The position numbers and the translations under genes are program-made. From an uncultured Candidatus Saccharibacteria bacterium (GTDB lineage: Bacteria > Patescibacteriota > Minisyncoccia > Phycocordibacterales > DSPV01): a stretch of DNA of 58,078 bases. The notes beneath the pieces are model-generated. The model was not told the DNA's origin, did no database searches, and saw only the letters and a program-made list of their open reading frames with translations. The DNA is taken from the NCBI GenBank assembly GCA_964617735.1, contig CAZTXT010000001.1, forward strand, positions 78,260 through 136,337. Reading direction: 5' to 3'. Position 1 is the stretch's first letter; the number at the start of each line of letters is the position of its first letter. Shown in pieces: positions 1 to 58,078 of the stretch.

Positions 1-34
1 AACAATCGGCACAAATAAATTTGTGCCGATTGTT
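1..34. repeat. Perfect 16-bp inverted repeat (terminator or REP-like hairpin) downstream of tRNA-Arg
   Basis: AACAATCGGCACAAAT-AA-ATTTGTGCCGATTGTT read directly; lies 5 nt past the tRNA 3' end on the - strand. Confidence 0.8.
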
Positions 35-39
35 CTTTA

Positions 40-111
40 TCCCCCCGCGAGGAATCGAACCTCGATCAACGGCTTAGAAGTCCGCTGTTCTATCCATTGA
101 ACTACGAGGGG
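40..111 (-). tRNA. tRNA-Arg (anticodon TCT)
   Basis: Cloverleaf on - strand: CCCCTCG acceptor, loop CTTCTAA, GGTTCGATTCC T-arm. Confidence 0.95.
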
Positions 112-204
112 TAGTTTATCATCATGCGGGATAAAAGGTGCGCGGGCAAGTTGAACTACGAGGGCGTCTGTACATCCTACTCGACACATATTCCCTGTAC
201 AGGC

Positions 205-519
205 CTATCGAGAAGGATCCGCGGGAATCGGAAAATCGCTGACACGCATCGCATTCTGCCTTCCCTCATAATACTGCACAATGCGCGTGATGGTTTCCTG
301 GGAAAGGATCTCGGGAGTCGAAGTCGCCACATCTCCCTGTGAGGGCGATCCTTGAGCTAAAAAATCATTCGTGTATATGGTCAAGGAGAATAGACTTGCG
401 AGGACAGTACACACCAGAAAGCCGAACAGCATCAGACGCCAATCGCGGGCACGGTCATTCCCGAGCGGGTACCGAATGCCGCTGAATGAAAAATGAAGAT
501 TTTTGATTTTCTGGAACAT
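205..519 (-). CDS. Single-TM hypothetical protein, last gene of the pilMNO-like operon
   Basis: ATG at 519 overlaps the upstream stop; one hydrophobic segment; operon context. Confidence 0.6.
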   Translation of the reverse strand: MFQKIKNLHFSFSGIRYPLGNDRARDWRLMLFGFLVCTVLASLFSLTIYTNDFLAQGSPSQGDVATSTPEILSQETITRIVQYYEGRQNAMRVSDFPIPADPSR

Positions 520-1076
520 TACTTCTGTTTTAATACCAAAAGGCTGATATCGGCCTGCCATGACGCGCTACCCTTTTCCTCTTCGATCTTTTGCAAAGTC
601 ACCCGCGTGATGCTCGAACGATACGGCAGTCTCTCAAGGAGACCCAGGAATCGGTAGGAATTCTGCCACGATCCTTTGGTCGAGAGCGAAACCGACAGCG
701 CTTCCCATTTAGAAGATTCCAAACCCTCCCAGCTCGCGTCGGTGACCGAGTTGGTCTGGCTCTCAAGATTCGTGCTCGTCGCCAGATGCTCAAGCTCTTC
801 GAGAAAGTCCACGACACGGTCAGAGGTTAGAAAGAACGTACCGATCGTAAGCTGTTCTGATTTCGTATCTGCAAGCAGGGCTTTGATCTCGGAAGCGCTC
901 AACTGCTCCGCTTGAGCTTCCTGGGCTTCGCGCTCGGACTGGTCCACCGCATTTTGCGCGTACTGATGTCCCCAGTACACGCCGAAGTACAGCAGGGCCA
1001 TAAGGCCCGCGACGACACAGGCAATGATGAGTTTGGTTTTGGTATTCGATCGTTCGAACATGCTATTTCTTCTCAA
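519..1076 (-). CDS. PilO-like type IV pilus assembly protein
   Basis: N-terminal TM, coiled segment, C-terminal alpha/beta domain; follows pilM and pilN-like genes. Confidence 0.65.
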   Translation of the reverse strand: MRRNSMFERSNTKTKLIIACVVAGLMALLYFGVYWGHQYAQNAVDQSEREAQEAQAEQLSASEIKALLADTKSEQLTIGTFFLTSDRVVDFLEELEHLATSTNLESQTNSVTDASWEGLESSKWEALSVSLSTKGSWQNSYRFLGLLERLPYRSSITRVTLQKIEEEKGSASWQADISLLVLKQK

Positions 1077-1608
1077 TGGTTAAGGTCATCGAAAAATCAA
1101 TGTGATCTTTCTTGCTCAAGTTAGAAATGGGAAGCTCCACCGTAGTGAACAATCCGCTATCCGTGAGATTCTTTGAAAAAGAGACCAGTGCCTCCCTCGA
1201 ACTTGAGATGCCAGAAATAACTATCCGTTCGGTTTTTTCGCCGTCATACGCCGCAACAAAACTGTTGAGGGCAAGGCCGGCAGGCTTTTGCGCCAAAATC
1301 TGGCCGATCAGTCCGGAAAATGAACCGGTTTCTTTGATCCGATTAGGGTCGAGCACGCGGAGCATATCTTTGAATTGCTGGACATCTTTCGCCGCCACCT
1401 TCTCCTCATCGGTCTGTTCATGGGAGATTGGTGCGCTAGCTTTATCGAGTGAGAAGTAGCTCACCGCGAGAGAAAAAACGCGGGGGACCATGACTACCGT
1501 GCCGATCGCGAGAGAGAGACTTACGAAGAAGAGCGCGACGATGAGAAAACGAAGACGGTATTCTCGCAGTGCCAGCGCGCGCGCGTTTTCAGGAAGAAGG
1601 TTTATCAT
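1063..1608 (-). CDS. PilN-like type IV pilus assembly protein
   Basis: MINLLP start motif typical of PilN, one TM helix, directly after pilM. Confidence 0.75.
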   Translation of the reverse strand: MINLLPENARALALREYRLRFLIVALFFVSLSLAIGTVVMVPRVFSLAVSYFSLDKASAPISHEQTDEEKVAAKDVQQFKDMLRVLDPNRIKETGSFSGLIGQILAQKPAGLALNSFVAAYDGEKTERIVISGISSSREALVSFSKNLTDSGLFTTVELPISNLSKKDHIDFSMTLTIEKK

Positions 1609-2693
1609 TTCTCGTTGAGTGAAAGCCCGATAACCGACGCGAAGGAAAGTGAGTCTTTCCTGGAGATCGGGGGAATATAAGAATCGAGGGAAAGTGCATT
1701 CGCCCAGACATTGGCAAGCTCGGCGCGCATACTCAAACTCGCCTCGAAGTATTCGGGGAGCCCCTGTAGGCTCGACTCCTTGCCACAGAGCACGACGCGC
1801 GTGATCTTTTGTTTAACATCGGAATAGCGCTCGATATGAGTTTCCCAATAGCTGGAAATCTTTTCGACTTCATCGCGCAGGGCAGAGAGTGTGCTCACCA
1901 GAGACGAGAACAGCGCTGCATTCTCCTTTTTGCCGCTGATGCCACGCTCCTCTTTTATTTTTTCCGCTTCTTTGGCGCTGACCGAGAAATATTTTCGTAT
2001 CGCTTCAGTGAACGAATCGCCTCCTACCAACACCGTCGAGGTGAAATGGACTACCCGATCTGATACCAGATAGAGTCCCGTTTTCTCCTTCCCGAAATTA
2101 ACGACGATGACCGGCGCGCGGTCCGCGTGCGGTATGATCGCGTTGACAATCGCTTGCGCCGAGACCTGGAATGAAACCGGCGTGAGCTTCGCCGAAGTGA
2201 AAAAATCGAGGTACCGCTCAACGATGAGCCGCGGCACTACGGAGACGCTTACCGCCACACGATCGCCCGGAAGGACATTCACGATCTGATAATCGAACAC
2301 CGCCTCGCGCGGAGGTATCGGCACATATTCTTCCAGTTTGAGCTCCAAACTTTCCCGCATCTCCTCGGGAGAAACACTCGGCACTTCTGCGCGGAAGATA
2401 TACGTCTTCTCCTCGGGGAGCGCGACGCTCACCAAGTTCAATTTATGGCGCTCTCTGATATCGGAAAGGAGTCCCCGTAGGGCCTCTCCGGAGGGAAAAT
2501 TCTCCTCGTCGACAGCCTGCTCGGGCACCTCATAGCTTCCGTACCTTCCGATCCGGTGTCCGCCGCCCGTTTCGAGGAGTTCGAGGAATCGCACGGTATC
2601 AGGAGTTATTTCCATGCCCACCGAAGCGAGCGTGAGAAATCCCGGAGTAGGAAAATACTTCAATATGCCGCTATGGAGGCTATGATGGGACAT
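1605..2693 (-). CDS. pilM: Type IV pilus assembly ATPase-like protein PilM
   Basis: Actin/FtsA-like motifs (GMEIT, VVNFGKEKT, VGGDSFTEAI, VLCGKES); start moved to ATG 2693, just after a TATACT -10. Confidence 0.85.
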   Translation of the reverse strand: MSHHSLHSGILKYFPTPGFLTLASVGMEITPDTVRFLELLETGGGHRIGRYGSYEVPEQAVDEENFPSGEALRGLLSDIRERHKLNLVSVALPEEKTYIFRAEVPSVSPEEMRESLELKLEEYVPIPPREAVFDYQIVNVLPGDRVAVSVSVVPRLIVERYLDFFTSAKLTPVSFQVSAQAIVNAIIPHADRAPVIVVNFGKEKTGLYLVSDRVVHFTSTVLVGGDSFTEAIRKYFSVSAKEAEKIKEERGISGKKENAALFSSLVSTLSALRDEVEKISSYWETHIERYSDVKQKITRVVLCGKESSLQGLPEYFEASLSMRAELANVWANALSLDSYIPPISRKDSLSFASVIGLSLNEK

Positions 2694-2731
2694 GACCGTG
2701 GCCTTAAGTATACCGCGGTTTGGGAGAATTG

Positions 2732-3325
2732 TTATGCGGACGGGCGGCGGATGAACTTGAACACCGCCGGCAAGAACGAGAGGATGATGATAGCCACGAT
2801 AATGGGAAGAATGTATTCCTCCGCATTGGGCAGCACCTCTCCGAGGTAGTATCCCATCGCACAGAGAAGGACGCTCCACATAACCGCGCCCGTGAGGTTG
2901 TAGACGAAGAAGGTCTTAAAATCCATGCTTCCGATACCGGCGATGATCGGCACAAAGGTCCGGACTATGGGGAGAAATCGGCCAAGTATCAAGGTCATCT
3001 TTCCGTGCTTTTCGTAGTAAGCTTGCGTTTGCAGCAGATGCTTTTTGTTGAAAAAGAGCGAGTCTTCGCGCGAAAAGAGCGCGTTCCCCACTTGCTTGCC
3101 AAAAGCATAGCCGACCAGCCCGCCCAGCGTCGCTGCGGACGCGGTGCCGAGGATAAGCATTGGAAAGCTCAAAAAACCTCGGGAGGCAAGAAGGCCTGCG
3201 GTGAACAACAGTGAATCGCCCGGGAAGAAAAACCCGAAGAAGATCCCGGACTCGATGAAAATAATAGCCAAAACCCCTATGAGGCCGACAGCTTTTATCA
3301 GAAAAAGCGGATCGAGGAAGTGCAT
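2732..3325 (-). CDS. DedA/VTT family membrane protein
   Basis: FIESGIFFGFFFPGDSLLFTAG and GRFLPIVRTFVP motifs. Confidence 0.92.
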   Translation of the reverse strand: MHFLDPLFLIKAVGLIGVLAIIFIESGIFFGFFFPGDSLLFTAGLLASRGFLSFPMLILGTASAATLGGLVGYAFGKQVGNALFSREDSLFFNKKHLLQTQAYYEKHGKMTLILGRFLPIVRTFVPIIAGIGSMDFKTFFVYNLTGAVMWSVLLCAMGYYLGEVLPNAEEYILPIIVAIIILSFLPAVFKFIRRPSA

Positions 3326-3328
3326 GGG

Positions 3329-3655
3329 TTATTGTACGAGACTGCCTTCCGTTATCGAAGCGTCGAGCGTCAGTAACGAAAGAGCGTCCGTATCTTTCGC
3401 CGCAAGGATCATCCCTTGGCTCTCAAGGCCCATCAGCGCACGCGGTTCGAGATTGAAAACGAACGCACACTTTTTCCCGATCATACTCGATAAGTCAGGA
3501 TAATGCTTGGCGATCCCCGCGATGATCTGCCGCTCGCCCAGTGCGCCGAAACTCACGGTGAGCTTGACGAGCTTCTCTGAAGTGGGCACGGGCTCTGCGG
3601 CCGCGATGCGTCCGACGCGGATCTCTATTTTTTTGAAATCTTCAATGGTTGCCAT
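3329..3655 (-). CDS. Stand-alone tRNA-binding OB-fold protein (MetG C-terminal/CsaA-like)
   Basis: IEDFKKIEIRVG...SEKL...RQIIAGI...NLEPRALMGLESQGMILAA; start moved to ATG 3655. Confidence 0.88.
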   Translation of the reverse strand: MATIEDFKKIEIRVGRIAAAEPVPTSEKLVKLTVSFGALGERQIIAGIAKHYPDLSSMIGKKCAFVFNLEPRALMGLESQGMILAAKDTDALSLLTLDASITEGSLVQ

Positions 3656-4034
3656 TATGGTGGCGGTCGAGATAGCTTTTGAGTATGAGCGCTGCAGCCG
3701 ATGCGTCATGCATCTCGTTCTTTCCTTGTATCCGCGCGGCCTGCGCGCTGGTATAAAACTCGGGCTCGAGATAGATCGGGATCGAAAGTTTCGCTTCAAG
3801 CGCCGATTTCAGCAGCATGATATCACGGAGCACTTCGTTCTCGCTCCCATCGAGATTGCGAGACTCCCCCAACACGACTGCATCCGCGGCTTTTTCGATA
3901 CAAAGCGCTTTGATGTCTTCGACTAAGTTCGGGCTGTTCTGCCAAACCGCATGCGGGAGTGCAAACTTCGCCTCGTTGTCGCTTATCGCGATGCCGACAC
4001 GCTTTCGTCCGTAATCGATGCCGATGAGTCGCAT
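3642..4034 (-). CDS. ruvX: Holliday junction resolvase-like YqgF/RuvX
   Basis: IGIDYGRKRVGIAISD, VVLG, EFYTS, DASAAALIL motifs. Confidence 0.92.
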   Translation of the reverse strand: MRLIGIDYGRKRVGIAISDNEAKFALPHAVWQNSPNLVEDIKALCIEKAADAVVLGESRNLDGSENEVLRDIMLLKSALEAKLSIPIYLEPEFYTSAQAARIQGKNEMHDASAAALILKSYLDRHHNGNH

Positions 4035-4171
4035 CGAGACATTCTAGCATACGGCGCTTTACTGCTTACGTCCGCCTACCAAAACTCCCTACAAAGAGAA
4101 CCATTTCCGCGCTTACCATAATGGGACATCTTTGCTCATCAATTACTCATTAAGAAGCGGGCATACTGACG

Positions 4172-4921
4172 ATGCATATGACACGATATCAAAAAATGCT
4201 CGTAGCAGTGGCTCTGGTCGCGTGGATATGGGCCGCTTGGCATCCGCTCTCACGGCGCGACTGGATGCTTGAGAACATTCCGATACTGATACTCGTCCCC
4301 TTGATACTGTTGCTTGGGCAATACTTCAAGTTCTCAAGCCTCTCGTATACGCTCATGGCCGTCTATGTAACACTGCACGTGATCGGTGGACACTATACGT
4401 ACTCTGAAGTTCCGTTCGGGTACACGCTCGCGCGATGGTTCGGCTCCAACCGCAATATCTATGATCGCCTCGTGCATTTTTCATTTGGCCTCTTATTCAC
4501 CTACCCCATACGCGAATTCTATGTGCGGCTCTCCAAAACAAAAGGGTTCTGGGGATACTATTTCCCCTTCGATGTCGTACTCGCGATCTCAGCCGCCTTT
4601 GAGATCATGGAGTGGCTCGTCGCAACGCACGTTGATACCGTTTTGGGACTCGCGTTCCTCGGAAGCCAGGGAGATATCTGGGACACACAGAAAGATATGC
4701 TCATGGCGGCCGTGGGATCCTTACTAGCGCTGGTTATCATTTTCTGCATCAATCGGATATTCGATAAAAACCATTTCAAGGATTTCTGGACAAGCCTAAG
4801 GATCCCGCTCGGCGACAAACCGATGGGAGAAGAAGGGCTCAAGCGTCTCATCAAGACGAATGGCAAAGGAAATGTTCCCGAATCCAACGAACCCCACGAT
4901 CCGCATCTTTCCGGACTTTAG
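4172..4921 (+). CDS. DUF2238 (YjdF-like) membrane protein
   Basis: DWMLEN, GGHYTYSEVP, RNIYDRLVHF, GSQGDIWDTQKDM motifs. Confidence 0.85.
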   Translation: MHMTRYQKMLVAVALVAWIWAAWHPLSRRDWMLENIPILILVPLILLLGQYFKFSSLSYTLMAVYVTLHVIGGHYTYSEVPFGYTLARWFGSNRNIYDRLVHFSFGLLFTYPIREFYVRLSKTKGFWGYYFPFDVVLAISAAFEIMEWLVATHVDTVLGLAFLGSQGDIWDTQKDMLMAAVGSLLALVIIFCINRIFDKNHFKDFWTSLRIPLGDKPMGEEGLKRLIKTNGKGNVPESNEPHDPHLSGL

Positions 4922-4948
4922 TTCGATTTGAGAGATAGCTCCGCCTCC

Positions 4949-5623
4949 CTATGACTGCTGTTTCCGCAAGAGTTTCTCGGCAAGCTGCCAATCACTCGGC
5001 TCATCGATATCGATCGCTTTATCTTCGGACATTAGATAAATGCCGATCTTTCCTCCGAGGCGATTGCGGTTCTGCTTGAGTATCTCTTTCTTGGTTAGAT
5101 AGAATGCGCCGTTCTCATTCACTACCCCTTCGAACTCCTGCCGCCGCGGCCGATTGAGGTAATCATAGTTGAGCGGCTTGCCGTCGGGCGTCCAATAGAA
5201 TTTCTTGTAGAGCACGCCGGTTAAGAGCGAGTCATGCCCGTTCTTAAAGAACAATTCAATGGCGGCATCCAAATCAAGAGCGGTAGTGAACGGAGAAGTC
5301 GCTTGGATCAGATTGAGAATGTCGAAATCAGGCACTTGCTCCATGAAGTGGAGCATGACGGACTCGGTGGACGAAGTGTCCTGCGCGAATTCTATCGGTC
5401 GATCGATGACGATAACGCCGAGATCAAATCCCAAAACCGTTTCCTTGATCTTCTGATCTTCGGTCGAGACATAGACTGCGTCTATGTACTTCGATTCCGT
5501 TGCCGCCTTGATCGTCCAGTAGACCAATGGCTTCCCTGCCATCAACTTGATGTTTTTGTACGGGATGGACTTTGATCCTCCCCGCACCGGAATGAGCGTT
5601 ACGATCTTTTTCTTCTTGAACAT
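4949..5623 (-). CDS. Acylneuraminate cytidylyltransferase (CMP-NeuAc synthetase family)
   Basis: IPVRGGSKSIPYKNIK...GKPL, QATSPF, ENGAFY, DIDEPSDW motifs. Confidence 0.88.
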   Translation of the reverse strand: MFKKKKIVTLIPVRGGSKSIPYKNIKLMAGKPLVYWTIKAATESKYIDAVYVSTEDQKIKETVLGFDLGVIVIDRPIEFAQDTSSTESVMLHFMEQVPDFDILNLIQATSPFTTALDLDAAIELFFKNGHDSLLTGVLYKKFYWTPDGKPLNYDYLNRPRRQEFEGVVNENGAFYLTKKEILKQNRNRLGGKIGIYLMSEDKAIDIDEPSDWQLAEKLLRKQQS

Positions 5624-5686
5624 ATTAGCCACAGTACCTTAAAACGAAATGTGAGACAAATCTATAGTGGACCGGGCACGATTTGT

Positions 5687-5710
5687 GGAGAGGGTGAGAT
5701 TCAAAAAATG
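5687..5710 (-). repeat. tRNA-Ser 3'-end remnant (att-like), left boundary of the guaA islet
   Basis: GGAGAGGGTGAGATTC matches the tRNA-Ser 3' end (7366-7381); the following AAAAAATG also occurs after the 7323 copy. Confidence 0.75.
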
Positions 5711-5751
5711 TACTTTCTAAATCACTTTGTTTGAGCATGTCTCTTTTAGTT

Positions 5752-7284
5752 TTACTCGTATTCGATAGTTGCAGGTGGTTTTTGGGTAATGTCGTAAAGC
5801 ACGCGATTTACTCCTCGTACTTTGCCGATAATCGTGCTTGAGATCTTTTCCAGCAGATTATTCGGGATTTTGTGCCAGTCGGCGCTCATACCATCAATCG
5901 AATCAACTGCATGAAGTGCGACGATGTATTCATAGGTTCGACCATCTCCCATAACACCTACCACTTTGACTGGAAGCAGGGCGACAAACGCTTGCCAAAT
6001 CTTTTCGTATTCTCCGGCTTTTCTCAATTCCTCGATAAATACAGCATCAGCTTCACGAAGAATCTGAAGCCGTTCTTCCGTAATTTCTCCGACAATCCGT
6101 ACTGCAAGACCTGGGCCTGGGAATGGATGTCTCAAGAGTAGTTCTGGTGGCAGTCCAAGTCTTAGACCAACGTGACGCACCTCATCTTTGTAGAGGTCTT
6201 TTATAGGCTCAAGGATTTTGAAGCCCATATTTTCAGGGAGAGTAAGATTATGGTGGCTTTTAATTTTCGCTGCGGTTTTAGAAGTTGAGGCAGATTCAAT
6301 ACGATCAGGATAGATCGTTCCTTGGGCTAAGTATGCTATCGGGTGCTTTTTGAGTTCATTCTTGATCGCTTTTTCAAAAACATCGATAAAGCTGTGCCCA
6401 ATTATTTTGCGTTTCTGCTCCGGATCAGAAATGCCCTTTAACCGTTTTAAGAAAAGGTGTCTTGCATCTATGACATGAAGTCTTTTGAAGCCAAGCTTGC
6501 GCAGATAGGAAGCTACTTGCTCAACCTCTCCTTTGCGTAGAAGTCCTGTATCCACAAATACTGCATGGAGATTGTTGCCAATAGCTCTGTGGATAAGCGT
6601 GGCGGCTACTAGAGAATCTACGCCACCAGAAATACCTACAACGATATGATTATCCCCAACCTCGCTTCTAACTTCCGCGATAATATTTTCAGTGACCGAG
6701 CTAATTTTCCAATTCTTTCTCGCTTTGCAAATTGAAAATAGGAAGTTCTTGAGCAACCTTTCTCCATGCTGGGTATGAGTAACTTCTGGATGGAACTGGA
6801 TACCGTAAAAATTGCGCTTTGAATCAGCAAAAGCTGCATATTTGCAGCCGGTAGTAGATGCTGTCTTTTTAAATCCTTCTGATAATACTGACACCTGATC
6901 GCCGTGTGAGAACCAGACAACTTCTTTCGAAGCTAGGCTTTCAAATATATCATTCTTGCTTTTAATATTTAGAATCTCCTTCCCAAATTCTCGATGCTGA
7001 CCTTTGTCCACTTTACCGCCGAGCATGTGAGCCATTACTTGATGGCCGTAGCAAATACCAAGAATGGGAACATTTAACCTAAAGATCTCTTTGTCTGGTC
7101 GAGGACTTCCTTTTTCCAATACCGACGCGGGACCTCCTGAAAGGAGGAGACCAATTGGATTATATTTCTGTATTTCTGACGCTGGAGTATCAAAAGGCAA
7201 AATCTCGGCTTTTACACCGAGATCCCGCACGCGCCTTGCTATGAGATGGGCAAACTGGCTTCCAAAGTTAAGGATTATGACCAT
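5752..7284 (-). CDS. guaA: GMP synthase (glutamine-hydrolysing)
   Basis: NFGSQ, LGICYG, QFHPEV, SGGVDS, QGTIYPD, KSHHN, RHPFPGPGLAVR, KPPATIEYE. Confidence 0.97.
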   Translation of the reverse strand: MVIILNFGSQFAHLIARRVRDLGVKAEILPFDTPASEIQKYNPIGLLLSGGPASVLEKGSPRPDKEIFRLNVPILGICYGHQVMAHMLGGKVDKGQHREFGKEILNIKSKNDIFESLASKEVVWFSHGDQVSVLSEGFKKTASTTGCKYAAFADSKRNFYGIQFHPEVTHTQHGERLLKNFLFSICKARKNWKISSVTENIIAEVRSEVGDNHIVVGISGGVDSLVAATLIHRAIGNNLHAVFVDTGLLRKGEVEQVASYLRKLGFKRLHVIDARHLFLKRLKGISDPEQKRKIIGHSFIDVFEKAIKNELKKHPIAYLAQGTIYPDRIESASTSKTAAKIKSHHNLTLPENMGFKILEPIKDLYKDEVRHVGLRLGLPPELLLRHPFPGPGLAVRIVGEITEERLQILREADAVFIEELRKAGEYEKIWQAFVALLPVKVVGVMGDGRTYEYIVALHAVDSIDGMSADWHKIPNNLLEKISSTIIGKVRGVNRVLYDITQKPPATIEYE

Positions 7285-7322
7285 GATAAATTATACCACT
7301 AAATTTATCTAAAAAAACCTTC

Positions 7323-7349
7323 TGGCGGAGAGGGTGAGATTCAAAAATG
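7323..7349 (-). repeat. tRNA-Ser 3'-end duplicate including CCA (att-like)
   Basis: The - strand reads GAATCTCACCCTCTCCGCCA, a copy of the tRNA-Ser 3' end about 20 nt downstream of the tRNA. Confidence 0.8.
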
Positions 7350-7364
7350 CATTTTGCTCCGGTG

Positions 7365-7451
7365 CGGAGAGGGTGAGATTCGAACTCACGGTCCCCTTGC
7401 GGAGACTCCGGTTTTCAAGACCGGTGCATTCGACCGCTCTGCCACCTCTCC
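7365..7451 (-). tRNA. tRNA-Ser (anticodon TGA)
   Basis: GGAGAGG acceptor, CCGGT-CTTGAAA-ACCGG anticodon arm, long variable arm, T-arm. Confidence 0.95.
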
Positions 7452-7622
7452 GCACCAGAGCAAAACTTATGAACAAACTCGCGCTTCCTTCTTTCTTTGA
7501 TAACCCATACGATGCATGTGCAGATAAGAGACTGGGTTGCTTAGCACTGCCGTTTAGAGACCTACCTCAATACCATACCACAAGCGGTAGCCCTTGAAAC
7601 AGACTTACAGTAGAATGAGCTG

Positions 7623-8087
7623 ATGCATAATGAAAAGGTGGCATGGCAGACGATCGAATATCAATATCAAGAAAAGAGTCATGAATGGTTCGTGGGGCTC
7701 GCTGTCATCGCCACCGCGCTCTTTATCGTTGCGGTACTCCTAAAGAATTTTCTTTTCGGCATCATCATTCTCGTCGGCGCATTCGCGATAATGCTCTCGG
7801 CGAAACGCCCGCCCGATGAGATCGAATACGAGATCAACCGCAGCGGTATCGTCAATCACAAGACGTTCTACCCCTACTCCTTCTTAGATTCTTTCTGGAT
7901 CGACAACACCAACCCAAGCTGGCAGAAGCTGATCGTAACGTCGAAAAAATTGCTCATGCCCATCATCGTCATCCCGCTGGGCGAACAGGACCCCGATGAA
8001 ATAAAAAATTTTCTCGCGAACTATCTTCCCGAAAAAGAGCAGTACGAGCCCCTCTCGCACCGCCTGTTTGAATATTTTGGATTCTAA
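7623..8087 (+). CDS. Conserved two-TM hypothetical protein (CPR-type, PH-like C-terminal domain)
   Basis: Clean ORF, TAGAAT immediately upstream, two TM helices. Confidence 0.7.
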   Translation: MHNEKVAWQTIEYQYQEKSHEWFVGLAVIATALFIVAVLLKNFLFGIIILVGAFAIMLSAKRPPDEIEYEINRSGIVNHKTFYPYSFLDSFWIDNTNPSWQKLIVTSKKLLMPIIVIPLGEQDPDEIKNFLANYLPEKEQYEPLSHRLFEYFGF

Positions 8088-8116
8088 GAGCCCTGTGGTA
8101 TCGTCTCTCTGCAGAC

Positions 8117-8188
8117 GCCCTCGTCGTTCAACGGATAGGACACAAGATTGCGGATCTTGTAATCGAGGTTCGATTCCTCGCGAGGGCA
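8117..8188 (+). tRNA. tRNA-Arg (anticodon GCG)
   Basis: GCCCTCG acceptor, CAAGA-TTGCGGA-TCTTG anticodon arm, GGTTCGATTCC. Confidence 0.93.
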
Positions 8189-8231
8189 TAGCAATATTAA
8201 CTCCAATGTTGTAAACGATAATAAATCTACA

Positions 8232-8513
8232 ATGAACATTGAATTTGTTCTAAGTGTTTTTGTAAGCATCTCTTCGCTCGCCTTGGTGTTGGTTGGTATT
8301 CCCGCTCAGATTGCTAAAAATTATAAAGAGAAACGATCTGGTCAGCCACTAACGACAATTCTGATTGCGTTGGCGTTCTACGCCTCACAAATTGCTTTCT
8401 TTTTTATTACCAAGACCTACCTTCCACTTTTGTCATTTTTGGCAGGATTCATTATGTGGGGAATTACCCTAATACAACACTTTCTATATAGAAATAGAAG
8501 TGTTTCCAAGTAA
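8232..8513 (+). CDS. PQ-loop/SemiSWEET-like three-TM protein
   Basis: 93 aa, three TM segments, IPAQIAKNYKEKRS resembling the PQ-loop motif; AT-rich. Confidence 0.6.
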   Translation: MNIEFVLSVFVSISSLALVLVGIPAQIAKNYKEKRSGQPLTTILIALAFYASQIAFFFITKTYLPLLSFLAGFIMWGITLIQHFLYRNRSVSK

Positions 8514-8611
8514 TCTATGTTAGACAAATATTGTTCCGGAATGCTTTTCAAAAACCATAATTCCCGGAATACCTGGTTTCAATTCAATCCCTTCAAGTGC
8601 ACCGATTAAAA

Positions 8612-8632
8612 ATGACGGGTGAAACCCGTCGT
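8612..8632. terminator. Hairpin between convergent genes
   Basis: GACGGGT-GAA-ACCCGTC. Confidence 0.5.
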
Positions 8633-8745
8633 CTTGAATTGGTCTACGGAATCGAAAGCCCCAGCGAGCAAAGGCGAGCGAGGCGGGTCGCAGGCGAGCC
8701 GAGCACGGCGAGACCAGTGACCGACTCCTCACGAGGGCAAAGAGT

Positions 8746-9015
8746 TTATTTCTTGACTGCTTTATTAACAAAGAGAACCAGACGGGATTTCATTCGCGAA
8801 GCAGCGTTCTTTTTTATATAATTGGTTTTTGCCGCTTTATCAATCGCCGCATAGGCCTGCGGGATGAGCTTAAGCGCCTCCTTGTGCTTCGTTTCCTTCA
8901 CTAGGTTCCGGATCTGTTTCTCGATAGCATCCATGGCATGCTTGCGGCGCAGATTGAAAACGCGCTTGCGCGCAGCTGAACGGATCGCTTTCTTCGCTGA
9001 ACTCGTAATTGCCAT
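8746..9015 (-). CDS. rpsT: 30S ribosomal protein S20
   Basis: MAITSSAKKAIR...AIDKAAK...IKKNAASRMKSRL. Confidence 0.96.
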   Translation of the reverse strand: MAITSSAKKAIRSAARKRVFNLRRKHAMDAIEKQIRNLVKETKHKEALKLIPQAYAAIDKAAKTNYIKKNAASRMKSRLVLFVNKAVKK

Positions 9016-9072
9016 AAGGACATCATCCTAACAGAAGTCGCTGGGCTTAGCAAATTCTGCTATGCTCTAGAC

Positions 9073-9645
9073 ATGATCGCAAAACTCACCGGCACTGTTT
9101 CGCATCGCGGCAGCGGTTTTGTTGTCCTCGACGCGGGCCCGGTCGGCTACAAAGTCTTCGTCAAAAACGCAACGATGGAGGAGATTGTGAAAGCAGGGAC
9201 ACAACCCGTAACCCTGCTGACCTACCTTGCGGTCAAAGAGAACGGGATGGACCTCTATGGATTCCTGCACCGCGAAACAATGGAATTCTTTGAACTTTTA
9301 CTGACCGTAACCGGCATCGGTCCCAAGTCGGCACTTGCGATACTTAATATCGCGCCCGTCCCGACACTCCAGTCGGCCATCGCCTCCGGCGATCCTTCGC
9401 AGTTGACCAAAACGACCGGCATCGGAACCAAGCGCGCCGAGCGCATCGTGATGGAACTTAAAGATAAATTGGAAGTCGGCGCGGGAGAACTCGCCGTGCA
9501 TCAAGATGCTTCCGACGTACTGGAAGCACTCAAGGCGCTCGGCTATTCGCAGAAAGAAGCGCGCGATGCTCTACAGAAGCTCCCTAAAACCGGAGGAACC
9601 GCGGAAGAGAAGATAAAACAGGCACTCAAAACGCTTGGGAAATAA
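9073..9645 (+). CDS. ruvA: Holliday junction branch migration protein RuvA
   Basis: MIAKLTG, LYGF, VTGIGPKSAL, GIGTKRAERI, ALKALGYS. Confidence 0.96.
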   Translation: MIAKLTGTVSHRGSGFVVLDAGPVGYKVFVKNATMEEIVKAGTQPVTLLTYLAVKENGMDLYGFLHRETMEFFELLLTVTGIGPKSALAILNIAPVPTLQSAIASGDPSQLTKTTGIGTKRAERIVMELKDKLEVGAGELAVHQDASDVLEALKALGYSQKEARDALQKLPKTGGTAEEKIKQALKTLGK

Positions 9646-9668
9646 GCGCAGTCTAACCATCAATCATT

Positions 9669-10475
9669 ATGAATTCAGCTGAATATTCTTCCTCCGAAAG
9701 ACGACAATTGCTCGATCGTTTTTATACCCTGCGGCGCAATCTTTCAGCCCCGCACCATAAGGCGTTCACTATGGCCCAGAGCCAGATGATGGTGAAAGAA
9801 AGAGATGCGGTATTAGATGAATACGCCAAGCGCTTACCTCTCGTCCCGTTGAGCCGTTGCCCGTTTTGCGCCGAGCCGCTCGAATATTCAATAGATGTGC
9901 AGGGACTTGATGGTCCTTGGTGGTTTAATGGGCCGATGGCGGAATTCCCGCAACCCAAATGCTGCACGCACTTTCGGGTTCTGCTCGGCGCGATGGATTT
10001 TCATTCGAATCGTCCGCTTGAGACCGAGCTGATACCCGAAGTGCTGCCCGGTCCTGGGGTTCCTTTTGTCGTGCCCCGACTCCTAGAAATACCGACGATG
10101 AAAACGGTGGTCTCCAGTTTCACTATACCTCCGAACTATATGGCTTATGCGATCGCCTATTTTAGCGAAAATCCCCTTCACGGCGCTTTATTGCACCAGC
10201 CTTGGGGACGTCAGGCCTACCAAGTCCTTGACGAGAATGGAAAATATGAGGGTTGGACTGCGGCCAACGATAAGATTGATTTTGACCTCGGGCCTTGGAT
10301 TGATAAAGGTTTGGTTCTCTGGGTCAACCCGGGCGATTCGACGTTAACTCTGCAGAATCGCCCGCCCTGCCCTTACGTCAATCTTCCCGGCGTTCGGGCA
10401 CCACAGAAAATCGTCCGCGGAGAACTTGAAACCATGCCCCTCCCTACCGGCAAACGGCTTCAACCTTTCGAATAG
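9669..10475 (+). CDS. Hypothetical protein with Cys motifs, just beyond the last CRISPR repeat
   Basis: 268-aa ORF with SRCPFC, GLDGPWW and KCCTH; not a typical CPR core gene. Confidence 0.75.
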   Translation: MNSAEYSSSERRQLLDRFYTLRRNLSAPHHKAFTMAQSQMMVKERDAVLDEYAKRLPLVPLSRCPFCAEPLEYSIDVQGLDGPWWFNGPMAEFPQPKCCTHFRVLLGAMDFHSNRPLETELIPEVLPGPGVPFVVPRLLEIPTMKTVVSSFTIPPNYMAYAIAYFSENPLHGALLHQPWGRQAYQVLDENGKYEGWTAANDKIDFDLGPWIDKGLVLWVNPGDSTLTLQNRPPCPYVNLPGVRAPQKIVRGELETMPLPTGKRLQPFE

Positions 10476-10496
10476 CAGAGCCATATAGGCATTCGG

Positions 10497-10531
10497 GTTG
10501 CACACCATCCTCTTCGCAACGTTACTGCAAG
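10497..10531 (-). repeat. Repeat R6 (leader-distal, degenerate, 35 bp)
   Basis: GTTGCACACCATCCTCTTCGCAACGT--TACTGCAAG: 4 substitutions and a 2-bp deletion versus consensus. Confidence 0.85.
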
Positions 10532-10633
10532 GCCTTCCTGCAGGCAATGCATTTTATAAGTGATTCAGAGAAGCTTCAGATGAAGAGCAGGCCTGTTCGG
10601 AAATCATCCGAACAACGATTCAAGCAATGTTAT

Positions 10634-10664
10634 GAAAGAAAAAGGCCAGCTCCTGCTGGCCTTT
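10634..10664 (-). terminator. Intrinsic terminator in spacer 5
   Basis: AAAGGCCAGC-TCCT-GCTGGCCTTT stem, T-rich tail on the - strand, downstream of ORF 10690-10899. Confidence 0.7.
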
Positions 10665-10689
10665 CGTGATTGCAGCACTCCAAACTTAC

Positions 10690-10899
10690 CTAAATACCAA
10701 CTTTAGCAAGCTCTTGGGGATTGCGGAGCGTGAGCAGCCGTGCTCGCGAAATATGACCCCTCGCCAACTTTTGAAGTGCTCGAAGTTCAGACTTCTCTAC
10801 AGCGGAAAGCACTGAAGACATCTTTTTGCGTAAAAGGGTTACTCGACGGGCATTCTGCCGTTTCCTGAACTTTGATGTACTACTAGACAAGGTTTGCAT
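10690..10899 (-). CDS. Small basic hypothetical protein (spacer 5 cargo)
   Basis: 69 aa, GAAAGGA SD upstream, terminator downstream. Confidence 0.6.
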   Translation of the reverse strand: MQTLSSSTSKFRKRQNARRVTLLRKKMSSVLSAVEKSELRALQKLARGHISRARLLTLRNPQELAKVGI

Positions 10900-11061
10900 A
10901 TATAATCCTTTCTAATTCAGATGATAAGGATTATTGAATAATTTGCAATGGAGTTATTGGAAGCAAATTCAGAGCGCATGTCAGAGAGGACACTTGCACG
11001 GGGCTTCAAACATAAGCAAGGCATTTCTTAACCTTAAAGAATAGGATTTCGAGGGAAAGTG

Positions 11062-11098
11062 GTTGCACACCATTCTTTTCGCGACGTAGTACTGTAAG
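11062..11098 (-). repeat. Repeat R5 (4 mismatches)
   Basis: GTTGCACACCATTCTTTTCGCGACGTAGTACTGTAAG. Confidence 0.92.
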
Positions 11099-11132
11099 CT
11101 TTTACCGTGCGGTCGCGAGGTAGTGGGCCTTG

Positions 11133-11429
11133 TTAAGAGGGCTTGATAATTCGAGCGCGACATGCGCCAAGAAGCGCCCCCAAGAGAAAGAAGATCGGCA
11201 CTCCAAGAGAAATTTCCAACCAATATGGGGGATAAAAATCAAGAATCTCATTAAGTGCCCAGAAAGGTATCCAGGGAAATGCCAAAGGAATGCACTCAAA
11301 TCCTAAACCGGTGTATCCGGGAACAAAAATGTGGTGCATGCAAGATTCGTATAGAGCGCCAGATATCAGCGAGCTAATTCCCGCAATTGCTCCTCCGCGC
11401 AGCCAAGGTGGCCAAAACTTCCAGTGCAT
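11133..11429 (-). CDS. Small membrane protein (spacer 4 cargo)
   Basis: MHWKFWPPWLRGG..., 98 aa, TM segments; start placed just after a TG-n-TATGAT extended -10. Confidence 0.65.
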   Translation of the reverse strand: MHWKFWPPWLRGGAIAGISSLISGALYESCMHHIFVPGYTGLGFECIPLAFPWIPFWALNEILDFYPPYWLEISLGVPIFFLLGALLGACRARIIKPS

Positions 11430-11435
11430 AAGGTT

Positions 11436-11465
11436 ATCATACCAAAGGTTGTTTATCATTGTCGA
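11436..11465 (-). promoter_or_regulatory. Putative sigma70 promoter inside spacer 4
   Basis: TCGACA-N18-TATGAT with TG extension, 6 nt before the ATG. Confidence 0.45.
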
Positions 11466-11521
11466 CAAGAGTGACTGAAAAGCCGATGCACTAAGCATCG
11501 GCTGTGTGGCTCACGACGCTA

Positions 11522-11558
11522 GTTGCACAATATCCTTTTCGCGACGTAGTACTGCAAG
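11522..11558 (-). repeat. Repeat R4 (consensus)
   Basis: Exact 37-bp match. Confidence 0.97.
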
Positions 11559-12061
11559 TTTACTCATATCTGGTTCTTTCTTTTGGGCGAGCGTGCACGT
11601 CGCCAGGCCATGTTTTTGGAGGTGGAGCCACACAACATCAATGCGGTGCGACTGAACCACGGTTGTGCAATAGTTGTAGCCGCGGACGGTCGTGCCAGGT
11701 TGGCTGAGCGCGTGGCGCGAATACAACCACCGAAGATAAAGATGGAAACGGGAAGAATCTGATCCGACTGAATGCTACAGAGACGGACAAGCAAAAACCC
11801 CAGAACACGGTAAGTTGCTCTGGGGAAGCACCTCGCCAGAAACCAAGTTCTGGGGCTGGGTGAGCGTTGGGGAAATCGGAAGCCCGACGCCATCCAGGAT
11901 TAAGTATAATTGTGGATTCTCGATCGTCAAACCTGGTAGTCTGGGAGTCCTGCGGGTTGAGGACGTTTTTATAAAAATGCATTTTTTGTGAAACAGAAAC
12001 GCCCACTTTGCCGTCTTTGTGAGTAGAGTTTCCGATAAAGTGCGGGAATTCTTCAACATGC

Positions 12062-12736
12062 ATGAAGCGAGAAATCGGCTGGGCGCTCGTGCGCCTTGCA
12101 AAAATGCGCCTCTCCCCGGACGCGTGGCATCACTGGGAGCAAGTGCGCAAAGACTGGGCAATGGTTGCGCGTTTTGTGAGCCATTGCCAAAAGGTAACAA
12201 CGGGATGCCACTGCAATCTCTGGGAGGAGGGCTGCCACTGCGAAGCGGAGGCTGAAGTCCTCGTCCAAGAGACCTTGGTTCGAATAGACACAAAGTTGTT
12301 GCCAAAATGCGAGACGATGGAAGTGTGGAGAATAGGTAATTACGTGGAAGAGATTGCGCGGAACGTGGCTTATGGTGAATTCGCGAAAGCTTCAGCGCAG
12401 AAACGTGGAGGTCGTAAAGGGAAAGAGGGGCGACACCAGCTTCCAGAGCGGATTTCGTATCCCGATGCGGAAGAAAGCGAAGACCAGCGGTTGAATCTTC
12501 CTGTAGTTGCCCTCCCTACGCAGGTTCAAACTGCTTCACTCAAAGAATTCGACCAAAAAGTGCGTCGGTTATATTACGATGGCGTAATCGATGACAGAGA
12601 GCTTGAGGTTTTGAGAGACCTCATGGAAGAGCGTACGCAACGCGAGATTCGAGATCGAAGGCGTATGAGCTTGAGCCGAGTTAACGCATGCTGTAAGAAG
12701 CTGCGGGAGATTCTGCGAATGCATTGGAGTTGGTAA
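12062..12736 (+). CDS. ECF-type RNA polymerase sigma factor-like protein
   Basis: Region 2-like AEVLVQETLVRI, KRGG motif, C-terminal region 4 HTH (RTQREIRDRRRMSLSRVN). Confidence 0.65.
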   Translation: MKREIGWALVRLAKMRLSPDAWHHWEQVRKDWAMVARFVSHCQKVTTGCHCNLWEEGCHCEAEAEVLVQETLVRIDTKLLPKCETMEVWRIGNYVEEIARNVAYGEFAKASAQKRGGRKGKEGRHQLPERISYPDAEESEDQRLNLPVVALPTQVQTASLKEFDQKVRRLYYDGVIDDRELEVLRDLMEERTQREIRDRRRMSLSRVNACCKKLREILRMHWSW

Positions 12737-12755
12737 TTCTCTTCAGCCAGAAAAT

Positions 12756-12784
12756 GCCGCCTGGTTCGAAAGGAACCGGGCGGC
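12756..12784. terminator. 12-bp stem-loop between the sigma and anti-sigma-like genes
   Basis: GCCGCCTGGTTC-GAAAG-GAACCGGGCGGC. Confidence 0.45.
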
Positions 12785-12799
12785 TTACTAATACTTGAA

Positions 12800-13090
12800 A
12801 TGAGCAACTTGAACGCGAAGTCAATAGGCACGGGAACAGTTTGTATTTCGGAAGATGATCTTCTGCTTTTCGTCAGCGAGAACTTCGCTGAAACAAAAAT
12901 GGGCGCGTATGTAATTGCGGAGCACTTAAACCAGTGCCGGAAATGCCGGGACCGGGAGGGTCGGATTCGGGCGCGTTTGCAACATTTATTAACAACCGTC
13001 GCACAGATGCCGAACTGGAAGTGGCTGGATAGCGAGCATTCCGTTTACCGAGAAAAAGGCTGGCTAAAACTCAAGAGGAAGGGCGCGTAA
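12800..13090 (+). CDS. Putative zinc-binding anti-sigma (zf-HC2/ZAS) domain protein
   Basis: EHLNQCRKCR matches HxxxCxxC; directly downstream of the ECF-like gene. Confidence 0.55.
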   Translation: MSNLNAKSIGTGTVCISEDDLLLFVSENFAETKMGAYVIAEHLNQCRKCRDREGRIRARLQHLLTTVAQMPNWKWLDSEHSVYREKGWLKLKRKGA

Positions 13091-13177
13091 AGGAAAGTGC
13101 GGAGCTGGAAGAAAGGGAGCCTGCTCCGGTTTCTCAGGGTGAGTCCGATTGAATTGCTTTCGTAGGACTTGTTCGGC

Positions 13178-13432
13178 TCACTTGACCCGCTTGGCTGCGA
13201 GTTCTGCCTCGTGTAGGACGGTTGAAAGTTCCAGGCGGAGCGCGCCCGAGATCCGAAGCAATGTTTCGAGCGATGGGTTCCGTTGCTCACTTTCGATAAG
13301 GCTGATCATGCCTTGGGAAAGACCAGACATTTCTGCCAGGCGGGTCATGGAAATGTTCTGCTCTTTCCGCTTTTCACGCAATATGCGGGCGACGTGCGAA
13401 CAAACGGATTCGCGATAGCCGATTTTTGTCAC
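13178..13432 (-). CDS. XRE-family HTH transcriptional regulator
   Basis: LREKRKEQNISMTRLAEMSGLSQGMISLIESEQRNPSLETL. Confidence 0.9.
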   Translation of the reverse strand: MTKIGYRESVCSHVARILREKRKEQNISMTRLAEMSGLSQGMISLIESEQRNPSLETLLRISGALRLELSTVLHEAELAAKRVK

Positions 13433-13464
13433 AGTTAAGGGCTACCAAAAAAATCCATTGACAA

Positions 13465-13489
13465 CGGACATTACTATAGTAATAGTCCG
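13465..13489. promoter_or_regulatory. Palindromic operator in the divergent promoter region
   Basis: CGGAC-ATTACTATAGTAAT-A-GTCCG with a perfect 14-bp core palindrome, 1 nt after TTGACA (13458-13463). Confidence 0.6.
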
Positions 13490-13491
13490 AT

Positions 13492-13734
13492 ATGTTCATT
13501 CGGCGTCTTGGCCCGGATCCGCACGCAAACGGGAATCGAACCTTTGCGGTGAAAGGGTGCCCTGATATTTTCGAGCTGGATGGTGGTGATTTCGCGGTTA
13601 TCGGCACGGACATTACTGCGGTGGCCGAGAGCAAATTGCCTCCTTCTGCCAGTTGCGGGGCTGACGAAAGGGTTGTTCGAATACCCCGGAAGACCCTTGT
13701 ATTAGCGAAACCAGACATACCCGACAAGATATGA
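13492..13734 (+). CDS. Small hypothetical protein (CPDIFEL...GDFAVIG motif)
   Basis: 80-aa ORF divergent from the XRE gene; well-formed protein-like sequence. Confidence 0.7.
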   Translation: MFIRRLGPDPHANGNRTFAVKGCPDIFELDGGDFAVIGTDITAVAESKLPPSASCGADERVVRIPRKTLVLAKPDIPDKI

Positions 13735-13767
13735 GCCGCCACTTGCTTTTCGTGTTAAAATGGGCCG

Positions 13768-14223
13768 GTGGAAAGCTGGCTTGCAAAAAACTGGTTCGAA
13801 GCCGTGAGCACAATCGGGATTGTTGCCAGTCTGTTATTTACCGCGCACTCGCTGCGCGCGGAGACAAACTCACGAAGGATCAGCAATTTGATTACGTTAA
13901 CGCACAATCATCGCGAAATTTGGAGCGAATTTTTCAAAAATCCGAAATTGGAGCGGATCCTTACCGGGCAGCCAACGATTTTGGAACGCCCGATCACAAT
14001 CGAAGAAGAAATATTGGTGAATCTGGTCATTCAGCAATTGCAGAGCGTGTTTTACGCCATATCGGACAAGCTAGTACTCAAGCCGGAACAATTGGGCACA
14101 GATGTAAGGGATTTTTTGTCGCTGCCGATCCCCCGCGCAGTTTGGGAGAAGAACAAAACTCTGCAAAATCGCGATTTCGTTTCATTCGTGGCGGAGCAGC
14201 TTCAACCTCGTCGCAGTGGTTGA
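13768..14223 (+). CDS. Hypothetical protein with N-terminal TM (DUF6082-like, tentative)
   Basis: 151 aa, one TM then a helical domain; GTG start. Confidence 0.65.
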   Translation: MESWLAKNWFEAVSTIGIVASLLFTAHSLRAETNSRRISNLITLTHNHREIWSEFFKNPKLERILTGQPTILERPITIEEEILVNLVIQQLQSVFYAISDKLVLKPEQLGTDVRDFLSLPIPRAVWEKNKTLQNRDFVSFVAEQLQPRRSG

Positions 14224-14293
14224 AGCGTGCAAGAAAGGGCTTTTGACTGACTAAAACCATACGGCACAGGGGAGGCAACATATCAGGTGTCAT

Positions 14294-14515
14294 TCACAAA
14301 TCGGCAACAAGATCGGACACTTTAACGTGTAACGCATCGGAGATGCGGAGTAAGGCATGAAGGCTGATCCATTTTTCGCCTCGCTCGATTTTGCCAAGAT
14401 AGACCGGGTGGAGGTTCGCCTGTTCTGCAAGGTTTTCCTGGGTAAGTTTTGCGTGTTTCCGATGCTTCCGAATTGCTTCACCGAGATTTCGTCTTCGTTG
14501 TTGAATGCGCGACAC
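14294..14515 (-). CDS. XRE-family HTH regulator
   Basis: IRKHRKHAKLTQENLAEQANLHPVYLGKIERGEKWISL. Confidence 0.9.
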   Translation of the reverse strand: MSRIQQRRRNLGEAIRKHRKHAKLTQENLAEQANLHPVYLGKIERGEKWISLHALLRISDALHVKVSDLVADL

Positions 14516-14706
14516 AGTCGTTTAGGAGAGCAAGAAGCGCAGGCGGAAAACACACCCCATAGGGGTTCATTTTGTTCTTGCATTTGGGAAGGGTTTTGTC
14601 AGTATCGGCATAGCGTGGGCGATGGTTCAGTCTATTGGCGGCGCTCCACTGGCTGAGTTTCCATCCTTCCGGGAGTTGCATTTAGAAGTCAGCAGAGAAC
14701 TTAATC

Positions 14707-15957
14707 ATGAAAACGAGTAGACCAATTGGGACTTCAGCGGGTCTTTTGATTCTGATAGTAGTGTGGTTTGCGCCGGGAGGACTTGCTCAAGTGAACAGTG
14801 GGAGTGACGGGCGTGATGGCCCACTCGATCCCGGAATATGCCCAGGCGGGGCGTGTAGTGTCGTCATCGACATGCACGATCATCCAGATGGGGTTTATCA
14901 ATATACTGCCGTTAATATGGCTCCTGGAGTTACTGTGACGTTTGTGCCAAATTCGAATAATACTCCGGTTGTTTGGTTGGTGCAGAGCAACTGTGTAATT
15001 AGCGGAGGCGCAACCGTCATTGTGACGGCACAAGGTGGGAGCGGTGGGTCAGGTGGGGCAGGAGGGCCCGGTGGATTTCGCGGAGGCAATGGAGGAACGC
15101 TTAGCGCTGGAGGAATGGGGCCTGGCGGGGGATTGGCGGGCGGCTACGTTGGCGGCACTGGATCATATGGAATGTTTGGCACGAATGCCGCGGGGACTAC
15201 TAATGGAGATGGAGCTATCTATGGAAATCAATTTCTGCTGCCCCTGGTTGGCGGTTCCGGTGGGGCTGGCTCAATGGGAAGTTGTAGCACCATCGCCTTT
15301 GGCGGCGGGGGCGGCGGGGGAGCGCTATTGATTGTCGCGTCCGGAAGAATCCTGCTGGATGGGAGTATCGAGGCATGCGGTGGTCCAGCATGCGGAGGAT
15401 TTTACGCCTGTCCTGGAGGATTCAGCACGAATATCGCGGGAGGTGATGGCAGCGGGGGGGCGGTGAGGCTAGTTGCCTCACAAATTCTTGGCAGCGGCAG
15501 CATCTATACCGGTCGCTCAGGAAGCTATTGCGGTGAGGCCAGTTTTGGAGGTTTAGGAAGAGTCAGACTTGACTCCCCGGATTTAAACTTCGGTGGAATA
15601 ATTACGGCTGTAGCAAGTCAAGGATTCCAGCCGATAATTATTCCTTCACAAGGGACAGGTGTTCAACTAGCGATTGCAAGCATTGGCGGAGTACCGGTTT
15701 CTGCGTCTCCAACTGGACAACTTGCAACTCCTGACGCTGTGCTCTCCAGTCAGCAGAGCAACCCTATTCCCATCGTTGTGAATTGCTCGAATATTCCGTT
15801 AAACACGCAGATCACGGTGGTAGTCAGGCCAGCTACTGGCCCGGCTGTAAGCGCGACAGGACTCAACAACACTGGGACGCTCTTGGCGAGCACGGCTACC
15901 GTTTTGCTTAATATGCCGCGAGGCGGGGGAATCATTTACGCAACTGCAGCAAACTAA
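14707..15957 (+). CDS. Secreted glycine-rich protein
   Basis: Signal peptide, SGSDGRDG, long G-rich tracts, C-terminal beta-sandwich-like region. Confidence 0.8.
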   Translation: MKTSRPIGTSAGLLILIVVWFAPGGLAQVNSGSDGRDGPLDPGICPGGACSVVIDMHDHPDGVYQYTAVNMAPGVTVTFVPNSNNTPVVWLVQSNCVISGGATVIVTAQGGSGGSGGAGGPGGFRGGNGGTLSAGGMGPGGGLAGGYVGGTGSYGMFGTNAAGTTNGDGAIYGNQFLLPLVGGSGGAGSMGSCSTIAFGGGGGGGALLIVASGRILLDGSIEACGGPACGGFYACPGGFSTNIAGGDGSGGAVRLVASQILGSGSIYTGRSGSYCGEASFGGLGRVRLDSPDLNFGGIITAVASQGFQPIIIPSQGTGVQLAIASIGGVPVSASPTGQLATPDAVLSSQQSNPIPIVVNCSNIPLNTQITVVVRPATGPAVSATGLNNTGTLLASTATVLLNMPRGGGIIYATAAN

Positions 15958-15965
15958 AACGCCGG

Positions 15966-17951
15966 ATGAGGTCTTCGACGCAACTTGGAATAGTTGCAAC
16001 CTTGCTCTTGAAATCGCTCTCGTTATGCGCAGACGAGGTTACTACAAACGCCATGTCGCCTATCGTGAGCTACCAATACCTTAATGCCGTGGATGAGCAG
16101 GGAACAACGCTGGCAAGTCCGATAGTTAGTTTCCAATTCCTGAGCTCATTGGGCGAGGCGGCAACGACAGTATTTAGCCGCATTGTGGGCTACCAGTATT
16201 TGGATTGGGCAGGCAATGACGCGTTACAACTGGAGAGCAGTGATCAGGTGAGCTATTACTATCAATTTCTAAACGTCCCGCCTCTCGTTATTATCCCTAC
16301 GAATCGCACGGCAACTGCCACAGAGGTCAGTCCTTCAGTTGTTCTCCCTGGCCCAGATCCTTGGCAACTCAAGACGTTCACAAATGGCATGCTTAGGACT
16401 AACGTGGCGCCTGATTCAAACTGGATGAGCGTTGTGCTGACCCATGGCTGGAACAGCAGCCCGGAGGCATGGGCAACGAACATGGCACAATTGATTTCTG
16501 CAAACGCTACAACATCGGCGAATATTTTAATTTGGGACTGGACGAGCGCTTCGCAGTCCACGCCATGCCTCTCATTGCAGGCGGATTTCGTTGGAGCGGC
16601 GCGACTGACACCTGACCAAGGATTCGCGTTAGCGATGGCATTGCGCTCGAAATTAGGAACAAATTATTCGCACCAGATTCATTTTATCGGGCACAGCCTT
16701 GGCGCTCTGGTAAACGGATTCGCCGCAATCTACCTCCATCACCACGGATTCGCTCCTACTAACACTCAAATAACAATGTTTGATGAAGCAGAAGTAGCAA
16801 CAGATCTGAGTTGCCCGGAACTCTTGAATGCAGTCCTGTTCAACCAGTGGAATCCTCTTTCGCCGAAGCCATACTATTGTCATCCCCTGCCGCGGCAATT
16901 CGCCTGGGCAGACAACTACATCACTGCGTTCGGGCTTCTGCATCCTGATGCGCACAACGTCATCCTTACGAATGGTTTCCCGGGCAATGCTGCGAACCTG
17001 ATAAACTTGGGTCAGAAGTTAGCTAATTTTCACAGTTACCCTTGCGATTGGTACGCCGAGACGGTTAGCAGTAACAATTCGGCGATGGGGCATCAGTGGT
17101 CGTTTGAGCAGGGCGGATTTTCGGGAGGGCGCGACACGAACACCGTCTTCCGTCAATCGTTTAATGGGTCGCTTTGGAATCTTGCGGAGTTGGATTATGC
17201 TGCTGGCAGCAATTACTTGGCCGGGCGATTTGAGAAGTATCGCGACGCCGTGAAGTATGCTGTTACTAATAAGTCTCCGAGCGCTATCGCCGCAAATGGA
17301 ATTGTGTTCGGCTTCGTGCTTCTTGGGCTTACATTTGACGGCTTCGTTTTGTACTTGCAAACCAGCGCTGCCAGTCCTCAAGTTTCTGAATTCCCCCGCC
17401 AGGGTTCCCACGGGCACGACGGTGGTGCGGGCGGGAACGGGAGCACGGGCGCATGTGCCTGGTTGAGGCTACCGATTCCTGCCGACGGAGTTTCCATCTC
17501 CTTTGATTTCAAGGTTGACGGCGATTGGCAGGATGATTCGCTGGCGGCGGCACTAAATGGAACAAACTTACTTCTACTTGCCGCCAGCCAAGTCGAGACC
17601 AACATTGTGCTCAATAGCGGCCTCATTGATATAAGGTCATATGCTGGCCAAACGAACGAACTCTTTGTCGGAATCGTTGGAGGCACCTCCACGAATGCTC
17701 TGCTGACCGTGGGGAACGTTGCGATCTACACAGCCGCAGTGCCGTCATTGCACGGGGAAGTAAGCGGAAGGGATTTCAACATTTCGTGGCCGCTCACGGC
17801 ACAGAACTTCAACTTGGAATCTACAACCAATCTGGAGCTGATAAATTCTTGGACGGCAGTCACCAACACCCCGGCCATAGTCAATTTCCAGAACATAGTC
17901 ACGAATGACGCTTCCACGGATAGTAGGTTTTACCGTCTAAGAAAGTATTAA
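15966..17951 (+). CDS. Secreted alpha/beta-hydrolase (lipase-like) with C-terminal Verrucomicrobia-style appendage
   Basis: VLTHGW, nucleophile elbow GHSLG; C-terminus ISWP...FNLESTTNL...W...VTN...RFYRLRK. Confidence 0.75.
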   Translation: MRSSTQLGIVATLLLKSLSLCADEVTTNAMSPIVSYQYLNAVDEQGTTLASPIVSFQFLSSLGEAATTVFSRIVGYQYLDWAGNDALQLESSDQVSYYYQFLNVPPLVIIPTNRTATATEVSPSVVLPGPDPWQLKTFTNGMLRTNVAPDSNWMSVVLTHGWNSSPEAWATNMAQLISANATTSANILIWDWTSASQSTPCLSLQADFVGAARLTPDQGFALAMALRSKLGTNYSHQIHFIGHSLGALVNGFAAIYLHHHGFAPTNTQITMFDEAEVATDLSCPELLNAVLFNQWNPLSPKPYYCHPLPRQFAWADNYITAFGLLHPDAHNVILTNGFPGNAANLINLGQKLANFHSYPCDWYAETVSSNNSAMGHQWSFEQGGFSGGRDTNTVFRQSFNGSLWNLAELDYAAGSNYLAGRFEKYRDAVKYAVTNKSPSAIAANGIVFGFVLLGLTFDGFVLYLQTSAASPQVSEFPRQGSHGHDGGAGGNGSTGACAWLRLPIPADGVSISFDFKVDGDWQDDSLAAALNGTNLLLLAASQVETNIVLNSGLIDIRSYAGQTNELFVGIVGGTSTNALLTVGNVAIYTAAVPSLHGEVSGRDFNISWPLTAQNFNLESTTNLELINSWTAVTNTPAIVNFQNIVTNDASTDSRFYRLRKY

Positions 17952-17981
17952 CTCACCGCAGGGGCTCAGCGGCAACCGCCG

Positions 17982-18392
17982 CTAGTCGTGGAAGATGGTA
18001 GCCAAAAACGGTATGGCGACCAAAGAGACAAAGAGATCAAGCACGACGGCTAGAAAGATGCCGAAGGCAATTAGTTTTAGGATTATTTGGAACTGGGCTC
18101 GCGGCGGCTTCTGGTTGATTGTGGCTTCTGTGGATGGTTGATGTGAAGTGCTTGGCCTGGATCTTGTCTGATCTTGGGTTGGACGCAGGAATAGGAGAAT
18201 CAGTATAGAGCCGACAATTAGAATACCTGATAGAAGGCCACCCCGTATCATAACCTGCATTTCTGCCATGATATCGTCGGCAGGTTGCGGCATAAAGACG
18301 ACATATGACAGTATTATAGCGCCAACGAAGGAGCCTAACGTGATGGCAACGTAAGAAATGTAGCGAATAATGTGAATCAAGGCGTTTTTCAT
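17982..18392 (-). CDS. Three-TM hypothetical membrane protein
   Basis: 136-aa ORF with hydrophobic segments. Confidence 0.6.
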   Translation of the reverse strand: MKNALIHIIRYISYVAITLGSFVGAIILSYVVFMPQPADDIMAEMQVMIRGGLLSGILIVGSILILLFLRPTQDQTRSRPSTSHQPSTEATINQKPPRAQFQIILKLIAFGIFLAVVLDLFVSLVAIPFLATIFHD

Positions 18393-18529
18393 ATGTCTTG
18401 TTGTCTTGTTGCGCAGGGGTGACCATTATTGTACCCGAAATTAGTTTCATAAAAAAGCCGACGTTGTGGACGTCGGCTGTGTTGGCTCAAAGCATCCGTT
18501 GTAGGAGGCCTGTGAGCAGCAAAATAATA

Positions 18530-19171
18530 TTAGGCAAGTCGAGCACGTGCCGTGCGACAGTGGTGCTCGTCCAGTTCAATGAGGACGAACTTGCGATGAG
18601 CAGCCCTGGCGGCAACACCAGTGGTGCCCGAACCTGCAAACGGATCTAGCACAATATCGTCTGGTTGCGAGAATGCTTCGATCAGCGGCAAAAGACAAAT
18701 CACCGGTTTTTCCATTGGGTGAAACTCATTTCCTGTGTATTCCCAATCGAAAACGTCATCTGGCGGATAGGCCGGCCTCAGCGGTTTGCCTTTGGCCAGG
18801 AGGAATGCTACTTCGTGATAGCTGCGAGTGTAGCCCTCGCGTGAACAATAGTCTTTCACCCAGATCAGATGACTGACCGGACGAAACCCCACCTGTTTCC
18901 AAACGTGCATAAACCGATCAATCCAAGGCCAGCCATAAAAGCTGGCGCAAAATCGGTCGGGCTTAAGCACGCGATGAATCTCGTGAAATGCCGGCCGCAA
19001 CCAATGATTGTTGTCATCGTTGGCGCAACGCCGACCGTCGCGAGCAACATACCTGGTTAGGTAAGGTGGATCGGTGAGCACTAAGTCAACACTTGCGTCG
19101 GGCATCGTGCGCAGAACGGAAATGCAATCGCCGTGAATGACCTGGTTAAGGAAGCTATCGATGGTTTGCAT
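18530..19171 (-). CDS. Orphan DNA methyltransferase (N6-A/N4-C, beta class)
   Basis: Motif IV TDPPY precedes motif I DPFAGSGTT; HPMEKP. Confidence 0.92.
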   Translation of the reverse strand: MQTIDSFLNQVIHGDCISVLRTMPDASVDLVLTDPPYLTRYVARDGRRCANDDNNHWLRPAFHEIHRVLKPDRFCASFYGWPWIDRFMHVWKQVGFRPVSHLIWVKDYCSREGYTRSYHEVAFLLAKGKPLRPAYPPDDVFDWEYTGNEFHPMEKPVICLLPLIEAFSQPDDIVLDPFAGSGTTGVAARAAHRKFVLIELDEHHCRTARARLA

Positions 19172-19185
19172 GTTAAGCCTCCTTT

Positions 19186-19473
19186 TCAGTAATCCTCAGG
19201 CAACAGCACTGTTGTGACAGACCGATCAGCTTCGGTGATAAGCCAGAACTTCGTGCCGTTCTGTGCGTGATATACGGAAAGCAAACGGAAGCCTTCTTTG
19301 AGTGAAAGGTCATTTTCGCTTCTGTCATCTTCACTCACGTCGCCCCAATCGCCAGCCTGGTGCCGTTGAATGGCGACCAGGATGTCTTGGTTTGATACCT
19401 TTCCAAGCGCATTTGGGGTGGCCACAATCCTGCCAAGCCGTAACCGAGCAATGGGTGGTTTGTGAGCGCTCAT
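19186..19473 (-). CDS. Plasmid/ICE-associated conserved small protein
   Basis: LGRIVATPNAL...RHQAGDWG...RLLSVY...WLITEADRSVTTVLLPEDY, a family I recall from mobile-element leading regions. Confidence 0.75.
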   Translation of the reverse strand: MSAHKPPIARLRLGRIVATPNALGKVSNQDILVAIQRHQAGDWGDVSEDDRSENDLSLKEGFRLLSVYHAQNGTKFWLITEADRSVTTVLLPEDY

Positions 19474-19799
19474 AAGCCGAAGTCCTCCATTGCCGAGGCA
19501 ATGGCGTCTTCGTCATCGCCAAGGATTTCCACCAAACCTGCTTTTAACGCTGCCTTGTCGAGGTCGGGTCTGGCCCCCTTGGGACAAGCAGGGCAGCGGA
19601 TAACATCGAGAATTGAGGCACCGAACTCATAACCGGCCGCTTTGAACTGCTCGCGATACCGCCCCGAAAGCCGTTTGGCGACGGGTAGGGAGCGCCAAGC
19701 TTCGGCTTCAGCATGGTCGACGGTCGTTTCGAAAATGGCATCGTGCCGGAGGTGATAGACATCCCACGGCTCATTGCATGATGAACAATGAACATCCAT
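19470..19799 (-). CDS. Hypothetical protein with CxxC pairs
   Basis: MDVHCSSCNEPWD...CPAC; overlaps the next gene by 4 nt. Confidence 0.7.
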   Translation of the reverse strand: MDVHCSSCNEPWDVYHLRHDAIFETTVDHAEAEAWRSLPVAKRLSGRYREQFKAAGYEFGASILDVIRCPACPKGARPDLDKAALKAGLVEILGDDEDAIASAMEDFGL

Positions 19800-19814
19800 A
19801 CGCGTGCTCCTTTC

Positions 19815-20490
19815 TCAGTTGTAGAAGTAACCAAGCTGTCGGAGCGAGCAATGGTTGGGATTGCCAATTATGACATGATCGAGGACCTCAATTTTAAGAA
19901 GTTGGCCCGCGCGAATGAGGTCTCGCGTGACTTTGATGTCTGCCTCTGATGGTTGCGGCTCACCGCTAGGATGATTGTGCATGAGCACAACGGCCGCTGC
20001 CGCCGTGATTATTGCGACCCGGAACACCTCCCGTGGATGGACGAGGATTGTATCGAGCGTGCCGATGCTCACCATCTGATGCCCTTTCACACGCCGGCGT
20101 GTGTTAAGCATGAGGACAGCGAAACATTCGCAGTCCGGCATGAAATACGGATTTGTGGCGATATGGGACCGCCAATAATCGGCAGCGTTCTCTGGAGTTT
20201 CGCACAAATGCATTCCCTCCGGCATGGGGCATTCGCGCAATGTGATTACTTTGTATTCCTTGGCCGGCGGGATCGGTTTGGGATCTGCCGGGGCCTCCTG
20301 CAATTCGAGAGTTGAGGCGGGAACGATTGCATACTTATCCCTGGGGTCATTTCGGGATCGGTGCGTTGGCGCACCGCAAGGATGTTGCCAGCAACGGCGC
20401 CCGGCATTCCAATGGAAGCCAAGATCTTTCAGTTTATCGCGGATTTCCTTGAGTGGCGCGACCGAAAATTCGAGCCACACCCATTTGCCG
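19815..20490 (-). CDS. RadC/JAB-domain protein, 5'-truncated at the repeat
   Basis: VHPREVF, HNHPSG...PSEADI, LDHVII; the frame runs into repeat R3 with no native ATG. Confidence 0.85.
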
Positions 20491-20527
20491 GTTGCACAAT
20501 ATCCTTTTCGCGACGTAGTACTGCAAG
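20491..20527 (-). repeat. Repeat R3 (consensus)
   Basis: Exact 37-bp match. Confidence 0.97.
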
Positions 20528-20591
20528 AACAATCACCGATTTGCTGCAATCTCGATAACGGATAGGAAAGGGCCTGGCAAAAGTTGCAAGC

Positions 20592-20621
20592 AAAAAGGCA
20601 ACGAGAAGAACGCGTTGCCTT
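20592..20621 (-). terminator. Intrinsic terminator in spacer 2
   Basis: AAGGCAACG/CGTTGCCTT 9-bp stem with a T run on the - strand. Confidence 0.55.
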
Positions 20622-20651
20622 CGTGTGAGTCCTCTGCGAACCCTATCTGCA

Positions 20652-20828
20652 TCAGGAAATGCCGAACTTCGCAATCGTAAGCCGGAAGTTTCGTGAGGGC
20701 TTTACCCTGGCATGATTCCGAAGGGATAGATTCAAGGATTCCGAGATCCTGCGGACCTTTTCTGCCATACTTTGGACCTCTCGAATCTCTGACAGAGTCA
20801 AGGATTGTTTTGAGTGTAGTTTATTCAT
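20652..20828 (-). CDS. Small basic hypothetical protein (spacer 2 cargo)
   Basis: MNKLHSKQSLTLSEIREVQ..., 58 aa, followed by a terminator. Confidence 0.35.
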   Translation of the reverse strand: MNKLHSKQSLTLSEIREVQSMAEKVRRISESLNLSLRNHARVKPSRNFRLTIAKFGIS

Positions 20829-21197
20829 AATGGTAAGCCAACAAAGCAAGTGAGAGGCCGTCTCTAAAGGGTTGCCGTACGCAATTATAGACATTTGAAT
20901 GAACCGTGTTCTCCAAAGAGGAACTTGGACAGGCCTTCTGCATCCTAGACATTCCTCCTTTGCTTTGCTGATGGTACCAAATTAGTCCGATTCTGTAAAT
21001 CGGCTTTGGGGTATTGTGCCCATCACAGAAAGCAGGCACACTTTGTCCCCGCCTGGTACAGCTTTGAGACAAACAGACTTGGAACCGCTCAAAGAAGACC
21101 CCGAATCCTTAATTGGCGGAAGAAGGAGTAAAGGGCTTCCACAGCCGCCGCTGCGCCAACTTAGACGTGATAGGTATTGCGTGGTTCCGAACTGACA

Positions 21198-21234
21198 GTT
21201 GCACAATATCCTTTTCGCGACGTAGTACTGCAAG
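21198..21234 (-). repeat. Repeat R2 (consensus)
   Basis: Exact 37-bp match. Confidence 0.97.
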
Positions 21235-21335
21235 GTAAGGGGCCTTTCGGGGGCTGTTATGTTGACGATCAGATCAAATTTGCCGTCACCGTCCCACGGG
21301 CGGTTGACACGCCTGAAAATCTGAAGAGGACCATA

Positions 21336-21629
21336 ATGGTTGAGAGCTTGAAGGCTCAATTGGAATCCTTGCGTGAATCACGACGCGAGAGGGATGAAGC
21401 CGCCGAGATTATCAGGAATGCTTTTAACGAGGTGAGTACCATCAACAAGGTGGCGAATGCGTTTAATACTATGCATCACCAAATGAAAAAGGAGAAAGAA
21501 GAGGCGGCACGGAAAGCAGCTCAAGAAGAACGATTGACCCCTGAGCAAACAGAGGAATTTGTAAAGGAGGCCCTGCAACAAGTTGATAAGCTCTTCCTCG
21601 CCTTGACGGACCGATACTTGCCTAAATAG
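21336..21629 (+). CDS. Coiled-coil hypothetical protein (spacer 1 cargo)
   Basis: GAGGA SD then ATG 21336; 97 aa, charged and helical. Confidence 0.65.
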   Translation: MVESLKAQLESLRESRRERDEAAEIIRNAFNEVSTINKVANAFNTMHHQMKKEKEEAARKAAQEERLTPEQTEEFVKEALQQVDKLFLALTDRYLPK

Positions 21630-21657
21630 AAAAAAGGGGTGCCAGTGGGCACCCCTT
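21630..21657. terminator. Terminator between convergent spacer 1 ORFs
   Basis: AAGGGGTGCC-AGTG-GGCACCCCTT with an adjacent A run. Confidence 0.7.
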
Positions 21658-21691
21658 GTCGCGCGACTGAGCCAAGAATTCCGACCCGCAC

Positions 21692-22132
21692 TTATAACCT
21701 CATTGTGGGCGACGGCGACCCACCGCAGAGCTGTTCGAATTCCTTAGCGGCTTCGTCACCTACCTCCTGTTCGGATGGCGGCTCAACGTAAATCTCGGCG
21801 CAAAGCCGTTGGAAGGTTTCTTGGTAAGACCTGAAGAACTCGGGGTGGCGCCGCATACCGTTTCGCAGCAGATCCTTGATGAATCGGCAACAGGCCTGTT
21901 GCTGCTGATGGTGAAGTTCGCAAATCTTACTTACATGCGAAAAACTCACATGACTCTCCAACTGACGGCGGGCTTCTTCCCTGCAGACAGAGGAGACGAG
22001 CTCACCAAATTGACGCCGTTCGTCCAGCGACAAACGAGGGAGCGTGAGTAAGAAGAGGCGCTTCCACGCAACTTCTCCCTGACTGTCATTTGAGTTCGGG
22101 GTCAGTAGCGCTAATGATTGGGAACTAAGCAT
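21692..22132 (-). CDS. Hypothetical helical protein (spacer 1 cargo)
   Basis: GAAAGGA SD then ATG 22132 (MLSSQ...); 146 aa. Confidence 0.65.
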   Translation of the reverse strand: MLSSQSLALLTPNSNDSQGEVAWKRLFLLTLPRLSLDERRQFGELVSSVCREEARRQLESHVSFSHVSKICELHHQQQQACCRFIKDLLRNGMRRHPEFFRSYQETFQRLCAEIYVEPPSEQEVGDEAAKEFEQLCGGSPSPTMRL

Positions 22133-22250
22133 AGTTGAATTCCTTTCGTTGGCTGATTGGCAGTGCAGAACTCCGCGTACACCATGCACGTGGCGTTCTG
22201 TCTGCCAACCGAGGTTTCTCTGCTTAGTACCGCCCCCTCCATCTTTCGCC

Positions 22251-22278
22251 ATTATATCACGCCTATAATCTATGTCAA
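22251..22278 (-). promoter_or_regulatory. Consensus sigma70 promoter inside spacer 1
   Basis: TTGACA-N16-TATAAT on the - strand. Confidence 0.75.
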
Positions 22279-22524
22279 GAGTATTACAGCCTGACTAAAA
22301 AGCAGAGATTTGCTTGCTGACAGTCTGGGCAGAAGGCTAACTGTCCGGTCTGCGGCCATGCACGACATTCATTCGCGGATGGAGTTTCGCGTCAGCCTGT
22401 TCGTCCTCGCCGGTGAGAACCAACAATGCGATTGGGTAGAAGCGTTCATCATCAAAAACGGAGTGTGCGTCGCGCGGACCGGATTACCATCGTTCTTAAT
22501 ATGACGCATAAGCACGCTGATCGA

Positions 22525-22561
22525 GTTGCACAATATCCTTTTCGCGACGTAGTACTGCAAG
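22525..22561 (-). repeat. Repeat R1 (leader-proximal, consensus)
   Basis: Exact 37-bp match, 38 bp from the cas2 stop. Confidence 0.97.
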
Positions 22562-22599
22562 AGCCAGCAATTTAAGGATTGCCTTCTGAATTTACTTGA
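22562..22599 (-). promoter_or_regulatory. Putative minimal CRISPR leader (38 bp)
   Basis: The only sequence between the cas2 stop and the first repeat. Confidence 0.5.
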
Positions 22600-22881
22600 C
22601 TAAACGATCTCGTATGGTTTTCTATTGCGTGTAATGGCATAGGAAACGTCGTGCCGTTTGAAACAATCTGCGCACAAGACAACTACATGGTACTTATCAT
22701 TGCGACCGTTGAAAATATTTTTCATTTTATTTTCAAATTCAAGTCGTTCGTTTGTACTTATTGGCCCCGAAAATAAATTGCGATGAAGCGAAATAAGTCC
22801 ATAATCAGCACACACAGTCCGCGCCCGTTCTGCCTTTCGAGCATTCTTTGCAAACCATAGTACTATAGAACCCGAATTCAT
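22600..22881 (-). CDS. cas2: Cas2-like protein (divergent)
   Basis: 93 aa directly after cas1; DYGL...LFSG...D...VVLCADCFK aligns by eye with Cas2; the N-terminal YDI motif is replaced by WFA. Confidence 0.75.
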   Translation of the reverse strand: MNSGSIVLWFAKNARKAERARTVCADYGLISLHRNLFSGPISTNERLEFENKMKNIFNGRNDKYHVVVLCADCFKRHDVSYAITRNRKPYEIV

Positions 22882-22892
22882 CCTATTGATAT

Positions 22893-23894
22893 TTATAAGA
22901 GCACAGAGAAATCTATCGACAAGTAGGAGGTCTGATTTCCCAGAAAACATCGACTCAAAACACGGTTCTGCTCTAAAATGACATCTCTTAGCGTTCGGCG
23001 TTTCCCCTTCCAAAATATCCTCTGGTTCAGACGATTTAACACACCTTCAACTACCTTGGCCTTCCCTTCTGGAGAAAGACGGTATTCATCTTTGCTTATT
23101 TTTTCAAAATCACTACGCTTGCCGAGTTTTTTCTCTATGAAGAGCGGAATGATCGCGGAATCCACGATTGGAACTCGAAATTCCTCAACAAGGTCAAGCA
23201 CCAAAGCCGGTTTACCGTAGCGGTCGGAGTGGTATAAACCCAGATAGGGATCGAGTCCGACATAGAGGCACGCGCGTTCGACTTCATTATAGAGAATTCC
23301 GTATCCGTAGTTGAGTGCGCTGTTGAATTTGTCACGTCCTTGTGGAACACGACCAGGAAATTTATGCAGACGTTTCAAACAGTCCCAGTATTTATCTGCT
23401 ATAAAACCCTCAGTCCCCAGTAGCTGGTTACGGGCTTTTTCTCCACCTGGGATTCCCCAGATATTCTGTAGTAAAGTCTCGGCTTGCACGATTTCTTTTC
23501 CAAAATCCTTGCCGTATTTTGCCGAGAGGAATTTAAGGTATGTGATCTGATTGCGACATTTTCCATAAACAAATTGTTTTGCCAACTCGAATGATCGAAT
23601 CGGATCACTAGATACGACAAGTTGACCTCGACGCATTGTTGCTAACCCCTTCGAATCGCTCGAGAAAATTCTTCCAACAGGTTTTCCGAATGACCCGAGA
23701 TAAACAATGTCTACTTCATGCTCGATAGCGAGCCGGACGGCATGCGTAGAAATAGAAGAGGGTCGCAGGATTACAATTTTATTCAGACGCCGGATGGGAT
23801 ATTCCTTGCGCTTTTTCGTTTTCGGAAATCGCAGAGCGATACGTTCACCAGTCGATCCTATAAAGGTGCCGTATGTATCAATGAGTAGGTCCAT
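22893..23894 (-). CDS. cas1: CRISPR-associated integrase Cas1
   Basis: LLGTEG, NSALNYGYGILY, GLDPYLGLYH, LVLDLVEEFR; catalytic E/H/E present. Confidence 0.96.
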   Translation of the reverse strand: MDLLIDTYGTFIGSTGERIALRFPKTKKRKEYPIRRLNKIVILRPSSISTHAVRLAIEHEVDIVYLGSFGKPVGRIFSSDSKGLATMRRGQLVVSSDPIRSFELAKQFVYGKCRNQITYLKFLSAKYGKDFGKEIVQAETLLQNIWGIPGGEKARNQLLGTEGFIADKYWDCLKRLHKFPGRVPQGRDKFNSALNYGYGILYNEVERACLYVGLDPYLGLYHSDRYGKPALVLDLVEEFRVPIVDSAIIPLFIEKKLGKRSDFEKISKDEYRLSPEGKAKVVEGVLNRLNQRIFWKGKRRTLRDVILEQNRVLSRCFLGNQTSYLSIDFSVLL

Positions 23895-23924
23895 AAGAAT
23901 TTCTCTTAAACCTATAACAGGCCA

Positions 23925-23952
23925 ATATTAACACAGATAAGAATAATGTCAA
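23925..23952 (-). promoter_or_regulatory. Putative cas1-cas2 promoter
   Basis: TTGACA-N16-TAATAT with TG extension, 30 nt upstream of cas1. Confidence 0.55.
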
Positions 23953-23989
23953 CATACGGCTTCCCAGCAAATCACGCTAGTATGGAGCC

Positions 23990-25255
23990 ATGGATTCGAT
24001 ATTGCGTTTGGGGCGTACGATTATCCCTCGAAAACTTTTTGTCGCGCTCCAGCCGACCTACCACTATCTGCTCGCATGGGGCGCGGCAGTGATCTACGGT
24101 TTTCCTTCCCAAAAACTCAAGATCGTCGGGATCACTGGTACTAAAGGAAAAACTTCGACTGCCGAACTGACCGCAAGCATTTTAGAAGCCACGGGCTTCA
24201 AAGTTGCCCTCGCGGGGACGCTTCATTTCAAGATCGGTGACCATGAGGAGCCGAATCTTTTTAAAATGACGATGCCGGGACGCTTTTTCATGCAACGATT
24301 CCTGCGGCGCGCCGTCGACGCGGGATGCCAGTGGGCAGTACTCGAGATGACGAGCGAGGGGGCGCGGCAATCCCGCCACGCGTTCATCGAGCTTGATGCA
24401 CTCATTTTCACTAACCTCTCCCCCGAGCATATCGAATCGCACGGCTCGTACGAAGCGTACCGAGACGCCAAGCTCAAGCTCGCGCGAGCGCTCGAACAAT
24501 CGCGAAAAGAGAGGCGCGTGATGCTCGCCAACGCCGACGACAAAGAAGCCCCGCGATTCCTCGCGGCCAAAGTCCCCCGCAAACTCACCTTTCAGTTACG
24601 CGATGCAGGCGCGTATCAGCTCACCGACCATGGCGTTTCGCTCATCTATAAAGGAGAGCGGATCAGCTCTCCTCTGCGCGGCCTCTTCAACATCTACAAC
24701 ATCATGGCCGCCGCGACGTTCGCGGAATCCCAAGGCATCCCACCGGAGATCGCGAAAAAAGGCATCGAACACATAACGGAGATCCGCGGCCGCGCGCAAG
24801 AGATAGCAGCCGGACAGGATTTCACCGTCATCGTTGACTATGCGCACACCCCCGATTCGCTGCGCGCGATCTACGAAGCATTCGAAGGAAAGCGAAAGAT
24901 CTGTGTGCTCGGCAGCACCGGCGGCGGACGCGACACGTGGAAGCGCCCGGAGATGGGAAAGATTGCCGATGATTCGTGCGACAAAGTCATCCTCACCAAC
25001 GAAGACCCCTACGACGAAGATCCCGAAGGGATCATCAAAGAAATTGCATCGGGAATGAGCAAACAAAAACCGGAGATCATCATGGATCGCCGCGCAGCCA
25101 TCGCGCATGCGCTCTCTTGCGCTCGCACATCTGACGCAGTGATCATCACCGGCAAAGGCACCGACCCCTACATCATGGGCCCGAAAGGCTCCAAGATTCC
25201 GTGGAGCGATGCGAAAGTCGCAACAGAAGAACTTAAGAAAATGAGAGCAGTATAA
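23990..25255 (+). CDS. murE: Mur ligase (MurE-like UDP-N-acetylmuramyl-tripeptide synthetase)
   Basis: GITGTKGKTST, EMTSEG, FTNLSPEH, VDYAHTPD, NEDP, GKG. Confidence 0.88.
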   Translation: MDSILRLGRTIIPRKLFVALQPTYHYLLAWGAAVIYGFPSQKLKIVGITGTKGKTSTAELTASILEATGFKVALAGTLHFKIGDHEEPNLFKMTMPGRFFMQRFLRRAVDAGCQWAVLEMTSEGARQSRHAFIELDALIFTNLSPEHIESHGSYEAYRDAKLKLARALEQSRKERRVMLANADDKEAPRFLAAKVPRKLTFQLRDAGAYQLTDHGVSLIYKGERISSPLRGLFNIYNIMAAATFAESQGIPPEIAKKGIEHITEIRGRAQEIAAGQDFTVIVDYAHTPDSLRAIYEAFEGKRKICVLGSTGGGRDTWKRPEMGKIADDSCDKVILTNEDPYDEDPEGIIKEIASGMSKQKPEIIMDRRAAIAHALSCARTSDAVIITGKGTDPYIMGPKGSKIPWSDAKVATEELKKMRAV

Positions 25256-25329
25256 ATAGGCTCTCGTAGAGAGCTCGTTACTATAGACTCGTATCGGGAA
25301 TTTCTCTGAACTTCTGATATGATGGGTAT

Positions 25330-26490
25330 ATGCCGCCGCTCAATCCCAATCCGATTCCCCCACAACAGATCAAGCCGCCGGGTATGGACTCGCAAACGAA
25401 GAAGATCGTGTTGTTTGCGATGATCTTTTCAGTGCTCGCGGTGGTGGTAGTCGCCGCTTTTGTGCTCCGGCCGGGAAATAAAACGGGTGCTACAGCACAA
25501 TCAAACTCGATCTCCACTACAACGCAGTTCATCACCAGCACAACCACAGCAAAAAAGTCTATTTTCTCTTCTTTCTTCAACTTTAATTTCGGAAGTCCAA
25601 ACCAAACAGCTAAACAAAATCTCTTCTCGATCACAACTAAGACTTCATCGACATCAAAAACCAGCACCGCTCCTCGTCCCACTGCTGCGCCGAAAACCAA
25701 AACCACTAGTGTGCCGACGACCAATGTCCCGTATAAGCAACTCGAAGGGATATACAGCGAGCGCCCATCCGCCGAAACACAAGTGGGACTCGAGCTGTTC
25801 CAAACGGATCTTCCCTCTTCTCCGCTGCGCGGAAAACTCTGGATCAGCGGAGTGCATCGGGCGACAAAAGCAGATCAAGAGTATGTCACCATCTCAACGA
25901 AAAGCACGCTTCCCCCAGGCACGCTGATCACCGATATGACGCTCAAAAGCGTGGTGAGCGGAGAAGTCCTAACGATACCGAAAGGGGTGGGCCTGCCGTT
26001 CGCGAATCAGATAAACCAAGCCGACCCTATCTACATAAACCCCGGCCAGAAAATTTATGTAGTGAGCGGCATATCGCCCTTAGGCTATTCATTCAGGATA
26101 AACAAGTGCACAGGGTACTTTGAGCAATTCCAGAATTTCTATCCAATGCTTCCGCTGACCTGTCCGATCATCAAATCGTATCCCCGCCCAGCGCCGCCCA
26201 ACGAATTAAGCGACAAATGCATCACCACCATCAGCAACTTATCGAGATGCAAGCTCCCCGCCTCGTACACCGATCCCGGTACCAACGATCAGGAGCATGA
26301 CTGCGTAACCTTTATTCAAGATCATGTCGGATACGACAACTGCGTGAACCTGGAGCGCTATAACACTGATTTTCTGGGCACGGGCTGGTGGACGTACGAA
26401 AACCATGGAACTCCCGTCTGGAAAACCACACGTGAAATCATTTGGCTTCTCGATAGGGACGGAAAATTCATCTCGCAGTATAGCTACTAA
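25330..26490 (+). CDS. Membrane-anchored exported protein with Thr/Ser-rich linker
   Basis: N-terminal TM, low-complexity stalk, Cys-containing C-terminal domain. Confidence 0.75.
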   Translation: MPPLNPNPIPPQQIKPPGMDSQTKKIVLFAMIFSVLAVVVVAAFVLRPGNKTGATAQSNSISTTTQFITSTTTAKKSIFSSFFNFNFGSPNQTAKQNLFSITTKTSSTSKTSTAPRPTAAPKTKTTSVPTTNVPYKQLEGIYSERPSAETQVGLELFQTDLPSSPLRGKLWISGVHRATKADQEYVTISTKSTLPPGTLITDMTLKSVVSGEVLTIPKGVGLPFANQINQADPIYINPGQKIYVVSGISPLGYSFRINKCTGYFEQFQNFYPMLPLTCPIIKSYPRPAPPNELSDKCITTISNLSRCKLPASYTDPGTNDQEHDCVTFIQDHVGYDNCVNLERYNTDFLGTGWWTYENHGTPVWKTTREIIWLLDRDGKFISQYSY

Positions 26491-26522
26491 CTGCGCCGGA
26501 GGCGCAGCGAGACACTCTAGCC

Positions 26523-27020
26523 TTAAACGTCAAACCAACGGTAGAGCACGACGCCTGCCGCAACGGAGACGTTGAGAGACTCTTTCTCCCCACGCATTGG
26601 CAGTACCGCAATGACGTGCGCGATATCCCTGATGGCTTTCGGCAACCCCTCTACCTCATTTCCAAAGACGACCACGACCGGGCCTTCAGGGAGAGCGACT
26701 TTTTTGTAGTCAATTGCGCGTGGATCCTGCTCAACCGCGACGATGTACGTATCCGCTCGGAGAGCCGTGAGCTCTTTGAGCGCGTCGGGCGCATGCCGCC
26801 ATGCAAGCGAGTGCTCTGCTCCGAGCGACGCTTTGAGAAACCGCGGCGCCTTTCTGCCAAACCGATCAACGGGGGTGGGGGTATATCCAGCGAACACAAC
26901 TGCATCAGCTCCGACCGCATCGGCGGTGCGCATGATCGCGCCGGCATTCTCCGCACTGCGTATATCGCAGAGAAAAACCGTGCGACGGGGCCGTTCTATA
27001 TCTTTTCGCTTACGCTTCAC
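26523..27020 (-). CDS. TrmH/SpoU family RNA methyltransferase
   Basis: DIRSAENAGAIMRTADA, VFGNEVEG, ESLNVSVAAG. Confidence 0.92.
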   Translation of the reverse strand: MKRKRKDIERPRRTVFLCDIRSAENAGAIMRTADAVGADAVVFAGYTPTPVDRFGRKAPRFLKASLGAEHSLAWRHAPDALKELTALRADTYIVAVEQDPRAIDYKKVALPEGPVVVVFGNEVEGLPKAIRDIAHVIAVLPMRGEKESLNVSVAAGVVLYRWFDV

Positions 27021-27038
27021 ATCTGCTATACTACGGTC

Positions 27039-27443
27039 ATGCTCAATATTTTTCCAGACCTGCTCACCTACAGCCTCTTGGGGCCTTTTATCCTACGCGT
27101 CTCTCTTGGAATTCTTTTCATCAATCTCGGTTACCTGGAATTGACGCGCGAAAAAGAGCGGTGGCTGCGGGTGTTCGAGACTATCAGATTCTCGCCCGCG
27201 CGCTTTTGGGTAAGGGTCTTCGGCGTTGTCGAAATAGCGGGAGGGCTGCTCTTGGTGTTGGGGGTTCTGACGCAGGCGGCAGCGCTTTTGTTCACGGTGA
27301 TAAGCCTCGCGGAAATGTATATCGAATACCGAGCGCCAGTCGTCTTGCGGCGCAACATCGTCTTCTACGGACTCATTTTTGTCATCTCCGCTTCCCTGCT
27401 CCTAACCGGCGCTGGCGCATTCGCATTCGATCTACCACTCTAA
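27039..27443 (+). CDS. DoxX family membrane protein
   Basis: LRVSLG...EIAGGLLLVLGVLTQ; TGCTATACT just upstream. Confidence 0.8.
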   Translation: MLNIFPDLLTYSLLGPFILRVSLGILFINLGYLELTREKERWLRVFETIRFSPARFWVRVFGVVEIAGGLLLVLGVLTQAAALLFTVISLAEMYIEYRAPVVLRRNIVFYGLIFVISASLLLTGAGAFAFDLPL

Positions 27444-27446
27444 ATC

Positions 27447-27932
27447 TTAGAGCGGGATGATGCTGCTGCCGAGATGACGCAAGATCTCGGCACGGCGGTC
27501 TTCTTGCCCTACCTCTTTGATGTGTTTGATCGGGTAACACTCGGGAGTGTACTCGTAGTGCCCGCGCACCTCGCCATCGGCGAAGATGCGGACATGGTAT
27601 TGATATTCGAAGCTGTCTACATAGCGCAGACTAATGATCTGCCCTTCATCCTCCCAGGCGACGAAGTGGTTCCCGTATCCCAGTTTGACGAGCGCCGATA
27701 CGATAGATTCGAGAGACTCATGGGGTGCCACATGACCGATGAGATAATCCTGTCGTCCCTCGTGACGGATGATACGCATGAAAAGAAGCGTATCCCTCAC
27801 GAATGAATGATACGGTGTGTACATCCTCCAAAACACATATTTCATGCGGTCTTTAAGGCTGCCGGGGTATACCATCCGTGATGCCGGAAGCGTCTGGATC
27901 CAATTTTTTAAGGCGTTGGTCTGTGATGCCAT
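27447..27932 (-). CDS. Hypothetical protein
   Basis: 161-aa ORF (MASQ...), YQYHVRIF...GHYEYTPE. Confidence 0.7.
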   Translation of the reverse strand: MASQTNALKNWIQTLPASRMVYPGSLKDRMKYVFWRMYTPYHSFVRDTLLFMRIIRHEGRQDYLIGHVAPHESLESIVSALVKLGYGNHFVAWEDEGQIISLRYVDSFEYQYHVRIFADGEVRGHYEYTPECYPIKHIKEVGQEDRRAEILRHLGSSIIPL

Positions 27933-28111
27933 AGGGTAATCCTTCTGCGTAAGTAGCGTGTAGGTATTGTACGATGAGAATGCGAAATTTTCCAAATTCC
28001 CCTGTGTAATACTAGGATGTAGGCGGGATGAGGTATAGGTGAATTCGAACTACGCCTTTCGATCCCTGGACGAACGCACGCAGGTGCGTTCTTGGTCGGA
28101 TCACTTCGTGA

Positions 28112-28184
28112 TCCGCCCACCAGGGATCGAACCTGGGACCTTCTCCTTAAAAGGGAGCTGCTCTACCAGCTGAGCTATGGGCGG
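28112..28184 (-). tRNA. tRNA-Lys (anticodon TTT)
   Basis: CCGCCCA acceptor, loop CTTTTAA, GGTTCGATCCC. Confidence 0.93.
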
Positions 28185-28360
28185 GTATTTAATTTTCCTA
28201 GTGCTACCAACCGCTGTTGTGACGTCGAGCCATCGACCTGCCAGAACAGCTATGGCGGATATTTAGTTTTCTCACTGCTACCAAGTACTGTTATGGTGTT
28301 GAGCCATCGACCTGCCAGAACAGCTATGGGCGGGTATTTAATTTTCTCGGCGCTATCAAA
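28173..28360. repeat. Tandem repeat, about 2.5 units of 74-75 bp, each containing the tRNA-Lys 5' end
   Basis: Units start at 28173, 28248 and 28322 with AGCTATGG(G)CGG.TATTTA.TTTTC; GAGCCATCGACCTGCCAGAAC is shared. Confidence 0.85.
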
Positions 28361-28480
28361 ACACCCAGGGACACTTTAAAACACAAAAACTGTAACAGAT
28401 TTTTCTCGTATCTGCAAAAACTTGCGTTTATGCAAATCAAGGTTATGCTCTAAGAAGAGGCCTTTCAAAAAGATCATTTT

Positions 28481-28699
28481 ATGACAATACATATACACAT
28501 GGTTCACAGTGACCGTACCTACACGGTTGAGATGGGGGAAGGAAAGACGATCGCCGACGCACTGCCGATGATCGGATATCCCAAACAAGGGCACGCATCA
28601 TGGTGCGCCCGTATATGCAACGCTCCTGTTTCGCTCAATACCATCGTAACCGCTGACACGAAAGTAAAAATATCCCATCGCTCGATGGGCAATCCGTAA
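28481..28699 (+). CDS. Small ubiquitin-like (beta-grasp, MoaD/ThiS-like) protein
   Basis: 72 aa, TIADAL pattern, C-terminal SMGNP; followed by a terminator. Confidence 0.5.
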   Translation: MTIHIHMVHSDRTYTVEMGEGKTIADALPMIGYPKQGHASWCARICNAPVSLNTIVTADTKVKISHRSMGNP

Positions 28700-28712
28700 A
28701 CGAAGAAACAAT

Positions 28713-28739
28713 GGCCGCCGGCTTACCGGCGGCCTTTTT
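28713..28739 (+). terminator. Intrinsic terminator
   Basis: GGCCGCCGG-CTTA-CCGGCGGCC-TTTTT. Confidence 0.85.
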
Positions 28740-28808
28740 GTTTGCATTTTACAGGAAGGATAGGTAGCATCACCGTAGACCGAACATCAACAAAACGAAA
28801 GGAAGCTG

Positions 28809-29924
28809 ATGAAGACATTGAAACTGCAGCGGCCGAGCGACTTCCATACGCATTTGCGCAGCCCTGCGCAGGTCGGTGAGAAACTGTTTAGAATGATCGT
28901 TGCGCTCAACTGCGCGCACTATCGATATGTTGTCGTCGAACCCAACACATACCTCGACAAAAATAAACCAGAACGACATATCGAGACAGCCGATGACCTG
29001 GTCAAATACCGAAAACTCGTCTCGGCGGCATTGCCCGAGCAGGACCCGAGCACACCCTTATTCCTCATTAAGCTCACCCCTAAAACCACGCCGCGCATCA
29101 TCCGTGACGCTGATGACGCGGGCTGCATCGGGGTGAAGCTCTACCCCGAAGGCGTTACGACCGGCTCGCAGCACGGAGGCGTCTCTGACTTCCATTCGAA
29201 ACAGCTCTACCGCTGTCTCGAGTATTTGGAGGAACAGGACCTTGTATTCCAAATCCACCCCGAGATGCCGAAGACATTTTGCCTCGAGCGGGAACATTCG
29301 TTCCATGACGTGCTTACGGAATACGCGAAGCGCTTTCCGAAGCTACGCATCTTCGTGGAACACATCACTGACCGCAGGACCCTCGAGCTGGTGCAGGAAT
29401 TGCGGCACGATCAGGGGGCGCGGGTGTATGGGACCATCACGGGCCACCATCTGCGCCTGACCTTGGATAATGTGCTCGGACAAGTGGATCACCACTGCTG
29501 GCCATGCGCCAAGTTCCCGGAAGACCGGGATGCATTGGTAAGCTGGGCGCTTCCCCGTAGTAGTTGTGGAGTCGAAAAATTTCTCATTTCTATTACGGAC
29601 AGCGCACCCCATGAGTGGCAGACGAAGCACGGAGTATCGTGCGCATGTGCGGGGGTGTTCAATCCTGCGCATATCGCTATCCCATGGCTCGTTACGCTTG
29701 CGCACGAGCGCAAAACCCCGACGGAAACACTCGAGACATTCTGGGCATTCAACGGTATGAAAGCGTACCAATTGAAACCATTATCGAAATACCTCATCAC
29801 ACTCGTACAAAAACCGTGGGTGGTCCCCGGGAGTTTCGGGACAGGACACGGCTGCTACAGCGGAGAAAAGATAACTCCTTTCCTCGCTCGTGAGACGCTC
29901 CCGTGGCAAATAGCCACTACGTAG
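28809..29924 (+). CDS. pyrC: Dihydroorotase (class II-like amidohydrolase)
   Basis: DFHTHLR, GVKLYPEGVTT, HPE, EHIT, HHL, TDSAPH. Confidence 0.85.
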   Translation: MKTLKLQRPSDFHTHLRSPAQVGEKLFRMIVALNCAHYRYVVVEPNTYLDKNKPERHIETADDLVKYRKLVSAALPEQDPSTPLFLIKLTPKTTPRIIRDADDAGCIGVKLYPEGVTTGSQHGGVSDFHSKQLYRCLEYLEEQDLVFQIHPEMPKTFCLEREHSFHDVLTEYAKRFPKLRIFVEHITDRRTLELVQELRHDQGARVYGTITGHHLRLTLDNVLGQVDHHCWPCAKFPEDRDALVSWALPRSSCGVEKFLISITDSAPHEWQTKHGVSCACAGVFNPAHIAIPWLVTLAHERKTPTETLETFWAFNGMKAYQLKPLSKYLITLVQKPWVVPGSFGTGHGCYSGEKITPFLARETLPWQIATT

Positions 29925-29964
29925 TCAGAAATCAAAACGGATTCGCCTATGCGAATCCGTTTTT

Positions 29965-30699
29965 TTATATTGAAAGCGCTAGACGTTCGAGTGACGTCGC
30001 AAAATCATGGATGCCGCGGTGTGCATCGTGGTACATCGCAATGAGTTTTCGAGAAAGAGAAACAAGCGCCTCGCGGCCATAGGCATCGGCGTAGCGGCGC
30101 GATTTTGTGTACACGAATGGTTTAAGGCCGGATAGAGCGGCGCTCGGCGCAGAAGCGGCCGCGAGCATCGCTTTGGTCTGCCAGAAAAGCACACCGTTTA
30201 TTTCCTCGGGAGATATACCCTGCATAAACGCTTCGGAAAGAAGTGACCAAAATCTGACTTTATTCCGACTCCCTAATGCATCAGCGAGCGTAAATATATT
30301 GAAACTAGTGTTAAACCCCGGACGGCTCACATATGTTTTCTCGGCCGCATCAAACTTCTTGCTTTCTTGCGCGACTTTTTCTATTTTCTTCAATGACTCC
30401 GCATCGACTTTCCTCTCCAGAAAAATAAAACCGTTCTCCGACTCCTTAAGCTCCTTTAAATTACCCGAAACCCATTCTTTCGCTTCAACATTCTCAAAAA
30501 TCCCGTCGGCAAAGACGATGAACTTGCGTTCAAACAATCCTTGCCCACCGGCAAACTGCTCAAAGTCAGCCGCGCTCCACGTATCCGGCGTCACGCGAAA
30601 ATATTCCGCCCCCGGCCGCTTCGTCTGCATGATGCCGACGACCGCTTTCGCCCTCGCGCGTGCCTTGTCGCTGTCCGTTCCATGAATAAAGAAAAGCAT
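29965..30699 (-). CDS. holA: DNA polymerase III delta subunit (short CPR form)
   Basis: FFIHGTD, QGLFERK, FNIFTLADALG, FWQTKAM. Confidence 0.75.
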   Translation of the reverse strand: MLFFIHGTDSDKARARAKAVVGIMQTKRPGAEYFRVTPDTWSAADFEQFAGGQGLFERKFIVFADGIFENVEAKEWVSGNLKELKESENGFIFLERKVDAESLKKIEKVAQESKKFDAAEKTYVSRPGFNTSFNIFTLADALGSRNKVRFWSLLSEAFMQGISPEEINGVLFWQTKAMLAAASAPSAALSGLKPFVYTKSRRYADAYGREALVSLSRKLIAMYHDAHRGIHDFATSLERLALSI

Positions 30700-30812
30700 T
30701 TACCCGCCTAAATTTTAGTGATTGTTAATTCTGTACCGAGATTCGAGATTATTTTAACACAATCCACATCTCAAAACGGACTAAAATTTTAGCGGGTGAA
30801 CAGTATACAAAA

Positions 30813-30839
30813 TCAACCACTCGCATTGCGAGTGGTTGA
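30813..30839. terminator. 12-bp hairpin downstream of the DGR template repeat
   Basis: TCAACCACTCGC-ATT-GCGAGTGGTTGA. Confidence 0.7.
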
Positions 30840-30856
30840 AGGGTACAAGGCACAAG

Positions 30857-30982
30857 TTACAAGGTAACAACTGCACGGGAACGAAGGTTCGAATTCCGAT
30901 TGTTGGCATAGCCCCAGCTGACGTTGAGCTCGCGGTCGTTCCAGTTCACGTTAGGCACGTTGCCGTCGGAGTTCCGAGAACC
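30857..30982 (-). repeat. DGR template repeat (TR, 30887-30982) plus IMH*-like tail
   Basis: 96-nt copy of the 3' end of ORF 31191-31931; all 6 mismatches fall at TR adenines in AAC/AAT codons. Confidence 0.9.
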
Positions 30983-31144
30983 TTCGTTAGCCGAAACTCG
31001 TCCATCTCACCGAAAATCTAAAAGAGATTTTCTGTGTTCTCTCGCAGCAAAGCGAGCGTCGTGTAAGTTTCGGCAAGCAGTTTCTTATTTAGGTAAATTG
31101 TTGTCCGAAGACCAATTTGGCAACCCGCTTCAGTATATAAAAAG

Positions 31145-31173
31145 TTCCCCTTATCCGAATCGGATAAGGGGAA
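31145..31173. other. Hairpin/cruciform downstream of VR (DGR retrohoming element-like)
   Basis: TTCCCCTTATCCG-AAT-CGGATAAGGGGAA, 17 nt after the target stop codon. Confidence 0.7.
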
Positions 31174-31190
31174 GTGTAAAAGGAATAAGG

Positions 31191-31931
31191 TTAGAGTGTA
31201 ACTGCCTCGCGAGAACGCAAGCCCGAATCCCGATCGTTGGCATAGCCCCAGCTGACGTTGAGCTCGCGGTCGTTCCAGTTCACGTTAGGCACGTTGCCGT
31301 CGGAGAACCGAGAACCCGAACAGAGTGTCCAGTTCTTGAGGTCAAGATGCTTCTTCGTTTCCGAGAAGTACTTAAGCTCGTAGAGGAGACGTTCGGTCAA
31401 GGTGATGCCCTTGATGTTCTCATTTTTGAGATCATCCGCCGATTTACTTTTGAGTTCTTCGTCGGCTTCCACTCGGTCGCGAATCCAGATGGCGTAGCTG
31501 CCGTTTGTAGCAGTGCGGTCGTTCGTGGGGACGGCTTCGTCCAGACTCTTCTCCGTGTATTTCCAGGTCTTTCCGTTGAAGCGTTTGGTGCAGAGGTCGA
31601 AGGCTCGTTGGGCTGTCATACCCTTGGGTACCACGATGAGGCGGTCGAAGCCTTCCCGACGGGCGGGGATTTTTACCTCCTCGGGATTGAGAGTGATGCC
31701 GAACTCTTGGTAGAGGGTGAACCACTCGTAGAGTTGGTCTTGTACTGTCTTAATAGAGAGCGCTGTCGGCTGTGGTGGAGGACGCACAAGGCTTTGCGCG
31801 ATCTCGCCCACACGGCCGGTCTCGATAATCTCCTGCACATACTCCCGCGGCGCATCTTCAATTCCCACAAGGGCTTTGAGAAGCGAGGTCCCTAACTCGA
31901 CCATCTGGTCTTTACTGGCATACGTAGTCAT
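31191..31931 (-). CDS. DGR target protein (CLec/FGE-like C-terminal domain)
   Basis: AAAGGA SD; C-terminus SGSRFSDGNVPNVNW...LRSREAV carries the VR. Confidence 0.85.
   Translation of the reverse strand: MTTYASKDQMVELGTSLLKALVGIEDAPREYVQEIIETGRVGEIAQSLVRPPPQPTALSIKTVQDQLYEWFTLYQEFGITLNPEEVKIPARREGFDRLIVVPKGMTAQRAFDLCTKRFNGKTWKYTEKSLDEAVPTNDRTATNGSYAIWIRDRVEADEELKSKSADDLKNENIKGITLTERLLYELKYFSETKKHLDLKNWTLCSGSRFSDGNVPNVNWNDRELNVSWGYANDRDSGLRSREAVTL
31221..31316 (-). repeat. DGR variable repeat (VR)
   Basis: AAC>TTC, AAT>GAT, AAT>GAT and AAC>GGC relative to TR. Confidence 0.9.
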
Positions 31932-32064
31932 ACGCATTCCTTTCTTTTTAATGTTCATCGGCGCATACCACTTCCTCACAACATGCGAGGTTTATACGGC
32001 ATTCGCTCGACATCCGAAAATAAATTACTATGTGTAGGCTATATTGTCAAGTATACGGCTCTAC

Positions 32065-34470
32065 TCAATTGATTTTCTCCATTTCCTCCCAATTGTCCCC
32101 TTCCCATGCTTCGGTAGTGCAGATGACGCCTCTGGTTTCTTTGGGGTCTATCGCAGACTCCATTATTTTTTTGATTTCAGGCGCGACTTTTTTGACGAGC
32201 TTTTCATCTATCTCAAACACTAATTCGTCGTGGACTTGGAGGAGCATTCGAACCTTATCTCCCCAACCCTGCTTTTCGGTTTCCTTATCAAAATTCACCA
32301 TCGCGAGCTTGATGATGTCTGCCTCTGTGCCCTGAATCGGCGCGTTGATAGCCATGCGCTCGGCTTGCGCGCGCACATACGGCAATTTTGATTTGAGCCC
32401 TTCGAAATATCGCTGACGGCCGAAGTAGGTCTCCGTATATCCTTTTTTATGCGCTTCTTTTTTGATTTCATCCAGATATTTCGCGAGCGTAGAGAAGCGC
32501 TCAAAGTATGCGTCATAGAATTTCTGCGCCTCTGCACGGTCAGTGCCGAGCGCTTGCTTGAGGCTGTTGACCCCCATCCCGTAGAGGATGCCGAAGTTGA
32601 TAACTTTCGCTTTCCGCCGCATATCATGATGCACTTTATCCCCTGGCACACCGAAGACTTCCGCTGCGACGGCTGTATGCACATCAATCCCCTCTTTGAA
32701 AATCTCGATAAGCTTCTGGTCGCCCGAGAGAAACGCCACGATACGAAGCTCTATCTGTGAGTAATCGAACGAAACAATTTTAAATCCTTTCTCGGCGACG
32801 AACGCCTTGCGAATCTCGCGCCCCTCGTCGCTTTTTATGGGAATATTCTGGAGGCCCGGATCTTTGGTCGCCATGCGACCCGTCGCCGCACCGATCTGGA
32901 TAAAGTGTGTATGCAAGCGGCCGTCCGGTGCCATCAAGGTCGGAATGTTGTCGATGTAGGTCGAGAGGAGTTTTTGGAACTGGCGGTAGTTGAGGATTGA
33001 GTCAATGATCGGATGCAGTTCTTTGAGTTTGACCAGCTCCGACTCGCGCGTGGATAAGGCACCCGTGCCGGTGCGCTTCTGATACTTCGCTTTGAGCTCA
33101 AGTTTCGTAAAGAGGATTTCGCCGAGTTGTTTGGGAGAGTTGATATTGAACTCCTCACCAGCGTGTCGCCATACTTCTTTCTCGAAGGTAGAAAGTTTCT
33201 TATGGTAGTCTTTTGAAAGTTTCTTGAGATAATCAACATCAATCTTCACGCCCAGCTTCTCCATCTTCTCAAGGACTGGAATTAAGGGCTTCTCTATCTC
33301 CTTAAATACCCGGTCGAGCTTCTGTTTTTTGAGCTCTGCAAAAATAGCCTGTTTCGCCTCCGCGAGTGAATTGGACTTCCCTACGCGAAGCGCATCTTCG
33401 ATGGTCGGGTCGGCAATATTGGAATTGAGAAGCGAGACCGCGACAAAAAGCTCTTTTTGCTCACGCGGCTCAAGTGTTTCGGCGACCGGCAACGGCTCCT
33501 GTTTTCCTGCGCTTTGAACCGGCATATCTATCTTCTCGCCCCGAATCTTCTCAAGTACCTCCTTCGCGCGCGAACCGAGCATCCTGAACTCGAGTTCATT
33601 GAACAGCGCGAGTATTTTTGATAATTCCACTGTTTCCACCCAACGCTTTGATGGAATAGAAAAATCTATAGGTGCATCACGCCGGATCGTCGCGAGCTCT
33701 TTTGAGAAGAGCGCTTCTTCTTCGTGCTCTTCCAAGAGTTTTACGATCCGCTCTTTAATGCCCGCTTTTTCATACGCCTTTTTATCACGCTTCAGCTTTT
33801 TATACATCTCCTCGATCGTGCCGAAGTTTGTGATGAGCGTCGTCGCGGTCTTCTCGCCGATGCCCGGCACCCCCGAGATATTGTCGGATGCATCACCCGA
33901 GAGACCTTTATAGTCAGGGATGAGCTCGGGGCCGAAACCGAAGCGCTCTTTCACTTTATCTTCGTCATAAGTGACGGTGTCGGTGATCCCTTTTCGGAGC
34001 GTGAACACTTGAACTTTTTTATCATCTACCAGCTGCAGTGTATCCATATCGCCCGATGCGATGACGATGGAAATTGTTTTGTCTTTTTTTAACTTCTCCA
34101 CCACCGTGCCTAAAATATCGTCCGCCTCGAACCCCGGGCAATCGTAAATCGGGATATTGAATGCTTTGAATACGTCGCGCGAGCGCTTGAGCTGGGCGAC
34201 AAGGTCTTCATCGGCCTTCATGCGTGTGCCCTTATACTGTTCGAATGCCTGATGTCTGAATGTCGGTCCGGGAAGGTCGTATGCGGCCACTAAAAAATCG
34301 GGCTTAAGATCATGGATGAGTTTGAGAAGCATTGAGGAGAGCCCGTAGATACCGCCCGTCGGCTCCCCTTTAGAGGATATGAAATCCGGCAGAGCATGAT
34401 ACGCACGATGAATGATCGCGTGGGAATCGAGCAGCACGAGCTTCTTCGTTTTTCCATCGGCTTTTGCCAC
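32065..34470 (-). CDS. polA: DNA polymerase I (5'-3' exonuclease plus polymerase)
   Basis: LLDSHAIIHRAYHA, EADDILGT, DYSQIELR, KVINFGILYGMG, QVHDEL. Confidence 0.97.
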   Translation of the reverse strand: MAKADGKTKKLVLLDSHAIIHRAYHALPDFISSKGEPTGGIYGLSSMLLKLIHDLKPDFLVAAYDLPGPTFRHQAFEQYKGTRMKADEDLVAQLKRSRDVFKAFNIPIYDCPGFEADDILGTVVEKLKKDKTISIVIASGDMDTLQLVDDKKVQVFTLRKGITDTVTYDEDKVKERFGFGPELIPDYKGLSGDASDNISGVPGIGEKTATTLITNFGTIEEMYKKLKRDKKAYEKAGIKERIVKLLEEHEEEALFSKELATIRRDAPIDFSIPSKRWVETVELSKILALFNELEFRMLGSRAKEVLEKIRGEKIDMPVQSAGKQEPLPVAETLEPREQKELFVAVSLLNSNIADPTIEDALRVGKSNSLAEAKQAIFAELKKQKLDRVFKEIEKPLIPVLEKMEKLGVKIDVDYLKKLSKDYHKKLSTFEKEVWRHAGEEFNINSPKQLGEILFTKLELKAKYQKRTGTGALSTRESELVKLKELHPIIDSILNYRQFQKLLSTYIDNIPTLMAPDGRLHTHFIQIGAATGRMATKDPGLQNIPIKSDEGREIRKAFVAEKGFKIVSFDYSQIELRIVAFLSGDQKLIEIFKEGIDVHTAVAAEVFGVPGDKVHHDMRRKAKVINFGILYGMGVNSLKQALGTDRAEAQKFYDAYFERFSTLAKYLDEIKKEAHKKGYTETYFGRQRYFEGLKSKLPYVRAQAERMAINAPIQGTEADIIKLAMVNFDKETEKQGWGDKVRMLLQVHDELVFEIDEKLVKKVAPEIKKIMESAIDPKETRGVICTTEAWEGDNWEEMEKIN

Positions 34471-34510
34471 AATTCCATTCTAACATTTCATCAAAAGAAA
34501 ACGCTGAACA

Positions 34511-34969
34511 TCATTCAAAATCTATCTCGCGTGTGCGATCATCGATGAATTTGAAACGGACACGAAGCGCCTCCGGCGGCAAAAGCCGTTCTACCTTATC
34601 AGCCCACTCGACGGCAATGAGATTCGTCGGCTCGGCAAGAATATCGCGCCAACCGAGATTCGCGAGCTCTGCATCGGACTCAAGACGATAGCAGTCAATA
34701 TGGAAAAAGAGTTTGTACATAGAACCGTGGGCATTGGGCGGCCGCTGCTTGTTTTGAATTTTATACGTTTTCATGATGACGAACGTGGGGCTCGTCACCA
34801 CTTCCGAGATACCCAATACACCAGCAAGCTCCTGCACGAAGGTTGTCTTACCTGAACCTAAATCTCCATAGAGCGCGAGCACACCCGCATGTTTCGAAGG
34901 TAGTAGTTGGGTCAGAGCCGATGCCGCGAGTGCCGTAGTTTCTGGTAACGAGGCAGATAGATGTCGCAT
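34511..34969 (-). CDS. tsaE: tRNA threonylcarbamoyladenosine biosynthesis ATPase
   Basis: GDLGSGKTTF, VTSPTFVI, HIDCYRL, VEWA. Confidence 0.95.
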   Translation of the reverse strand: MRHLSASLPETTALAASALTQLLPSKHAGVLALYGDLGSGKTTFVQELAGVLGISEVVTSPTFVIMKTYKIQNKQRPPNAHGSMYKLFFHIDCYRLESDAELANLGWRDILAEPTNLIAVEWADKVERLLPPEALRVRFKFIDDRTREIDFE

Positions 34970-35016
34970 GTCGGCATTGTAGCACAGCTACCTAACCGCG
35001 GCGTTAATGACCTCCT

Positions 35017-35035
35017 CCCCGGGCAAAGCCCGGGG
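35017..35035. terminator. GC-rich hairpin (terminator or REP-like)
   Basis: CCCCGGGC-AAA-GCCCGGGG. Confidence 0.5.
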
Positions 35036-35096
35036 TTTCCTGGTATAGAAAAAAGACGCACCGGTTACGGTGCGTCTGATGCCTGTAAAGGCTTGG

Positions 35097-35759
35097 CTAG
35101 TAGCGCGGATTGCCAGAGTAGCCGAGACGGTACGTGGCTCCGTAGGAAGAGTGCATGATCTGCTCTTCGTAGCGAGCCTGCTTGGCTCGCTCGGCAAGGA
35201 TGGCGGTCCGCAGTCTCTCTGCCCCCAACTCGCTTTCTGGCGAATGAGCGGATGGAACGGAAGGGTCAGCGGCATATGCTTGAACCCTCTGCCTGGGAGA
35301 CCTCCTGACTGGTGGAGTGTGCGGTGCTTCCGATGGAGTATCGGAGAGTAACGAGCGCTCTACAAAATTTGTCACCGTCACCGTAACGAAGTTGGTGACC
35401 GTGATCGTGTTCGTCACAAAGTAGTGGCGAACACGGGGAGGTGGGCTCTCGACAGATGGCGCCGACGGGGCCGGTGTTGTGTAGATGATGTTGTTGATCA
35501 CCAGTGGTGGCATCAACCGCGGCGCCTCGACGGCGCTCACCGTCTGTGTTGACTGAACCGGATGATTGGGCTGATTGGTTGAGGCCAAGGTACCTTCCGG
35601 AGAGTTCGATCGAGGTTGCGCCTCGGTCGCAACCCGCTGCTCATTCGTCGGTGGCGGCCCGGCGGGGTGTGTTGAGGTTTGTGTAGATGTCTTAGCCTGT
35701 TGTTTGCAAGCCGAGAGCGCTACCAGTGCGACAATAACAATAAGAAGAACTGACTTCAT
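35097..35759 (-). CDS. Putative lipoprotein, Pro/Thr-rich, with VTN repeats
   Basis: Lipobox-like LSAC; VTNTITVTNFVTVTVTNFV; GAAAGGA SD and TTGACT-N17-TACAAT promoter (35807-35835). Confidence 0.65.
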   Translation of the reverse strand: MKSVLLIVIVALVALSACKQQAKTSTQTSTHPAGPPPTNEQRVATEAQPRSNSPEGTLASTNQPNHPVQSTQTVSAVEAPRLMPPLVINNIIYTTPAPSAPSVESPPPRVRHYFVTNTITVTNFVTVTVTNFVERSLLSDTPSEAPHTPPVRRSPRQRVQAYAADPSVPSAHSPESELGAERLRTAILAERAKQARYEEQIMHSSYGATYRLGYSGNPRY

Positions 35760-35894
35760 GTCTTTCCTTTCTGTTTTGATTGTTTTTACCGAAACTTCTA
35801 GGCACGATTGTATAACATATATTATAGAAAGTCAATGGTCTGGCTTCGCATAATTTCCTTTGTATAGAGCCATAAAAAAGGCTACTATGTCTGC

Positions 35895-37577
35895 ATGATC
35901 CAATTCGAGGAAGAAAAACAGAACCTCAAACTCGAAGAATTACGCAATAAAGAAGAAGAGGAATTCGTGTCCGCGGCCGCGGCGAATCGCGGACTTAAGT
36001 ATTTCAACCTCATGCAGGTCTCTATCGACCCCGACGCCCTTGAGGTGATCCCCGAAGCGGCCGCGCGCGCAGCACAGGCGGTTTGTTTTGATGCGGTGGA
36101 TAAGCAGATAAATGTTGGGGTGCTCAATCCCGATGACAAGAAAACAGAGGCGCTTCTCAAAGAACTTGCGACTAAGGGTTTTATCGTGACTGTTTTTTTG
36201 GTATCGGCGCGCAGCCTTGCCCATGCGTTCGAAAAATATAAAGAAATAGTACACACAACCAGTGAAAAAGCCGGGACCTTTGATATCTCAGGCGAAGAGA
36301 TCACGTCCTTGCTCGAACAGGTCACTTCCATCGAAGCCATCAAGAACCATGTTACCGAAGTCCTCACCCAGAAACAGCATGCGCAGACCACGAAGATCGT
36401 CGAAGTGATCCTTGCGGGAGCGCTCGCGACGAATACGTCCGATATACACCTTGAGCCCGAGCAGGAAGAAGTGCGCCTGCGCTACCGCCTCGACGGGGTG
36501 CTTAACGACATCCTGCGCATTAATTTCGATACCTACCACTACATCCTCTCGCGTATCAAACTCATTTCGGGCCTGAAGCTCAACGTTAAAACCGAAGCGC
36601 AAGACGGCCGTTTCAGCATCCACGCGAAAAATTCCGACATCGAAGTGCGCACCTCTATACTCCCGGGGGCGTACGGGGAGTCTATCGTGCTCCGCATCCT
36701 CAACCCTAATGCGATAGCGGTGTCCATGGATGAGCTTGGTCTTGAGCCGCACTTACGAGAGCTCCTGGATCGTGAGATCGCCCGACCCAACGGCATGATA
36801 CTGACTACCGGACCGACCGGGTCAGGAAAGACGACAACGCTCTATGCGTTCTTGAAAAAAGTGCACACGCCCGAAATAAAGATCATCACGATCGAAGACC
36901 CGGTTGAATACCATCTGCCGGGTATCGTCCAAACGCAGGTCAATGCTGAAAAAGGCTACACGTTCAACTCGGGCTTGCGCGCGGCCCTGCGCCAGGATCC
37001 GGACGTCATTATGGTCGGCGAGATCCGCGACGGTGAAACCGCGGAAATTGCGGTCAACGCCGCAGTGACCGGACATTTGGTGTTCTCCACTCTGCATACC
37101 AACACCGCGGCAGGCACGTTCCCGCGTCTCTTATCGCTCGGCGTCAATCCGAAAGTCATCAGCTCAAGCCTCTCTGTGAGCATCGCCCAACGCCTCGCAC
37201 GAAAACTCTGCGAGCACTGTAAGAAAGAAGTGACGCCTGACAGTAAAACAAAGACGCTTATAGACCGAATAATGGATGCAGTGCCGATAGCGGAATACAA
37301 AACACTCCCAAGAAAATCAATATGGGTCTCCGGTGGTTGTGACAAATGCAATATGACCGGCTACAAGGGTCGCATCGGCATTTTCGAGGCTATTTTGATT
37401 AATAAAAAGATAGAGCAAGCGGTTCTTGAAAACCCTAGTGAGCGCGATATCCAAGAGGCGGCAAGAGATCAGGGACTGTTAACCTTAGAGCAAGACGGCA
37501 TCATCAAAGTGCTGCGCGGCATCACCTCGCTCGACGAGTTGAGGCGCGTTATCGACCTTACAGAAGACACGTCTTAG
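35895..37577 (+). CDS. pilB: Type IV pilus / T2SS assembly ATPase (PilB/GspE)
   Basis: SDIHLEP, QDGRF, TGPTGSGKTTTLY, IEDPVEY, LRQDPD, tetra-Cys motif. Confidence 0.9.
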   Translation: MIQFEEEKQNLKLEELRNKEEEEFVSAAAANRGLKYFNLMQVSIDPDALEVIPEAAARAAQAVCFDAVDKQINVGVLNPDDKKTEALLKELATKGFIVTVFLVSARSLAHAFEKYKEIVHTTSEKAGTFDISGEEITSLLEQVTSIEAIKNHVTEVLTQKQHAQTTKIVEVILAGALATNTSDIHLEPEQEEVRLRYRLDGVLNDILRINFDTYHYILSRIKLISGLKLNVKTEAQDGRFSIHAKNSDIEVRTSILPGAYGESIVLRILNPNAIAVSMDELGLEPHLRELLDREIARPNGMILTTGPTGSGKTTTLYAFLKKVHTPEIKIITIEDPVEYHLPGIVQTQVNAEKGYTFNSGLRAALRQDPDVIMVGEIRDGETAEIAVNAAVTGHLVFSTLHTNTAAGTFPRLLSLGVNPKVISSSLSVSIAQRLARKLCEHCKKEVTPDSKTKTLIDRIMDAVPIAEYKTLPRKSIWVSGGCDKCNMTGYKGRIGIFEAILINKKIEQAVLENPSERDIQEAARDQGLLTLEQDGIIKVLRGITSLDELRRVIDLTEDTS

Positions 37578-37960
37578 AAGATCTTTCACAAAAAATCTTT
37601 GGTGTTGTGTAGTGAACGCAGTCGAATGTCCCATTGACTGTAAAAAGAAGGTAATGAGCAGTGAAAACCACTATTGCCTTCTGGTTCGGCAGGCTTATAG
37701 TCAAACTAGAACGAATGCGCGTTCCAAAATATGAATCTCTAAGCAATGCTTTCAACAACGAGGTATTAAAAGTGAGATTAATCGTCTAAGGATTCCGCCA
37801 GTACAGCACGAAGCTGACCAGCGAGTCCTCGATGAAGAATCAAAAAGGTGAAACACCCTATTGCTTAGAGATTCATGCTCTGGAAAGGGCTTTGCGGCAG
37901 AAGCAAAATATCATAACCTTGATTTCAACAACGTAAGGAATCTAGCATATATAGCAAAAA

Positions 37961-38971
37961 ATGTCAAGAACTCCCCCAAATAAACCCGCTGCTGAAAAAG
38001 AAGAGTTGTTCCTCGACCACGCGCTCCGACCAGCTCGCTGGGATGACTATATCGGGCAAGAGAACATCAAAGAAAACTTGAAGATCCTCCTTTCGGCTGC
38101 GCGCGAGCGCAAACATCCACCCGAACATATTCTTTTCTATGGCCCGCCCGGCTTGGGCAAAACCACGCTGGCCTACCTGGTCGCGGGAGAGACAGGAAAC
38201 CAGATCAAAGTAACGTCAGGACCAGCGATAGAGAAAGTTGGCGACCTTGCGTCGGTACTGACCAACCTTTCCCCTGGGGATGTACTCTTTATAGACGAGA
38301 TACACCGTTTGAATAAGACGATCGAGGAAGTTCTCTACCCCGCGATGGAGTCAGGGTCACTGAACATCATCCTCGGTAAAGGACCGTCGGCGCGCACGAT
38401 CCAACTTGAACTACCTCCATTCACCCTCATCGCCGCGACAACGCGCATCGCGCTGGTTTCCGCCCCGCTTCGCTCGCGTTTTTCCGGCGGCGTGTTCCGT
38501 TTGGATTTTTACACCGATAGAGAGATCGAGGAGATCGTGCGACGTTCGGCGAAGATCCTCGGGATCAAAACGAATCGGGAAGCAGTCTCCGAGATCGCTA
38601 AGCGAAGCCGTGCGACTCCGCGCACCGCCAATTATTTGCTGAAACGATGCCGCGACTTCGCGCAGGTTAAGCGCAAAGAACTGACCAAAGAGCTCGTGCA
38701 CGACGCGCTTGAACTTTTAGGGATAGACCCGATAGGGCTCTCTGCTTCGGACCGGAAGATCCTTGAGACTCTGATAGAGAAATTCGGCGGCGGGCCAGTA
38801 GGATTAGGGACGCTTGCGGCCGCGCTCTCGGAGGATGAAGCGACGCTCGAAGAGTACAACGAGCCGTACCTGATGCAGATCGGCTTTCTGGAGCGCACGC
38901 CGCGCGGCCGTACCGCGACCCGTCATGCGTATGAGCATATCGGTACAAAAAATCTGAATTCCCTGCTATAA
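37961..38971 (+). CDS. ruvB: Holliday junction branch migration helicase RuvB
   Basis: LRP, GPPGLGKTTLA, FIDEIHRL, ATTR, ERTPRGR. Confidence 0.97.
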   Translation: MSRTPPNKPAAEKEELFLDHALRPARWDDYIGQENIKENLKILLSAARERKHPPEHILFYGPPGLGKTTLAYLVAGETGNQIKVTSGPAIEKVGDLASVLTNLSPGDVLFIDEIHRLNKTIEEVLYPAMESGSLNIILGKGPSARTIQLELPPFTLIAATTRIALVSAPLRSRFSGGVFRLDFYTDREIEEIVRRSAKILGIKTNREAVSEIAKRSRATPRTANYLLKRCRDFAQVKRKELTKELVHDALELLGIDPIGLSASDRKILETLIEKFGGGPVGLGTLAAALSEDEATLEEYNEPYLMQIGFLERTPRGRTATRHAYEHIGTKNLNSLL

Positions 38972-38978
38972 CATATCC

Positions 38979-39509
38979 ATGTCCGGACATAATAAATGGT
39001 CACAAATAAAACATCAGAAGGAAAAGTCTGACGCCAAGAAAAGCCAGACCTTCGGGAAATTCGCCAAACTCATCACCGACGAAGCACGAAAAGCTAAAGG
39101 CAACAAAGAATCACCGGGCCTCAAGAGCGCTATCGAGCGCGCTCGGGCAGTGAACATGCCCTCCGACAACATTGAACGGGCGATATCTAAAGCGACCGGT
39201 GCTGGAGCACAGGCGCTTGAACAGGCAACGTACGAAGCTTATGGACCGGGTGGTGTAGCGCTCGTCATCGAGACGCTCACTGACAATAAAAATCGCACGG
39301 CGCAGGAGATAAAACACATTCTTGCTGAAAATGGCGCGACCCTCGCCGGGCAAGGCGCCGCTATTTGGGCGTTTCAAAAGACTAGCGAAGGCCTTGTCGC
39401 ACAAACGACGGTACCACTCGAAGACGGGGACGTAGCGATACTTGAAAAGCTTGTGGATTCGCTTGAAGCGCACGATGATGTCCAGGCGGTCTTCACAAAC
39501 GCAGAATGA
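38979..39509 (+). CDS. yebC: YebC/PmpR family protein (short form)
   Basis: MSGHNKWSQIKH, YEAYGPGG, TDNKNRT, DDVQAVFTN. Confidence 0.93.
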   Translation: MSGHNKWSQIKHQKEKSDAKKSQTFGKFAKLITDEARKAKGNKESPGLKSAIERARAVNMPSDNIERAISKATGAGAQALEQATYEAYGPGGVALVIETLTDNKNRTAQEIKHILAENGATLAGQGAAIWAFQKTSEGLVAQTTVPLEDGDVAILEKLVDSLEAHDDVQAVFTNAE

Positions 39510-39510
39510 T

Positions 39511-39987
39511 ATGCGGGTAATCTCTGTCGATCCTGGTTATGGGCGTATCGGCATCGCCATACTCGAGAAAGAAAAGGGGAAGGAGAAGCTTGTTTTCTCA
39601 GAATGTTTTGAAACTGATGCGAAAGAGGCACAGGCTATGCGTTTAGCGCAGATAAAAACGCGCCTCGGCGAGTTGATAGCAGAATTCAAACCCGAAGCCC
39701 TCGCTATTGAGACGCTTTTTTTCAGCAAGAACCAGAAAACGGCGATGGGGGTCGCCGAGGCGCGTGGCGTTATCACCTCTGAAGCGGCCGCACAGGACTT
39801 ACTAGTCTTTGAATATCGCCCATCGGAGGTGAAGATCGCCGTCACCGGCTATGGAAGCGCTGATAAGCGACAAGTAAAAGAGATGGTGAAAAAGATCCTC
39901 AAGGTTGAGAAAGAAATAAAACTCGATGACGAATATGATGCGATCGCAGTCGGTCTCACCCACCTTGCGATCTCTCGGGGAAACTAG
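39511..39987 (+). CDS. ruvC: Crossover junction endodeoxyribonuclease RuvC
   Basis: VDPGYG, AIETLFF, EARGV, DDEYDAIA. Confidence 0.95.
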   Translation: MRVISVDPGYGRIGIAILEKEKGKEKLVFSECFETDAKEAQAMRLAQIKTRLGELIAEFKPEALAIETLFFSKNQKTAMGVAEARGVITSEAAAQDLLVFEYRPSEVKIAVTGYGSADKRQVKEMVKKILKVEKEIKLDDEYDAIAVGLTHLAISRGN

Positions 39988-41180
39988 GAGTTGAGGCGAA
40001 TGCGAACGAAGCGGTGCTTGCCGATGCGCAAGTCCATATCAGTTGTTACCACTGCCTTCCGGTCTGCAACTTTTTGATTCGTCTTGAAATCAAATATGGC
40101 GCCGTCCGCGATGAGACGCGCGAACTCCGATCTTGAACCGGCGACATCAGCGATCACATCAGCAAGCGACGTGCCAGATAACACCTTCTTCTCGGGCGCA
40201 TCTGCGGGAAATGCCTTTTGAGAAAAGATCGATATGAAATTCTCCTGCGCTAAAGCAGCTTTCTTGTCACCGTGATAGAGAGAAACGATCTCCTTCGCCA
40301 GACGGAGTTTCGCATCGCGCGGATTAGGAGATTTTGATAGAGCTTCTATGTCTGACTCCGCAACATCTGTGCAAAGAAGGAGGTATTTGGAGACGAGCTC
40401 ATCTTTGACGGACATGATTTTGCCGAACATATCGTCGGGTTCATCGGTGATATTGATGACGTTCTCCCAACTCGTGGACATCTTTCGTCCATCCGTCCCC
40501 TCAAGCATCGCGGTAGTGAGGATATCTTGCTCGGGTTTTTGGTAGTGGCGCTGGACGATGCGACCGGCCTTGAGATTGAACAGCTGATCGAATCCACCGA
40601 TCTCGACATCAGCCTTGACGGCAACTGAATCGTACCCCTGCATCAGAGGGTAGAGGAATTCACGCAGGGAGACTTCATCGCCGCGCTCGAGCCGGGTTTT
40701 GAAATTGCGCCGAGCCGACATCTGAAGCACCGAGAAACTCTCGGAAAGCTCAGCGATCTCCGCGAATTTAAGTCTCGAAAGCCACCGGCTGTTGTAATGA
40801 AATTCGGCGCGGGAAAGATCGATGATCTTCCCAACCTGCGATCGGTAATGCTCGAGATTCTTCTCTATAGCCGCTTTAGTGAGCATCGGACGTTTTTCAA
40901 GCTTGTCCGAAGGATCGCCGATCATAGCGGTAAAATCACCGACAACGAACACCGCTTGGTGCCCAAGATCTTGGAATTCTCGTAATTTACGAAGAATGAT
41001 AGCGCGACCGATATGGATCTTCGGCCCTGTGGGGTCGAACCCGAGTTTTATCCGAAGCACTTTCCCACTCATAAGTTTCTTCTCGAGGCTCTCGCGCACC
41101 AAAACCTCCTCGACCGCGCGCGAAAGGAGCCGGCCGATCGCAGCTTTGTCAGTAGCAACGGTCTTTGAGCGTCCGAACAT
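39984..41180 (-). CDS. tyrS: Tyrosine--tRNA ligase
   Basis: GFDPTGPKIHIG, YPLMQGYD, GGFDQ, KMSTS, C-terminal S4-like domain. Confidence 0.96.
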   Translation of the reverse strand: MFGRSKTVATDKAAIGRLLSRAVEEVLVRESLEKKLMSGKVLRIKLGFDPTGPKIHIGRAIILRKLREFQDLGHQAVFVVGDFTAMIGDPSDKLEKRPMLTKAAIEKNLEHYRSQVGKIIDLSRAEFHYNSRWLSRLKFAEIAELSESFSVLQMSARRNFKTRLERGDEVSLREFLYPLMQGYDSVAVKADVEIGGFDQLFNLKAGRIVQRHYQKPEQDILTTAMLEGTDGRKMSTSWENVINITDEPDDMFGKIMSVKDELVSKYLLLCTDVAESDIEALSKSPNPRDAKLRLAKEIVSLYHGDKKAALAQENFISIFSQKAFPADAPEKKVLSGTSLADVIADVAGSRSEFARLIADGAIFDFKTNQKVADRKAVVTTDMDLRIGKHRFVRIRLNS

Positions 41181-41242
41181 TCACTTACTGTATCATAATT
41201 TCATTCACTCACCTAAAAATGGTATAGTCTTGTTCGTCTACC

Positions 41243-43789
41243 ATGAAGCACCGACGGAAGCATACATCATCACTGATCAAACACCTACTGTCGCTCTTGG
41301 CCGTAGTGGCTCTTATCTTCGGAGGGATCTTTATACTCTGGGTCTCGAGTTTCAAGCTACCCGACCTGTCGGACATCGAAAAACGGGAAGTGACGCAGTC
41401 AACGAAAATCTACGATCGCACGGGCGAAGTCCTACTCTATGACGTCCATGAAGATATAAAACGGACTATCGTGCCTTTTGACCAGATCAGCCGAAACATC
41501 CGGAATGCGGCTGTGGCGATTGAAGACGAGGAGTTTTATCAGCATCACGGCATTAAGATAAGCTCGATCCTTCGGGCGATCATTGCAGACATCACCCCGG
41601 GCGGCGTTACCCAGGGCGGTTCCACGATCACCCAACAAGTGATTAAAAATACACTCTTAACCTCGAAGAGAAGCCCTTCGCGAAAACTTAAGGAATGGGT
41701 ATTGGCGCTCAAACTCGAAAGAGTGATGTCTAAAGACCAGATCCTCGCGCTCTACCTCAACGAAGCGCCTTATGGAGGCAATATCTATGGGATCGAAGAA
41801 GCGTCAAAAACGTATTTCGGTACTAGTGCGGCAAGCACCACACTCGCGCAGGCTGCCTATCTTGCAGCTCTTCCCAATGCGCCGACATACTACTCGCCCT
41901 ACGGCAATCATAAAGATAAACTCGAGGAGCGAAAAAACCTTGTCCTCTCGAGAATGCTCGCAAATAAATTTATCACCCAGCAGGAGTATGATGCGGCAAA
42001 AAAAGAGACGGTTGCATTCAAGCCGCAGTCAGATATGGGCATCACTGCGCCGCACTTCGTATTGTTCGTAAAAGAATATCTTGAATCGAAGTATGGCCCG
42101 CGCGCGGTCAACGATGAAGGTCTCGAGGTAGTCACCACTCTCGACGCAAACCTGCAGGCGAAAGCCGAGGAGATCGTCAAACGCAATGCCCTCGCGAACA
42201 AACAGAAATTCAATGCGGAAAACGCGGGACTCATCGCGCTTGACCCGAAAACAGGAGAGATACTCGCGATGGTCGGCTCGCGTGATTATTTTGATAAGGA
42301 AATAGATGGAAACTTCAATGTCACACTTGCAAAACGCCAGCCGGGATCTTCATTCAAGCCTTTTGTGTACGCGACAGCGCTCATGAAAGGATACACACCC
42401 GACACGATGGTGTTCGATGTTCCTATTGAGTTCTCGACGTACTGCAATCCTGATGGAACGCCGCAAGACCCTGCTGATGAAGATAAGTGCTACATGCCGG
42501 AGAACTACGACCATGTCTACCGCGGCCCTATCTCGATGAGGAACGCCTTGGCACAATCCATCAATATACCCGCCATTCAATTTCTCTATCTCGCGGGTAT
42601 CCGCGATTCTTTGCAGACTGCCCGGGAAATGGGAATAACGACGCTGACTGATCCAGATCGTTATGGATTGACCTTAGTTCTCGGCGGTGGAGAGGTGAGC
42701 CTGCTTGAGATGGTGAGCGCATATAGCGTATTCGCCAACAGTGGAGTCCGTAATCCCTATCAGTCGGTGCTTTCAGTCAAAGACCGAAATGGGAATATCC
42801 TCGAGCAATTTTCCCCCGCCCCCGAACAAGTGCTCGACAAAGATATCGCATTGCAGATCAGCGACATCCTATCCGACAATAAAGCCCGAGCGCCAGCCTT
42901 CGGCGAAACATCAGCGCTTTATTTCCCCGGCAGAGAGGTTGCGGTGAAAACCGGCACCACCAACGACTACCGTGACGCCTGGGTCATCGGCTATACCCCA
43001 TCACTAGCCGTCGGCGCATGGGCGGGGAACAACGATAACTCCCCGATGGAGAAAAAAGTTGCGGGATTCATCGTAGCTCCGCTCTGGCATGAATTCATGG
43101 GGTTCGCGCTTGGAAGCACTACCAATGTCGAGCGTTTCGAGCGTCCCGCGCAGAAAGACATTTCCAATCTAAAACCCGTGCTTCGCGGCATCTGGCAAGG
43201 TAATACCACCTACTCCATCGACAGTGTGTCGGGGAAACTAGCGACCCAATACACGCCGCCCGAGACGAAGGTTGAAAAGGTGCTCACCGATGTCCACACC
43301 ATCCTCTACTGGGTCGACCGTAACGATCCGCTAGGGCCGAAACCTGAACATCCGGAGAATGACTCACAATTCCCCTACTGGGAATACGCGGTACGCAAAT
43401 GGGCGACGGAGCACAATATGGCCCAAACTGAAACTGATGCGAGTATTCCAACAGTGGTCGACGATGTGCATACCGCTCAAAACTCTATTCATGTCTCCAT
43501 CGCAGGAATCGACCAAAACCAGACCTACCCAGAGAACTCGCCGCTCACCATCTCCGTACTCTCGCAAGGACCCTACCCCCTCTCGCGCGCCGATTTCTTT
43601 TTAAATGACCAATTCATCGGATCGAGTAGTGCTGCACCGTTCTCCATCACTTTCACACCATCATCCCTCGATCAAATTAGCGATATAAACACATTTAAAG
43701 TCGTTGGTTATGACACCGCATACAATAAAGGTGAGTTTGTGTCGGGTCTTAAACTTGATTTAAGCGGCAATGTTAACGCACATCCGTAA
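41243..43789 (+). CDS. Class A penicillin-binding protein (PBP1A family)
   Basis: EDEEFYQH, GGSTITQQ, RQPGSSFKP, SINIP, KTGTT. Confidence 0.95.
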   Translation: MKHRRKHTSSLIKHLLSLLAVVALIFGGIFILWVSSFKLPDLSDIEKREVTQSTKIYDRTGEVLLYDVHEDIKRTIVPFDQISRNIRNAAVAIEDEEFYQHHGIKISSILRAIIADITPGGVTQGGSTITQQVIKNTLLTSKRSPSRKLKEWVLALKLERVMSKDQILALYLNEAPYGGNIYGIEEASKTYFGTSAASTTLAQAAYLAALPNAPTYYSPYGNHKDKLEERKNLVLSRMLANKFITQQEYDAAKKETVAFKPQSDMGITAPHFVLFVKEYLESKYGPRAVNDEGLEVVTTLDANLQAKAEEIVKRNALANKQKFNAENAGLIALDPKTGEILAMVGSRDYFDKEIDGNFNVTLAKRQPGSSFKPFVYATALMKGYTPDTMVFDVPIEFSTYCNPDGTPQDPADEDKCYMPENYDHVYRGPISMRNALAQSINIPAIQFLYLAGIRDSLQTAREMGITTLTDPDRYGLTLVLGGGEVSLLEMVSAYSVFANSGVRNPYQSVLSVKDRNGNILEQFSPAPEQVLDKDIALQISDILSDNKARAPAFGETSALYFPGREVAVKTGTTNDYRDAWVIGYTPSLAVGAWAGNNDNSPMEKKVAGFIVAPLWHEFMGFALGSTTNVERFERPAQKDISNLKPVLRGIWQGNTTYSIDSVSGKLATQYTPPETKVEKVLTDVHTILYWVDRNDPLGPKPEHPENDSQFPYWEYAVRKWATEHNMAQTETDASIPTVVDDVHTAQNSIHVSIAGIDQNQTYPENSPLTISVLSQGPYPLSRADFFLNDQFIGSSSAAPFSITFTPSSLDQISDINTFKVVGYDTAYNKGEFVSGLKLDLSGNVNAHP

Positions 43790-44033
43790 CACGTTCGCCG
43801 AACTCCTTCTGTATCGAAGCGAGTATCTCCTTTTTCTTTAATAAAATCTCATTTTTAACAGCTGGATGCGCGTCTACAAATGCGGTGCGCCCCCGCACCC
43901 GCACACTATCCTCAGGGAGTGTGATTGAAAGTGATTGAGTGATAGCTCGCGACACAGCTTGTTGTAGTAGTGTATAGGATTGGAGTTTCCCACTGATCTT
44001 TGAGAGAAGCGATTGTATATCTTTCCACTCCAT
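43773..44033 (-). CDS. DciA/DUF721-like small protein
   Basis: Position after dnaN; HPAVKNEILLKK...VTDVR pattern. Confidence 0.55.
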   Translation of the reverse strand: MEWKDIQSLLSKISGKLQSYTLLQQAVSRAITQSLSITLPEDSVRVRGRTAFVDAHPAVKNEILLKKKEILASIQKEFGERVTDVR

Positions 44034-44045
44034 TGCAACATTCGC

Positions 44046-45146
44046 CTATTTATTCATCGGCATCACTAAATAGGTGAATGTCTGGTCCCCTACTCCTTTA
44101 ACCACTAACGGTTTTTGCGCACCATTAAAACCAAGAGATACACTGTCAGAGTGAATGGACTGGAAACAATCCATAATATAACGATGATTGAAGTTGTTGA
44201 GCAGTTCCTCCCCTTTAACCACTGATTCCAACTTCATGGTGTTTTTCCCCACATGATTGTTTTCGGAGCTGACCTCGAAGATTTTTTTAGCCGGCAAGAC
44301 TTTAAGCTCAACTCTATGGAAGGATCCTGAAAAGATATTTGAGATCTTGAGGGCTGATACTAGATCTTGCTTGAGGAGAACCACTTCGGTTTTGAAGTTT
44401 TTAGGAATTATCTGTTGGTAATCGGGGAACGATCCCTCTACCGCCCGAGAGACTATATAGAGATCATTCCCTGAAAGGGAAATTTGGTTTTTACTGATCG
44501 TAAGATTGAGCGGACCTTTATAATCCTCAAAAATCCTGATGATATCGGCAACATTTTTAAATGGTATTAAGATGGGGTGGAATTCAATAGGTTTTTTCAC
44601 TTGGATCCTCTTTTCTGCAAGCCGAAAAGAATCAGTGGCTGCAAATACAATATCTTTGTGATCACTATACACATACACACTTGAAAGTTCAGGCTTCATT
44701 GATGAGGTCGCCGCTCCATACCAAACTGACTGCAAGCCGTGTATAAAATCAGAGCCTTGGAGGATTACCGAAACACCATCAACCACAGAAGGGATAGAAG
44801 GAAAATCATTTGAATTGAGTGATTTTATCGTTGTTTTAGAGTGTTTAGTAGAAACCAATAAATTCCCCTCAACCACCTCAAAAACTACATTTTCCTCATT
44901 AGGTAATTGTGATAAAAAACCACCCAAAATTGATGCGGGTACCGCAATTCTCCCTTCCATAAAAACCCGCACCAACAAACTTCCACTGATTCCTATATCT
45001 AAATTTGTCGCATTTACTTTTAAATGACCATTTTCAACTTGTAGTAATAAACAACTTAAAACAGGGAGGTTGGGATTTCTCCCAGTTACCCGTTCTGCTT
45101 TAGAAACTAAATCAGTTATTTTATTTTTTATACACTCAATTTTCAT
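44046..45146 (-). CDS. dnaN: DNA polymerase III beta sliding clamp
   Basis: ATNLDIG, AATDSFRLAE, FPDYQQIIP, YLVMPM. Confidence 0.95.
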   Translation of the reverse strand: MKIECIKNKITDLVSKAERVTGRNPNLPVLSCLLLQVENGHLKVNATNLDIGISGSLLVRVFMEGRIAVPASILGGFLSQLPNEENVVFEVVEGNLLVSTKHSKTTIKSLNSNDFPSIPSVVDGVSVILQGSDFIHGLQSVWYGAATSSMKPELSSVYVYSDHKDIVFAATDSFRLAEKRIQVKKPIEFHPILIPFKNVADIIRIFEDYKGPLNLTISKNQISLSGNDLYIVSRAVEGSFPDYQQIIPKNFKTEVVLLKQDLVSALKISNIFSGSFHRVELKVLPAKKIFEVSSENNHVGKNTMKLESVVKGEELLNNFNHRYIMDCFQSIHSDSVSLGFNGAQKPLVVKGVGDQTFTYLVMPMNK

Positions 45147-45161
45147 ATTCTCTCTAAACAA

Positions 45162-45354
45162 AACTATTACTATAGTTATAGATGTGGATATGTGGAGATA
45201 TATTTTTTATAAAAGGTTGTAAGGGTTTTTTGGTATAAAATTTTTCATATAGTGTGGAAAATTTTTAAGAATTTTTTTTCTGTATATTGGGTTTTTTAAA
45301 AAGATGGTTATTTTATACACAACTAATAATAGGATATTCACTCATTCTTCATAG
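45162..45354. other. Probable oriC (dnaA-dnaN intergenic region)
   Basis: Very AT-rich; DnaA-box-like TGTGGATAT (45183), TGTGGAAAA (45253), TTATACACA (45313). Confidence 0.7.
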
Positions 45355-46719
45355 TCATATCAATGCTCTAATTTGGTTGAGTTCTTGAGATAGGAGGGAA
45401 TTCGCCTTTAATTCATTTTTAACTTTCTCACAGGAGTGGATAACTGTCGTGTGGTCGCGCCCTCCCAATTTTTGCCCAATTGAGGGGAATGAGAAATTAA
45501 AATCTTCCCGTAGGATATACATCGTCAACTGCCGTGGACGGACCACTTCCTTCCTGCGAGTTTTCTCATAAATACTATTCTCTTCGATGTTATAGAAGTC
45601 AGCAACAATCTTAGTGATGTCTTTTATCGATACATTCTTTTTGGGTTTGTTCGAGTTTTTAAGAAGGTTGCGGATCTCAGAGAGATTCAACTCACGGCCT
45701 TTTAATTGCGATTGGCAGACGATTGAGTTAATTAAACCTTCGAGCTCTCGGATATTCGATTCCATTTCAGTGGCGATGCAATCGATGACCTCTGGGTTCA
45801 TTTGGTAATTCTGCTGGGCTAATTTAGTTTTTACGATCGCCTGTCTTGATTCATGATCGGGTTGCGGAATGTCCACGATCATACCAGCTGCGAAGCGCGA
45901 TTTAAGGCGGTCTTCGAGGTTGGGAATGAAATTCGGATGTTTATCGGATGAGAATATTATCTGTTTATTATCCTCATAGAGATTATTGAATAAATGGAAT
46001 AGCTCCTCCTGCATCTTTTCTTTATTTGAGAGGAATTGGATGTCGTCCATAATAAACACGTCGTAGCGGCGGTATTTTTCTTTGAACTGATTAACTTTTT
46101 GTAGTTGTATCGCGGTCACCAACTCGGTTCCGAACCGTTCGGAAGTTATATAGAATATTTTTTTATCCCGATAAGTGTTTTTTATATGATTGCCGACCGC
46201 TTGTATGAGATGGGTCTTACCCACACCAGTCGATCCGTAAAAAAAGAGCGGATTATAGATCAAGCCGGGTTTGCGCAACACCGCCTGGGCCGCCGCATGA
46301 GCGAGTTCGTTGAAGCCTCCGACCACGAACGACTCGAATGTGTAGCGTGGGTTGAGGTTGTCTTCCCGGTTTATATAGTATTCCTGCAACGGGAGCTCTT
46401 TATTATGCGAATTCATCGTATAGGAGGGTCCAAATCGTTCAACCTCTTGGTTTAGGCGAGATTCAGTGGAGATAAGGTACTCGACACTGCGCACATGCTC
46501 TCCGAAATTACGCAACGCCTTGAGGATGAGTTTATGATATTTGTCCACCAGCCAGTTCTTTACAAATGTGTTGGGGACGCCGACGTACACTACTCCATTA
46601 TCCTGCTTGATGATATGGGTATCCTTGAACCAAGTCGTAAAATTCGCCTTCGATACATTCAGTTCCATGTCCGCAAGAACGCCGTCCCATAATTTTTTAT
46701 TTTCCGCTATCGGAGGCAT
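45355..46719 (-). CDS. dnaA: Chromosomal replication initiator DnaA
   Basis: LNPRYTF, YNPLF.YG..GVGKTHL, DDIQF, RELEG, RDHTTV. Confidence 0.97.
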   Translation of the reverse strand: MPPIAENKKLWDGVLADMELNVSKANFTTWFKDTHIIKQDNGVVYVGVPNTFVKNWLVDKYHKLILKALRNFGEHVRSVEYLISTESRLNQEVERFGPSYTMNSHNKELPLQEYYINREDNLNPRYTFESFVVGGFNELAHAAAQAVLRKPGLIYNPLFFYGSTGVGKTHLIQAVGNHIKNTYRDKKIFYITSERFGTELVTAIQLQKVNQFKEKYRRYDVFIMDDIQFLSNKEKMQEELFHLFNNLYEDNKQIIFSSDKHPNFIPNLEDRLKSRFAAGMIVDIPQPDHESRQAIVKTKLAQQNYQMNPEVIDCIATEMESNIRELEGLINSIVCQSQLKGRELNLSEIRNLLKNSNKPKKNVSIKDITKIVADFYNIEENSIYEKTRRKEVVRPRQLTMYILREDFNFSFPSIGQKLGGRDHTTVIHSCEKVKNELKANSLLSQELNQIRALI

Positions 46720-46889
46720 GATGAGAATTTATTTCGTTGCACCATTATAACCCCTAGCTTGATTAGTTACAGTTGCTGAACAGGCCCACATGTGTTGGTA
46801 AGTTGTTCATAGTGTGTGGATACGTTGCGGCAGGAAATACTGTCAAGAAAATTTGCCATTTTGCTTTTCTTTTGATATAAAACAGTCTT

Positions 46890-47024
46890 ATGTACGTCAC
46901 CTATAAACCTAAAAAACGCAAACGTGCAAGAACCCACGGCTTTTTGAGCCGGAGCAGAACCTCTCGCGGGCGCCGAGTTCTTACAAACCGCAGGAGAGTG
47001 GGGCGGAAACGTTTGGCGCTTTGA
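46890..47024 (+). CDS. rpmH: 50S ribosomal protein L34 (not in the ORF track)
   Basis: Manual translation [44 protein letters not shown]. Confidence 0.93.
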
Positions 47025-47374
47025 TGTTGAAGCGAAAAAATAGGCTCGATCGTTTGGCGTTCGATACAGTGCGCCGATCCCGTAACCTCATAAACGACCC
47101 CCTTATCAATCTTCGGTATCTTTGTGGGGGCTTCGGAGGGGAGAGCCGCTTTTCTATTATTGTCTCGCGCGCTGGCGGTCTCTCGGCGGTACGGAGGAAC
47201 ACCTTGCGTCGCTGGGTTTATTCAAGTATTCAAGAAACAAAACCGTATCCTCCGCTCGCTGGTATTTTCTATCTCTCACGGAGTGATGTTGCCCGCGATG
47301 AACTCTCGCAATCTGTCAAAAAACTCCTCAAAACCGCCCATTCTCGCTGCACCCATACCCTTAAAGAAAAATAG
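47024..47374 (+). CDS. rnpA: Ribonuclease P protein component
   Basis: LKRKNRL, IIVS...AVRRNTLRR; follows rpmH. Confidence 0.88.
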   Translation: MLKRKNRLDRLAFDTVRRSRNLINDPLINLRYLCGGFGGESRFSIIVSRAGGLSAVRRNTLRRWVYSSIQETKPYPPLAGIFYLSRSDVARDELSQSVKKLLKTAHSRCTHTLKEK

Positions 47375-47417
47375 CCGCGGCTTGAAGGTTCTCGGTGAGT
47401 GAGCTACACTAGCTTCC

Positions 47418-48146
47418 ATGACGCAGGGAGTATTTACGACTCTTTTTTCACAACCCCTCTACAATGGGTTGATTTTTTTGACCCATCTTATTCCAGGAGC
47501 AGATGCTGGTGTCGCTATCATACTCTTTACGATCATCGTGCGTCTGATCCTCTACCCCCTTTCGCGCCGCTCGATAGAAACGCAGATAAAAATGCGCGGT
47601 GCGGAGAAAGAGCTTGAACAGATACGGCTCAAATATACCGACCGAGCGGAGCAAGCAGCGAAGACAATGGAGTTTTACCGCTCGAAAGGGCTCAACCCTC
47701 TTTCGGGGTTCCTGCTTATTTTAGTGCAGATCCCTATCATCTTCGCGCTCTACCGGGTCTTTTTGAGAAGTGGTTTGCCGCAGGTTGATGCCACCCTTCT
47801 CTATTCTTTCGTTCAAGCACCGGCAAGCATCAATATGCACTTTCTCGGTCTCGTCGACATCTCAATGAAAAACTATCTCCTCGCGTTCATCACCGCTGTC
47901 AGCCAATTCGTGCAGATCAGATTCTCGATGCCGCCGGCGAAGCCCGCGGGAGAGGGCGATACGTTCAAAGACAATCTCGCCCGAAGCATGAACTTGCAGA
48001 TGCGCTACCTATTCCCGGTGATGGCGTTCTTCATCGTCTACAATTTATCAGGCACGATCGCCCTTTACTGGACCACAAATAATCTTTTTGCGATCGCGCA
48101 GGAATGGTTCATTCGCAGGAAGTTCGCGAAGCGCACCAGCGCGTAG
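47418..48146 (+). CDS. yidC: YidC/Oxa1 membrane protein insertase
   Basis: IILFTIIVRLILYPL, LVQIPI, LYWTTNN. Confidence 0.93.
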   Translation: MTQGVFTTLFSQPLYNGLIFLTHLIPGADAGVAIILFTIIVRLILYPLSRRSIETQIKMRGAEKELEQIRLKYTDRAEQAAKTMEFYRSKGLNPLSGFLLILVQIPIIFALYRVFLRSGLPQVDATLLYSFVQAPASINMHFLGLVDISMKNYLLAFITAVSQFVQIRFSMPPAKPAGEGDTFKDNLARSMNLQMRYLFPVMAFFIVYNLSGTIALYWTTNNLFAIAQEWFIRRKFAKRTSA

Positions 48147-48147
48147 T

Positions 48148-48612
48148 ATGGAAACACAGGAAAAGATAAAAAAACTGATAGAGGAATTTCTGCGCCGCTT
48201 AGGGGTCGCTTCCGATTCGATAGAGGTGCACGAGGATTTGGGCAGGACCTCGTTCATCATCAAGAGTCGAGAGTCGAGTCTTTTGATCGGGTCTCGCGGT
48301 GCGCATATCTCGGCGATCAATCACCTCATTAAACGCATGGCTGGCAAAGGCTCTCCCGAGGGCAGCGAACCGTTCAATTTTTATGTTGACGTCAACGACT
48401 ATCACGAGACTCTGGTGCAGGAGATCAAAAATAAAGCGTTCATACTTGCCGAGCGCGCGCGTTCGTTCAAAACAAGCGTTGAGATGGATCCTATGTCTTC
48501 GTACGAGCGGATGATCATTCACACATTCTTCGAGAATATCCCCGATATCAAGACCGAGTCGCAGGGAACTGGCGCCAAGCGGCGCGTGATCATCAAATAC
48601 GTCGGAGATTGA
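48148..48612 (+). CDS. jag: Jag/KhpB-like KH-R3H RNA-binding protein
   Basis: LIGSRG, DVNDY, MSSYERMIIH, SQGTG..R. Confidence 0.88.
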   Translation: METQEKIKKLIEEFLRRLGVASDSIEVHEDLGRTSFIIKSRESSLLIGSRGAHISAINHLIKRMAGKGSPEGSEPFNFYVDVNDYHETLVQEIKNKAFILAERARSFKTSVEMDPMSSYERMIIHTFFENIPDIKTESQGTGAKRRVIIKYVGD

Positions 48613-48616
48613 TCTC

Positions 48617-49876
48617 CTACTTCAAGTCTAAGAGCCAGAGGCTCAAATCTTTTTTGTTACTGAACAATAAGTAGTTTTCTTTTGCGTCGAGCACGAGGTT
48701 CTCGATGTCCATCGTCTGTTTCGCTGCGCTCTGCGGGGTGAGCATTATTTTAGTCTGCCCGGTGGTGGTATCGATCCGTATGATATCGTCGGTGAATGAG
48801 ACCAAGCCTTGGTACCAGAGGTCGGGGTAATCACCTGCCGGAATGGAGGTCGGCACGGCGCAGTAGAGGAAATTCTTCTGCACGGTTCCCCAAATGCATT
48901 TTTCGGGAAGCGTCGTGACCTCGAGGTCGGTGATCTTTTGGAGTTTGGTGTCGAGGAGTTTGAGGGCGAAGCCGCTCGAAGTGGTTTGCGAAAAGAGCAC
49001 CTGCGATCCATCACTGTTGGGAAGCGCCGTCAGGCCGGCGACATCGCCGAGTGTCCGGGTCATATTCCCCGTATTGGCATCGAGGTAGTAGAGGAAGCCG
49101 GGTACTTGCGCAGAGGGTTTGGTCGCAAGCGAGATGATGCGCCCGGAAGGCCAATCGGTCAGCCACTGGTGCGCGGGAGAATCGAACAGCTGCGTTTTCT
49201 GCGTCCCGTTGGCATTGGCGCGAATTCCGTAGGTCGAATCGCCGCTATCGAGCAAGTAGAAGATCTTGTCTTCCCCGGGCGATACCGAAAGCGTTGTGAT
49301 ACCGGTTTGCAGGAAGGTCCCGTCAACAAGCTCTGCTTCAGATGAGGTGCTGCTCTGCTTGAGCGCCATGTAGAAGGTCTGGATCTCATCGCTGTCCTCT
49401 TTAAGGTAGCGCAGGATGACCGCTTGGCCGTCCCGTACCCAGTACGCTTCGTAGATCTTGGGGATCGTCGTGTTTGAAATACGGTTCGGAGGATTCTGGT
49501 CGGAGGTTTTCGCTTCGAAGATATGCCCATTCGCCCGCTCGACGTAGCGGATGAAAGTCTCCGCATTTTTGGTAAAGAGGGTTGCGCCAGAGACGGGTAG
49601 CGAGGAGATCAGGCGCAGTTTTTGCGCGAATTGCTGGGGATGATTTTCATACATCTGGCCATGGGAAGTTTGTCCGGGATTGGTCTCATTAGCTCCCGTC
49701 CCCCCCTCACCGTTGTTATTCGTGCTGGTGGATATCGGAAGGGTGCCGTTGTTCTCGGGATTCACTGGCGTATACGGGATACCGCTTTTGCGGAAGAAGA
49801 GATAAAAGATCACGAGCGCCGCGATGATGAGGATGATGATCGATATGATAAGGATCTTAGCGTTTCGGCTGTTCAT
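48617..49876 (-). CDS. Membrane-anchored beta-propeller-like exported protein
   Basis: N-terminal TM and repeated beta-rich segments (SVSPGEDKI, TLPEKCIW). Confidence 0.7.
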   Translation of the reverse strand: MNSRNAKILIISIIILIIAALVIFYLFFRKSGIPYTPVNPENNGTLPISTSTNNNGEGGTGANETNPGQTSHGQMYENHPQQFAQKLRLISSLPVSGATLFTKNAETFIRYVERANGHIFEAKTSDQNPPNRISNTTIPKIYEAYWVRDGQAVILRYLKEDSDEIQTFYMALKQSSTSSEAELVDGTFLQTGITTLSVSPGEDKIFYLLDSGDSTYGIRANANGTQKTQLFDSPAHQWLTDWPSGRIISLATKPSAQVPGFLYYLDANTGNMTRTLGDVAGLTALPNSDGSQVLFSQTTSSGFALKLLDTKLQKITDLEVTTLPEKCIWGTVQKNFLYCAVPTSIPAGDYPDLWYQGLVSFTDDIIRIDTTTGQTKIMLTPQSAAKQTMDIENLVLDAKENYLLFSNKKDLSLWLLDLK

Positions 49877-49887
49877 GATGGTTATGA

Positions 49888-50907
49888 TTACTCATAAGGA
49901 CTTACGCATTTATTTTGCGAGAGATCGCACCGTGAATAGTTCGGATCCGTGCAATCACTATCGAACGTACAGACGCTTCCCTCACCGCTGCGGTTGCTTG
50001 AACAGGAAGCAGTCACCAGCATTGGGTCAATAAGCCTCTCCGTTTCTTGGCATGCAGTTAGAGTGCTGAAGATATTGGTGGTCGGCTGGGCTGCGGTGGT
50101 CGGGGCGCACGGAGTACCGATAACCTCGTATTTGTCATTCCCGGTGATGTTTGCGAGGTTGCTGTTGCATTTATCGAGAGCATCATAGAGTTGAGGAACC
50201 GGATCTTTCGCCGGACAGCTTGAGGCGTTGATCATTTCGACATTATAGGGGCAGCTGGAAGCATCAGCGGCTTGTACTCGAGCGCACGTTGCACCACTCC
50301 CTGGTAGTATCGAGGTCGAGCTTTCCACACGCTGTTTATTGGTCTGGCAGTCAGTGCTCGTGCGATAGCGTATCCTTACCACATTATTGTCGCTGTTTAT
50401 GTATCTCAGTTCGTAATCGTAAACCTGGACATTAAGGTTATAGGTTGTTTTATAGTAGGAGAGACGGTAATCACCAGTTGTTGTTGGTGAGGGACCTCCA
50501 CCCACGCCAGGGGGAAGATCTACTGACGGACCGAACCGTATCGAGACTAGGTCTGGGTTTATTGTTTTAAGAAGGAGAAAGCAGCCGATAGCTAGCAAGA
50601 GCCCGAGGAGTGAATTACGGATGCGATCCTTCGCCGCTGATTTGCTGGTTGCGACATCGCTCATCATCCACTGCAATCCGGCGAATGCGATGGAGAGTAC
50701 GGCAAGCCCTCCGGCGATGCCGATGCCGACCTTGAACAGGTAGGGTATATATTCTTCGGGGGTGACAGCTTGAGACGCTGGGATATTCCCTAGCGGTGCC
50801 AGGGGAACGTAGCTTTGAACTGTTTGTGCGAAACTGATCAGTGGCGCGAGAAAGGAGTAGAAAAGCGCTCCGGCCGCCGCTATGTTTTTTGTACGCCAGA
50901 ATGTCAT
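49888..50907 (-). CDS. CPR pilin (TrbC/VirB2-like) with Cys-rich C-terminal extension
   Basis: YVPLAPL, IGIAGGLAVLSI..AGLQW, AKDRIRNSLLGLLL...INPDLV. Confidence 0.75.
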   Translation of the reverse strand: MTFWRTKNIAAAGALFYSFLAPLISFAQTVQSYVPLAPLGNIPASQAVTPEEYIPYLFKVGIGIAGGLAVLSIAFAGLQWMMSDVATSKSAAKDRIRNSLLGLLLAIGCFLLLKTINPDLVSIRFGPSVDLPPGVGGGPSPTTTGDYRLSYYKTTYNLNVQVYDYELRYINSDNNVVRIRYRTSTDCQTNKQRVESSTSILPGSGATCARVQAADASSCPYNVEMINASSCPAKDPVPQLYDALDKCNSNLANITGNDKYEVIGTPCAPTTAAQPTTNIFSTLTACQETERLIDPMLVTASCSSNRSGEGSVCTFDSDCTDPNYSRCDLSQNKCVSPYE

Positions 50908-50911
50908 TGCC

Positions 50912-51904
50912 CTAAAAACTTATCGTGAACTCCGAGTCCCCCCGCTCGATGAGCGAGGCATCATTGTTGACATTGAGGTAAACTTTCGCGGATCCCTGCT
51001 CGCTCGATTCTTTTCGCAGGGTGAGCGAGGGGCCTTTGAAATTCTCGGTCGTCGCTCCGTTGACGGACCAGTCATAGGTCAGCTTGTTGCGGTCGTTGAC
51101 CGTGAAGAAGTACGGAAAAGCTTCGATCGTCGCCTCCTTATCGACGAGGGAGAACATGCCGGTGATGGCATGGTTGAAGAGGATTCCATAGAGCGGGCTG
51201 TTCTCATAGAGAAGGACCAAGGGCTCTGCGGTGTCGAGAGTTACTTTGCCGGAGGCGCGGTAGTTGTTATCGAGAGTTGATACGTCCGCGGAGATATCGA
51301 TCGGCGTGCGCAGCTCTGCGGTGTCGAGCAAGAATACATTTCGTCCGTACCCGGAATGGTCGGCCAATGGTTCGTCGTTCTTACTCCATTTATAGAGGAT
51401 GTTCCTCGGCGAGATTGTTTTCCCGTCGGCACCCGTTATCGCCGGTATGGCGATTATTCTCGCCTGGCCGAAGAGACCGTAGAGTGATTTGCCTTTGTAG
51501 AACGGTGGTGCTGACGAGGGTGACTCCCAGATGAGGTCAACGTTCGTTGGCCGGAAGGCGATCTGTTTTTCATAGATAGCTCCGTCGAGCGTTTTTACCA
51601 CCGCGGAGACGACCATTGAAGACCCGGATTTACCCATAAGCACCCGATGGGTGGTCTTGCCAATGCCGCTTTCCGCCAATTTCCCATTTTCGAGCCATGC
51701 GATGGTCGCTGTCGTGAGGTCGAAGAATGTTGTCGCCACGCTGATGCTCGCGTAGGTGTTGGGTGCCGGATTCTCCGGCGTGACGTTGAATACCAACATC
51801 AAGTCGGCGGAGAAGCTGGGGATTGCTTGCGCGCTCGCATATCCCGGCATTAGCGCACAAAAGCCGACCGTGATCAAAATAAGCAATGCTGACGTTCGCA
51901 TCAT
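50912..51904 (-). CDS. Exported Ig-like protein
   Basis: Signal peptide, PENPAPN, VDLIWE, PPFYKGK, YDWSVNG. Confidence 0.7.
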   Translation of the reverse strand: MMRTSALLILITVGFCALMPGYASAQAIPSFSADLMLVFNVTPENPAPNTYASISVATTFFDLTTATIAWLENGKLAESGIGKTTHRVLMGKSGSSMVVSAVVKTLDGAIYEKQIAFRPTNVDLIWESPSSAPPFYKGKSLYGLFGQARIIAIPAITGADGKTISPRNILYKWSKNDEPLADHSGYGRNVFLLDTAELRTPIDISADVSTLDNNYRASGKVTLDTAEPLVLLYENSPLYGILFNHAITGMFSLVDKEATIEAFPYFFTVNDRNKLTYDWSVNGATTENFKGPSLTLRKESSEQGSAKVYLNVNNDASLIERGDSEFTISF

Positions 51905-51936
51905 ACGTCTATATGGTAGCACAGCCGGCAGTCCAA

Positions 51937-52791
51937 TTATCCACTGCGGGGAGGCTGGCGGGATGCCACCCACTCGTCGTAGGTCCTCACCCCGCCACGA
52001 TGCGCTTCTGCGGCTTGCCCTTGTGCGATTTCCTGGTCATGTTGGAACGTTCTCCCGATCATCTCTGGCCCTGAACGTGCGGCAGCAGGAGAAGGTCCTG
52101 CACTTGTTGCTGCATCAGGGCGATATTGCCCTGCGGACGTGGCGTATACATCCCGTGTCTGCAAAGGTTGGGCTTTAGTCATCTCTATGGCGCCCGTCGG
52201 TTCAGGTCTTGCCCGCGGCGCCGCTTGTCTTGCCGGCAGTGCGTTCTGCGCTGGTGCGATCTTGGGCGGCAGAGGAGAGACAACTGTGACTGTAGGTTTT
52301 ATATCCGCTATTCGTGCGGGAGTGGTTGGTGCAGGGGTACGGGTTCCTATCACCGGCGGGACTTTTCTCCCTCCACCCGCGAGCGCGTCCCCAACCTTTC
52401 CTTCAGCGAGAGCAGTGGTGGTCGATACGAACTGGGAGATCATTCCACTACCATGTTCTGCTTTGTATGAAGCGAAGAGAAACCCGACATCGGCGGTCCA
52501 GAAGGGGGCGACGTCAAGCGCGGGAATGAATTCCGCTAGGGTTGCACCGAGGATGCTCATCGTTCGCGTCGGGGTGAGTTTTATACCGCGCAGAAAACAA
52601 TACGAGAAGAGCATGAGGCCTGTGATGAGGTCGATCATGCGGTTGACTATCAATGAGAATGCGATGCCGATGAGCGTAAGGTCGAGCGCCTCTACAGCCA
52701 TTTGCAGCAGGTCGATTGCAACCGCGACGCCGCCGACGAAACCCCATTCGAAGTTGCTTATTCGATTGTCCAGCGCTGCGTCGTCTTCCAT
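51937..52791 (-). CDS. Hypothetical membrane protein with low-complexity C-terminus
   Basis: TM segments, EFIPALDVAPFWT; operonic with the VirB4-like gene. Confidence 0.65.
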   Translation of the reverse strand: MEDDAALDNRISNFEWGFVGGVAVAIDLLQMAVEALDLTLIGIAFSLIVNRMIDLITGLMLFSYCFLRGIKLTPTRTMSILGATLAEFIPALDVAPFWTADVGFLFASYKAEHGSGMISQFVSTTTALAEGKVGDALAGGGRKVPPVIGTRTPAPTTPARIADIKPTVTVVSPLPPKIAPAQNALPARQAAPRARPEPTGAIEMTKAQPLQTRDVYATSAGQYRPDAATSAGPSPAAARSGPEMIGRTFQHDQEIAQGQAAEAHRGGVRTYDEWVASRQPPRSG

Positions 52792-52795
52792 AGTC

Positions 52796-54625
52796 TTAAT
52801 TTAAGGGCTTCCCGCTCTCCCGTTGCTGATCAGAGAATTCTTTTTTCGCGCGCTTGATCGCCAGAAGTTGCGAGGGATCAGAAGTGATGATCTGGTCTTC
52901 AGTGTATGACGCGATGACCTTGATCGCGACGTGCTTGAGCCCTACGAAGAATATCCCCTCTCCAACATCGGACTCGAGCAAGAGATATTTTTCCTCTTCA
53001 GTGAGGTTGAACACTTGTTGGATGCGCTCAATCGCAGTCGGTGATTGTTTGAGGAGCATCTGGATGGATGAGTTGGTGAGTATGGGGAGACCATACGGTG
53101 ATTTAAGGAAGTCGTCCACGTCTTGGGTTATGGTCGCAAGGCCAAGATAGTATTTGCGTCCTCGCTTGGCAAGGCTTAAAAGGAATGACGCGGTGTCATC
53201 GGATTTCATCATCCACCATGCCTCGTCGATGACCAGCAGGCGCTTGCGCAGCGTGTGTCGGATCGCGTTCCAGATGAAGTGCATGACGATATACATCGCG
53301 ACAGGCTTGAGCTCATCCTCCATATCTCTAATGGAGAAAACAATGAATTTGTTCTTGATATCCACGTTCGACGGCTGGTTGATGAATCCGGCCCAGGTTC
53401 CCTTGGTGTACTTCGAGATCTTCTGGACGAGCGATTGAGCCCCTTCCATCCCCGAGAGCACCAGCTCGAAATCCGACATCAACGGCACCTCGGCTTGCGA
53501 GAAGTCGCTGTCAGCAGTGATGTCTTTGAGCGCGTACGTCTCGGTGATCGCACGGTCGATGATCGCATCTTCTTCCGGCGTCAGCCCGCCGAGCATGATG
53601 CGAAAGAGCCCGACTAAATTGATGATGTTGGATCGCAGGACGTCCGCTCCCGACTCCCCTTCTCTGGGCGGCGCGAGGTCGAAGGGATTGATGTGGTGTT
53701 CGGAATTGAGCGAGATATTGAAATACTTTCCGCCGGTGACATCCGAGAGGTGCTCGTACTCGCGCTCCGGGTCGATGACGATGACATCGGTGTCGAACAT
53801 CAAGGTCCGCAGTATCTCGAGCTTCGTCTGGTACGACTTGCCGGACCCTGATTTAGCGAAGGTTATCGAGTTGTAGTTCTCGAGCGAGAAGCGGTCGAAG
53901 AGCACGAGCGAGGAATTGTGGCGGTTGATGCCGTAGAGGATGCCGCGGTCCGATGTCAGATCGAAGGAGACGAACGGGAAAATACTCGAGAGGGGCGAGG
54001 TATTGAGTTTGCTGTGCACTCCGAGTTCGTCGTTGGCGATCGGTACCGTGCTTCTGAAGCCCGGTTCCTGTTGGAAGAGCGCTGGTTTAAGATACGTCAG
54101 GCGCGCGTCGAGCATCGTTTTGACTTCTGTTTCCAGTTTGTCGAGCTCTTCCTCGGTATCGCCGTAGATGGTGATGTAGAGGCCTATCTCAAAAAGTTTT
54201 TCTTCGGCCTGCTGGAGCTTGTCACGCAAGTTTTCGAGGTCTTGGTACGCCGTGTCGAGTTTGGGATCGCGTACGAGACCCTTCTCTTCGCGTTGGGATA
54301 TCTGGCTTTGCACCTCCGCGACCTTTTTCTGGAACAGCCGCAGTATCTGGGATGTGTCGATGGGGTGGATGTGGATGCCGATATCGAAGACTTTGTCGAG
54401 GTTGACCACCGGCGAAAACCAGTTGTCGGTCAAGTAGCGCGGATACGAGATAACGAAGAACGTGCGGGTGATTTTTTCCCCGAGATTGAGTTCCCGCGGG
54501 CTGATCTTAAGAGCGCTCGGCGCGATGATGTCTTTGAGCTCGAGTGCGGCGGCTTCGTACATCTCACCGGGCAAGACGGAGGGTATTGCCGGTTCCTTTT
54601 TTTTAAAAATATCCAAGAGCGACAT
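52796..54625 (-). CDS. VirB4/TraC-like ATPase
   Basis: AKSGSGKS, VIDPEREY, INPFD, VIDEAW, RKY, ITQ. Confidence 0.92.
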   Translation of the reverse strand: MSLLDIFKKKEPAIPSVLPGEMYEAAALELKDIIAPSALKISPRELNLGEKITRTFFVISYPRYLTDNWFSPVVNLDKVFDIGIHIHPIDTSQILRLFQKKVAEVQSQISQREEKGLVRDPKLDTAYQDLENLRDKLQQAEEKLFEIGLYITIYGDTEEELDKLETEVKTMLDARLTYLKPALFQQEPGFRSTVPIANDELGVHSKLNTSPLSSIFPFVSFDLTSDRGILYGINRHNSSLVLFDRFSLENYNSITFAKSGSGKSYQTKLEILRTLMFDTDVIVIDPEREYEHLSDVTGGKYFNISLNSEHHINPFDLAPPREGESGADVLRSNIINLVGLFRIMLGGLTPEEDAIIDRAITETYALKDITADSDFSQAEVPLMSDFELVLSGMEGAQSLVQKISKYTKGTWAGFINQPSNVDIKNKFIVFSIRDMEDELKPVAMYIVMHFIWNAIRHTLRKRLLVIDEAWWMMKSDDTASFLLSLAKRGRKYYLGLATITQDVDDFLKSPYGLPILTNSSIQMLLKQSPTAIERIQQVFNLTEEEKYLLLESDVGEGIFFVGLKHVAIKVIASYTEDQIITSDPSQLLAIKRAKKEFSDQQRESGKPLN

Positions 54626-54630
54626 GGCTT

Positions 54631-55287
54631 TTAGCTGTTTAAGGGGATCGGCTTATCCGTCTCCCCGGGATTAAACAACTTGTAAAAGAGCTCGATCATC
54701 TCTTCCGAGCCGAGGCGCGCGGTGCGCAGGCCGCATCTGATGAGGCCTTGATCTACCACTGCGATGCGCTGCTGCAGCTGAACCTTGTTCTGCTCGAATT
54801 CGTCTTTATGCTGCTGCTCCTGCTTACCAGCCTCGCCTTTTTTCTTGCTGATGAGGTCGGAGACCGCTTCGAGCGGATTTTTCTTGATGGAAATGACGCT
54901 CGAGCTGTACGGCACGACGACCATGAACGTCTTGGTCATGATGTTGACGCTTTCAGTGAATGTTTTGATGAATTCGATGTATTCACGGGTTTGTATCTTC
55001 ATCAGATCACTCTCCTGCGCTTTGTAGCGCTCCTCGAGCAGGGCGAGATACGGTTTGATGTCCATCTTGCGCGATTGGATGAAGATCTGGACCGAGAAAT
55101 CGAGCGAATTGAGGAAATTTTGGAATTGCGAAACGATGGCGATCTGGTTTTCTTCCGACTGCAGGGCGAAATTGATCGACGAGGTCATGAGGATCGCCCG
55201 CAGGGAATCATCTTTCAGCACGATCACCCCATCCCGTACTTCTTTGATGGGCACGAAATCCTGCGCTGGTTTTACGTTCGATGCCAT
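54631..55287 (-). CDS. VirB4-associated (TraC/TcpE-like) protein
   Basis: QDFVPIKEVRDG, INFAL, FLNSLDF; sits between the PrgI and VirB4-like genes. Confidence 0.7.
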   Translation of the reverse strand: MASNVKPAQDFVPIKEVRDGVIVLKDDSLRAILMTSSINFALQSEENQIAIVSQFQNFLNSLDFSVQIFIQSRKMDIKPYLALLEERYKAQESDLMKIQTREYIEFIKTFTESVNIMTKTFMVVVPYSSSVISIKKNPLEAVSDLISKKKGEAGKQEQQHKDEFEQNKVQLQQRIAVVDQGLIRCGLRTARLGSEEMIELFYKLFNPGETDKPIPLNS

Positions 55288-55363
55288 AGGGAGACGTTTA
55301 CGTTCTGTTGTTTACCGCTCTTCCTTTGATACATCGCTATTATACCTTGTATCGAGGGAAGCT

Positions 55364-55771
55364 CTAAACACCGTCTTCATTCTTCCGGGCATCGAGCTGC
55401 CATGTCATATCTTTGAGCTTGCTGCCCGACATTTTGGGCGTCTCCATCCGTACATAATGCTCGGTCAAAGGGTCCGCAGGCTTAGCCGATCGCTCTTTCC
55501 GCTTCCAGATATAGAGACGAGAGCCGATGAGGTACATGAAGAACGATTCCACGAGCTGGATGAAGGGTTTGTTATTGACTCGGTAGAACGCAAGCGCAAG
55601 CGCGAGGACCGCAACAACGATGATTCCGGGGATCGCGAGCAGTTTCGGGAGCACCCGCAAGAGCAAAAAGCAGATGCCGGCCCCGCCGCCGAGGTACACG
55701 AATTGCTTGAAGGTGAACGGACCGAACACCTTGTCTTCAATATCGATGAATTGTGGCACCTGGAAGCGCAT
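55364..55771 (-). CDS. PrgI family protein
   Basis: MRFQVPQFIDIEDKVFGPFTFKQF signature. Confidence 0.88.
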   Translation of the reverse strand: MRFQVPQFIDIEDKVFGPFTFKQFVYLGGGAGICFLLLRVLPKLLAIPGIIVVAVLALALAFYRVNNKPFIQLVESFFMYLIGSRLYIWKRKERSAKPADPLTEHYVRMETPKMSGSKLKDMTWQLDARKNEDGV

Positions 55772-55805
55772 GCGCGATAACGTTGACTATTGAAGCCCAG
55801 TTGGA

Positions 55806-56759
55806 TTACTGGTCGAGCGGCTCTCGGTACGGATCCACTCGGTATCCGGGCTCTCGAGGTCGAGTTACGCCCACCTTAGGGACGCTTGGCTCGCTTATTT
55901 TATCAGGGTCCTCGATCCCGCGCAGTATCTCCTCGCGATTCAGTCCTTCAGTATCGTCGAGTGTTTTCGGTGTAGCCCCTTCTTCTTCTGAAGTTGTCCA
56001 AAGATTCTCGCGCGTTTGCGGCGAGGAAAGCGGTGCATGGATCGGAGGTTGGGGGGTTCTTGGTAGAGGAGATACGTCAGTTCGTTGATCCATTGGTTGC
56101 ACCCACTGCACTTTGGGCTCGGGAGTCTTTGGCACGGGTGCAATGGTCACAGGCGGCATTGGAGGAGTGTTGGGCGCATACATAGCTGGCGGGATTTGCA
56201 CTGGAGGAGGGGGTGTCATCGAGGGCGCTGGTTTTGGTGCGGGAGGATTCATTGGGGCTGCGCTACTGGGGTGATTTCTTAATGCATCCTGCAGTACCGC
56301 GGCGAGGGGTTTTTGGTCCCCGCCCGCACTTGAGCTTCTCTGTTCTTCCGATTTCGCTTCATCAAATCTTTTCCTTAAACCAACATTTTCTTCAAGCTCG
56401 ACATCGAGAGGTTTCTTGCTGCCATCACCATCAGATAGCCCGTAGAGTTTCATCAAATCTTCCCTTATGGGCCTGAAAATACGCTCATTGATTTGCTGTG
56501 CTATGGCTGCGGAAGTTGCCGCGTCAGTATTCAGCGCTTCTCCGATCTTGCGAACGAAATCCTTTGGTTGTGTGAGGCCTAGCATGACGAATACCGTCGC
56601 GTTATCGAGTTTTGCGGCTTTGTTGGTATCGAGATTGTATCGCGAGACGACCTCGTTAATGACTGTTGAGAAGTGATCGGAGCGCAGCACGGACTTGAGC
56701 CGCTCGGGTAGCGTGCTGAATTTTTGCGTGACGATCTTTTTTAGGGCGTCATTTTCCAT
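55806..56759 (-). CDS. Hypothetical protein with Pro-rich tail
   Basis: N-terminal helical domain (INERIFRP) and C-terminal DPYREP. Confidence 0.75.
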   Translation of the reverse strand: MENDALKKIVTQKFSTLPERLKSVLRSDHFSTVINEVVSRYNLDTNKAAKLDNATVFVMLGLTQPKDFVRKIGEALNTDAATSAAIAQQINERIFRPIREDLMKLYGLSDGDGSKKPLDVELEENVGLRKRFDEAKSEEQRSSSAGGDQKPLAAVLQDALRNHPSSAAPMNPPAPKPAPSMTPPPPVQIPPAMYAPNTPPMPPVTIAPVPKTPEPKVQWVQPMDQRTDVSPLPRTPQPPIHAPLSSPQTRENLWTTSEEEGATPKTLDDTEGLNREEILRGIEDPDKISEPSVPKVGVTRPREPGYRVDPYREPLDQ

Positions 56760-56771
56760 ACGTGTGCACTT

Positions 56772-57233
56772 TTACTTGAGCCAGTCGCGGATGCGTTCGT
56801 TACTCATGTTGTTAGAAAGTGCGGAGGGAGCGGCTGATGGCTTAGGTGGAACTGGTTTGTATAGCTCACCAGCTTGCAGTGGTCTCTGCATGTTCGGGGG
56901 TGGTTGAGGCGTAGGGATTTTGTTGGTCTTGGCTAGTTCGGATTGGACAGGTCGAAAAATCTCATTGTTTATTTTGTCGCCAATTTGCTGGGCGTCTGTG
57001 AAACTTATGTTGAGGCGCTCTTTTACGTTAGCGACGAAGTCAGACTGTTTTGAAAGACCCATGAGCGCATAGTCAACCTCTTTACCCAAATCTCGGAGTT
57101 TTTCGGCAGGCATATTGAATTTTTGTATGATTCCCGTGAGGGTATCCACTTTATGAATTGATGCGATCATATCAAGGACCGGCCCTGGGGTTTTCTGTAA
57201 AGCTTCTTTGATTTGTAATTTGGAGTACTCCAT
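56772..57233 (-). CDS. Hypothetical protein, paralogous to the N-terminus of 55806-56759
   Basis: GL...DF...IN.EIFRP shared. Confidence 0.7.
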   Translation of the reverse strand: MEYSKLQIKEALQKTPGPVLDMIASIHKVDTLTGIIQKFNMPAEKLRDLGKEVDYALMGLSKQSDFVANVKERLNISFTDAQQIGDKINNEIFRPVQSELAKTNKIPTPQPPPNMQRPLQAGELYKPVPPKPSAAPSALSNNMSNERIRDWLK

Positions 57234-57243
57234 TGTGCTGCTT

Positions 57244-58078
57244 CTATAGGCCCCACAATGCCGCGTTGGCATTAACATAATTTAGTTGGGCCGCTTTGTT
57301 AGGATACGCTATTGGGCCAGTGATCTGATTGATTATTTCATTAGCTTCATCGGGTAGAAGATTTCCATTCCTTTGGAGATCATTGAGGTGTCTTTGGGTG
57401 AACCGCCTGATAACGTCAGGATGCTTGCGTGCCTGATTGGATAGATTGCGTGTTTGGTCAGGGCGCAATTGAGCGATGATAGCGTCGATCTCGGTGGGTG
57501 TGTAGGCGGCACTTGTTGCGGGATTAACCGCTCCACTGGCGATCCTTTCTGTATCAGTGATTTTTTCTCTATTCTTCACCTCGATCGCATCTTTTCTTAT
57601 CGCTTCTTCGGTTTTTTCCCGTTCATCAGGCGAGAGCGATTCTTTGAGCCATTCTGGATGTGTAATGGGCGCCCCAGTCCTTGGGTGCAGCAAGGGAGGT
57701 CTCCCGATAACAGGAGGCAAGGCACTCATCTCCCGAAGCATTGCTGCACGGTCTCCCGGAGAGAGTTTGTCAAACGCGTGTGTTCGGAGTTCGGGAGAAG
57801 AATTTAACTCTGCGTCGAAATGAGACGCGAGTTTTCGCGGATTGTCTCTGAACTCACGCAGATATGATTCCTCCAATTTCTCCTGTTGATCGCGGTTGAG
57901 TTTTCCCTTGTACCCGCTTAGGTCGCGGAGGAGGCCGGCACTTCCACGCCTGCGCGCTTCTTCTTCATAGAGGACCTTCTGACGATCACTCATATTTTTG
58001 TAGAGCAATTCCTTATCAGTTCCGGTCATGCCGACTATACCGCCACCGCGCTCCATCATATCGTGCAACTTCGCAGGG
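57244..58078 (-). CDS. C-terminal part of a large hypothetical protein (runs off the window)
   Basis: Frame is open to the window edge; charged helical sequence. Confidence 0.6.
   Translation of the reverse strand, partial: PAKLHDMMERGGGIVGMTGTDKELLYKNMSDRQKVLYEEEARRRGSAGLLRDLSGYKGKLNRDQQEKLEESYLREFRDNPRKLASHFDAELNSSPELRTHAFDKLSPGDRAAMLREMSALPPVIGRPPLLHPRTGAPITHPEWLKESLSPDEREKTEEAIRKDAIEVKNREKITDTERIASGAVNPATSAAYTPTEIDAIIAQLRPDQTRNLSNQARKHPDVIRRFTQRHLNDLQRNGNLLPDEANEIINQITGPIAYPNKAAQLNYVNANAALWGL

Follow-up and report, generated by a model that had tools for sequence, protein, structure and literature searches.

CRISPR integrases are textbook molecular rulers: their spacers vary in length by no more than a few bases. 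A type V-C Cas1 mini-integrase, described by Wright et al. in 2019, is said to insert spacers of 17-19 bp and to act without Cas2, with the effector kept. Casposons rely on a Cas1-family integrase, which places DNA of kilobase size in a target that is duplicated in the process; they have terminal inverted repeats, a family-B polymerase, 14-15-bp duplications and no Cas2, and are self-mobilising. Stand-alone adaptation modules, i.e. cas1-cas2 without effectors, occur in many archaea and bacteria and have been described as remnants after effector deletion, and solo Cas4 is present in many CPR genomes (Hudaiberdiev et al. 2017, PMC5704561). The locus described here is likewise a cas1-cas2 locus without an effector, but neither kilobase spacers nor a clade-wide loss of normal arrays is reported for the stand-alone modules (PMC5704561).

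Our window, the whole 58,078-nucleotide stretch of DNA that was analysed, contains a cas1 gene (22893-23894, minus strand, 333 aa; Pfam PF01867 (Cas_Cas1) 9e-67, TIGR00287 5e-68) and, 11 nt after it, a cas2-like gene on the same strand (22600-22881, 93 aa; PADLOC Cas2 1.5e-7). A near-consensus sigma-70 promoter (TTGACA-16-TAATAT with TG), predicted at 23925-23952 on the minus strand, would drive both genes, and in related loci, too, cas1 is preceded by promoters close to the consensus. The Cas1 metal-binding residues E162, H222 and E237 are invariant in the alignment of 23 clade members. By profile scores the protein is closest to the I-B/I-C/I-D/I-G group, and its best PDB relatives are 4n06 (Cas1, 1.7e-46) and 7cr6 (Cas1), followed by 6opm, which we take to be a casposase structure. 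The Pfam match of the cas2-like protein is weak (3.7e-4, below the cut-off); among the 11 PDB matches listed for the clade profile, Cas2 structures take the first four places (the best at 7e-4) and form the majority. The cas2-like family is conserved, with C24, C70 and C73 invariant. The leader, from the cas2 stop to the first repeat (22562-22599, minus strand), is 38 bp long, and its repeat-proximal end, ..CTGGCT, is kept across the related loci; leaders are very short throughout (2-45 bp).

Downstream of cas1-cas2 lie six direct copies of a 37-bp repeat, all on the minus strand. The window scan recovered exact copies of GTTGCACAATATCCTTTTCGCGACGTAGTACTGCAAG at R1 (22525-22561), R2 (21198-21234), R3 (20491-20527) and R4 (11522-11558), whereas the two distal repeats are degenerate: R5 (11062-11098) carries 4 substitutions, and R6 (10497-10531), the most decayed, is a 35-nt copy with substitutions and a 2-bp deletion. 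Dinucleotide-shuffled controls gave 0 matches, and a scan of the 763-kb genome revealed no copies beyond these six. From the cas side, the repeats enclose cargo 1 (21235-22524, 1290 bp), which would be the newest if the array grows at its leader-proximal end, cargo 2 (20528-21197, 670 bp, no recognisable family), cargo 3 (11559-20490, 8932 bp), cargo 4 (11099-11521, 423 bp, with a small ORF at 11133-11498 on the minus strand) and cargo 5 (10532-11061, 530 bp). Every junction is an exact 37-bp duplication with unrelated flanks and sharp boundaries. The layout given in the first-pass annotation, i.e. cas1 and cas2 on the minus strand, a 38-bp gap and six direct repeats with these positions and spacings, is therefore borne out by the profiles, the coordinates and the repeat scan.

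With canonical CRISPR adaptation the locus has in common the conserved Cas1 catalytic residues, an adjacent Cas2, a leader-adjacent duplicated 37-bp repeat, exact duplication and distal decay. However, the short, near-uniform spacers of an adaptation module (about 25-50 bp) are not present, the spacers being 423-8932 bp long here and 183-7672 bp in relatives. Canonical inserts measure about 30-40 bp, whereas those of this clade span 183-8932 bp with no fixed length; the clade also differs in its leader of 2-45 bp and its mostly single repeat, and the present locus in having no adjacent Cas4 and no effector found in the genome. In the type V-C mini-integrase, too, the rule for substrate length is altered, but here the length appears to be unconstrained upward, and no effector was found. 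The interference part of a complete CRISPR-Cas immune system was not found with PF03787 (RAMP), TIGR01865 (Cas9) and PF07282 (TnpB/Cas12) in the 99.99%-complete genome; positive controls responded for PF03787 and PF07282 only, the control genomes all staying below the curated cut-off of TIGR01865, so that the Cas9 negative lacks a working control. Beside cas1 in three related loci (L012, L014 and L016), no effector genes were found either. No Cas4 lies next to cas1-cas2; a solo Cas4-like nuclease is encoded elsewhere in the genome. No published description of kilobase-spacer Cas1-Cas2 arrays was found in the literature searched, in line with the initial remark that no such system was known.

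The block is flanked by the RuvA gene (9073-9645) and a Mur-ligase gene (23990-25255), so that its initial placement between these core genes agrees with the flank annotation. In five of five same-genus genomes ruvA directly adjoins the Mur-ligase gene and cas1 is absent, so that the whole 14.3-kb block is an insertion. The distal island end (9646-10496, plus strand, ~850 bp), which carries orf268 (9669-10475), is missing from the ruvA/mur junction of the five genomes, and no terminal repeat was found in it.

None of the 58 loci with a related Cas1 (43-80% identity) has a canonical array; normal arrays in orthologous loci had been named in the first-pass annotation as part of what would count against its reading. 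As a control, the array detector recovered canonical arrays beside distant Cas1. In most related loci a conserved repeat family, CCTGCA..GTCGCA.AAAGG..TTGTGCAAC, occurs once after cas2 on the cas strand, with a single repeat within the available sequence, implying that acquisition is rare or that many loci are inactive. The widely spaced repeats with different cargo that had been proposed for a search around related cas1 genes do exist: at least two repeats, 0.18-8.9 kb apart, are found in seven distinct loci, with spacers of 183, 423, 530, 549, 670, 1262, 1290, 1482, 3478, 4242, 7672 and 8932 bp. Three of the loci (L012, L014 and L022) occupy one chromosomal site with differing cargo. The kilobase-spaced layout is thus a property of the whole Cas1 clade, and its recurrence in relatives points to a natural CRISPR integrase that would accept almost any insert length.

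The cargo originates from a conjugative-element-like region, in a relative from a phage tail module, and from kin-type DNA. A 771-bp module of cargo 1, made up of promoter, gene and terminator, has another copy at 95.7% identity outside the locus in this genome. Cargo 3, a fragment of a conjugative-element-like region, encodes a RadC-like protein, an orphan N6/N4 DNA methylase, a lipase-like protein (661 aa), a sigma-70-like protein and others. The orphan methyltransferase (18530-19171, minus strand; PF01555 5.5e-32, NF010253 4.8e-76) is of the plasmid leading-region type and has plasmid matches, and the order radC-96 aa-MTase is shared with the donor-like locus L100. The RadC-like gene (19815-20490, minus strand) is 5'-truncated exactly at the R3 edge, with ~27-31 N-terminal codons missing, and the homology of cargo 3 to the donor-like loci L100 and L102 begins at cargo base 1-2. 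The missing 5' end was not found anywhere in the island and deletion of R3 does not restore the gene, so that the repeat did not enter DNA that was already in place. Relatives have similar breakpoints: an IS256 transposase gene is 3'-truncated at the repeat edge in L022 (profile position 270/379), cas1 itself is cut at codon ~228 in L047 and at codon ~95 in L072/L073, in each case joined to the first base of the repeat, and one relative carries a 7.7-kb slice of phage tail genes.

Since the boundaries cut genes, the phage DNA is a slice, and no cassette-like boundary, attC-like element or end motif was found at the cargo boundaries, the inserts are random fragments of mobile elements and kin DNA rather than gene cassettes. 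The initial description as whole genes is therefore not supported, as seen from the RadC-like gene at R3 and the IS256 transposase gene. The larger claim of an integron-like capture system is retained only in part: the Cas1-Cas2 locus and its spacers of 0.4-8.9 kb stand, and whole-gene capture does not, because the inserts are random fragments. Like integrons, the locus is an ordered stack of acquired DNA beside an integrase gene, with the newest unit presumably adjoining it; unlike them, it has an enzyme of another family, no attC and no visible cassette promoter logic, and its inserts are not gene-bounded and often truncate genes. Integrons combine an IntI tyrosine recombinase with attI and attC-bounded single-gene cassettes; assignment as an integron was rejected, with no recombinase family in the island, gene-truncating boundaries and no shared end motif. 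A casposon was rejected as well: end-to-end scores of 12 cargos gave no terminal inverted repeats beyond the shuffled range, profile searches found no polymerase family among the island ORFs, and Cas2 is present. Casposons also differ in that here the cargo is arbitrary and the target is a leader-repeat.

We propose that the repeat next to the leader is probably where an effector-less Cas1-Cas2 inserts DNA, whatever its length. The locus belongs to a Patescibacteria (Paceibacteria-type) Cas1 clade and is a CRISPR adaptation module without an effector; its parts are a promoter, the cas1 and cas2 genes, a very short leader and a 37-bp repeat. The integrase would still target the leader-repeat junction and, as normal spacer uptake does, copy the repeat with every insertion. 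It would not measure its substrate, so that linear fragments of ~0.2-9 kb, derived from conjugative elements, phages and kin cells, would be inserted whole. With each further insertion the older inserts and repeats would come to lie farther from the cas genes, the repeats decaying there, and the outcome may be an ordered archive of random DNA fragments without gene cassettes. The earlier idea of an integrase without a length ruler fits the exact repeat duplication, the cas-distal decay, the conserved leader end and the arbitrary cargo breakpoints, with Cas1-Cas2 as the presumed catalyst. Known Cas1-Cas2 complexes do measure their substrate, which counts against it, as do the single repeat of most related loci and the lack of a terminal repeat in the distal ~850 bp.

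Homologous or site-specific recombination, in which circular elements with a solitary repeat recombine at the chromosomal repeat without Cas1-Cas2 catalysis, would leave an identical end product. Phage recombination with CRISPR repeats, reportedly observed by Varble et al. in 2019, speaks for it, and the 771-bp module present in cargo 1 and at another genomic site could have such an origin. However, cargo ends cut conserved genes at points where the homologues simply continue as coding sequence with no repeat, a scan of L100 and L102 at a threshold of 15 bits gave nothing resembling the repeat, and the repeat was not found in viral, genome and metagenome contig collections apart from one chance match; we therefore consider this route unlikely. 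It is quite improbable that the 37-bp repeat serves as the attachment site of some other, unlinked recombinase, with Cas1-Cas2 merely linked or inactive. Catalysis by Cas1-Cas2 is indeed an inference, and the solo Cas4-like nuclease elsewhere in the genome can be counted for such an enzyme, but across about 50 loci the repeat has no constant neighbours other than cas1 and cas2, the island ORFs gave no match to an integrase or transposase family, and duplication of the whole 37-bp target beside a conserved leader is the signature of Cas1-Cas2.

Insertion sequences commonly enter arrays, and the distal repeats here are degenerate, as would be expected of a canonical array that decayed and was broken by mobile elements. 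Against this, no short spacer or remnant occurs at any junction here or in the 58 related loci, the cargos lack terminal inverted repeats, and no transposase is encoded in the island; spread of the repeat as a small insertion into pre-existing DNA conflicts with the RadC-like gene. Both variants seem very improbable. Chimeric joins at the CRISPR repeat are hardly credible, even though the source genome is probably metagenome-derived, repeats can mislead assemblers, and the cargo order is taken from the assembly. Logan contigs from two runs, L011 (SRR12313480) with the leader/R1 junction and L104 (SRR12313479) with the R3/cargo 3 junction, are independent assemblies that are 100% identical to the window; they break off or begin 29-30 nt into the repeat, which is expected for k=31 unitigs; at these two junctions, the reality of the repeat joins in the first-pass annotation is upheld. 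In a relative, independent JGI (L019) and ENA (L014) assemblies are 99.945% identical over 14.6 kb including 3 repeats. Furthermore, the layout recurs in 7 loci, some on contigs of 305 kb and 675 kb, canonical arrays elsewhere assemble from the same data sets, and a chimeric join would require a repeat inside the donor gene.

Returning to integration by Cas1-Cas2, a wider reading may be offered with considerable doubt: a whole Patescibacteria Cas1-Cas2 lineage might be a natural ruler-less, site-specific integrase, with a 37-bp chromosomal site at which any linear DNA that comes in (0.2-9 kb; possibly from hosts, phages and kin) is stored. The cell might use this archive, without any effector, to remember the captured elements or to defend itself against them, or might draw genes from it to supply a minimal genome. 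If integration without a ruler is true, a natural Cas1-Cas2 lineage would make inserts a hundredfold longer than usual with exact target duplication and no interference machinery. In function it would stand between casposons, in which Cas1 without Cas2 inserts kilobase cargo, and CRISPR adaptation, in which Cas1-Cas2 inserts short cargo, and with this gap filled the proposed origin of CRISPR from a transposon would become testable in a living intermediate-like system. It would also mean that ultra-small symbiotic bacteria have a further, new way of acquiring DNA horizontally, with conjugative-element, phage and kin DNA as the donor record so far, and two proteins (333 + 93 aa) could serve as a compact tool that places large DNA at a specific site independently of homology.

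The repeat was also examined for a crRNA handle or hairpin under selection. An Rfam search of the repeat gave no CRISPR-DR match, and covariation in 28 distinct repeats is not above that of shuffles (270/500). The consensus repeat folds at -11 kcal/mol (z = -3), and the window's own repeat at only -5.8 (z = -0.2).

The locus comprises cas1 (22893-23894) and cas2 (22600-22881, 93 aa), both on the minus strand, a 38-bp minus-strand leader between cas2 and the array, and six copies, all on one strand, of a 37-bp repeat (R1 to R6, R1 being leader-proximal), with ruvA on one side and a Mur-ligase gene on the other. The assignments rest on Pfam (9e-67) and TIGR00287 (5e-68) for Cas1 and on PADLOC (1.5e-7) for Cas2; when a Cas2 profile of this clade was compared with the PDB, the best four matches and most of the 11 listed were Cas2 structures. 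The repeat, GTTGCACAATATCCTTTTCGCGACGTAGTACTGCAAG, is present as exact copies at 22525, 21198, 20491 and 11522, differs by four substitutions at 11062, and is reduced to 35 nt at 10497 by substitutions and a 2-bp deletion. The intervals between the copies are 1290, 670, 8932, 423 and 530 bp (cargo 1 to 5, cargo 1 being nearest to the cas genes). Re-derivation of the repeats, cas genes and intervals showed that every coordinate in the first-pass annotation was correct. Shuffled sequence gave zero matches, and a position-weight matrix of the repeat family, applied to both strands of the 763-kb genome, matches only at the six array copies.

A near-consensus promoter for cas1-cas2 is located upstream of the array (23952-23925, minus strand). 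Upstream of cas1, one sequence weakly resembles the repeat, but it is the -35 box of this promoter and was rejected as a repeat; no evidence was therefore found for repeats flanking the module. Among the loci fetched for comparison, motifs like GTCGCACAAT that precede cas1 in L018, L023 and L037 may represent common flanking sequence, and a palindrome, TTGAC-N4-6-GTCAA, over the cas1 promoter in L026, L029, L032 and L056 could be a repressor operator of the integrase genes.

Since ruvA and the Mur-ligase gene are separated by 5-470 bp in 5/5 congeners, the 14.3 kb at 9646-23989, consisting of orf268, the six repeats, the five cargos, cas2 and cas1, is extra DNA in this genome. None of the five congeners has cas1, and of 60 relatives only two do; Cas1 of this kind occurs in 3 of 401 sampled genomes of the class, this genome counted. 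Such a rare, patchy distribution is what a module that moves horizontally should show.

Close homologues of this Cas1 number in the hundreds (60-75% identity), and those named belong to Parcubacteria, Paceibacterota or Patescibacteria. In most of the approximately 75 loci fetched, a conserved repeat family (consensus CCTGCACACATATGTCGCACAAAGGATATTGTGCAAC) is found on the cas strand 2-45 bp past cas2 and nowhere else, and across loci the leader ends in conserved bases (..CTGGCT). Because the cas2 stop is so close to the repeat, the leader signals must overlap cas2. At least two repeats are present in seven distinct loci; their spacers comprise those of 183, 549, 1262, 1482, 3478, 4242 and 7672 bp and the five of the window. 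None of the 58 loci with Cas1 at 43-80% identity has a canonical array, whereas the same detector, as a control, recovered arrays of 7-46 units beside distant Cas1 (26-35% identity) in the same collections; at one further control locus, Cas1 is matched only over 74 residues, at 44%. No effector gene adjoins the module in any annotated locus.

The first-pass annotation had proposed a search for orthologous loci with different cargo, and such loci exist. In L012, L014 and L022, the module is found at a common position in the chromosome, after pgk-tpiA. L012 and L014 share conserved sequence on both sides of it, but beyond the first repeat the three loci have wholly different DNA. In L016, on a 305-kb contig, the module separates L5 from S8 within a ribosomal protein operon; its 4.2-kb cargo contains a 174-nt direct repeat (97%) at 12148-12321 and 13414-13587.

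Genome, viral and metagenome contig collections yielded no further 37-bp repeat apart from a single chance match, which falls within coding sequence of a Fimbriimonadia MAG, and Rfam returned no CRISPR-DR family match. The end motifs and the centre of the repeat family are conserved, and an RNA-hairpin model of the family showed no covariation. This pattern would fit a repeat that is recognised as DNA, the lack of covariation being absence of evidence only. The clade Cas2 is a divergent family without the usual N-terminal acidic (catalytic Asp) motif; its C24, C70 and C73, invariant in an alignment of the window protein (22600-22881) with those of 18 loci, possibly constitute a Zn site.

At R3, the homology of a minus-strand RadC-like gene (19815-20490) to its family starts exactly at the first bases of cargo 3. 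In 120 RadC homologues (70-77% identity, mostly 245-258 aa), the N-terminus extends approximately 27-31 residues further (..TLALLGRLKTEMPEIW.QA.VV), a stretch that the gene in cargo 3 lacks. Comparison with two donor-like loci, L100 and L102, as DNA and in translation, places the start of homology at cargo base 1-2, which corresponds to 95-200 nt inside their radC. L100 retains the synteny of radC, a 96-aa gene and an N6/N4-methylase, and both loci, on contigs of up to 367 kb, neighbour DUF87/TrwB-type, primase, GGDEF and sensor-kinase genes; we take both to be conjugative-element-like regions from bacteria with larger genomes. The cargo 3 methylase resembles plasmid leading-region methylases; in DNA searches with cargo 3, phages gave zero matches, and the methylase alone matched plasmids. 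No repeat-like sequence was found in L100 or L102. Insertion of the repeat into pre-existing DNA at R3 was considered and rejected, because radC remains broken after removal of R3 and no part of the island contains its lost 5' end.

Similar breakpoints occur elsewhere in the clade. In L022, an IS256/Mutator transposase gene stops precisely at the edge of a repeat, at position 270 of the 379 in the profile; the 7.7-kb cargo of this locus is a segment of tail genes from a phage (collagen-like fibre, minor tail). In other loci, cas1 itself is cut and fused to the first base of the repeat, at codon ~228 in L047 (2203-2266), which is 87-88% identical to L023/L025 as far as the cut, and at codon ~95 in L072 (5808-6129), identically in L073; nothing remains of the leader, of cas2 or of cas1 beyond the cut. 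These truncations could reflect intramolecular integration/deletion or a captured cas1 fragment; in either case, arbitrary sequence is joined precisely to the leader-side repeat boundary. Neither terminal inverted repeats nor a common end motif was detected in 12 cargos.

Cargo 1, presumably the newest, contains a 771-bp module (21588-22355) with a consensus promoter, a gene of ~146 aa and a hairpin terminator. A second copy with 95.7% identity is located 475 kb away (G000:C1:576797-577567; ~7800-8570 in L103); the central ~330 bp are 100% identical between the copies, and the flanks are unrelated. The module may be mobile in itself or may be a sign of kin DNA as donor, and its duplication elsewhere in the genome leads us to infer that kin-type DNA is captured too. 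Most cargo ORFs of the window had no matches in PHROGs or PADLOC, and two had no exact-protein record, probably owing to start-codon choice. The cargo consists of arbitrary fragments, neither cassettes nor elements. The first-pass proposal of an integron-like platform stockpiling whole genes is not supported, since the inserts do not respect gene boundaries and in several of them genes are cut short.

The junctions were compared with Logan contigs, assembled from raw reads at k=31 by a pipeline different from that of the window. L011 (run SRR12313480) runs from the 5' end of the Mur-ligase gene through cas1, cas2 and the leader to 29 nt into R1, and L104 (run SRR12313479) begins 30 nt before the end of R3 and extends 4.9 kb into cargo 3, each being 100% identical to the window. 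Since k=31 unitigs are expected to stop ~30 nt inside a 37-nt multi-copy repeat, as these do, the leader/R1 and R3/cargo 3 junctions exist in the reads of two runs.

Taken together, the features of the locus are characteristic of integration by Cas1-Cas2 at the leader-proximal repeat: the complete 37-bp target is duplicated beside a conserved leader, junctions are base-exact, insert ends are arbitrary, repeat decay grows with distance from the leader, and cas1-cas2 are the only constantly linked genes. Substrate length is the sole rule of this reaction that is broken, and we therefore propose length-independent capture. The integrase of this clade probably takes both 3' ends of a linear DNA fragment irrespective of their separation, in a casposase-like manner. 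Each end would be captured independently of the distance to the other, the usual two transesterifications would follow at the repeat borders, and gap repair would complete the insertion.

Other origins appear considerably less probable. Recombination with repeat-bearing elements would also place cargo between repeats, but the breakpoints are gene-internal and the donors repeat-free, which makes it unlikely. An unlinked recombinase acting on the repeat is slightly less likely still, there being no candidate gene. We consider it improbable that a decayed canonical array was struck by mobile elements, given zero short spacers in 58 loci, or that the repeat itself spread, given the state of radC without R3. 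Least probable is an assembly artefact: a chimeric join needs the repeat within the donor sequence, from which it is absent, the layout recurs across the Cas1 clade, the Logan junctions come from two runs, and L014 (ENA) and L019 (JGI, a separate project) agree at 99.945% identity over 14.6 kb, including three repeats.

Casposons and integrons come closest in function, although membership tests for both failed here. Full-text literature searches turned up no account of Cas1-Cas2 arrays whose spacers are kilobases long, and to our knowledge none exists. The window is especially informative. Decay is polar across its six repeats, the empty site is clean, one gene is cut at an exact base and has recognisable relatives of donor type, and contigs derived independently from reads confirm junctions.

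No RAMP, Cas9 or TnpB/Cas12 domains were detected in this genome (99.99% complete); positive controls responded for the RAMP and TnpB/Cas12 profiles, and none reached the Cas9 cut-off. The only solo Cas4-like frame is weak (PF01930, 22.5 bits; 291 aa; G000:C1:482171-482533, L110) and lies 380 kb from cas1-cas2; a role of its product in end processing for the integrase is conceivable. Solo Cas4 is reportedly common in CPR, and stand-alone adaptation modules are known (PMC5704561).

Elsewhere in the window, the segment 44001-46000 has a GC content of 0.36-0.40 against ~0.51 for the remainder, with minus-strand ORFs at 44046-45161 and 45355-46719, and is possibly another foreign islet. Direct repeats of 25-29 nt with 74- and 149-bp spacing occur at ~28170-28350, in the intergenic region 27995-28809. 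An exact 70-bp direct repeat is present at ~30902-30971 and ~31236-31305, 334 bp apart; its first copy straddles the start of a plus-strand ORF (30924-31895) and the second lies inside it, forming an internal protein repeat.

Follow-up and report, generated by a model that had tools for sequence, protein, structure and literature searches.

The 58,078-nt window analysed here lies in a 763-kb genome of the Patescibacteria type. It contains, between ruvA and folC, cas1, a divergent form of cas2, a short leader and six repeat copies separated by long segments of DNA (Table 1). In five of five genomes of the same genus ruvA is directly followed by folC, and this adjacency identifies the 14.3-kb block at 9646-23989 as an insertion. 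The island is absent from these five genomes, whose only DNA-level match is ruvA. The units between the repeats are gene-bearing DNA of the lengths listed in Table 1 rather than spacers of ~35 nt, and the start-to-start distances between successive repeats are 565, 460, 8969, 707 and 1327 bp.

Table 1. Features of the island from the trailer side to cas1, in window coordinates; substitutions are numbered by + strand repeat positions.
Feature	Position	Strand	Description
Trailer-side block, beyond the last repeat, within the island	9646..10496	+	268-aa ORF 9669-10475, family unassigned
R6, terminal, most decayed repeat, 35 nt	10497..10531	-	A9C, T10C, T16C, G22A, AG deleted at 27-28
Cassette S5, 530 bp	10532..11061	-	Small transcription unit
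R5, penultimate repeat, 37 nt	11062..11098	-	A9C, T10C, C13T, C34T
Cassette S4, 423 bp	11099..11521	-	Open 121-aa frame 11498-11133, membrane-protein-like
R4, first of four identical repeats from the trailer side	11522..11558	-	Exact consensus match
Cassette S3, 8932 bp	11559..20490		Multi-gene, mobile-element-like block
R3, identical repeat	20491..20527	-	Exact consensus match
Cassette S2, 670 bp	20528..21197		Composition z -2.1
R2, identical repeat	21198..21234	-	Exact consensus match
Cassette S1, 1290 bp, nearest the leader	21235..22524		Composition z -1.5
R1, leader-proximal repeat	22525..22561	-	Identical to R2-R4
Leader, 38 nt between cas2 stop and R1	22562..22599	-	Ends GGCT beside the repeat
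cas2, 93 aa from ATG, divergent form	22600..22881	-	Pfam CRISPR_Cas2, E 3.7e-4
cas1, 333 aa, full length	22893..23894	-	Pfam Cas_Cas1, 9.1e-67; TIGR00287, 4.8e-68

All subtype-specific Cas1 models score below their cut-offs. We found 218 Cas1 relatives at E<=1e-60, the best with 75% identity; among 15 billion proteins this Cas1 forms a singleton cluster at 90% identity, as do the 268-aa ORF and the S1 ORF, and it occurs in 2 of 400 genomes of the class. No strain-level relative was found in the public data searched. The cas2 product scores 21 bits against Pfam CRISPR_Cas2, below the 23.8-bit cut-off, and a gene of 94-111 aa occupies the cas2 position in all relatives. The ~38-nt leader ends in GCT at the repeat junction (GCT/C), and its (G/T)-C-T end together with an A-rich/CCTT block is kept in ~20 related loci; no leader-like sequence precedes the internal repeats of the present array, R5 and R6 included. 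This agrees with the first-pass annotation, which had taken the cas2 side as the leader end. Genome-wide searches covered the effector proteins Cas9, Cas3 (core), Cas12/TnpB (TNB domain) and Csm1/Cas10, none of which gave a match above its cut-off, and the genome contains no canonical CRISPR array.

The cassettes differ widely in content. S5 carries on the - strand a promoter-like site (10948-10921), a 69-aa ORF (10899-10690), which was independently called on a separately assembled contig, and a terminator with an 11-bp stem (10665-10640); its GC content is 0.44. The 121-aa frame of S4 has no family match, and the 268-aa ORF of the trailer-side block has none in Pfam or NCBIfam. S3 encodes RadC (19815-20549, -), an N6/N4 DNA methylase (18530-19171, -), a lipase-like protein (15966-17951, +) and an ECF-sigma-like protein (12062-12736, +), and the C-terminus of a 95-aa ORF in S3 is 85% identical to DNA just past repeat 2 of a related locus (L024). 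Nucleotides 354-1121 of S1 recur at 95.7% identity at a second site in the chromosome, with a perfectly identical core of 428 nt and flanks diverged by 7-13%. A repeat-like remnant (C1:577565-577601) adjoins this second copy of the S1 DNA, 476 kb away. Composition, scored with a 3rd-order Markov model against the genome, was rejected as an age clock: the z scores of the trailer-side block (-0.6), S5 (-1.65), S4 (-0.74), S3 (-3.0), S2 and S1 (Table 1) follow no monotonic trend. S3 is the least host-like of the cassettes and S4 is near the composition of the host.

The 37-nt consensus repeat GTTGCACAATATCCTTTTCGCGACGTAGTACTGCAAG has four exact + strand matches, at 11522, 20491, 21198 and 22525, against an expectation of 0 from shuffled sequence. 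The sequence thus bears out the first-pass description of the four leader-proximal repeats as identical, and equally its description of the other two: the 11062 copy (R5) has four substitutions, the 10497 copy (R6) has four plus a 2-bp deletion, and both have AT>CC at positions 9-10, the other five differences being private. Counted from the leader, the mutational events number 0, 0, 0, 0, 4 and 5, a step and not a gradient, and R5 and R6 have diverged by ~11% while the remaining four are unchanged. The probability of at least two identical substitutions arising by chance between two copies with four each is P = 0.0066, and that of a shared adjacent pair is P = 0.0004. That both variants are the two most distal of six copies has a chance probability of 1/15, which is weak alone, and a relative-rate test for constraint on R1-R4 was marginal (P about 0.05-0.09). 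We found no seventh or degenerate copy at 9000-23000 of the window or elsewhere in the 763-kb genome, nothing above noise resembling a more decayed repeat beyond R6 or within S3, and no repeat remnant distal to the trailer-side block. The repeat shows no more tendency to form hairpins than shuffled sequence does, whichever strand is folded (z -0.22, -0.10), and neither the repeat nor its variants showed significant RNA structure.

Modules with long inserts recur in related loci, with two repeats each in L006, L007, L020 and L024, three in L004/L017, four in L043 and in L053, eight in L044+L048 (inserts of 140-4007 nt) and ten in L045+L049 (254-5947 nt). Across the relatives inserts range from 140 to 7672 bp, up to ten perfectly identical repeats extend over 18 kb, some cassettes carry ArdC, RadC or ligase genes, and the repeat length is 37 nt in 20/20 arrays. 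The order cas1-cas2-leader-repeat is constant even where there is a single repeat (L005 and the ten P0005 contigs, each of which has one solo repeat with the same trailer). Among the 37 repeats of nine related multi-copy arrays (up to ten repeats each) none is a variant, and a metagenome scan for the degenerate repeat pattern returned 0 matches. Polarised decay as a lineage-wide rule was ruled out by these 0/37 variants; degeneration of trailer repeats is therefore not a habit of this lineage, and the present array could have an unusual history. Of the polarised decay proposed at first pass, what stands is that only the two leader-distal repeats are mutated; the change is step-like, and the related 8- and 10-repeat arrays are undecayed.

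Comparison with these arrays also gives the direction of the changes. Position 9 of the + strand repeat is A in 19/20 related arrays. The exception is L053, where the equivalent position in reverse-complement numbering (rc 29) is G in all four working repeats. Three of the positions changed in R5 and R6 (rc 16, 22 and 29) show no variation across the 19 tabulated arrays, and two of these are hit by T16C and G22A of R6. The common base is present in 17/19 arrays at position 13 and in 15/19 at position 34. Wherever R5 or R6 differs, R1-R4 carry the base of the relatives, in agreement with the earlier view that the distal copies are decayed and not ancestral variants. Judged by these outgroups, the R5/R6 differences are derived, with the possible exception of position 10, which varies among relatives.

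This polarity bears directly on the history of the array. Strict duplication at the leader end implies the genealogy (R6,(R5,(R4,...))), in which a state found only in R5 and R6 should be ancestral. This is not what we observed, as C at + position 9 is derived. R5 and R6 would therefore be sister copies, or one of them converted the other; in either case leader-end addition does not account for every step, unless the proximal part was replaced afterwards. The sequential addition of cassettes from the cas2 side, proposed in the first-pass annotation, thus does not follow from the shared change. R5 and R6 look like sister copies, which off-leader insertion, gene conversion or array recombination could have produced.

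On balance we lean towards the first of these. The stretch 10497-11558 would be the trailer end of a CRISPR-type array made by a stand-alone Cas1-Cas2 integrase that inserts hundreds to thousands of bases; R5 and R6 would be old copies no longer under constraint, and S5 would have entered away from the leader. The distal end would be the oldest part of the array. A distal repeat may first have acquired AT>CC, the insertion of S5 into this repeat, away from the leader, would then have duplicated it, and both CC copies would have decayed further. Cassettes between identical repeats are probably lost readily by repeat-repeat recombination, which would keep the identical part of the array young; mutated repeats would no longer recombine, and the cassettes next to them would be frozen in place. 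In canonical arrays, mutations are much more frequent in terminal repeats than in internal ones, and mutation of the terminal repeats is associated with retained distal spacers, deletions needing repeat alignment (PMC12839519; PMC11472070). Off-leader ('ectopic') acquisition has been documented in Streptococcus thermophilus (PMC5338259, PMC7999890). Against this account, the lack of leader-end-like sequence before R5 and R6 leaves the off-leader landing site unexplained, and composition gives no clean age gradient, S5 being less host-like than S4.

Strict leader-end growth could be retained if an early leader-proximal repeat was of the CC type, S5 (and S4) were added to CC repeats, and the cas1-cas2-leader-repeat end was later swapped with that of an AT-type array from a close strain, or reverted, before S3 to S1 were added. 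Such a replacement keeps the canonical mechanism for every insertion and accounts for the abrupt change from R4 to R5. The genome shows active recombination, as seen in the 428-nt identical core shared by S1 and its chromosomal copy. The G of L053 is compatible with a growing array: its presence in working repeats means that a CC-type repeat need not be a dead integration target. We nevertheless consider a replacement unlikely. It needs a double reversion to exactly AT, or else a crossover with ~27 nt of repeat-side homology; no CC-type array or sister strain was present in any of the collections searched; and by parsimony it takes 3-4 changes on the repeat tree, against 2 if R5 and R6 are sister copies.

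Alternatively, the array grew sequentially and AT>CC arose once, late, in either R5 or R6, and was copied to the other, 565 bp away, by short-tract gene conversion. In favour of this, R5 and R6 have only one adjacent dinucleotide change in common and five private differences; the genome offers an example of conversion-like exchange between dispersed copies, and the identity of up to ten repeats in relatives could partly reflect homogenisation. Conversion between these two copies is nonetheless quite improbable, since the homology between donor and recipient extends over only ~35 nt and is interrupted by several mismatches, which puts it at or under the length that homologous exchange usually needs, their flanks have nothing in common, and one would expect R4 to have been involved or a private change to have been carried along.

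The inserts might also have arrived without Cas1-Cas2, as mobile elements or circular DNA bearing a repeat copy that recombined with the array, in which case R5 and R6 would be hybrid or imported rather than decayed. Prophage integration into CRISPR repeats, with the repeat as attB, is documented (bioRxiv 10.1101/2020.10.09.333658), and RadC and the DNA methylase of S3, like the ArdC, RadC and ligase genes of related cassettes, would suit such an origin. We regard it as highly doubtful: no cassette of the present array contains a tyrosine or serine recombinase, inserts as short as 140-530 bp lack mobility genes, neither the rest of the genome nor the metagenome scan yielded another copy of the repeat, the module is always cas1-cas2-leader-repeat, single-repeat cases included, and the variant bases occur in no related array except for the G at position 29 of L053.

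That the variants are sequencing or assembly errors is hardly credible: the genome is a MAG-type assembly and R6 is present in one assembly only, but R5 recurs with all four substitutions in a separate Logan assembly, the nine differences are packed into two 37-nt segments while the rest of the 674-kb contig is clean, unlike random error, and collapsing identical repeats cannot yield unique variants. The separately assembled contig (L052, 992 nt, run SRR12313480) is 100% identical to positions 10559-11550, spans R5, the whole of S4 and the greater part of S5, and ends 29 nt into R4, as expected of a k=31 graph at a multi-copy repeat. Runs SRR12313479 and SRR12313480 both gave contigs identical to this genome. 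R5 and R6 share no 31-mer with R1-R4, so that the variants should be easier, not harder, to assemble correctly. The Logan contigs located through exact-protein look-ups cover 8159-10172 and 10559-11550, and R6 is covered by none of those found. The first-pass argument that the variants are not a product of assembly collapse is thus strengthened by the independent recovery of R5.

Trailer-end decay of repeats is ordinary in CRISPR arrays; here the units are whole genes and kilobase fragments, and in such an array time can be read internally only from decayed repeats. The decay of R5 and R6 points to real time depth, with the leader end at cas2, and the history would not be that of a simple stack, since the two oldest repeats appear to be sister copies. 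In a wider model, tentative and rather doubtful in its full extent, the Cas1-Cas2 would lack a length ruler and a strict tie to the leader, any copy of the repeat could receive kilobase DNA, and R5 and R6 would derive from a duplicated, mutated distal repeat. Between identical repeats, units would continue to be gained and to be lost by recombination, repeat mutations would lock old cassettes, and arrays of this type would be time-layered archives. The repeat-like remnant beside the second copy of the S1 DNA could be a fully locked, almost erased unit. If the model is true, repeat decay is the step that makes captured foreign DNA permanent in a minimal symbiont genome. Patescibacteria are thought to depend on DNA acquired from hosts and neighbours. 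Confirmation of the array history would bear on the target choice of a Cas1-Cas2 integrase without a ruler and on the fixation of captured DNA in these tiny genomes, and the wild-type repeat, R5, R6 and a single T>G variant at rc 29 are concrete biochemical substrates.

Set against canonical CRISPR arrays, the locus has six co-oriented 37-nt repeat copies, four of them identical, within the usual range for direct repeats (about 23-55 nt), and adjacent cas1 and cas2 genes with a leader, where the Cas2 match is weak but its position is conserved. The units of 423-8932 bp are not the short regular spacers (about 21-72 nt) of such arrays, and of the marks of a complete CRISPR-Cas immune system, neither crRNA-sized units nor any of the effectors searched (Cas9, Cas3, Cas12 and Cas10 types) were found. 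As in canonical arrays with degenerate terminal repeats, the mutated copies are those farthest from the leader and cas genes, and the leader-proximal ones are intact. In those arrays, however, the units are 25-70 nt. In the present one two successive repeats have decayed and share a derived change, and sister arrays of the lineage have perfectly intact terminal repeats. The density of decay is about 110 or more changes per 1000 nt here, against subtype averages of 13-95 per 1000 nt (survey cited with PMC12839519, PMC11472070).

Integrons hold ordered captured segments beside an integrase gene, with integrase-proximal insertion preferred and position reflecting age, and the present array resembles them in its ordered captured DNA beside an integrase. 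Their integrase is the tyrosine recombinase IntI, whereas the island ORFs scanned contain no Phage_integrase domain; their attC sites are imperfect palindromes, in contrast to identical direct 37-mers without hairpin potential; and their inserts are single promoterless ORFs, where we find arbitrary fragments and multi-gene blocks.

A leader-like motif at the spacer end usually directs ectopic acquisition, and no such motif lies before R5 or R6. In the CRISPR1 and CRISPR3 arrays of S. thermophilus, a repeat inside the array or at its distal end is duplicated when it takes up a new unit, which would make R5 and R6 sisters with an earlier mutation in common (PMC5338259, PMC7999890); those cases are type II-A with 30-nt spacers. 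A prophage at a CRISPR repeat likewise places kilobases of foreign DNA between two repeat copies (10.1101/2020.10.09.333658), but S1-S5 encode no integrase, many of the inserts are too short to be elements, and every unit is long, rather than one exception in a normal array.

The closest counterparts in gene content are stand-alone adaptation modules, which likewise have cas1-cas2 and no effector, the present locus adding a leader and repeat, with no interference genes found in the genome among the effector types searched; the present array differs from them by its kilobase inserts, and the literature searched contained no description of kilobase spacers in a Cas1-Cas2 layout. Casposons share with it a Cas1-family integrase that handles kilobase DNA. 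At 9000-24500 we found only short, chance-level inverted pairs in place of terminal inverted repeats, and the island ORFs scanned contain no family B polymerase or other polymerase domain. The Cas1 of a casposon stands alone, whereas that of the island comes with Cas2, a leader and direct repeats.

A 37-nt repeat occurs six times, always in the same orientation as read on the window + strand; the copies are named R1 to R6 from the cas2 side, with five units (S1 to S5) between them. R1-R4 are identical (no matches in shuffled sequence), while R5 and R6 are variants that have in common an AT>CC change, all as the first-pass annotation had described. It had not remarked on the spacing of the copies, whose start-to-start distances from R6 to R1 are 565, 460, 8969, 707 and 1327 bp. 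A low-stringency gapped scan of window 9000-23000 detected no seventh copy, and blastn-short detected none in the rest of the genome.

Features of the locus and its neighbourhood (window coordinates; repeat positions on the + strand)
Feature	Position	Strand	Description
cas1	22893-23894	-	full-length; Pfam 9.1e-67; TIGR00287 4.8e-68; subtype models all under cut-off
cas2	22600-22881	-	divergent; Pfam 21 bits, under cut-off
leader			38 nt, after cas2, then R1
R1	from 22525		exact copy
S1	21235-22524		1290 bp
R2	from 21198		exact copy
S2	20528-21197		670 bp
R3	from 20491		exact copy
S3	11559-20490		8932 bp
R4	from 11522		exact copy
S4	11099-11521		423 bp
R5	11062-11098		A9C, T10C, C13T, C34T
S5	10532-11061		530 bp
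R6	10497-10531		A9C, T10C, T16C, G22A; positions 27-28 missing
tRNA-Lys	28112-28184	-	
tRNA-like units	28180-28253; 28254-28327		74 nt each, 84% alike
direct repeat	30856-31316		127 nt, 87% identical, copies 334 nt apart
ORF	30924-31895		323 aa

Because ruvA is directly followed by folC in all five same-genus genomes, the 14.3 kb between 9646 and 23989 are an insertion. Besides cas1 and cas2, it contains the six repeats, the five inserts and a 268-aa ORF without a family assignment. The genome (763,480 bases, 3 contigs, rated 99.99% complete) is as small as those of its relatives. It contains no canonical CRISPR array, and a whole-genome search gave no match above cut-off to Cas9, the Cas3 core, the Cas12/TnpB TNB domain or Csm1. 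Elsewhere in the window, two or three tandem tRNA-like units lie beside tRNA-Lys (28112-28359, with 28163-28210 resembling 28312-28359); neither ARAGORN nor Rfam calls a tRNA in them, and they may have been left behind by integration at the tRNA gene. A direct repeat lies in and just upstream of the 323-aa ORF.

That the variants are sequencing or assembly artefacts is very improbable: the R6 variant is known from one assembly, with no Logan contig found across it, but neither random error nor repeat collapse is expected to place nine differences all within two 37-nt stretches, and R5 recurs independently. Independent assemblies were located through exact protein look-ups among Logan contigs. 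Contigs from SRR12313480 and SRR12313479 are 100% identical to window 8159-10172 and 8159-10155, and a 992-nt contig from SRR12313480 is 100% identical to 10559-11550, spanning R5 with all four substitutions, the whole of S4 and most of S5; the earlier argument against assembly collapse is thus borne out for R5. This contig ends 29 nt inside R4; with k=31, an assembly graph has to branch at this point if other copies identical to R4 exist.

We identified 218 relatives of the Cas1 protein at E<=1e-60, the nearest at 75% identity, and at the 90% level it is a singleton cluster. The MAGs that contain the related loci belong to Paceibacterota, Parcubacteria, Adlerbacteria and Saccharibacteria, and the lineage is rare (3/61 close relatives, own genome counted; 2/400 other genomes of the class sampled). 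All loci with sufficient DNA have a 37-nt repeat from the same family, which begins ~340 bp past the cas1 stop, right after cas2 and a short leader. Many loci have a solo repeat only. Others have two repeats (inserts of 4242 nt in L006, 1337 nt in L007, 7672 nt in L020 and 183 nt in L024), three (L004, equal to L017; 1262 and 1482 nt), four (L043, 590-7010 nt; L053, 673-2279 nt), eight (L044 with L048, 140-4007 nt) or ten (L045 with L049, 254-5947 nt), and the inserts contain ordinary or mobile-element genes and gene fragments. Ten contigs with an identical Cas1 (L058-L067), from assemblies of different samples, have the same cas1-cas2-leader-solo repeat module and the same trailer, with upstream neighbours of two kinds, a tyrosine-recombinase gene abutting cas1 or an unrelated gene. 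In this empty form the module seems to be stable, and it may be mobile as a whole.

About 20 loci share a conserved stretch of 45 nt ahead of the first repeat, which includes an A-rich and a CCTT block and ends in (G/T)CT right at the repeat. The sequences upstream of R2-R6 have no resemblance to it, which places the leader on the cas2 side, as had been assumed, and the array runs from leader to trailer in the direction of falling window coordinates.

To orient the changes, we compared R1-R4, R5 and R6 with the first repeats of 19 related arrays in a table, to which L053 was added later. R1-R4 hold the commonest base of the lineage at every position altered in R5 or R6: A in 19/20 at position 9 and T in 12/19 at the variable position 10 (both changed in R5 and R6), C in 17/19 at position 13 and in 15/19 at position 34 (R5), and T and G, each in 19/19, at positions 16 and 22 (R6). 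Repeat length is 37 nt in 20/20 related repeats as compared to 35 in R6. R5 and R6 are therefore decayed copies and not ancestral variants, in agreement with the earlier view that the distal repeats are degenerate. Three of the four R6 substitutions fall at lineage-conserved bases, the pattern that relaxed constraint would predict. At position 19 of the reverse complement, all six copies have G (GTCGCGAAAAGG) where 19/19 tabulated arrays have A; being common to old and new copies, this change predates the whole array. L053 (11396-15723, Cas1 65% identical) has G in place of the T that the 19 other related arrays carry in the TTGTGC motif of the repeat, the same change as in R5 and R6, and yet has four identical repeats with three inserts.

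Counted as events, the changes from R1 to R6 are 0, 0, 0, 0, 4 and 5, a step and not a gradient. Degeneracy of trailer-end repeats is well known. Among nine related multi-copy arrays, however, 0/37 repeats are variant, including the terminal copies of complete 8- and 10-repeat arrays, so this lineage does not regularly show decay, and the rule of trailer degeneration invoked in the first-pass annotation does not extend to it. A survey covering 56,343 arrays found mutation to be much more frequent in terminal than in internal repeats, and spacer deletions, which depend on repeat alignment, to outnumber mutations by far; mutated terminal repeats were associated with retention of distal spacers (PMC12839519; see also PMC11472070). 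By extension, units between identical repeats would turn over, leaving most arrays looking young, and S4 and S5 would have been frozen when R5 and R6 stopped pairing with the other repeats. If R4 drifted at the rate of R5, the probability of no change is 0.015 (0.05-0.09 with all events pooled), only a hint of constraint on R1-R4.

If four substitutions fell at random in each of two copies, at least two would be identical with P = 0.0066, and an adjacent pair with P = 0.0004; AT>CC is therefore common to R5 and R6 by descent or copying. Cas1-Cas2 integration splits the target repeat, and fill-in synthesis then completes the two daughter copies. If every insertion occurred at the leader, the genealogy would be (R6,(R5,(R4,(R3,(R2,R1))))), and a state limited to R5 and R6 must then be ancestral. 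The outgroups show that C at position 9 is derived, and on the tabulated states the ladder tree requires 3-4 changes and the R5/R6-sister tree 2. Polarity and decay stand, but strict sequential addition from the cas2 side is contradicted by the very feature cited for it, the shared AT>CC. We lean towards reading R5 and R6 as sister copies, the trailer-end fossil repeats of a leader-polarised array with kilobase spacers.

Three histories could have produced the sister tree. Off-leader insertion, in which S5 would have entered an already mutated distal repeat, is tentatively ranked first because it requires the fewest events. S. thermophilus is known to acquire spacers away from the leader (PMC5338259, PMC7999890), and a CC-type repeat can probably serve as target, since L053 has the equivalent G in four working repeats; the lack of a leader-like motif before R5 or R6 counts against it. 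Alternatively, an early CC phase could have been followed by recombination with an AT-type array that replaced the leader-proximal part, or gene conversion could have occurred between R5 and R6.

Oligonucleotide composition has no monotonic age trend across the units. Nucleotides 354-1121 of the leader-adjacent S1 (window 21588-22355) have a second copy on the same chromosome (771 bp, 95.7% identity), 476 kb away, outside the window and in opposite orientation (C1:576797-577567, L068:4798-5568). Identity is mosaic, with a 428-nt core without mismatches and flanks with 15 mismatches in 206 nt (7%) and 18 in 134 nt (13%), which suggests recent exchange (gene conversion) between cassette and chromosome. 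The ORF of the chromosomal copy no longer has its ATG and is interrupted by a stop at codon 11. At the homology boundary (C1:577565-577601, minus strand) the chromosome reads ...CCACTTACTGCAAG and then CTCTTCC, so that the copied segment borders directly on the final 9 nt of the array repeat (10 nt against the R6 variant). The site matches the repeat at 20/37, a score reached by 2e-4 of genome positions. This could be chance, or the vestige of an orphan repeat, now nearly erased, beside which the same source DNA was captured independently.

In S3, the last 26 residues of a 95-aa ORF (19186-19473, -) are 85% identical to L024:1693-1770, a match that starts 5 nt past repeat 2 of an unrelated array whose Cas1 is 62% identical. 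Judged by this match, two arrays in different organisms appear to have sampled related mobile DNA. The largest L049 cassette (9907-15853) encodes ArdC-N, RadC, DNA ligase and DUF1281, and S3 (18530-20549) encodes RadC and a DNA methylase. Gene sets of this kind occur in the leading regions of conjugative plasmids, so incoming conjugative DNA may often be what such arrays capture.

We found no description, in the literature searched, of an adaptation-only array of kilobase units recurring in a Patescibacteria Cas1 lineage. The array differs from canonical CRISPR-Cas in the defining features of spacer length and effectors, and stands apart from integrons, casposons and repeat-targeting prophages in all of the features that define them.

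Follow-up and report, generated by a model that had tools for sequence, protein, structure and literature searches.

The window analysed here (58,078 nt) contains, beside cas2 and cas1, an array of six 37-nt CRISPR-type repeats and five long inserts of about 0.5, 0.42, 8.9, 0.67, and 1.29 kb (in order; Table 1). The third insert is 8,932 bp long, encodes 13 ORFs, and is flanked by two identical copies of the repeat (GTTGCACAATATCCTTTTCGCGACGTAGTACTGCAAG); its coordinates, ORF number, and lack of an internal repeat copy are exactly as given in a preliminary description of this DNA. Two more identical copies start at 21198 and at 22525; those at 11062 and 10497 are degenerate. Repeat decay is polar, with the four copies closest to cas2 being identical and the two most distant ones degenerate. 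Outside the array, the repeat was not found in the 763-kb genome.

This genome is 99.99% complete and falls within the size range of its relatives (0.4–1.1 Mb). Its PolA shares 73% and 71% identity with proteins of Candidatus Taylorbacteria and 70% with a Paceibacterota protein, confirming that the organism is a CPR bacterium, as previously proposed, and that it is Candidatus Taylorbacteria-like (Paceibacteria).

Table 1. Features of the array, the 8.9-kb insert, and the adjacent cas genes, in window coordinates.
Feature	Position	Strand	Basis or closest relatives
Whole array, six repeats (10497, 11062, 11522, 20491, 21198, 22525) and five inserts	10497..22561		
CRISPR-type repeat, left insert boundary	11522..11558	+	identical copy
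8,932-bp insert ("spacer 3")	11559..20490		fragment of an integrative conjugative/mobilizable element (ICE/IME) of Verrucomicrobiota type
224-aa orphan ORF, possibly sigma-70/ECF-like	12062..12736	+	sub-threshold NCBIfam sigma70-ECF
96-aa orphan ORF with HxxxCxxC (ZAS-type) motif, HLNQCRKC	12800..13090	+	motif read from translation
XRE-family HTH regulator, 84 aa	13178..13432	-	Pfam HTH_3, 1.5e-14
80-aa conserved cargo-module ORF	13492..13734	+	65–70% identity to Limisphaerales/Verrucomicrobiia loci L004, L006, L118
151-aa conserved cargo-module ORF	13768..14223	+	38–50% identity to Verrucomicrobiota loci L005, L006, L118
XRE-family HTH regulator, 73 aa, divergent from Gly-rich gene	14294..14515	-	Pfam HTH_3, 4.6e-13
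416-aa Gly-rich protein, N-terminal signal-like segment	14707..15957	+	35 tblastn matches
661-aa lipase/alpha-beta-hydrolase-like protein	15966..17951	+	Pfam Lipase/Abhydrolase_6; signal-like N-terminus; conserved C-terminal ...FYRL domain
136-aa small membrane protein, convergent with lipase gene	17982..18392	-	L164 counterpart
Orphan N6/N4 DNA methyltransferase, 213 aa, last gene of RadC operon	18530..19171	-	Pfam N6_N4_Mtase, 5.5e-32
95-aa GDWG/TEADRS-type plasmid/ICE protein	19186..19473	-	66–67% identity to Verrucomicrobiae G043
109-aa Cys-rich ICE protein	19470..19799	-	61–68% identity to Verrucomicrobiae G043, adjoining 95-aa homologues
RadC (JAB) fusion gene, 5'-truncated at right junction	19815..20490	-	Pfam RadC, 8e-39
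CRISPR-type repeat, right insert boundary	20491..20527	+	identical copy
Part of newest insert	21588..22355		95.7% identical to own CPR genome, C1:576797-577567
cas2, 93 aa as called in Logan (gene call in L152), ORF open to 23013	22600..22881	-	Pfam CRISPR_Cas2, weak
cas1	22893..23894	-	Pfam Cas_Cas1, 9e-67; TIGR00287 at 229.6 bits

All ORFs of the 8.9-kb insert are intact apart from radC, which could mean that the capture is very recent or that their function has been under selection. A cargo module comprises an XRE regulator, the 80-aa and 151-aa ORFs, a second XRE regulator, the secreted Gly-rich and lipase-like proteins, and the small membrane protein. The RadC fusion, the 109-aa ORF, the 95-aa GDWG protein, and the orphan DNA methylase form a leading-region-type operon, which ends in a terminator-like hairpin at 18478–18456 after the methyltransferase gene. 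The earlier identification of both XRE regulators, the lipase-like protein, the methyltransferase, and RadC is borne out by their Pfam domains, and the two sequence patterns highlighted at the time, an N-terminal SGSDGRDG motif in the Gly-rich protein and ISWP...LESTTNL...RFYRL at the C-terminus of the lipase-like protein, are present, the latter also being kept in homologues. Three further assignments held in part. The "ECF sigma factor" reaches 21.6 bits with the NCBIfam sigma70-ECF model (cut-off 42.9), but has no Pfam match and no homologue found, and its AF2 model is poor (pLDDT 51). The "ZAS-like" 96-aa ORF does contain the motif in its translation, which is the sole basis of this label as no protein family was matched. 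Finally, "plasmid-type" is an apt term for the 95-aa ORF, with matches on 181 plasmids (up to 59% identity; 114 of the 181 conjugative or mobilizable), but not for the 109-aa ORF, which matches a single plasmid.

For 11 of the 13 ORFs the closest or sole relatives are found in Verrucomicrobiota, often in conserved gene order within islands resembling conjugative elements (with ArdC, a primase, a relaxase-type protein, and a coupling protein); the 224-aa and 96-aa ORFs are the two without any relative found. The Gly-rich protein has its 35 matches in Verrucomicrobiota-dominated loci, always directly 5' of a lipase homologue and in several of them in two or three copies. Synteny is seen with a Verrucomicrobiae island (L008/G043, MAG contig CAVTVR010000007) that carries ArdC, DUF6166, the 95-aa (67% identity) and 109-aa (61%) ORFs, a primase, an XRE regulator (53%), the 80-aa ORF (59%), two Gly-rich genes, the lipase, the membrane protein (26%), Replic_Relax, a TrwB-type coupling protein, and an OLD nuclease; RadC is 70–71% identical in G043. 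Locus L164 combines the Gly-rich gene (63%), the lipase (66%), and a coupling protein with a membrane protein of 40% identity in the same position and orientation; the best metagenome match of the lipase is at 66% identity. The 84-aa XRE regulator is 58% identical to one in the Verrucomicrobiota genome G550, where it adjoins homologues of the 80-aa and 151-aa ORFs, and the 73-aa XRE regulator shares 53–54% identity with its counterparts in the same position in L005 and L008. The order 109-aa ORF, 95-aa ORF, and RadC is contiguous in G664, and the best Verrucomicrobiota match of the DNA methylase reaches 46–47%.

A scan of 185,579 species genomes for the lipase family yielded, among the best 80 loci, 57 labelled as Verrucomicrobiota, 12 without label, and 5 labelled as Planctomycetota, these being the submitters' MAG labels, some of which are wrong (e.g. 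the "Saccharimonadales" L007 is a 6.1-Mb bin). The lipase tree places the window protein as sister to the Limisphaerales MAG L003 (61–63% identity, SH-aLRT 100), with both inside a clade of 17 sequences (support 99) that are all labelled Verrucomicrobiota except for one mislabelled bin. The nearest labelled relatives of the inserted element are Limisphaerales; the "Pedosphaera-like" origin suggested earlier is correct only loosely, as no Pedosphaera record is among the best 80 lipase loci. The nearest known relatives share 61–66% protein and about 70–75% DNA identity, with no donor above 66% at the amino acid level, and the Verrucomicrobiota affiliation is based on family distribution and synteny rather than on near-identity.

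Compared with ICE/IME of PVC bacteria such as the L008 island, the insert has the same cargo module and leading-region-type genes (42–71% protein identity) in a conserved local order, but it begins inside a gene and has no integrase, relaxase, coupling protein, primase, or ArdC; as a fragment, it is unable to move by itself. Its RadC starts at the GKWVW motif, upstream of which the G664 homologue has about 66 further codons, and no integrase, relaxase, T4SS, recombinase, transposase, or terminal inverted repeats were found in the insert. These features show that it is an element fragment and not a whole element.

Gene content and composition also bear on whether the fragment derives from an element that circulates in CPR bacteria or has a broad host range, sharing genes with Verrucomicrobiota ICEs without being a trace of a Verrucomicrobia cell. 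The cas1-cas2 module itself is mobile among CPR bacteria (different chromosomal sites, a neighbouring serine recombinase in G313), the 95-aa family is common on plasmids of many phyla, and even the closest known relatives are just about 66% identical. Still, we consider such an element improbable. The lipase was not found in 40 CPR relatives of the organism, and the 80-, 151-, 95-, 109-, 96-, and 136-aa ORFs had no match at E <= 1e-6 in 230 sampled CPR genomes. Among 400 CPR genomes, the best matches of RadC (50%) and the methylase (34%) were far weaker than those in Verrucomicrobiota, although these large searches scored 2–3 candidates per genome and weak CPR homologues could escape. Moreover, Verrucomicrobiota chromosomes natively carry the pair of Gly-rich protein and FYRL-lipase as a multi-copy family. 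The codon usage of the insert is closer to Verrucomicrobia loci (distance 2.65) than to its own genome (3.72, z = 3.2), for which it is likewise atypical in tetranucleotide distance (z = 3.6, top 1.7% of windows) and TETRA correlation (0.295 vs. 0.656 +/- 0.108, lower than all 33 windows of the genome). The match in GC content (52.2% vs. 51.5%) is uninformative, as Verrucomicrobia loci have 49–56% GC. Best matches per ORF, ICE microsynteny, the lipase tree, the CPR controls, and composition agree with the earlier view that this is Verrucomicrobia-type mobile-element DNA.

Such a foreign composition could also result from a chimeric assembly, in which a Verrucomicrobia contig was misjoined into the CPR contig at the repeat and the insert is not part of the CPR chromosome, especially since short-read graphs are ambiguous at the four identical repeats and cannot order inserts lying between them. 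However, in an independent Logan assembly, contig SRR12313479_640976 begins 30 nt inside the left repeat and continues into the insert, and contig SRR12313479_810996 (window 15569–20520) stops 30 nt inside the right repeat. Both insert ends therefore extend into the CRISPR repeat, and the fragment is really flanked by it. On the CPR side, a contig of SRR12313480 with murE, cas1, and cas2 also stops within this repeat, after 29 nt of it. The repeat is of a family that goes with a CPR Cas1 clade, and in this genome it is confined to the array; Cas1 matches in the Verrucomicrobiota genomes G041 and G043 are merely 32–37% identical, and kilobase inserts recur at related Cas1 loci from other samples. 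Together, these observations make a misassembly highly improbable, and they support the location of this Verrucomicrobiota-type mobile-element DNA in the CPR genome.

Overall, the most probable reading, in which we have good confidence, is that a fragment of a Verrucomicrobiota-type ICE/IME was captured via Cas1-Cas2 and now lies between repeats in a CPR genome. A linear DNA fragment would have entered the CPR cell, most simply by uptake via ComEC and type IV pili, or possibly by an aborted conjugative transfer. Cas1-Cas2 would have integrated it at the repeat, which was presumably duplicated in the process, much as happens when spacers are acquired, though here free of the usual limit on length. 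It is the architecture of the locus from which we infer this role of Cas1-Cas2. As in canonical CRISPR adaptation, cas1-cas2 adjoins an array of 37-nt direct repeats, every insert is bounded by repeats that are identical close to cas2 and decayed distally, and the inserts differ from one another and are foreign at least in part. In contrast to canonical spacers of about 30–40 bp, they span 0.42–8.9 kb and include whole genes, and integration by this system is putative. No effector gene was seen near cas2-cas1 within the window, the gap between cas2 and the first repeat is just 38 nt, and no Cas1 subtype model scored above its own cut-off.

Loci encoding relatives of this Cas1 (59–75% identity) have homologous 37-nt repeats spaced 1.3, 1.5, and 7.7 kb apart, one of which cuts a transposase gene, and no short spacer was found there. 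The three solved structures that match Cas1 best include the M. mazei casposase (6opm), and casposons (Cas1-solo) likewise associate a Cas1-family integrase with kilobase insertions flanked by direct duplications. Unlike casposons, the insert lacks cas1, a polymerase, and terminal inverted repeats, Cas2 is present at the locus, and the duplication is a fixed 37-nt repeat at one locus instead of a variable target site. There is also a resemblance to integrons, a fixed chromosomal platform that gathers foreign gene-bearing inserts in tandem with a repeated site in between, but neither a tyrosine recombinase (IntI) nor attC structures are present, and the inserts are not gene-bounded cassettes, as radC here and a transposase gene in L140 are cut at the repeat.

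A single crossover at the 37-nt repeat would likewise leave two flanking direct repeats, and the Verrucomicrobiota insert might be real but placed by recombination (a Campbell-type circle with one repeat, or a recombinase or transposase) instead of Cas1-Cas2. The divergence of Cas2 and the large serine recombinase next to cas1 in G313 would fit this scenario, which we nevertheless regard as unlikely. The insert encodes no recombinase or transposase of its own, and its joined ends give no intact RadC, with or without the repeat, so it is not a circle opened at the repeat. In addition, there would be no reason for a Verrucomicrobiota element to bear a repeat of CPR bacteria, this architecture, including genes interrupted at repeats, is found again strictly beside this Cas1 clade, and the polar decay of the repeats is consistent with addition at the leader end.

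If Cas1-Cas2 captured the fragment, the insert would be a record of contact with Verrucomicrobiota-derived DNA, but not of a physical partnership. Archived foreign DNA serves as an encounter record also where spacers are matched to protospacers to link viruses and hosts, or inter-phylum transfer is used to find CPR partners. In the present case, what is archived is a long piece of a mobile element from a cellular organism, with a donor that can be assigned to phylum or order only, and environmental DNA uptake would leave the same record without physical association. The preliminary description had noted that CPR bacteria encode type IV pili and competence machinery, and this genome indeed has genes for ComEC and for at least four PilB/PilT-type ATPases, so that the capture requires no more than the uptake of free DNA released by any lysed cell. 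The further proposal that the insert could identify the host or a close neighbour does not follow from these data, as no donor can be named at the protein and DNA identities given above. For ORFs of the other four inserts, a search of 300 genomes gave no Verrucomicrobiota relatives, and the newest insert shares 771 nt with another locus of its own genome (95.7% identity). The cross-phylum capture of DNA is clear, yet by itself it does not reveal the host of this ultra-small bacterium.

Finally, the array and its insert may have been built in another organism and have arrived en bloc with a mobile cas1-cas2, which would make them uninformative about the contacts of this bacterium. In line with this, five genomes of the same genus lack the whole 14.3-kb block of one orphan gene, the array, cas2, and cas1 between ruvA and murE, and have rpsT, ruvA, and murE contiguous; the entire array region is an outlier in tetranucleotide composition, and Cas1 relatives occupy several unrelated chromosomal contexts. 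We judge this, too, to be unlikely, because the match between the newest insert and its own genome suggests that acquisitions went on in this lineage after the 8.9-kb event, and because cas1 occupies the same murE/ruvA site in L145 and L146, loci from related organisms, suggesting that the locus predates the species.

The 8,932-bp spacer that the preliminary description had delimited, with 13 ORFs and no internal repeat, coincides exactly with the third between-repeat interval of an array beside cas2 and cas1, and the two repeats flanking it are identical. The array is built from a 37-nt repeat (GTTGCACAATATCCTTTTCGCGACGTAGTACTGCAAG) with four unchanged and two decayed copies, separated by intervals of ~0.5, 0.42, 8.9, 0.67, and 1.29 kb (423–1,290 bp for the four other inserts), and no additional copy occurs elsewhere in the 763-kb genome. 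The ORFs of the insert are intact apart from a 5'-truncated RadC gene, and neither a copy of the 37-nt repeat nor another notable internal repeat was found within it. The array end and the cas2 stop codon are only 38 nt apart, and cas1 and then murE come after cas2.

Coordinates of the array, its insert, and other features discussed in the text
Feature	Sequence	Coordinates	Remarks
14.3-kb block	window	9646–23989	268-aa orphan gene, six repeats, cas2, and cas1; missing in five same-genus genomes
Decayed repeats	window	10497; 11062	start positions
Unchanged repeats	window	11522; 20491; 21198; 22525	start positions; insert flanked by 11522–11558 and 20491–20527
Insert	window	11559–20490	third interval
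ORF encoding the FYRL C-terminal domain	window	15966–17951	
Logan contig SRR12313479_810996	window	15569–20520	
Newest insert	window	21235–22524	
Self-matching segment of newest insert	window	21588–22355	opposite strand to its match
cas2 and cas1	window	22600–23894	beside the array; Pfam
tRNA-Lys	window	28112–28184	
Partial tRNA-like tandem repeats	window	28163–28359	
Direct repeat pair	window	30856–31316	
Self-match in host genome	G000:C1	576797–577567	
Compositionally deviant regions	G000:C1	316000–333000; 66000–79000; 372000–385000	
Oxidase subunit I and prenyltransferase	G000:C1	568000–571200	L159:54–3165
Cas1 locus with three repeats	L137	4937–7793	
Cas1 locus with two repeats	L140	7323–15068	
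Cas1 locus with serine recombinase (L090)	G313:C33	1–3400	repeat at 466–502

The host of the array is a CPR bacterium. Its assembly comprises three contigs totalling 763 kb (51.5% GC), its relatives from genus to order level have genomes of 0.4–1.1 Mb, and the PolA protein encoded in the window shares 73% and 71% identity with proteins of Candidatus Taylorbacteria and 70% with one of Candidatus Paceibacterota. The genes rpsT, ruvA, and murE are immediate neighbours in five same-genus genomes (gaps of 4–470 nt), and the 14.3-kb block is thus specific to this species.

Pfam searches recovered two XRE regulators, a lipase/alpha-beta-hydrolase domain, an N6_N4 DNA methylase, and RadC among the insert ORFs, as had been read from the sequence by eye. 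An assignment of the 224-aa ORF as an ECF sigma factor could not be confirmed, as its NCBIfam match is below threshold (21.6 bits vs. a cut-off of 42.9), a homologue search returned nothing, and the AF2 model was too poor for a structure search. The "ZAS-like" label has the HxxxCxxC motif, which is indeed present, as its sole basis, and "plasmid-type" is an apt description of the 95-aa ORF, the family of which occurs on 181 plasmids. A C-terminal domain of ~60 aa (SWP...L.STTNL...W..VTN......FYRL), matched by no Pfam model, is kept across hundreds of secreted Verrucomicrobiota proteins with differing N-terminal domains and could act in sorting or anchoring as a domain specific to this phylum.

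The best or only relatives of 11 of the 13 ORFs are found in Verrucomicrobiota, the 224-aa and 96-aa ORFs being the ones without homologues. For the 661-aa lipase-like protein, the protein collection contains 144 relatives (best identity 66%), and none of 40 close CPR relatives encodes one. A scan of one genome each for 185,579 species yielded 117 relatives, and the best 80 of these are labelled Verrucomicrobiota (n = 57), unlabelled (n = 12), Planctomycetota (n = 5), or singletons; the top match is a Limisphaerales MAG (61%). Maximum-likelihood analysis groups the window protein with this same MAG as its sister (SH-aLRT 100) within a clade of 17 rows (support 99), all labelled Verrucomicrobiota except for one mislabelled bin. 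This phylogenetic nesting is that of the one gene treed, with the remaining genes placed by best hits and synteny. The exceptional bin (L007; DASRLE010000066.1, "Candidatus Saccharimonadales") was considered as a second CPR carrier and rejected: it measures 6.1 Mb, GH2 and carboxylesterase genes neighbour the locus, and it is mislabelled or heavily contaminated, so that its Verrucomicrobia-type genes are no evidence for carriage by CPR bacteria.

Synteny points to the same phylum. A 771-kb contig of a Verrucomicrobiae MAG carries an island (L008) with genes for ArdC, DUF6166, the 95-aa (67%) and 109-aa (61%) proteins, a DnaG-type primase, and an XRE regulator (53%), followed by the 80-aa protein (59%), two Gly-rich proteins (50%), the lipase (42%), a small membrane protein, Replic_Relax, a TrwB-type coupling protein, and an OLD nuclease. 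The island represents an integrative conjugative or mobilizable element. Among metagenomic loci, the best one (L164) encodes the Gly-rich protein (63%), the lipase (66%), and the membrane protein (40%) plus a coupling protein. RadC is 70–71% identical to two copies within the Verrucomicrobiae genome that carries L008 (G043), the 109-aa, 95-aa, and RadC genes are contiguous in another genome (G664), and the methylase shares 46–47% identity with its Verrucomicrobiota copy. On the CPR side, the 80-, 151-, 95-, 109-, 96-, and 136-aa ORFs have no relatives (E <= 1e-6) in 230 genomes of the host phylum, and the top matches in 400 such genomes reach 50% identity for RadC and 34% for the methylase.

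Composition also sets the insert apart from its host, in tetranucleotide as well as codon usage. Its tetranucleotide distance from the genome mean (z = 3.6) falls into the top 1.7% of 9-kb windows, and its tetranucleotide correlation with the host is 0.295, compared to 0.656 ± 0.108 (minimum 0.296) for 33 host windows. The codon-usage distance is 3.72 to host genes (z = 3.2) and 2.65 to the ORFs of related Verrucomicrobia loci. GC content (52.2% in the insert vs. 51.5% in the host) is uninformative, because the range of the candidate donor loci (49%–56%) brackets the host value, and tetranucleotide correlations did not discriminate among candidate loci (maximum 0.52). Three other regions of the host genome, all on contig C1, deviate in tetranucleotide composition as strongly or nearly as strongly as the insert.

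The insert is a horizontally acquired island of foreign-phylum origin, absent at this site in relatives, deviant in composition, and phylogenetically nested in the donor group. The original proposal that a CPR genome holds mobile-element DNA of Verrucomicrobia type is supported by ORF relatives, synteny, the lipase tree, the CPR controls, and composition. The donor is resolved to the phylum Verrucomicrobiota and probably belongs to the Limisphaerales/subdivision-3 neighbourhood.

What was acquired is a fragment. The RadC reading frame begins at the right junction with the motif GKWVW, which is preceded by ~66 codons in the G664 homologue, indicating that the RadC operon lacks its 5' part and promoter; the 3' end of this operon is marked by a terminator-like hairpin downstream of the methylase gene. 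None of the 13 ORFs encodes an integrase, recombinase, relaxase, coupling protein, or T4SS component, and a relaxase and/or coupling protein is present beside the L008 and L164 modules. Terminal inverted repeats are likewise absent. The insert has neither of the two hallmarks of a complete integrative conjugative or mobilizable element (its own integrase or excisionase and attachment sites; a relaxase and/or coupling protein or T4SS). Circular permutation would be an alternative source of the truncated gene, but joining the two ends, with or without a repeat, leaves the RadC frame unrestored, and the left end of the insert has no similarity to the missing RadC N-terminus of G664. The insert, therefore, does not represent a circular molecule that was opened at the repeat.

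Independent Logan assemblies of the sequencing runs reproduce both junctions. One contig (SRR12313479_810996) ends 30 nt into the repeat, another (SRR12313479_640976) begins 30 nt inside the left repeat and continues into the insert, and the murE-cas1-cas2 contig of SRR12313480 ends 29 nt into the same repeat. These stops at 29–30 nt arise because a k = 31 graph breaks at the repeated 37-mer; the insert ends abut the repeat in the reads, and the order of the inserts is not derivable from such contigs. We found no paper naming the run accessions.

The best-supported reading is that a linear fragment derived from a conjugative element of Verrucomicrobiota would have entered the CPR cell and that Cas1-Cas2, unconstrained by the usual limit on length, would have integrated it at the repeat; we infer both the entry route and the integration step from sequence. 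The CPR genome has genes for ComEC and for at least four ATPases of the PilB/PilT type. The four cas2-side repeats are identical and the two distal ones decayed, as expected for addition of inserts at the cas2 end with repeat duplication.

The arrangement resembles a canonical CRISPR array in that the insert lies between identical direct repeats beside cas1-cas2, but canonical spacers are ~26–72 bp long and roughly uniform, whereas this insert has 8,932 bp, the others in the array 423–1,290 bp, and those of related arrays 1.3–7.7 kb. Among the window ORFs searched against Pfam, none was recognized as an effector gene. Unlike in casposons, cas1 lies outside the insert, which is not bounded by inverted repeats, and in contrast to integron cassettes there is no IntI in the window and the junction cuts RadC instead of respecting gene boundaries. 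The window Cas1 passes the generic Cas1 model only, and its best relatives of solved structure include ordinary Cas1 proteins and a casposase. In the literature searched, we found no description of cas1-cas2 arrays storing kilobase DNA in place of 35-bp spacers, and nothing specific on kilobase spacers or on links between CPR bacteria and Verrucomicrobia.

The layout recurs outside this assembly. Cas1 is rare in the order, being encoded in four of 301 genomes, and a metagenome scan retrieved 16 loci with Cas1 at 59%–75% identity, several of which have homologous 37-nt repeats 3' of cas2 (consensus CCTGCA...GTCGCA.AAGG....TTGTGCAAC). Three copies spaced 1,299 and 1,519 nt apart occur in L137, and two copies 7,709 nt apart in L140, where a Mutator-type transposase gene is severed exactly at the second repeat; the remaining repeat-bearing Cas1 loci have a single copy, and short spacers are absent from all related loci examined. 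In L137 and L140 (Cas1 identity 72%–74%) the module follows RecJ-PGK-TIM, and the murE/ruvA site holds cas1 in the window and in the metagenome loci L145 and L146. In a genome from another family of the order (L090), a Cas1 with 66% identity is flanked by cas2 and one related repeat on one side and by a large serine recombinase on the other, which suggests mobility of the cas1-cas2-repeat unit itself.

To our knowledge, no host is known for nearly all CPR bacteria of the Paceibacteria/Parcubacteria type, which makes any genomic trace of their encounters valuable, and the insert had been proposed to record a host or close neighbour. Present evidence does not sustain this. Searches of 300 Verrucomicrobiota genomes with the ORFs of the four remaining inserts and with the orphan gene next to the array returned no relative, and 300 CPR genomes yielded nothing beyond the self-match described next. 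In the newest insert, 771 nt are 95.7% identical to a second copy of a 186-aa ORF in the same genome, the neighbours of which lack mobile-element domains; the inserts of the array thus stem from mixed sources, self-like or CPR-derived DNA among them. Nothing above 66% protein identity to the insert was found in the collections searched, same-run assemblies included, so that the donor lineage is unsampled or rare. Moreover, competence-type uptake of free DNA would leave the same trace as contact with a partner. What the insert documents is contact with Verrucomicrobiota DNA rather than symbiosis, and we consider it improbable that it records a true physical partner.

Delivery from an attached Limisphaerales-like cell, with the cas1-cas2 arrays of this clade preferentially archiving conjugative DNA (leading-region anti-restriction operons and cargo), is similarly doubtful compared to scavenging of free DNA. 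It is kept alive by a leading-region-type operon in the insert, comprising genes for RadC, the 109-aa protein, the 95-aa GDWG protein, and an orphan methylase; leading-region genes enter the recipient first in conjugation. If cell-to-cell delivery were true, the kilobase "spacers" could be read as a record of physical partners, and a Paceibacteria lineage would thereby gain a named Verrucomicrobiota host.

Irrespective of the delivery route, the insert is an unusually clean cross-phylum case (Verrucomicrobiota to CPR), 8.9 kb long, with intact genes, and at a defined site, and provides a well-resolved donor assignment for one insert of this class of kilobase-storing cas1-cas2 arrays. Assigning the inserts of many such arrays to donors would allow a statistical test of whether CPR lineages repeatedly sample particular phyla, and such a donor survey would make the open question of CPR host range tractable.

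Elsewhere in the host genome, the C-terminal part of a cytochrome/quinol oxidase subunit I and a UbiA-family prenyltransferase are encoded, which is unusual for a Paceibacteria-type genome. Within the window, partial tRNA-like tandem repeats (74-nt units, 81%–84% identity) lie beside tRNA-Lys, and a 127-nt direct repeat pair (87% identity) is separated by 334 nt; both may be integration-site remnants.

Follow-up and report, generated by a model that had tools for sequence, protein, structure and literature searches.

A RadC-family gene apparently cut in its N-terminal module at a repeat of a cas1-cas2 array with kilobase-sized inserts

The window, a 58,078-nt stretch of DNA from an uncultured Candidatus Saccharibacteria bacterium (GCA_964617735.1, CAZTXT010000001.1:78260-136337), contains a 14.3-kb island made up of cas1, a cas2-like gene, six copies of a 37-nt direct repeat (GTTGCACAATATCCTTTTCGCGACGTAGTACTGCAAG) that alternate with five inserts, and an additional ORF, o268 (Table 1). 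The island sits between ruvA and a Mur ligase gene. These two genes lie close together (gaps of ~0-470 bp) in five of five genomes of the same genus, and neither o268 nor cas1 is present between them in any of the five; the 14.3-kb block is thus specific to the studied genome. The cas1 product aligns, over residues 1-313, to a solved Cas1 structure (4n06); the EG, NYGY, H.D and DL.E.FR blocks are conserved in this alignment, the catalytic blocks are kept, and the gene is, as far as its sequence tells, intact. Four of the repeats are exact (chance expectation, 0) and two are degenerate, the decay being polarised: the degenerate copies lie at the end far from cas2. No further copy of the repeat occurs in the 763-kb, three-contig genome.

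Table 1. Features of the island and of its R4 junction, listed by position in the window.
Feature	Coordinates	Strand	Length	Remarks
Island	9646..23989	.	14.3 kb	o268, array, cas2 and cas1; between ruvA and the Mur ligase gene
o268	9669-10475		268 aa	no Pfam match
Repeat R1	10497..10531	-		degenerate, 2-nt deletion; trailer end
Insert S5	10532..11061	.	530 bp
Repeat R2	11062..11098	-		degenerate, 33 of 37 bases identical
Insert S4	11099..11521	.	423 bp
Repeat R3	11522..11558	-		exact copy
Insert S3	11559..20490	.	8932 bp	foreign; resembles a Verrucomicrobiota conjugative element
DNA methyltransferase (N6/N4)	18530..19171	-		PF01555, E=5.5e-32, profile positions 1-219 of 221
o95	19186..19473	-		full length compared with homologs
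o109	19470..19799	-		full length; 109/109 residues aligned, 54-78% identity, Verrucomicrobiota loci
Read-through ORF	19815-20549	-	244 aa	TTG start in spacer 2
RadC-family gene	19815..20489	-	224 codons retained	5'-truncated by homology; JAB motif HNHPSGEPQPSEAD intact
Junction base	20490	-	1 nt	C; probably third base of the donor Val25 codon
Repeat R4	20491..20527	-		exact copy; CSTTSRKGYCA(T) in the frame of the ORF
Insert S2	20528..21197	.	670 bp	source of TTG 20549 and of the first 7 codons of the read-through ORF
Repeat R5	21198..21234	-		exact copy
Insert S1	21235..22524	.	1290 bp	between R6 and R5
Repeat R6	22525..22561	-	37 nt	exact copy; adjoins cas2
Gap	22562..22599	-	38 bp	cas2 stop to first repeat, a very short leader; from coordinates
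cas2-like gene	22600..22881	-	93 aa, from MNSGS	PF09827, 22.3 bits (cut-off 23.8)
cas1	22893..23894	-	333 aa	PF01867, E=9e-67

What kind of array is this? CRISPR arrays are recognized by near-identical direct repeats of 23-55 nt, a range into which the 37-nt repeat falls, and by short spacers of nearly uniform length (~26-72 bp); here all five spacers are long and the shortest measures 423 bp, so the spacings describe a cas1-cas2-repeat array with kilobase-sized “spacers.” On neither strand does the repeat fold better than shuffled sequences do (z = -0.22 and -0.10). A Pfam scan of the ORFs in the island returns only Cas1, the Cas2-like protein, RadC, the methyltransferase and a lipase-like protein; among the ORFs scanned there is neither a tyrosine recombinase nor any recombinase other than Cas1. 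A Cas12f/TnpB effector was not found either: PF07282 is absent genome-wide, and the genes that flank the island are housekeeping genes. The ends of the inserts carry no terminal inverted or direct repeats, the end-to-end alignment scores of all five being at or below the 95th percentile of shuffles.

Only one junction of the array in the window, that between S3 and R4, clearly cuts a recognisable gene. On the minus strand, translation from 20699 to 19815 reads ...LQQIGDCSCSTTSRKGYCAT|GKWVWLEFSVAPLKEIRDKLKDLGFHWNAGRRCWQHPCG..., with no stop before a complete RadC-like JAB domain (PF04002, E=8e-39; residues 117-240, profile positions 2-120 of 121), in which the H-x-H-P...S-x-x-D motif of JAB/MPN+ proteins is present; R4 encodes residues 9-20 of this ORF. 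This agrees with the first-pass annotation, which had read GKWVW directly after the repeat and on into RadC. A search of 5.8 billion proteins yields thousands of relatives, the best 119 of which were used for comparison; they are 68-77% identical, and most have 245-258 aa, compared with the 224 aa that remain here. Homology with over 110 RadC-family proteins begins at Gly21 (base 20489), 0-1 nt from the repeat edge, while the full-length homologs continue upstream for another 21-33 residues with a conserved motif, TLxLLxRLKxEMPEIWxQAxVV; the copy in the window has no native start, as the annotation had also claimed. At least 21 residues precede GKW in 113 of the 119 homologs, and the 22-residue motif is near-invariant (L-19 and P-10 in 109/109, W-7 in 104/109, VV in 101-108 of 109). 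In a BLASTP comparison with the homolog P0005, residues from 20-21 to 244 of the ORF align with residues from 25-26 to 248; nothing in P0005 matches the first 19 residues. The missing N-terminal piece is not encoded elsewhere in the 763-kb genome.

The likely point of the break can be read from the DNA of homologs. In 11 of 19 homologs the coding sequence reads ...GTC|GGCAAATGG, so the lone C between R4 and GGC is probably the third base of Val25, which would put the break in codon 25 of a RadC-family gene of ~248 codons. The end of the repeat and the homolog DNA have at most 1 nt of microhomology, and no residual short spacer is left at the junction. The closest RadC match is 77-78% identical; since a near-identical donor was not found, the breakpoint rests on protein homology, not on the donor sequence. 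At the level of sequence comparison, these alignments establish both the truncation and its exact position.

Does the cut fall within a domain? The subfamily is built of an N-terminal module, a linker and the JAB domain, and the copy in the window lacks the first ~25 residues of this architecture. Because no Pfam model was found for the N-terminal part, we relied on an AlphaFold2 model of a full-length homolog, P0006, computed from 49 aligned sequences. Its overall quality is mediocre (mean pLDDT 60), with moderate block-mean values (71-81) over residues 1-62, where it places helices 2-14 and 16-19, a hairpin (22-25/28-32), a further helix (39-47) and another hairpin. Since the window copy begins at a position that corresponds to residue 26, the two N-terminal helices and one strand (22-25) of the first hairpin are lost. 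With moderate confidence, the cut is predicted to fall inside a compact N-terminal module, and the conservation of the motif, together with the P0006 model, lends moderate strength to the earlier description of the cut as mid-domain.

Where does S3 come from? Relatives of its RadC found in genomes are almost all from Verrucomicrobiota/Limisphaerales/Pedosphaera (among the best 80 of 196), and one native context is a conjugative element that encodes, ahead of o109-o95-RadC, a TrwB-like coupling protein, a relaxase, a primase and DUF6166. Four other ORFs of S3 (o109, o95, o80 and o171) have full-length homologs in RadC-bearing Verrucomicrobiota loci. Its tetranucleotide composition sets S3 apart from the host (z=3.4): no more than 3 of 145 host windows are equally distant. 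Translation signals differ too. The o109, o95 and methyltransferase genes are preceded by AAGGAG or GGAGG Shine-Dalgarno (SD) motifs, but an SD-like 4-mer is found in only 12.6% of 485 long host ORFs; several host genes (upstream of 7284, 9073, 23990, 25330 and 35895) instead have a TAnnnT box a few bases before the ATG and no SD, which suggests leaderless or near-leaderless mRNAs. This contrast between host and S3 genes is an independent marker of foreign DNA. By homology, composition and signals, S3 is a foreign piece, evidently from a Verrucomicrobiota-type conjugative element. The gene order is RadC-o109-o95 in S3 vs. o109-o95-RadC in the relatives examined; the donor was thus not a close copy of any of these.

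The layout is not confined to the studied genome. Homologs of this Cas1 are rare in sampled genomes (two weak matches, E 1e-11 to 1e-13, among 100 relatives; 2 of 400 genomes at E<=1e-60 in a sample of the class), and related loci were therefore taken from metagenome contigs. The closest Cas1 proteins, 72-75% identical, are labelled Patescibacteria or Paceibacterota. A unit of cas1, a cas2 homolog, a gap of ~30-40 bp and a related 37-nt repeat (CCTGCA...TTGTGCAAC) recurs in 14 related loci, beyond which no gene common to the related islands was seen. Repeat spacings are 1,299 and 1,519 bp in L101 (L108, a contig of another collection, has identical spacings), 4,279 bp in L103, and 7,709 bp in L111; kilobase inserts do recur beside this Cas1 clade. 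In L111, the insert starts within a gene, at about residue 72 for a protein family ~728 aa in length, which makes this a second gene cut at a repeat junction. An ORF at the edge of an L101 insert is open to that edge, has no start codon there, and carries at its end a weak match to the PEP-CTERM motif, below threshold (E=0.0028). Several related loci have a single repeat only, which is what arrays without acquisitions so far would look like.

How does the array compare with known systems? As in CRISPR adaptation loci, cas1 and, here, a cas2-like gene are followed by direct repeats, 37 nt long and nearly identical; each insert is flanked by full repeats, degenerate repeats lie far from cas, and the Cas1 is of the ordinary CRISPR type, with the Archaeoglobus fulgidus protein (4n06) as its nearest solved structure. 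Unlike in CRISPR, in which spacers are ~30-40 bp, the spacers here are non-uniform (423-8,932 bp), the inserts carry whole and broken genes, the leader is just 38 bp, and no effector was found among the flanking genes or, as Cas12f/TnpB, in the genome. The likeness to integrons is in the ordered, gene-sized inserts (several of 0.4-1.3 kb), the recurring site and the adjacent gene for the integrating enzyme. However, integron cassettes are gene-bounded, their attC sites are structured, and IntI is a tyrosine recombinase; here the site is a 37-nt direct repeat that does not fold significantly (z ~-0.2), the scanned island ORFs include no IntI, and inserts end inside genes (RadC codon 25 and, in L111, ~residue 72 of 728 aa). 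Casposons, the Cas1-solo transposons, have terminal inverted repeats and carry their own cas1, along with polB, inside the element. The array resembles them in having a Cas1-family integrase, in the kilobase size of the DNA moved and in the target duplicated on both sides, but its cas1 lies outside all inserts, terminal inverted repeats are lacking, and the contents of the inserts are unrelated to one another. The locus thus has the parts of a CRISPR adaptation module but not the short, uniform spacers, and is neither an integron nor a casposon. The cargo, too, has familiar relatives: like RadC/JAB proteins of conjugative elements and prophages (PF04002), the window copy has a complete C-terminal JAB domain (HNHPSG...SEAD), but unlike them it lacks the first ~25 residues of the N-terminal module and expression signals of its own.

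In the literature on kilobase or giant spacers and on Cas1-based gene capture, we found a single comparable case, the SiL-E1 pseudo-spacer of Sulfolobus islandicus LAL14/1: a ~2-kb piece of a conjugative plasmid with five ORFs between two perfect CRISPR repeats (PMC3718332). Its junctions contain no unaccounted bases, and an origin by double recombination was proposed (Open Biol 2013, PMC3718332). S3 is likewise a kilobase piece of a conjugative element between perfect repeats. SiL-E1, however, is a single exception in a normal array with a complete CRISPR-Cas system, whereas the present array has long spacers throughout (up to 8.9 kb) and a layout repeated across the Cas1 clade, and no effector was found. 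The paper on Roizmanbacteria CRISPR does not describe long spacers.

How, then, could a broken foreign gene come to lie flush against a repeat? The explanation that we regard as probable is that this Cas1-Cas2 lineage integrates DNA at the repeat, duplicating the repeat but not measuring the length of what it inserts, and that its substrate was a randomly broken piece of a conjugative element. The 20490/20491 junction would then be the cas-proximal boundary of an 8,932-bp foreign piece that the neighbouring Cas1-Cas2 integrase placed in a CRISPR-type repeat array; in this Patescibacteria-size lineage, the integrase would not impose the usual ~35-bp spacer length. The donor would have been a randomly broken fragment with one end within codon 25 of the ~248-codon RadC-family gene, so that the promoter, the ribosome-binding site, the start codon, the first two helices and the first strand stayed behind; integration at the repeat border, followed by duplication of the repeat, would have set a complete 37-nt repeat against the broken end. 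A complete and identical 37-nt repeat on either side of S3 argues for this course of events, and since the edge of the insert cuts RadC in codon 25, the gene would have been captured in an arbitrarily broken fragment, not as a whole. The first-pass annotation had proposed as much: its statement that inserts are not gene-bounded, unlike integron cassettes, is borne out by a boundary of S3 inside RadC, and its suggestion that Cas1 took a broken fragment is the most economical explanation of a junction with exact flanking repeats and neither a short spacer, microhomology nor terminal inverted repeats. That Cas1-Cas2 itself joined the ends is what we infer from this footprint. Canonical Cas1-Cas2 complexes measure the prespacer and insert fragments of ~35 bp; we know of no experiment in which a CRISPR-type Cas1-Cas2 integrated kilobase DNA. 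The Pfam score of the Cas2-like protein, below the cut-off, also counts against this course of events.

The main rival to capture by Cas1-Cas2 is homologous recombination. In this scenario, an incoming conjugative element recombined with two pre-existing spacers that matched it, and the spacer-repeat-spacer unit was replaced by the intervening stretch of the element; the breakpoint in RadC would be the start of an old 35-bp spacer. Such a double exchange, too, would produce perfect repeats and junctions free of unaccounted bases, as in SiL-E1 (PMC3718332), and S3 does derive from a conjugative element. Yet the scenario needs short spacers, and there are none, either here or in L101, L103 and L111; recombination would therefore have had to use up all the spacers of all these arrays. 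Some related loci have one repeat and no spacer, and a CRISPR effector that would maintain short spacers was not found by the genome-wide search for Cas12f/TnpB, all of which leaves recombination an unlikely origin for S3.

If Cas1-Cas2 delivered a headless RadC gene to the array, is the gene still used? The open frame from the TTG in spacer 2 through the repeat into RadC, described in the first-pass annotation as an in-frame fusion, is real but not special: the repeat is stop-free in all three minus-strand frames (LAVLRREKDIVQ, LQYYVAKRILCN and CSTTSRKGYCA), which makes an in-frame “fusion” automatic. Any 5'-cut gene in the orientation of RadC would look fused, and the open frame thus carries no information. 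Neither TTG 20549 nor GTG 20480, the start used in a database gene call (P0001), is preceded by an SD or by a -10-like TAnnnT box of the kind found before host ATGs. Were the ORF translated, the product would contain the fusion-type junction peptide ...GYCATGKWVWLEF; a chimeric protein, as envisaged earlier, is conceivable, but start signals that would support it are absent from both codons. A restart at the internal MPEGM, the other outcome suggested, is possible and finds no support; the first position of this motif is mostly L, not M, in the homologs.

It is improbable, in our view, that the truncated RadC is functional, whether it were translated as a fusion that begins at TTG 20549 or, internally, from M109/M113 to yield a stand-alone JAB RadC. 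Stand-alone JAB-domain RadC proteins do exist, as in the short RadC-like proteins of E. coli prophages; the 224 retained codons contain no stop or frameshift, all homolog-invariant columns are conserved, the JAB motif included, and read-through transcription is conceivable, given that the gene has the same orientation as cas1-cas2 and that no terminator-like site is predicted on the minus strand from S2 to RadC. However, intactness is equally expected after recent capture, the open frame across the repeat is automatic, the two upstream start codons lack both signals, and the GGAGG near M113 is only 2 nt from the ATG. We infer that the truncated gene is passive cargo rather than an expressed fusion protein. 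A bolder idea, which we hold to be quite unlikely, gives the stop-free repeats a purpose: transcribed from the cas side, they would let 5'-broken genes be translated, as repeat-encoded fusions or from internal starts, and the ruler-less array would be a means for a genome-reduced episymbiont to try out and domesticate conjugative-element genes of a Verrucomicrobiota neighbour or host, as well as a record of that partner. If true, RadC and the DNA methyltransferase would be the genes on trial here, and the array would be more than an archive.

Could the junction be a product of assembly? The genome comes from uncultured material and S3 resembles DNA of another phylum, so the 37-nt repeat might have misled the metagenome assembler into merging contigs of Verrucomicrobiota and of Patescibacteria. 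The foreign segment would, however, have needed the exact 37-nt repeat at both of its ends; S3 lies on a 675-kb contig of a genome assembled into three contigs and scored 99.99% complete; and kilobase spacing is seen in other assemblies, including L101 and L108, which come from different collections and agree, as well as L103 and L111. The exact repeats on both sides and the recurrence elsewhere make a chimera very unlikely. Least credible of all, and largely refuted, is the notion that RadC is not truncated because its subfamily has a natural short form that starts at or near GKWVW, with the repeat merely upstream: database entries with such starts do exist (P0090 at VGKWVW, P0098 at LEF, P0068 and P0073 at MPEIW), but P0090 begins at base 3 of its own contig, so that its short start is a contig-end artefact, and the others are on contigs of 1.0-2.0 kb, leaving no homolog, among those searched, that starts at GKWVW except in records cut at or near contig ends, whereas the upstream motif is near-invariant in the homologs, belongs to the N-terminal module in the P0006 model, and is replaced in the window by no start codon with recognisable signals.

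Four other routes to the junction were considered and rejected. A circular donor, which would have brought the missing 5' end of RadC to the other end of S3, is contradicted by the DNA upstream of the left junction, which is unrelated to the genes natively upstream of RadC, and by the genome-wide absence of the RadC N-terminal motif. Insertion of a mobile repeat into a resident RadC gene fails because no RadC N-terminus is encoded on the far side of the repeat. Joining driven by microhomology would have had at most 1 nt in common between the repeat end and the homolog DNA to work with, and transposon-like ends were not found on the insert.

A junction resolved to the nucleotide, with a perfect repeat set against a foreign segment of 8.9 kb that opens in codon 25 of a gene, is the kind of trace that would be left by a Cas1-Cas2 lineage able to insert DNA of any length with arbitrary end points. 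Arbitrary end points set the array apart both from integrons, with their gene-bounded cassettes, and from transposons, which have defined ends. This reading makes a testable prediction of a new DNA-writing activity, the integration of kilobase DNA with duplication of the repeat. It also points to horizontal transfer from mobile elements of Verrucomicrobiota to an ultra-small bacterium, and this transfer may indicate the organisms with which that bacterium lives.

Several minor observations concern the other end of S3 and the related loci. At 11559-11567 on the minus strand, ATG AGT AAA lies directly against R3, after a purine-rich tract; these three codons could open another gene that was cut at a junction. 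A 67-aa ORF open to the left edge of S3 has a sub-threshold AlkB-like match (E=0.025); it has no match in the Verrucomicrobiota loci, and a search of all proteins returned uninformative matches to giant proteins. A full-length Verrucomicrobiota-type RadC (69% identity) is encoded on a contig labelled Candidatus Taylorbacteria, a CPR lineage (L011, MHRI01000005.1). No CRISPR-type repeats lie near that gene, so it is uninformative about the array; it could reflect mis-binning or a separate transfer. In L103 (10001-16441), the cas1-cas2 unit and two repeats that enclose 4.2 kb are located in a ribosomal-protein operon, flanked by the L5 and S8 genes. L099 (cas1 at 10001) and L101 (9502) have common flanks, with TIM and PGK upstream and T2SS genes downstream, and differ in array content: one repeat and no insert in L099, three repeats and two inserts in L101. 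The difference suggests that kilobase inserts were gained or lost between related lineages.

Two features elsewhere in the window may be of separate interest. A tRNA-Lys(ttt) gene (28112-28184, minus strand) precedes ~2.4 tandem copies of an overlapping 74-nt unit (28112-28359), which may be tRNA-like pseudo-copies. The segment 44000-46800 is low in G+C (0.36-0.45 vs. ~0.51 elsewhere) and may be another foreign island.
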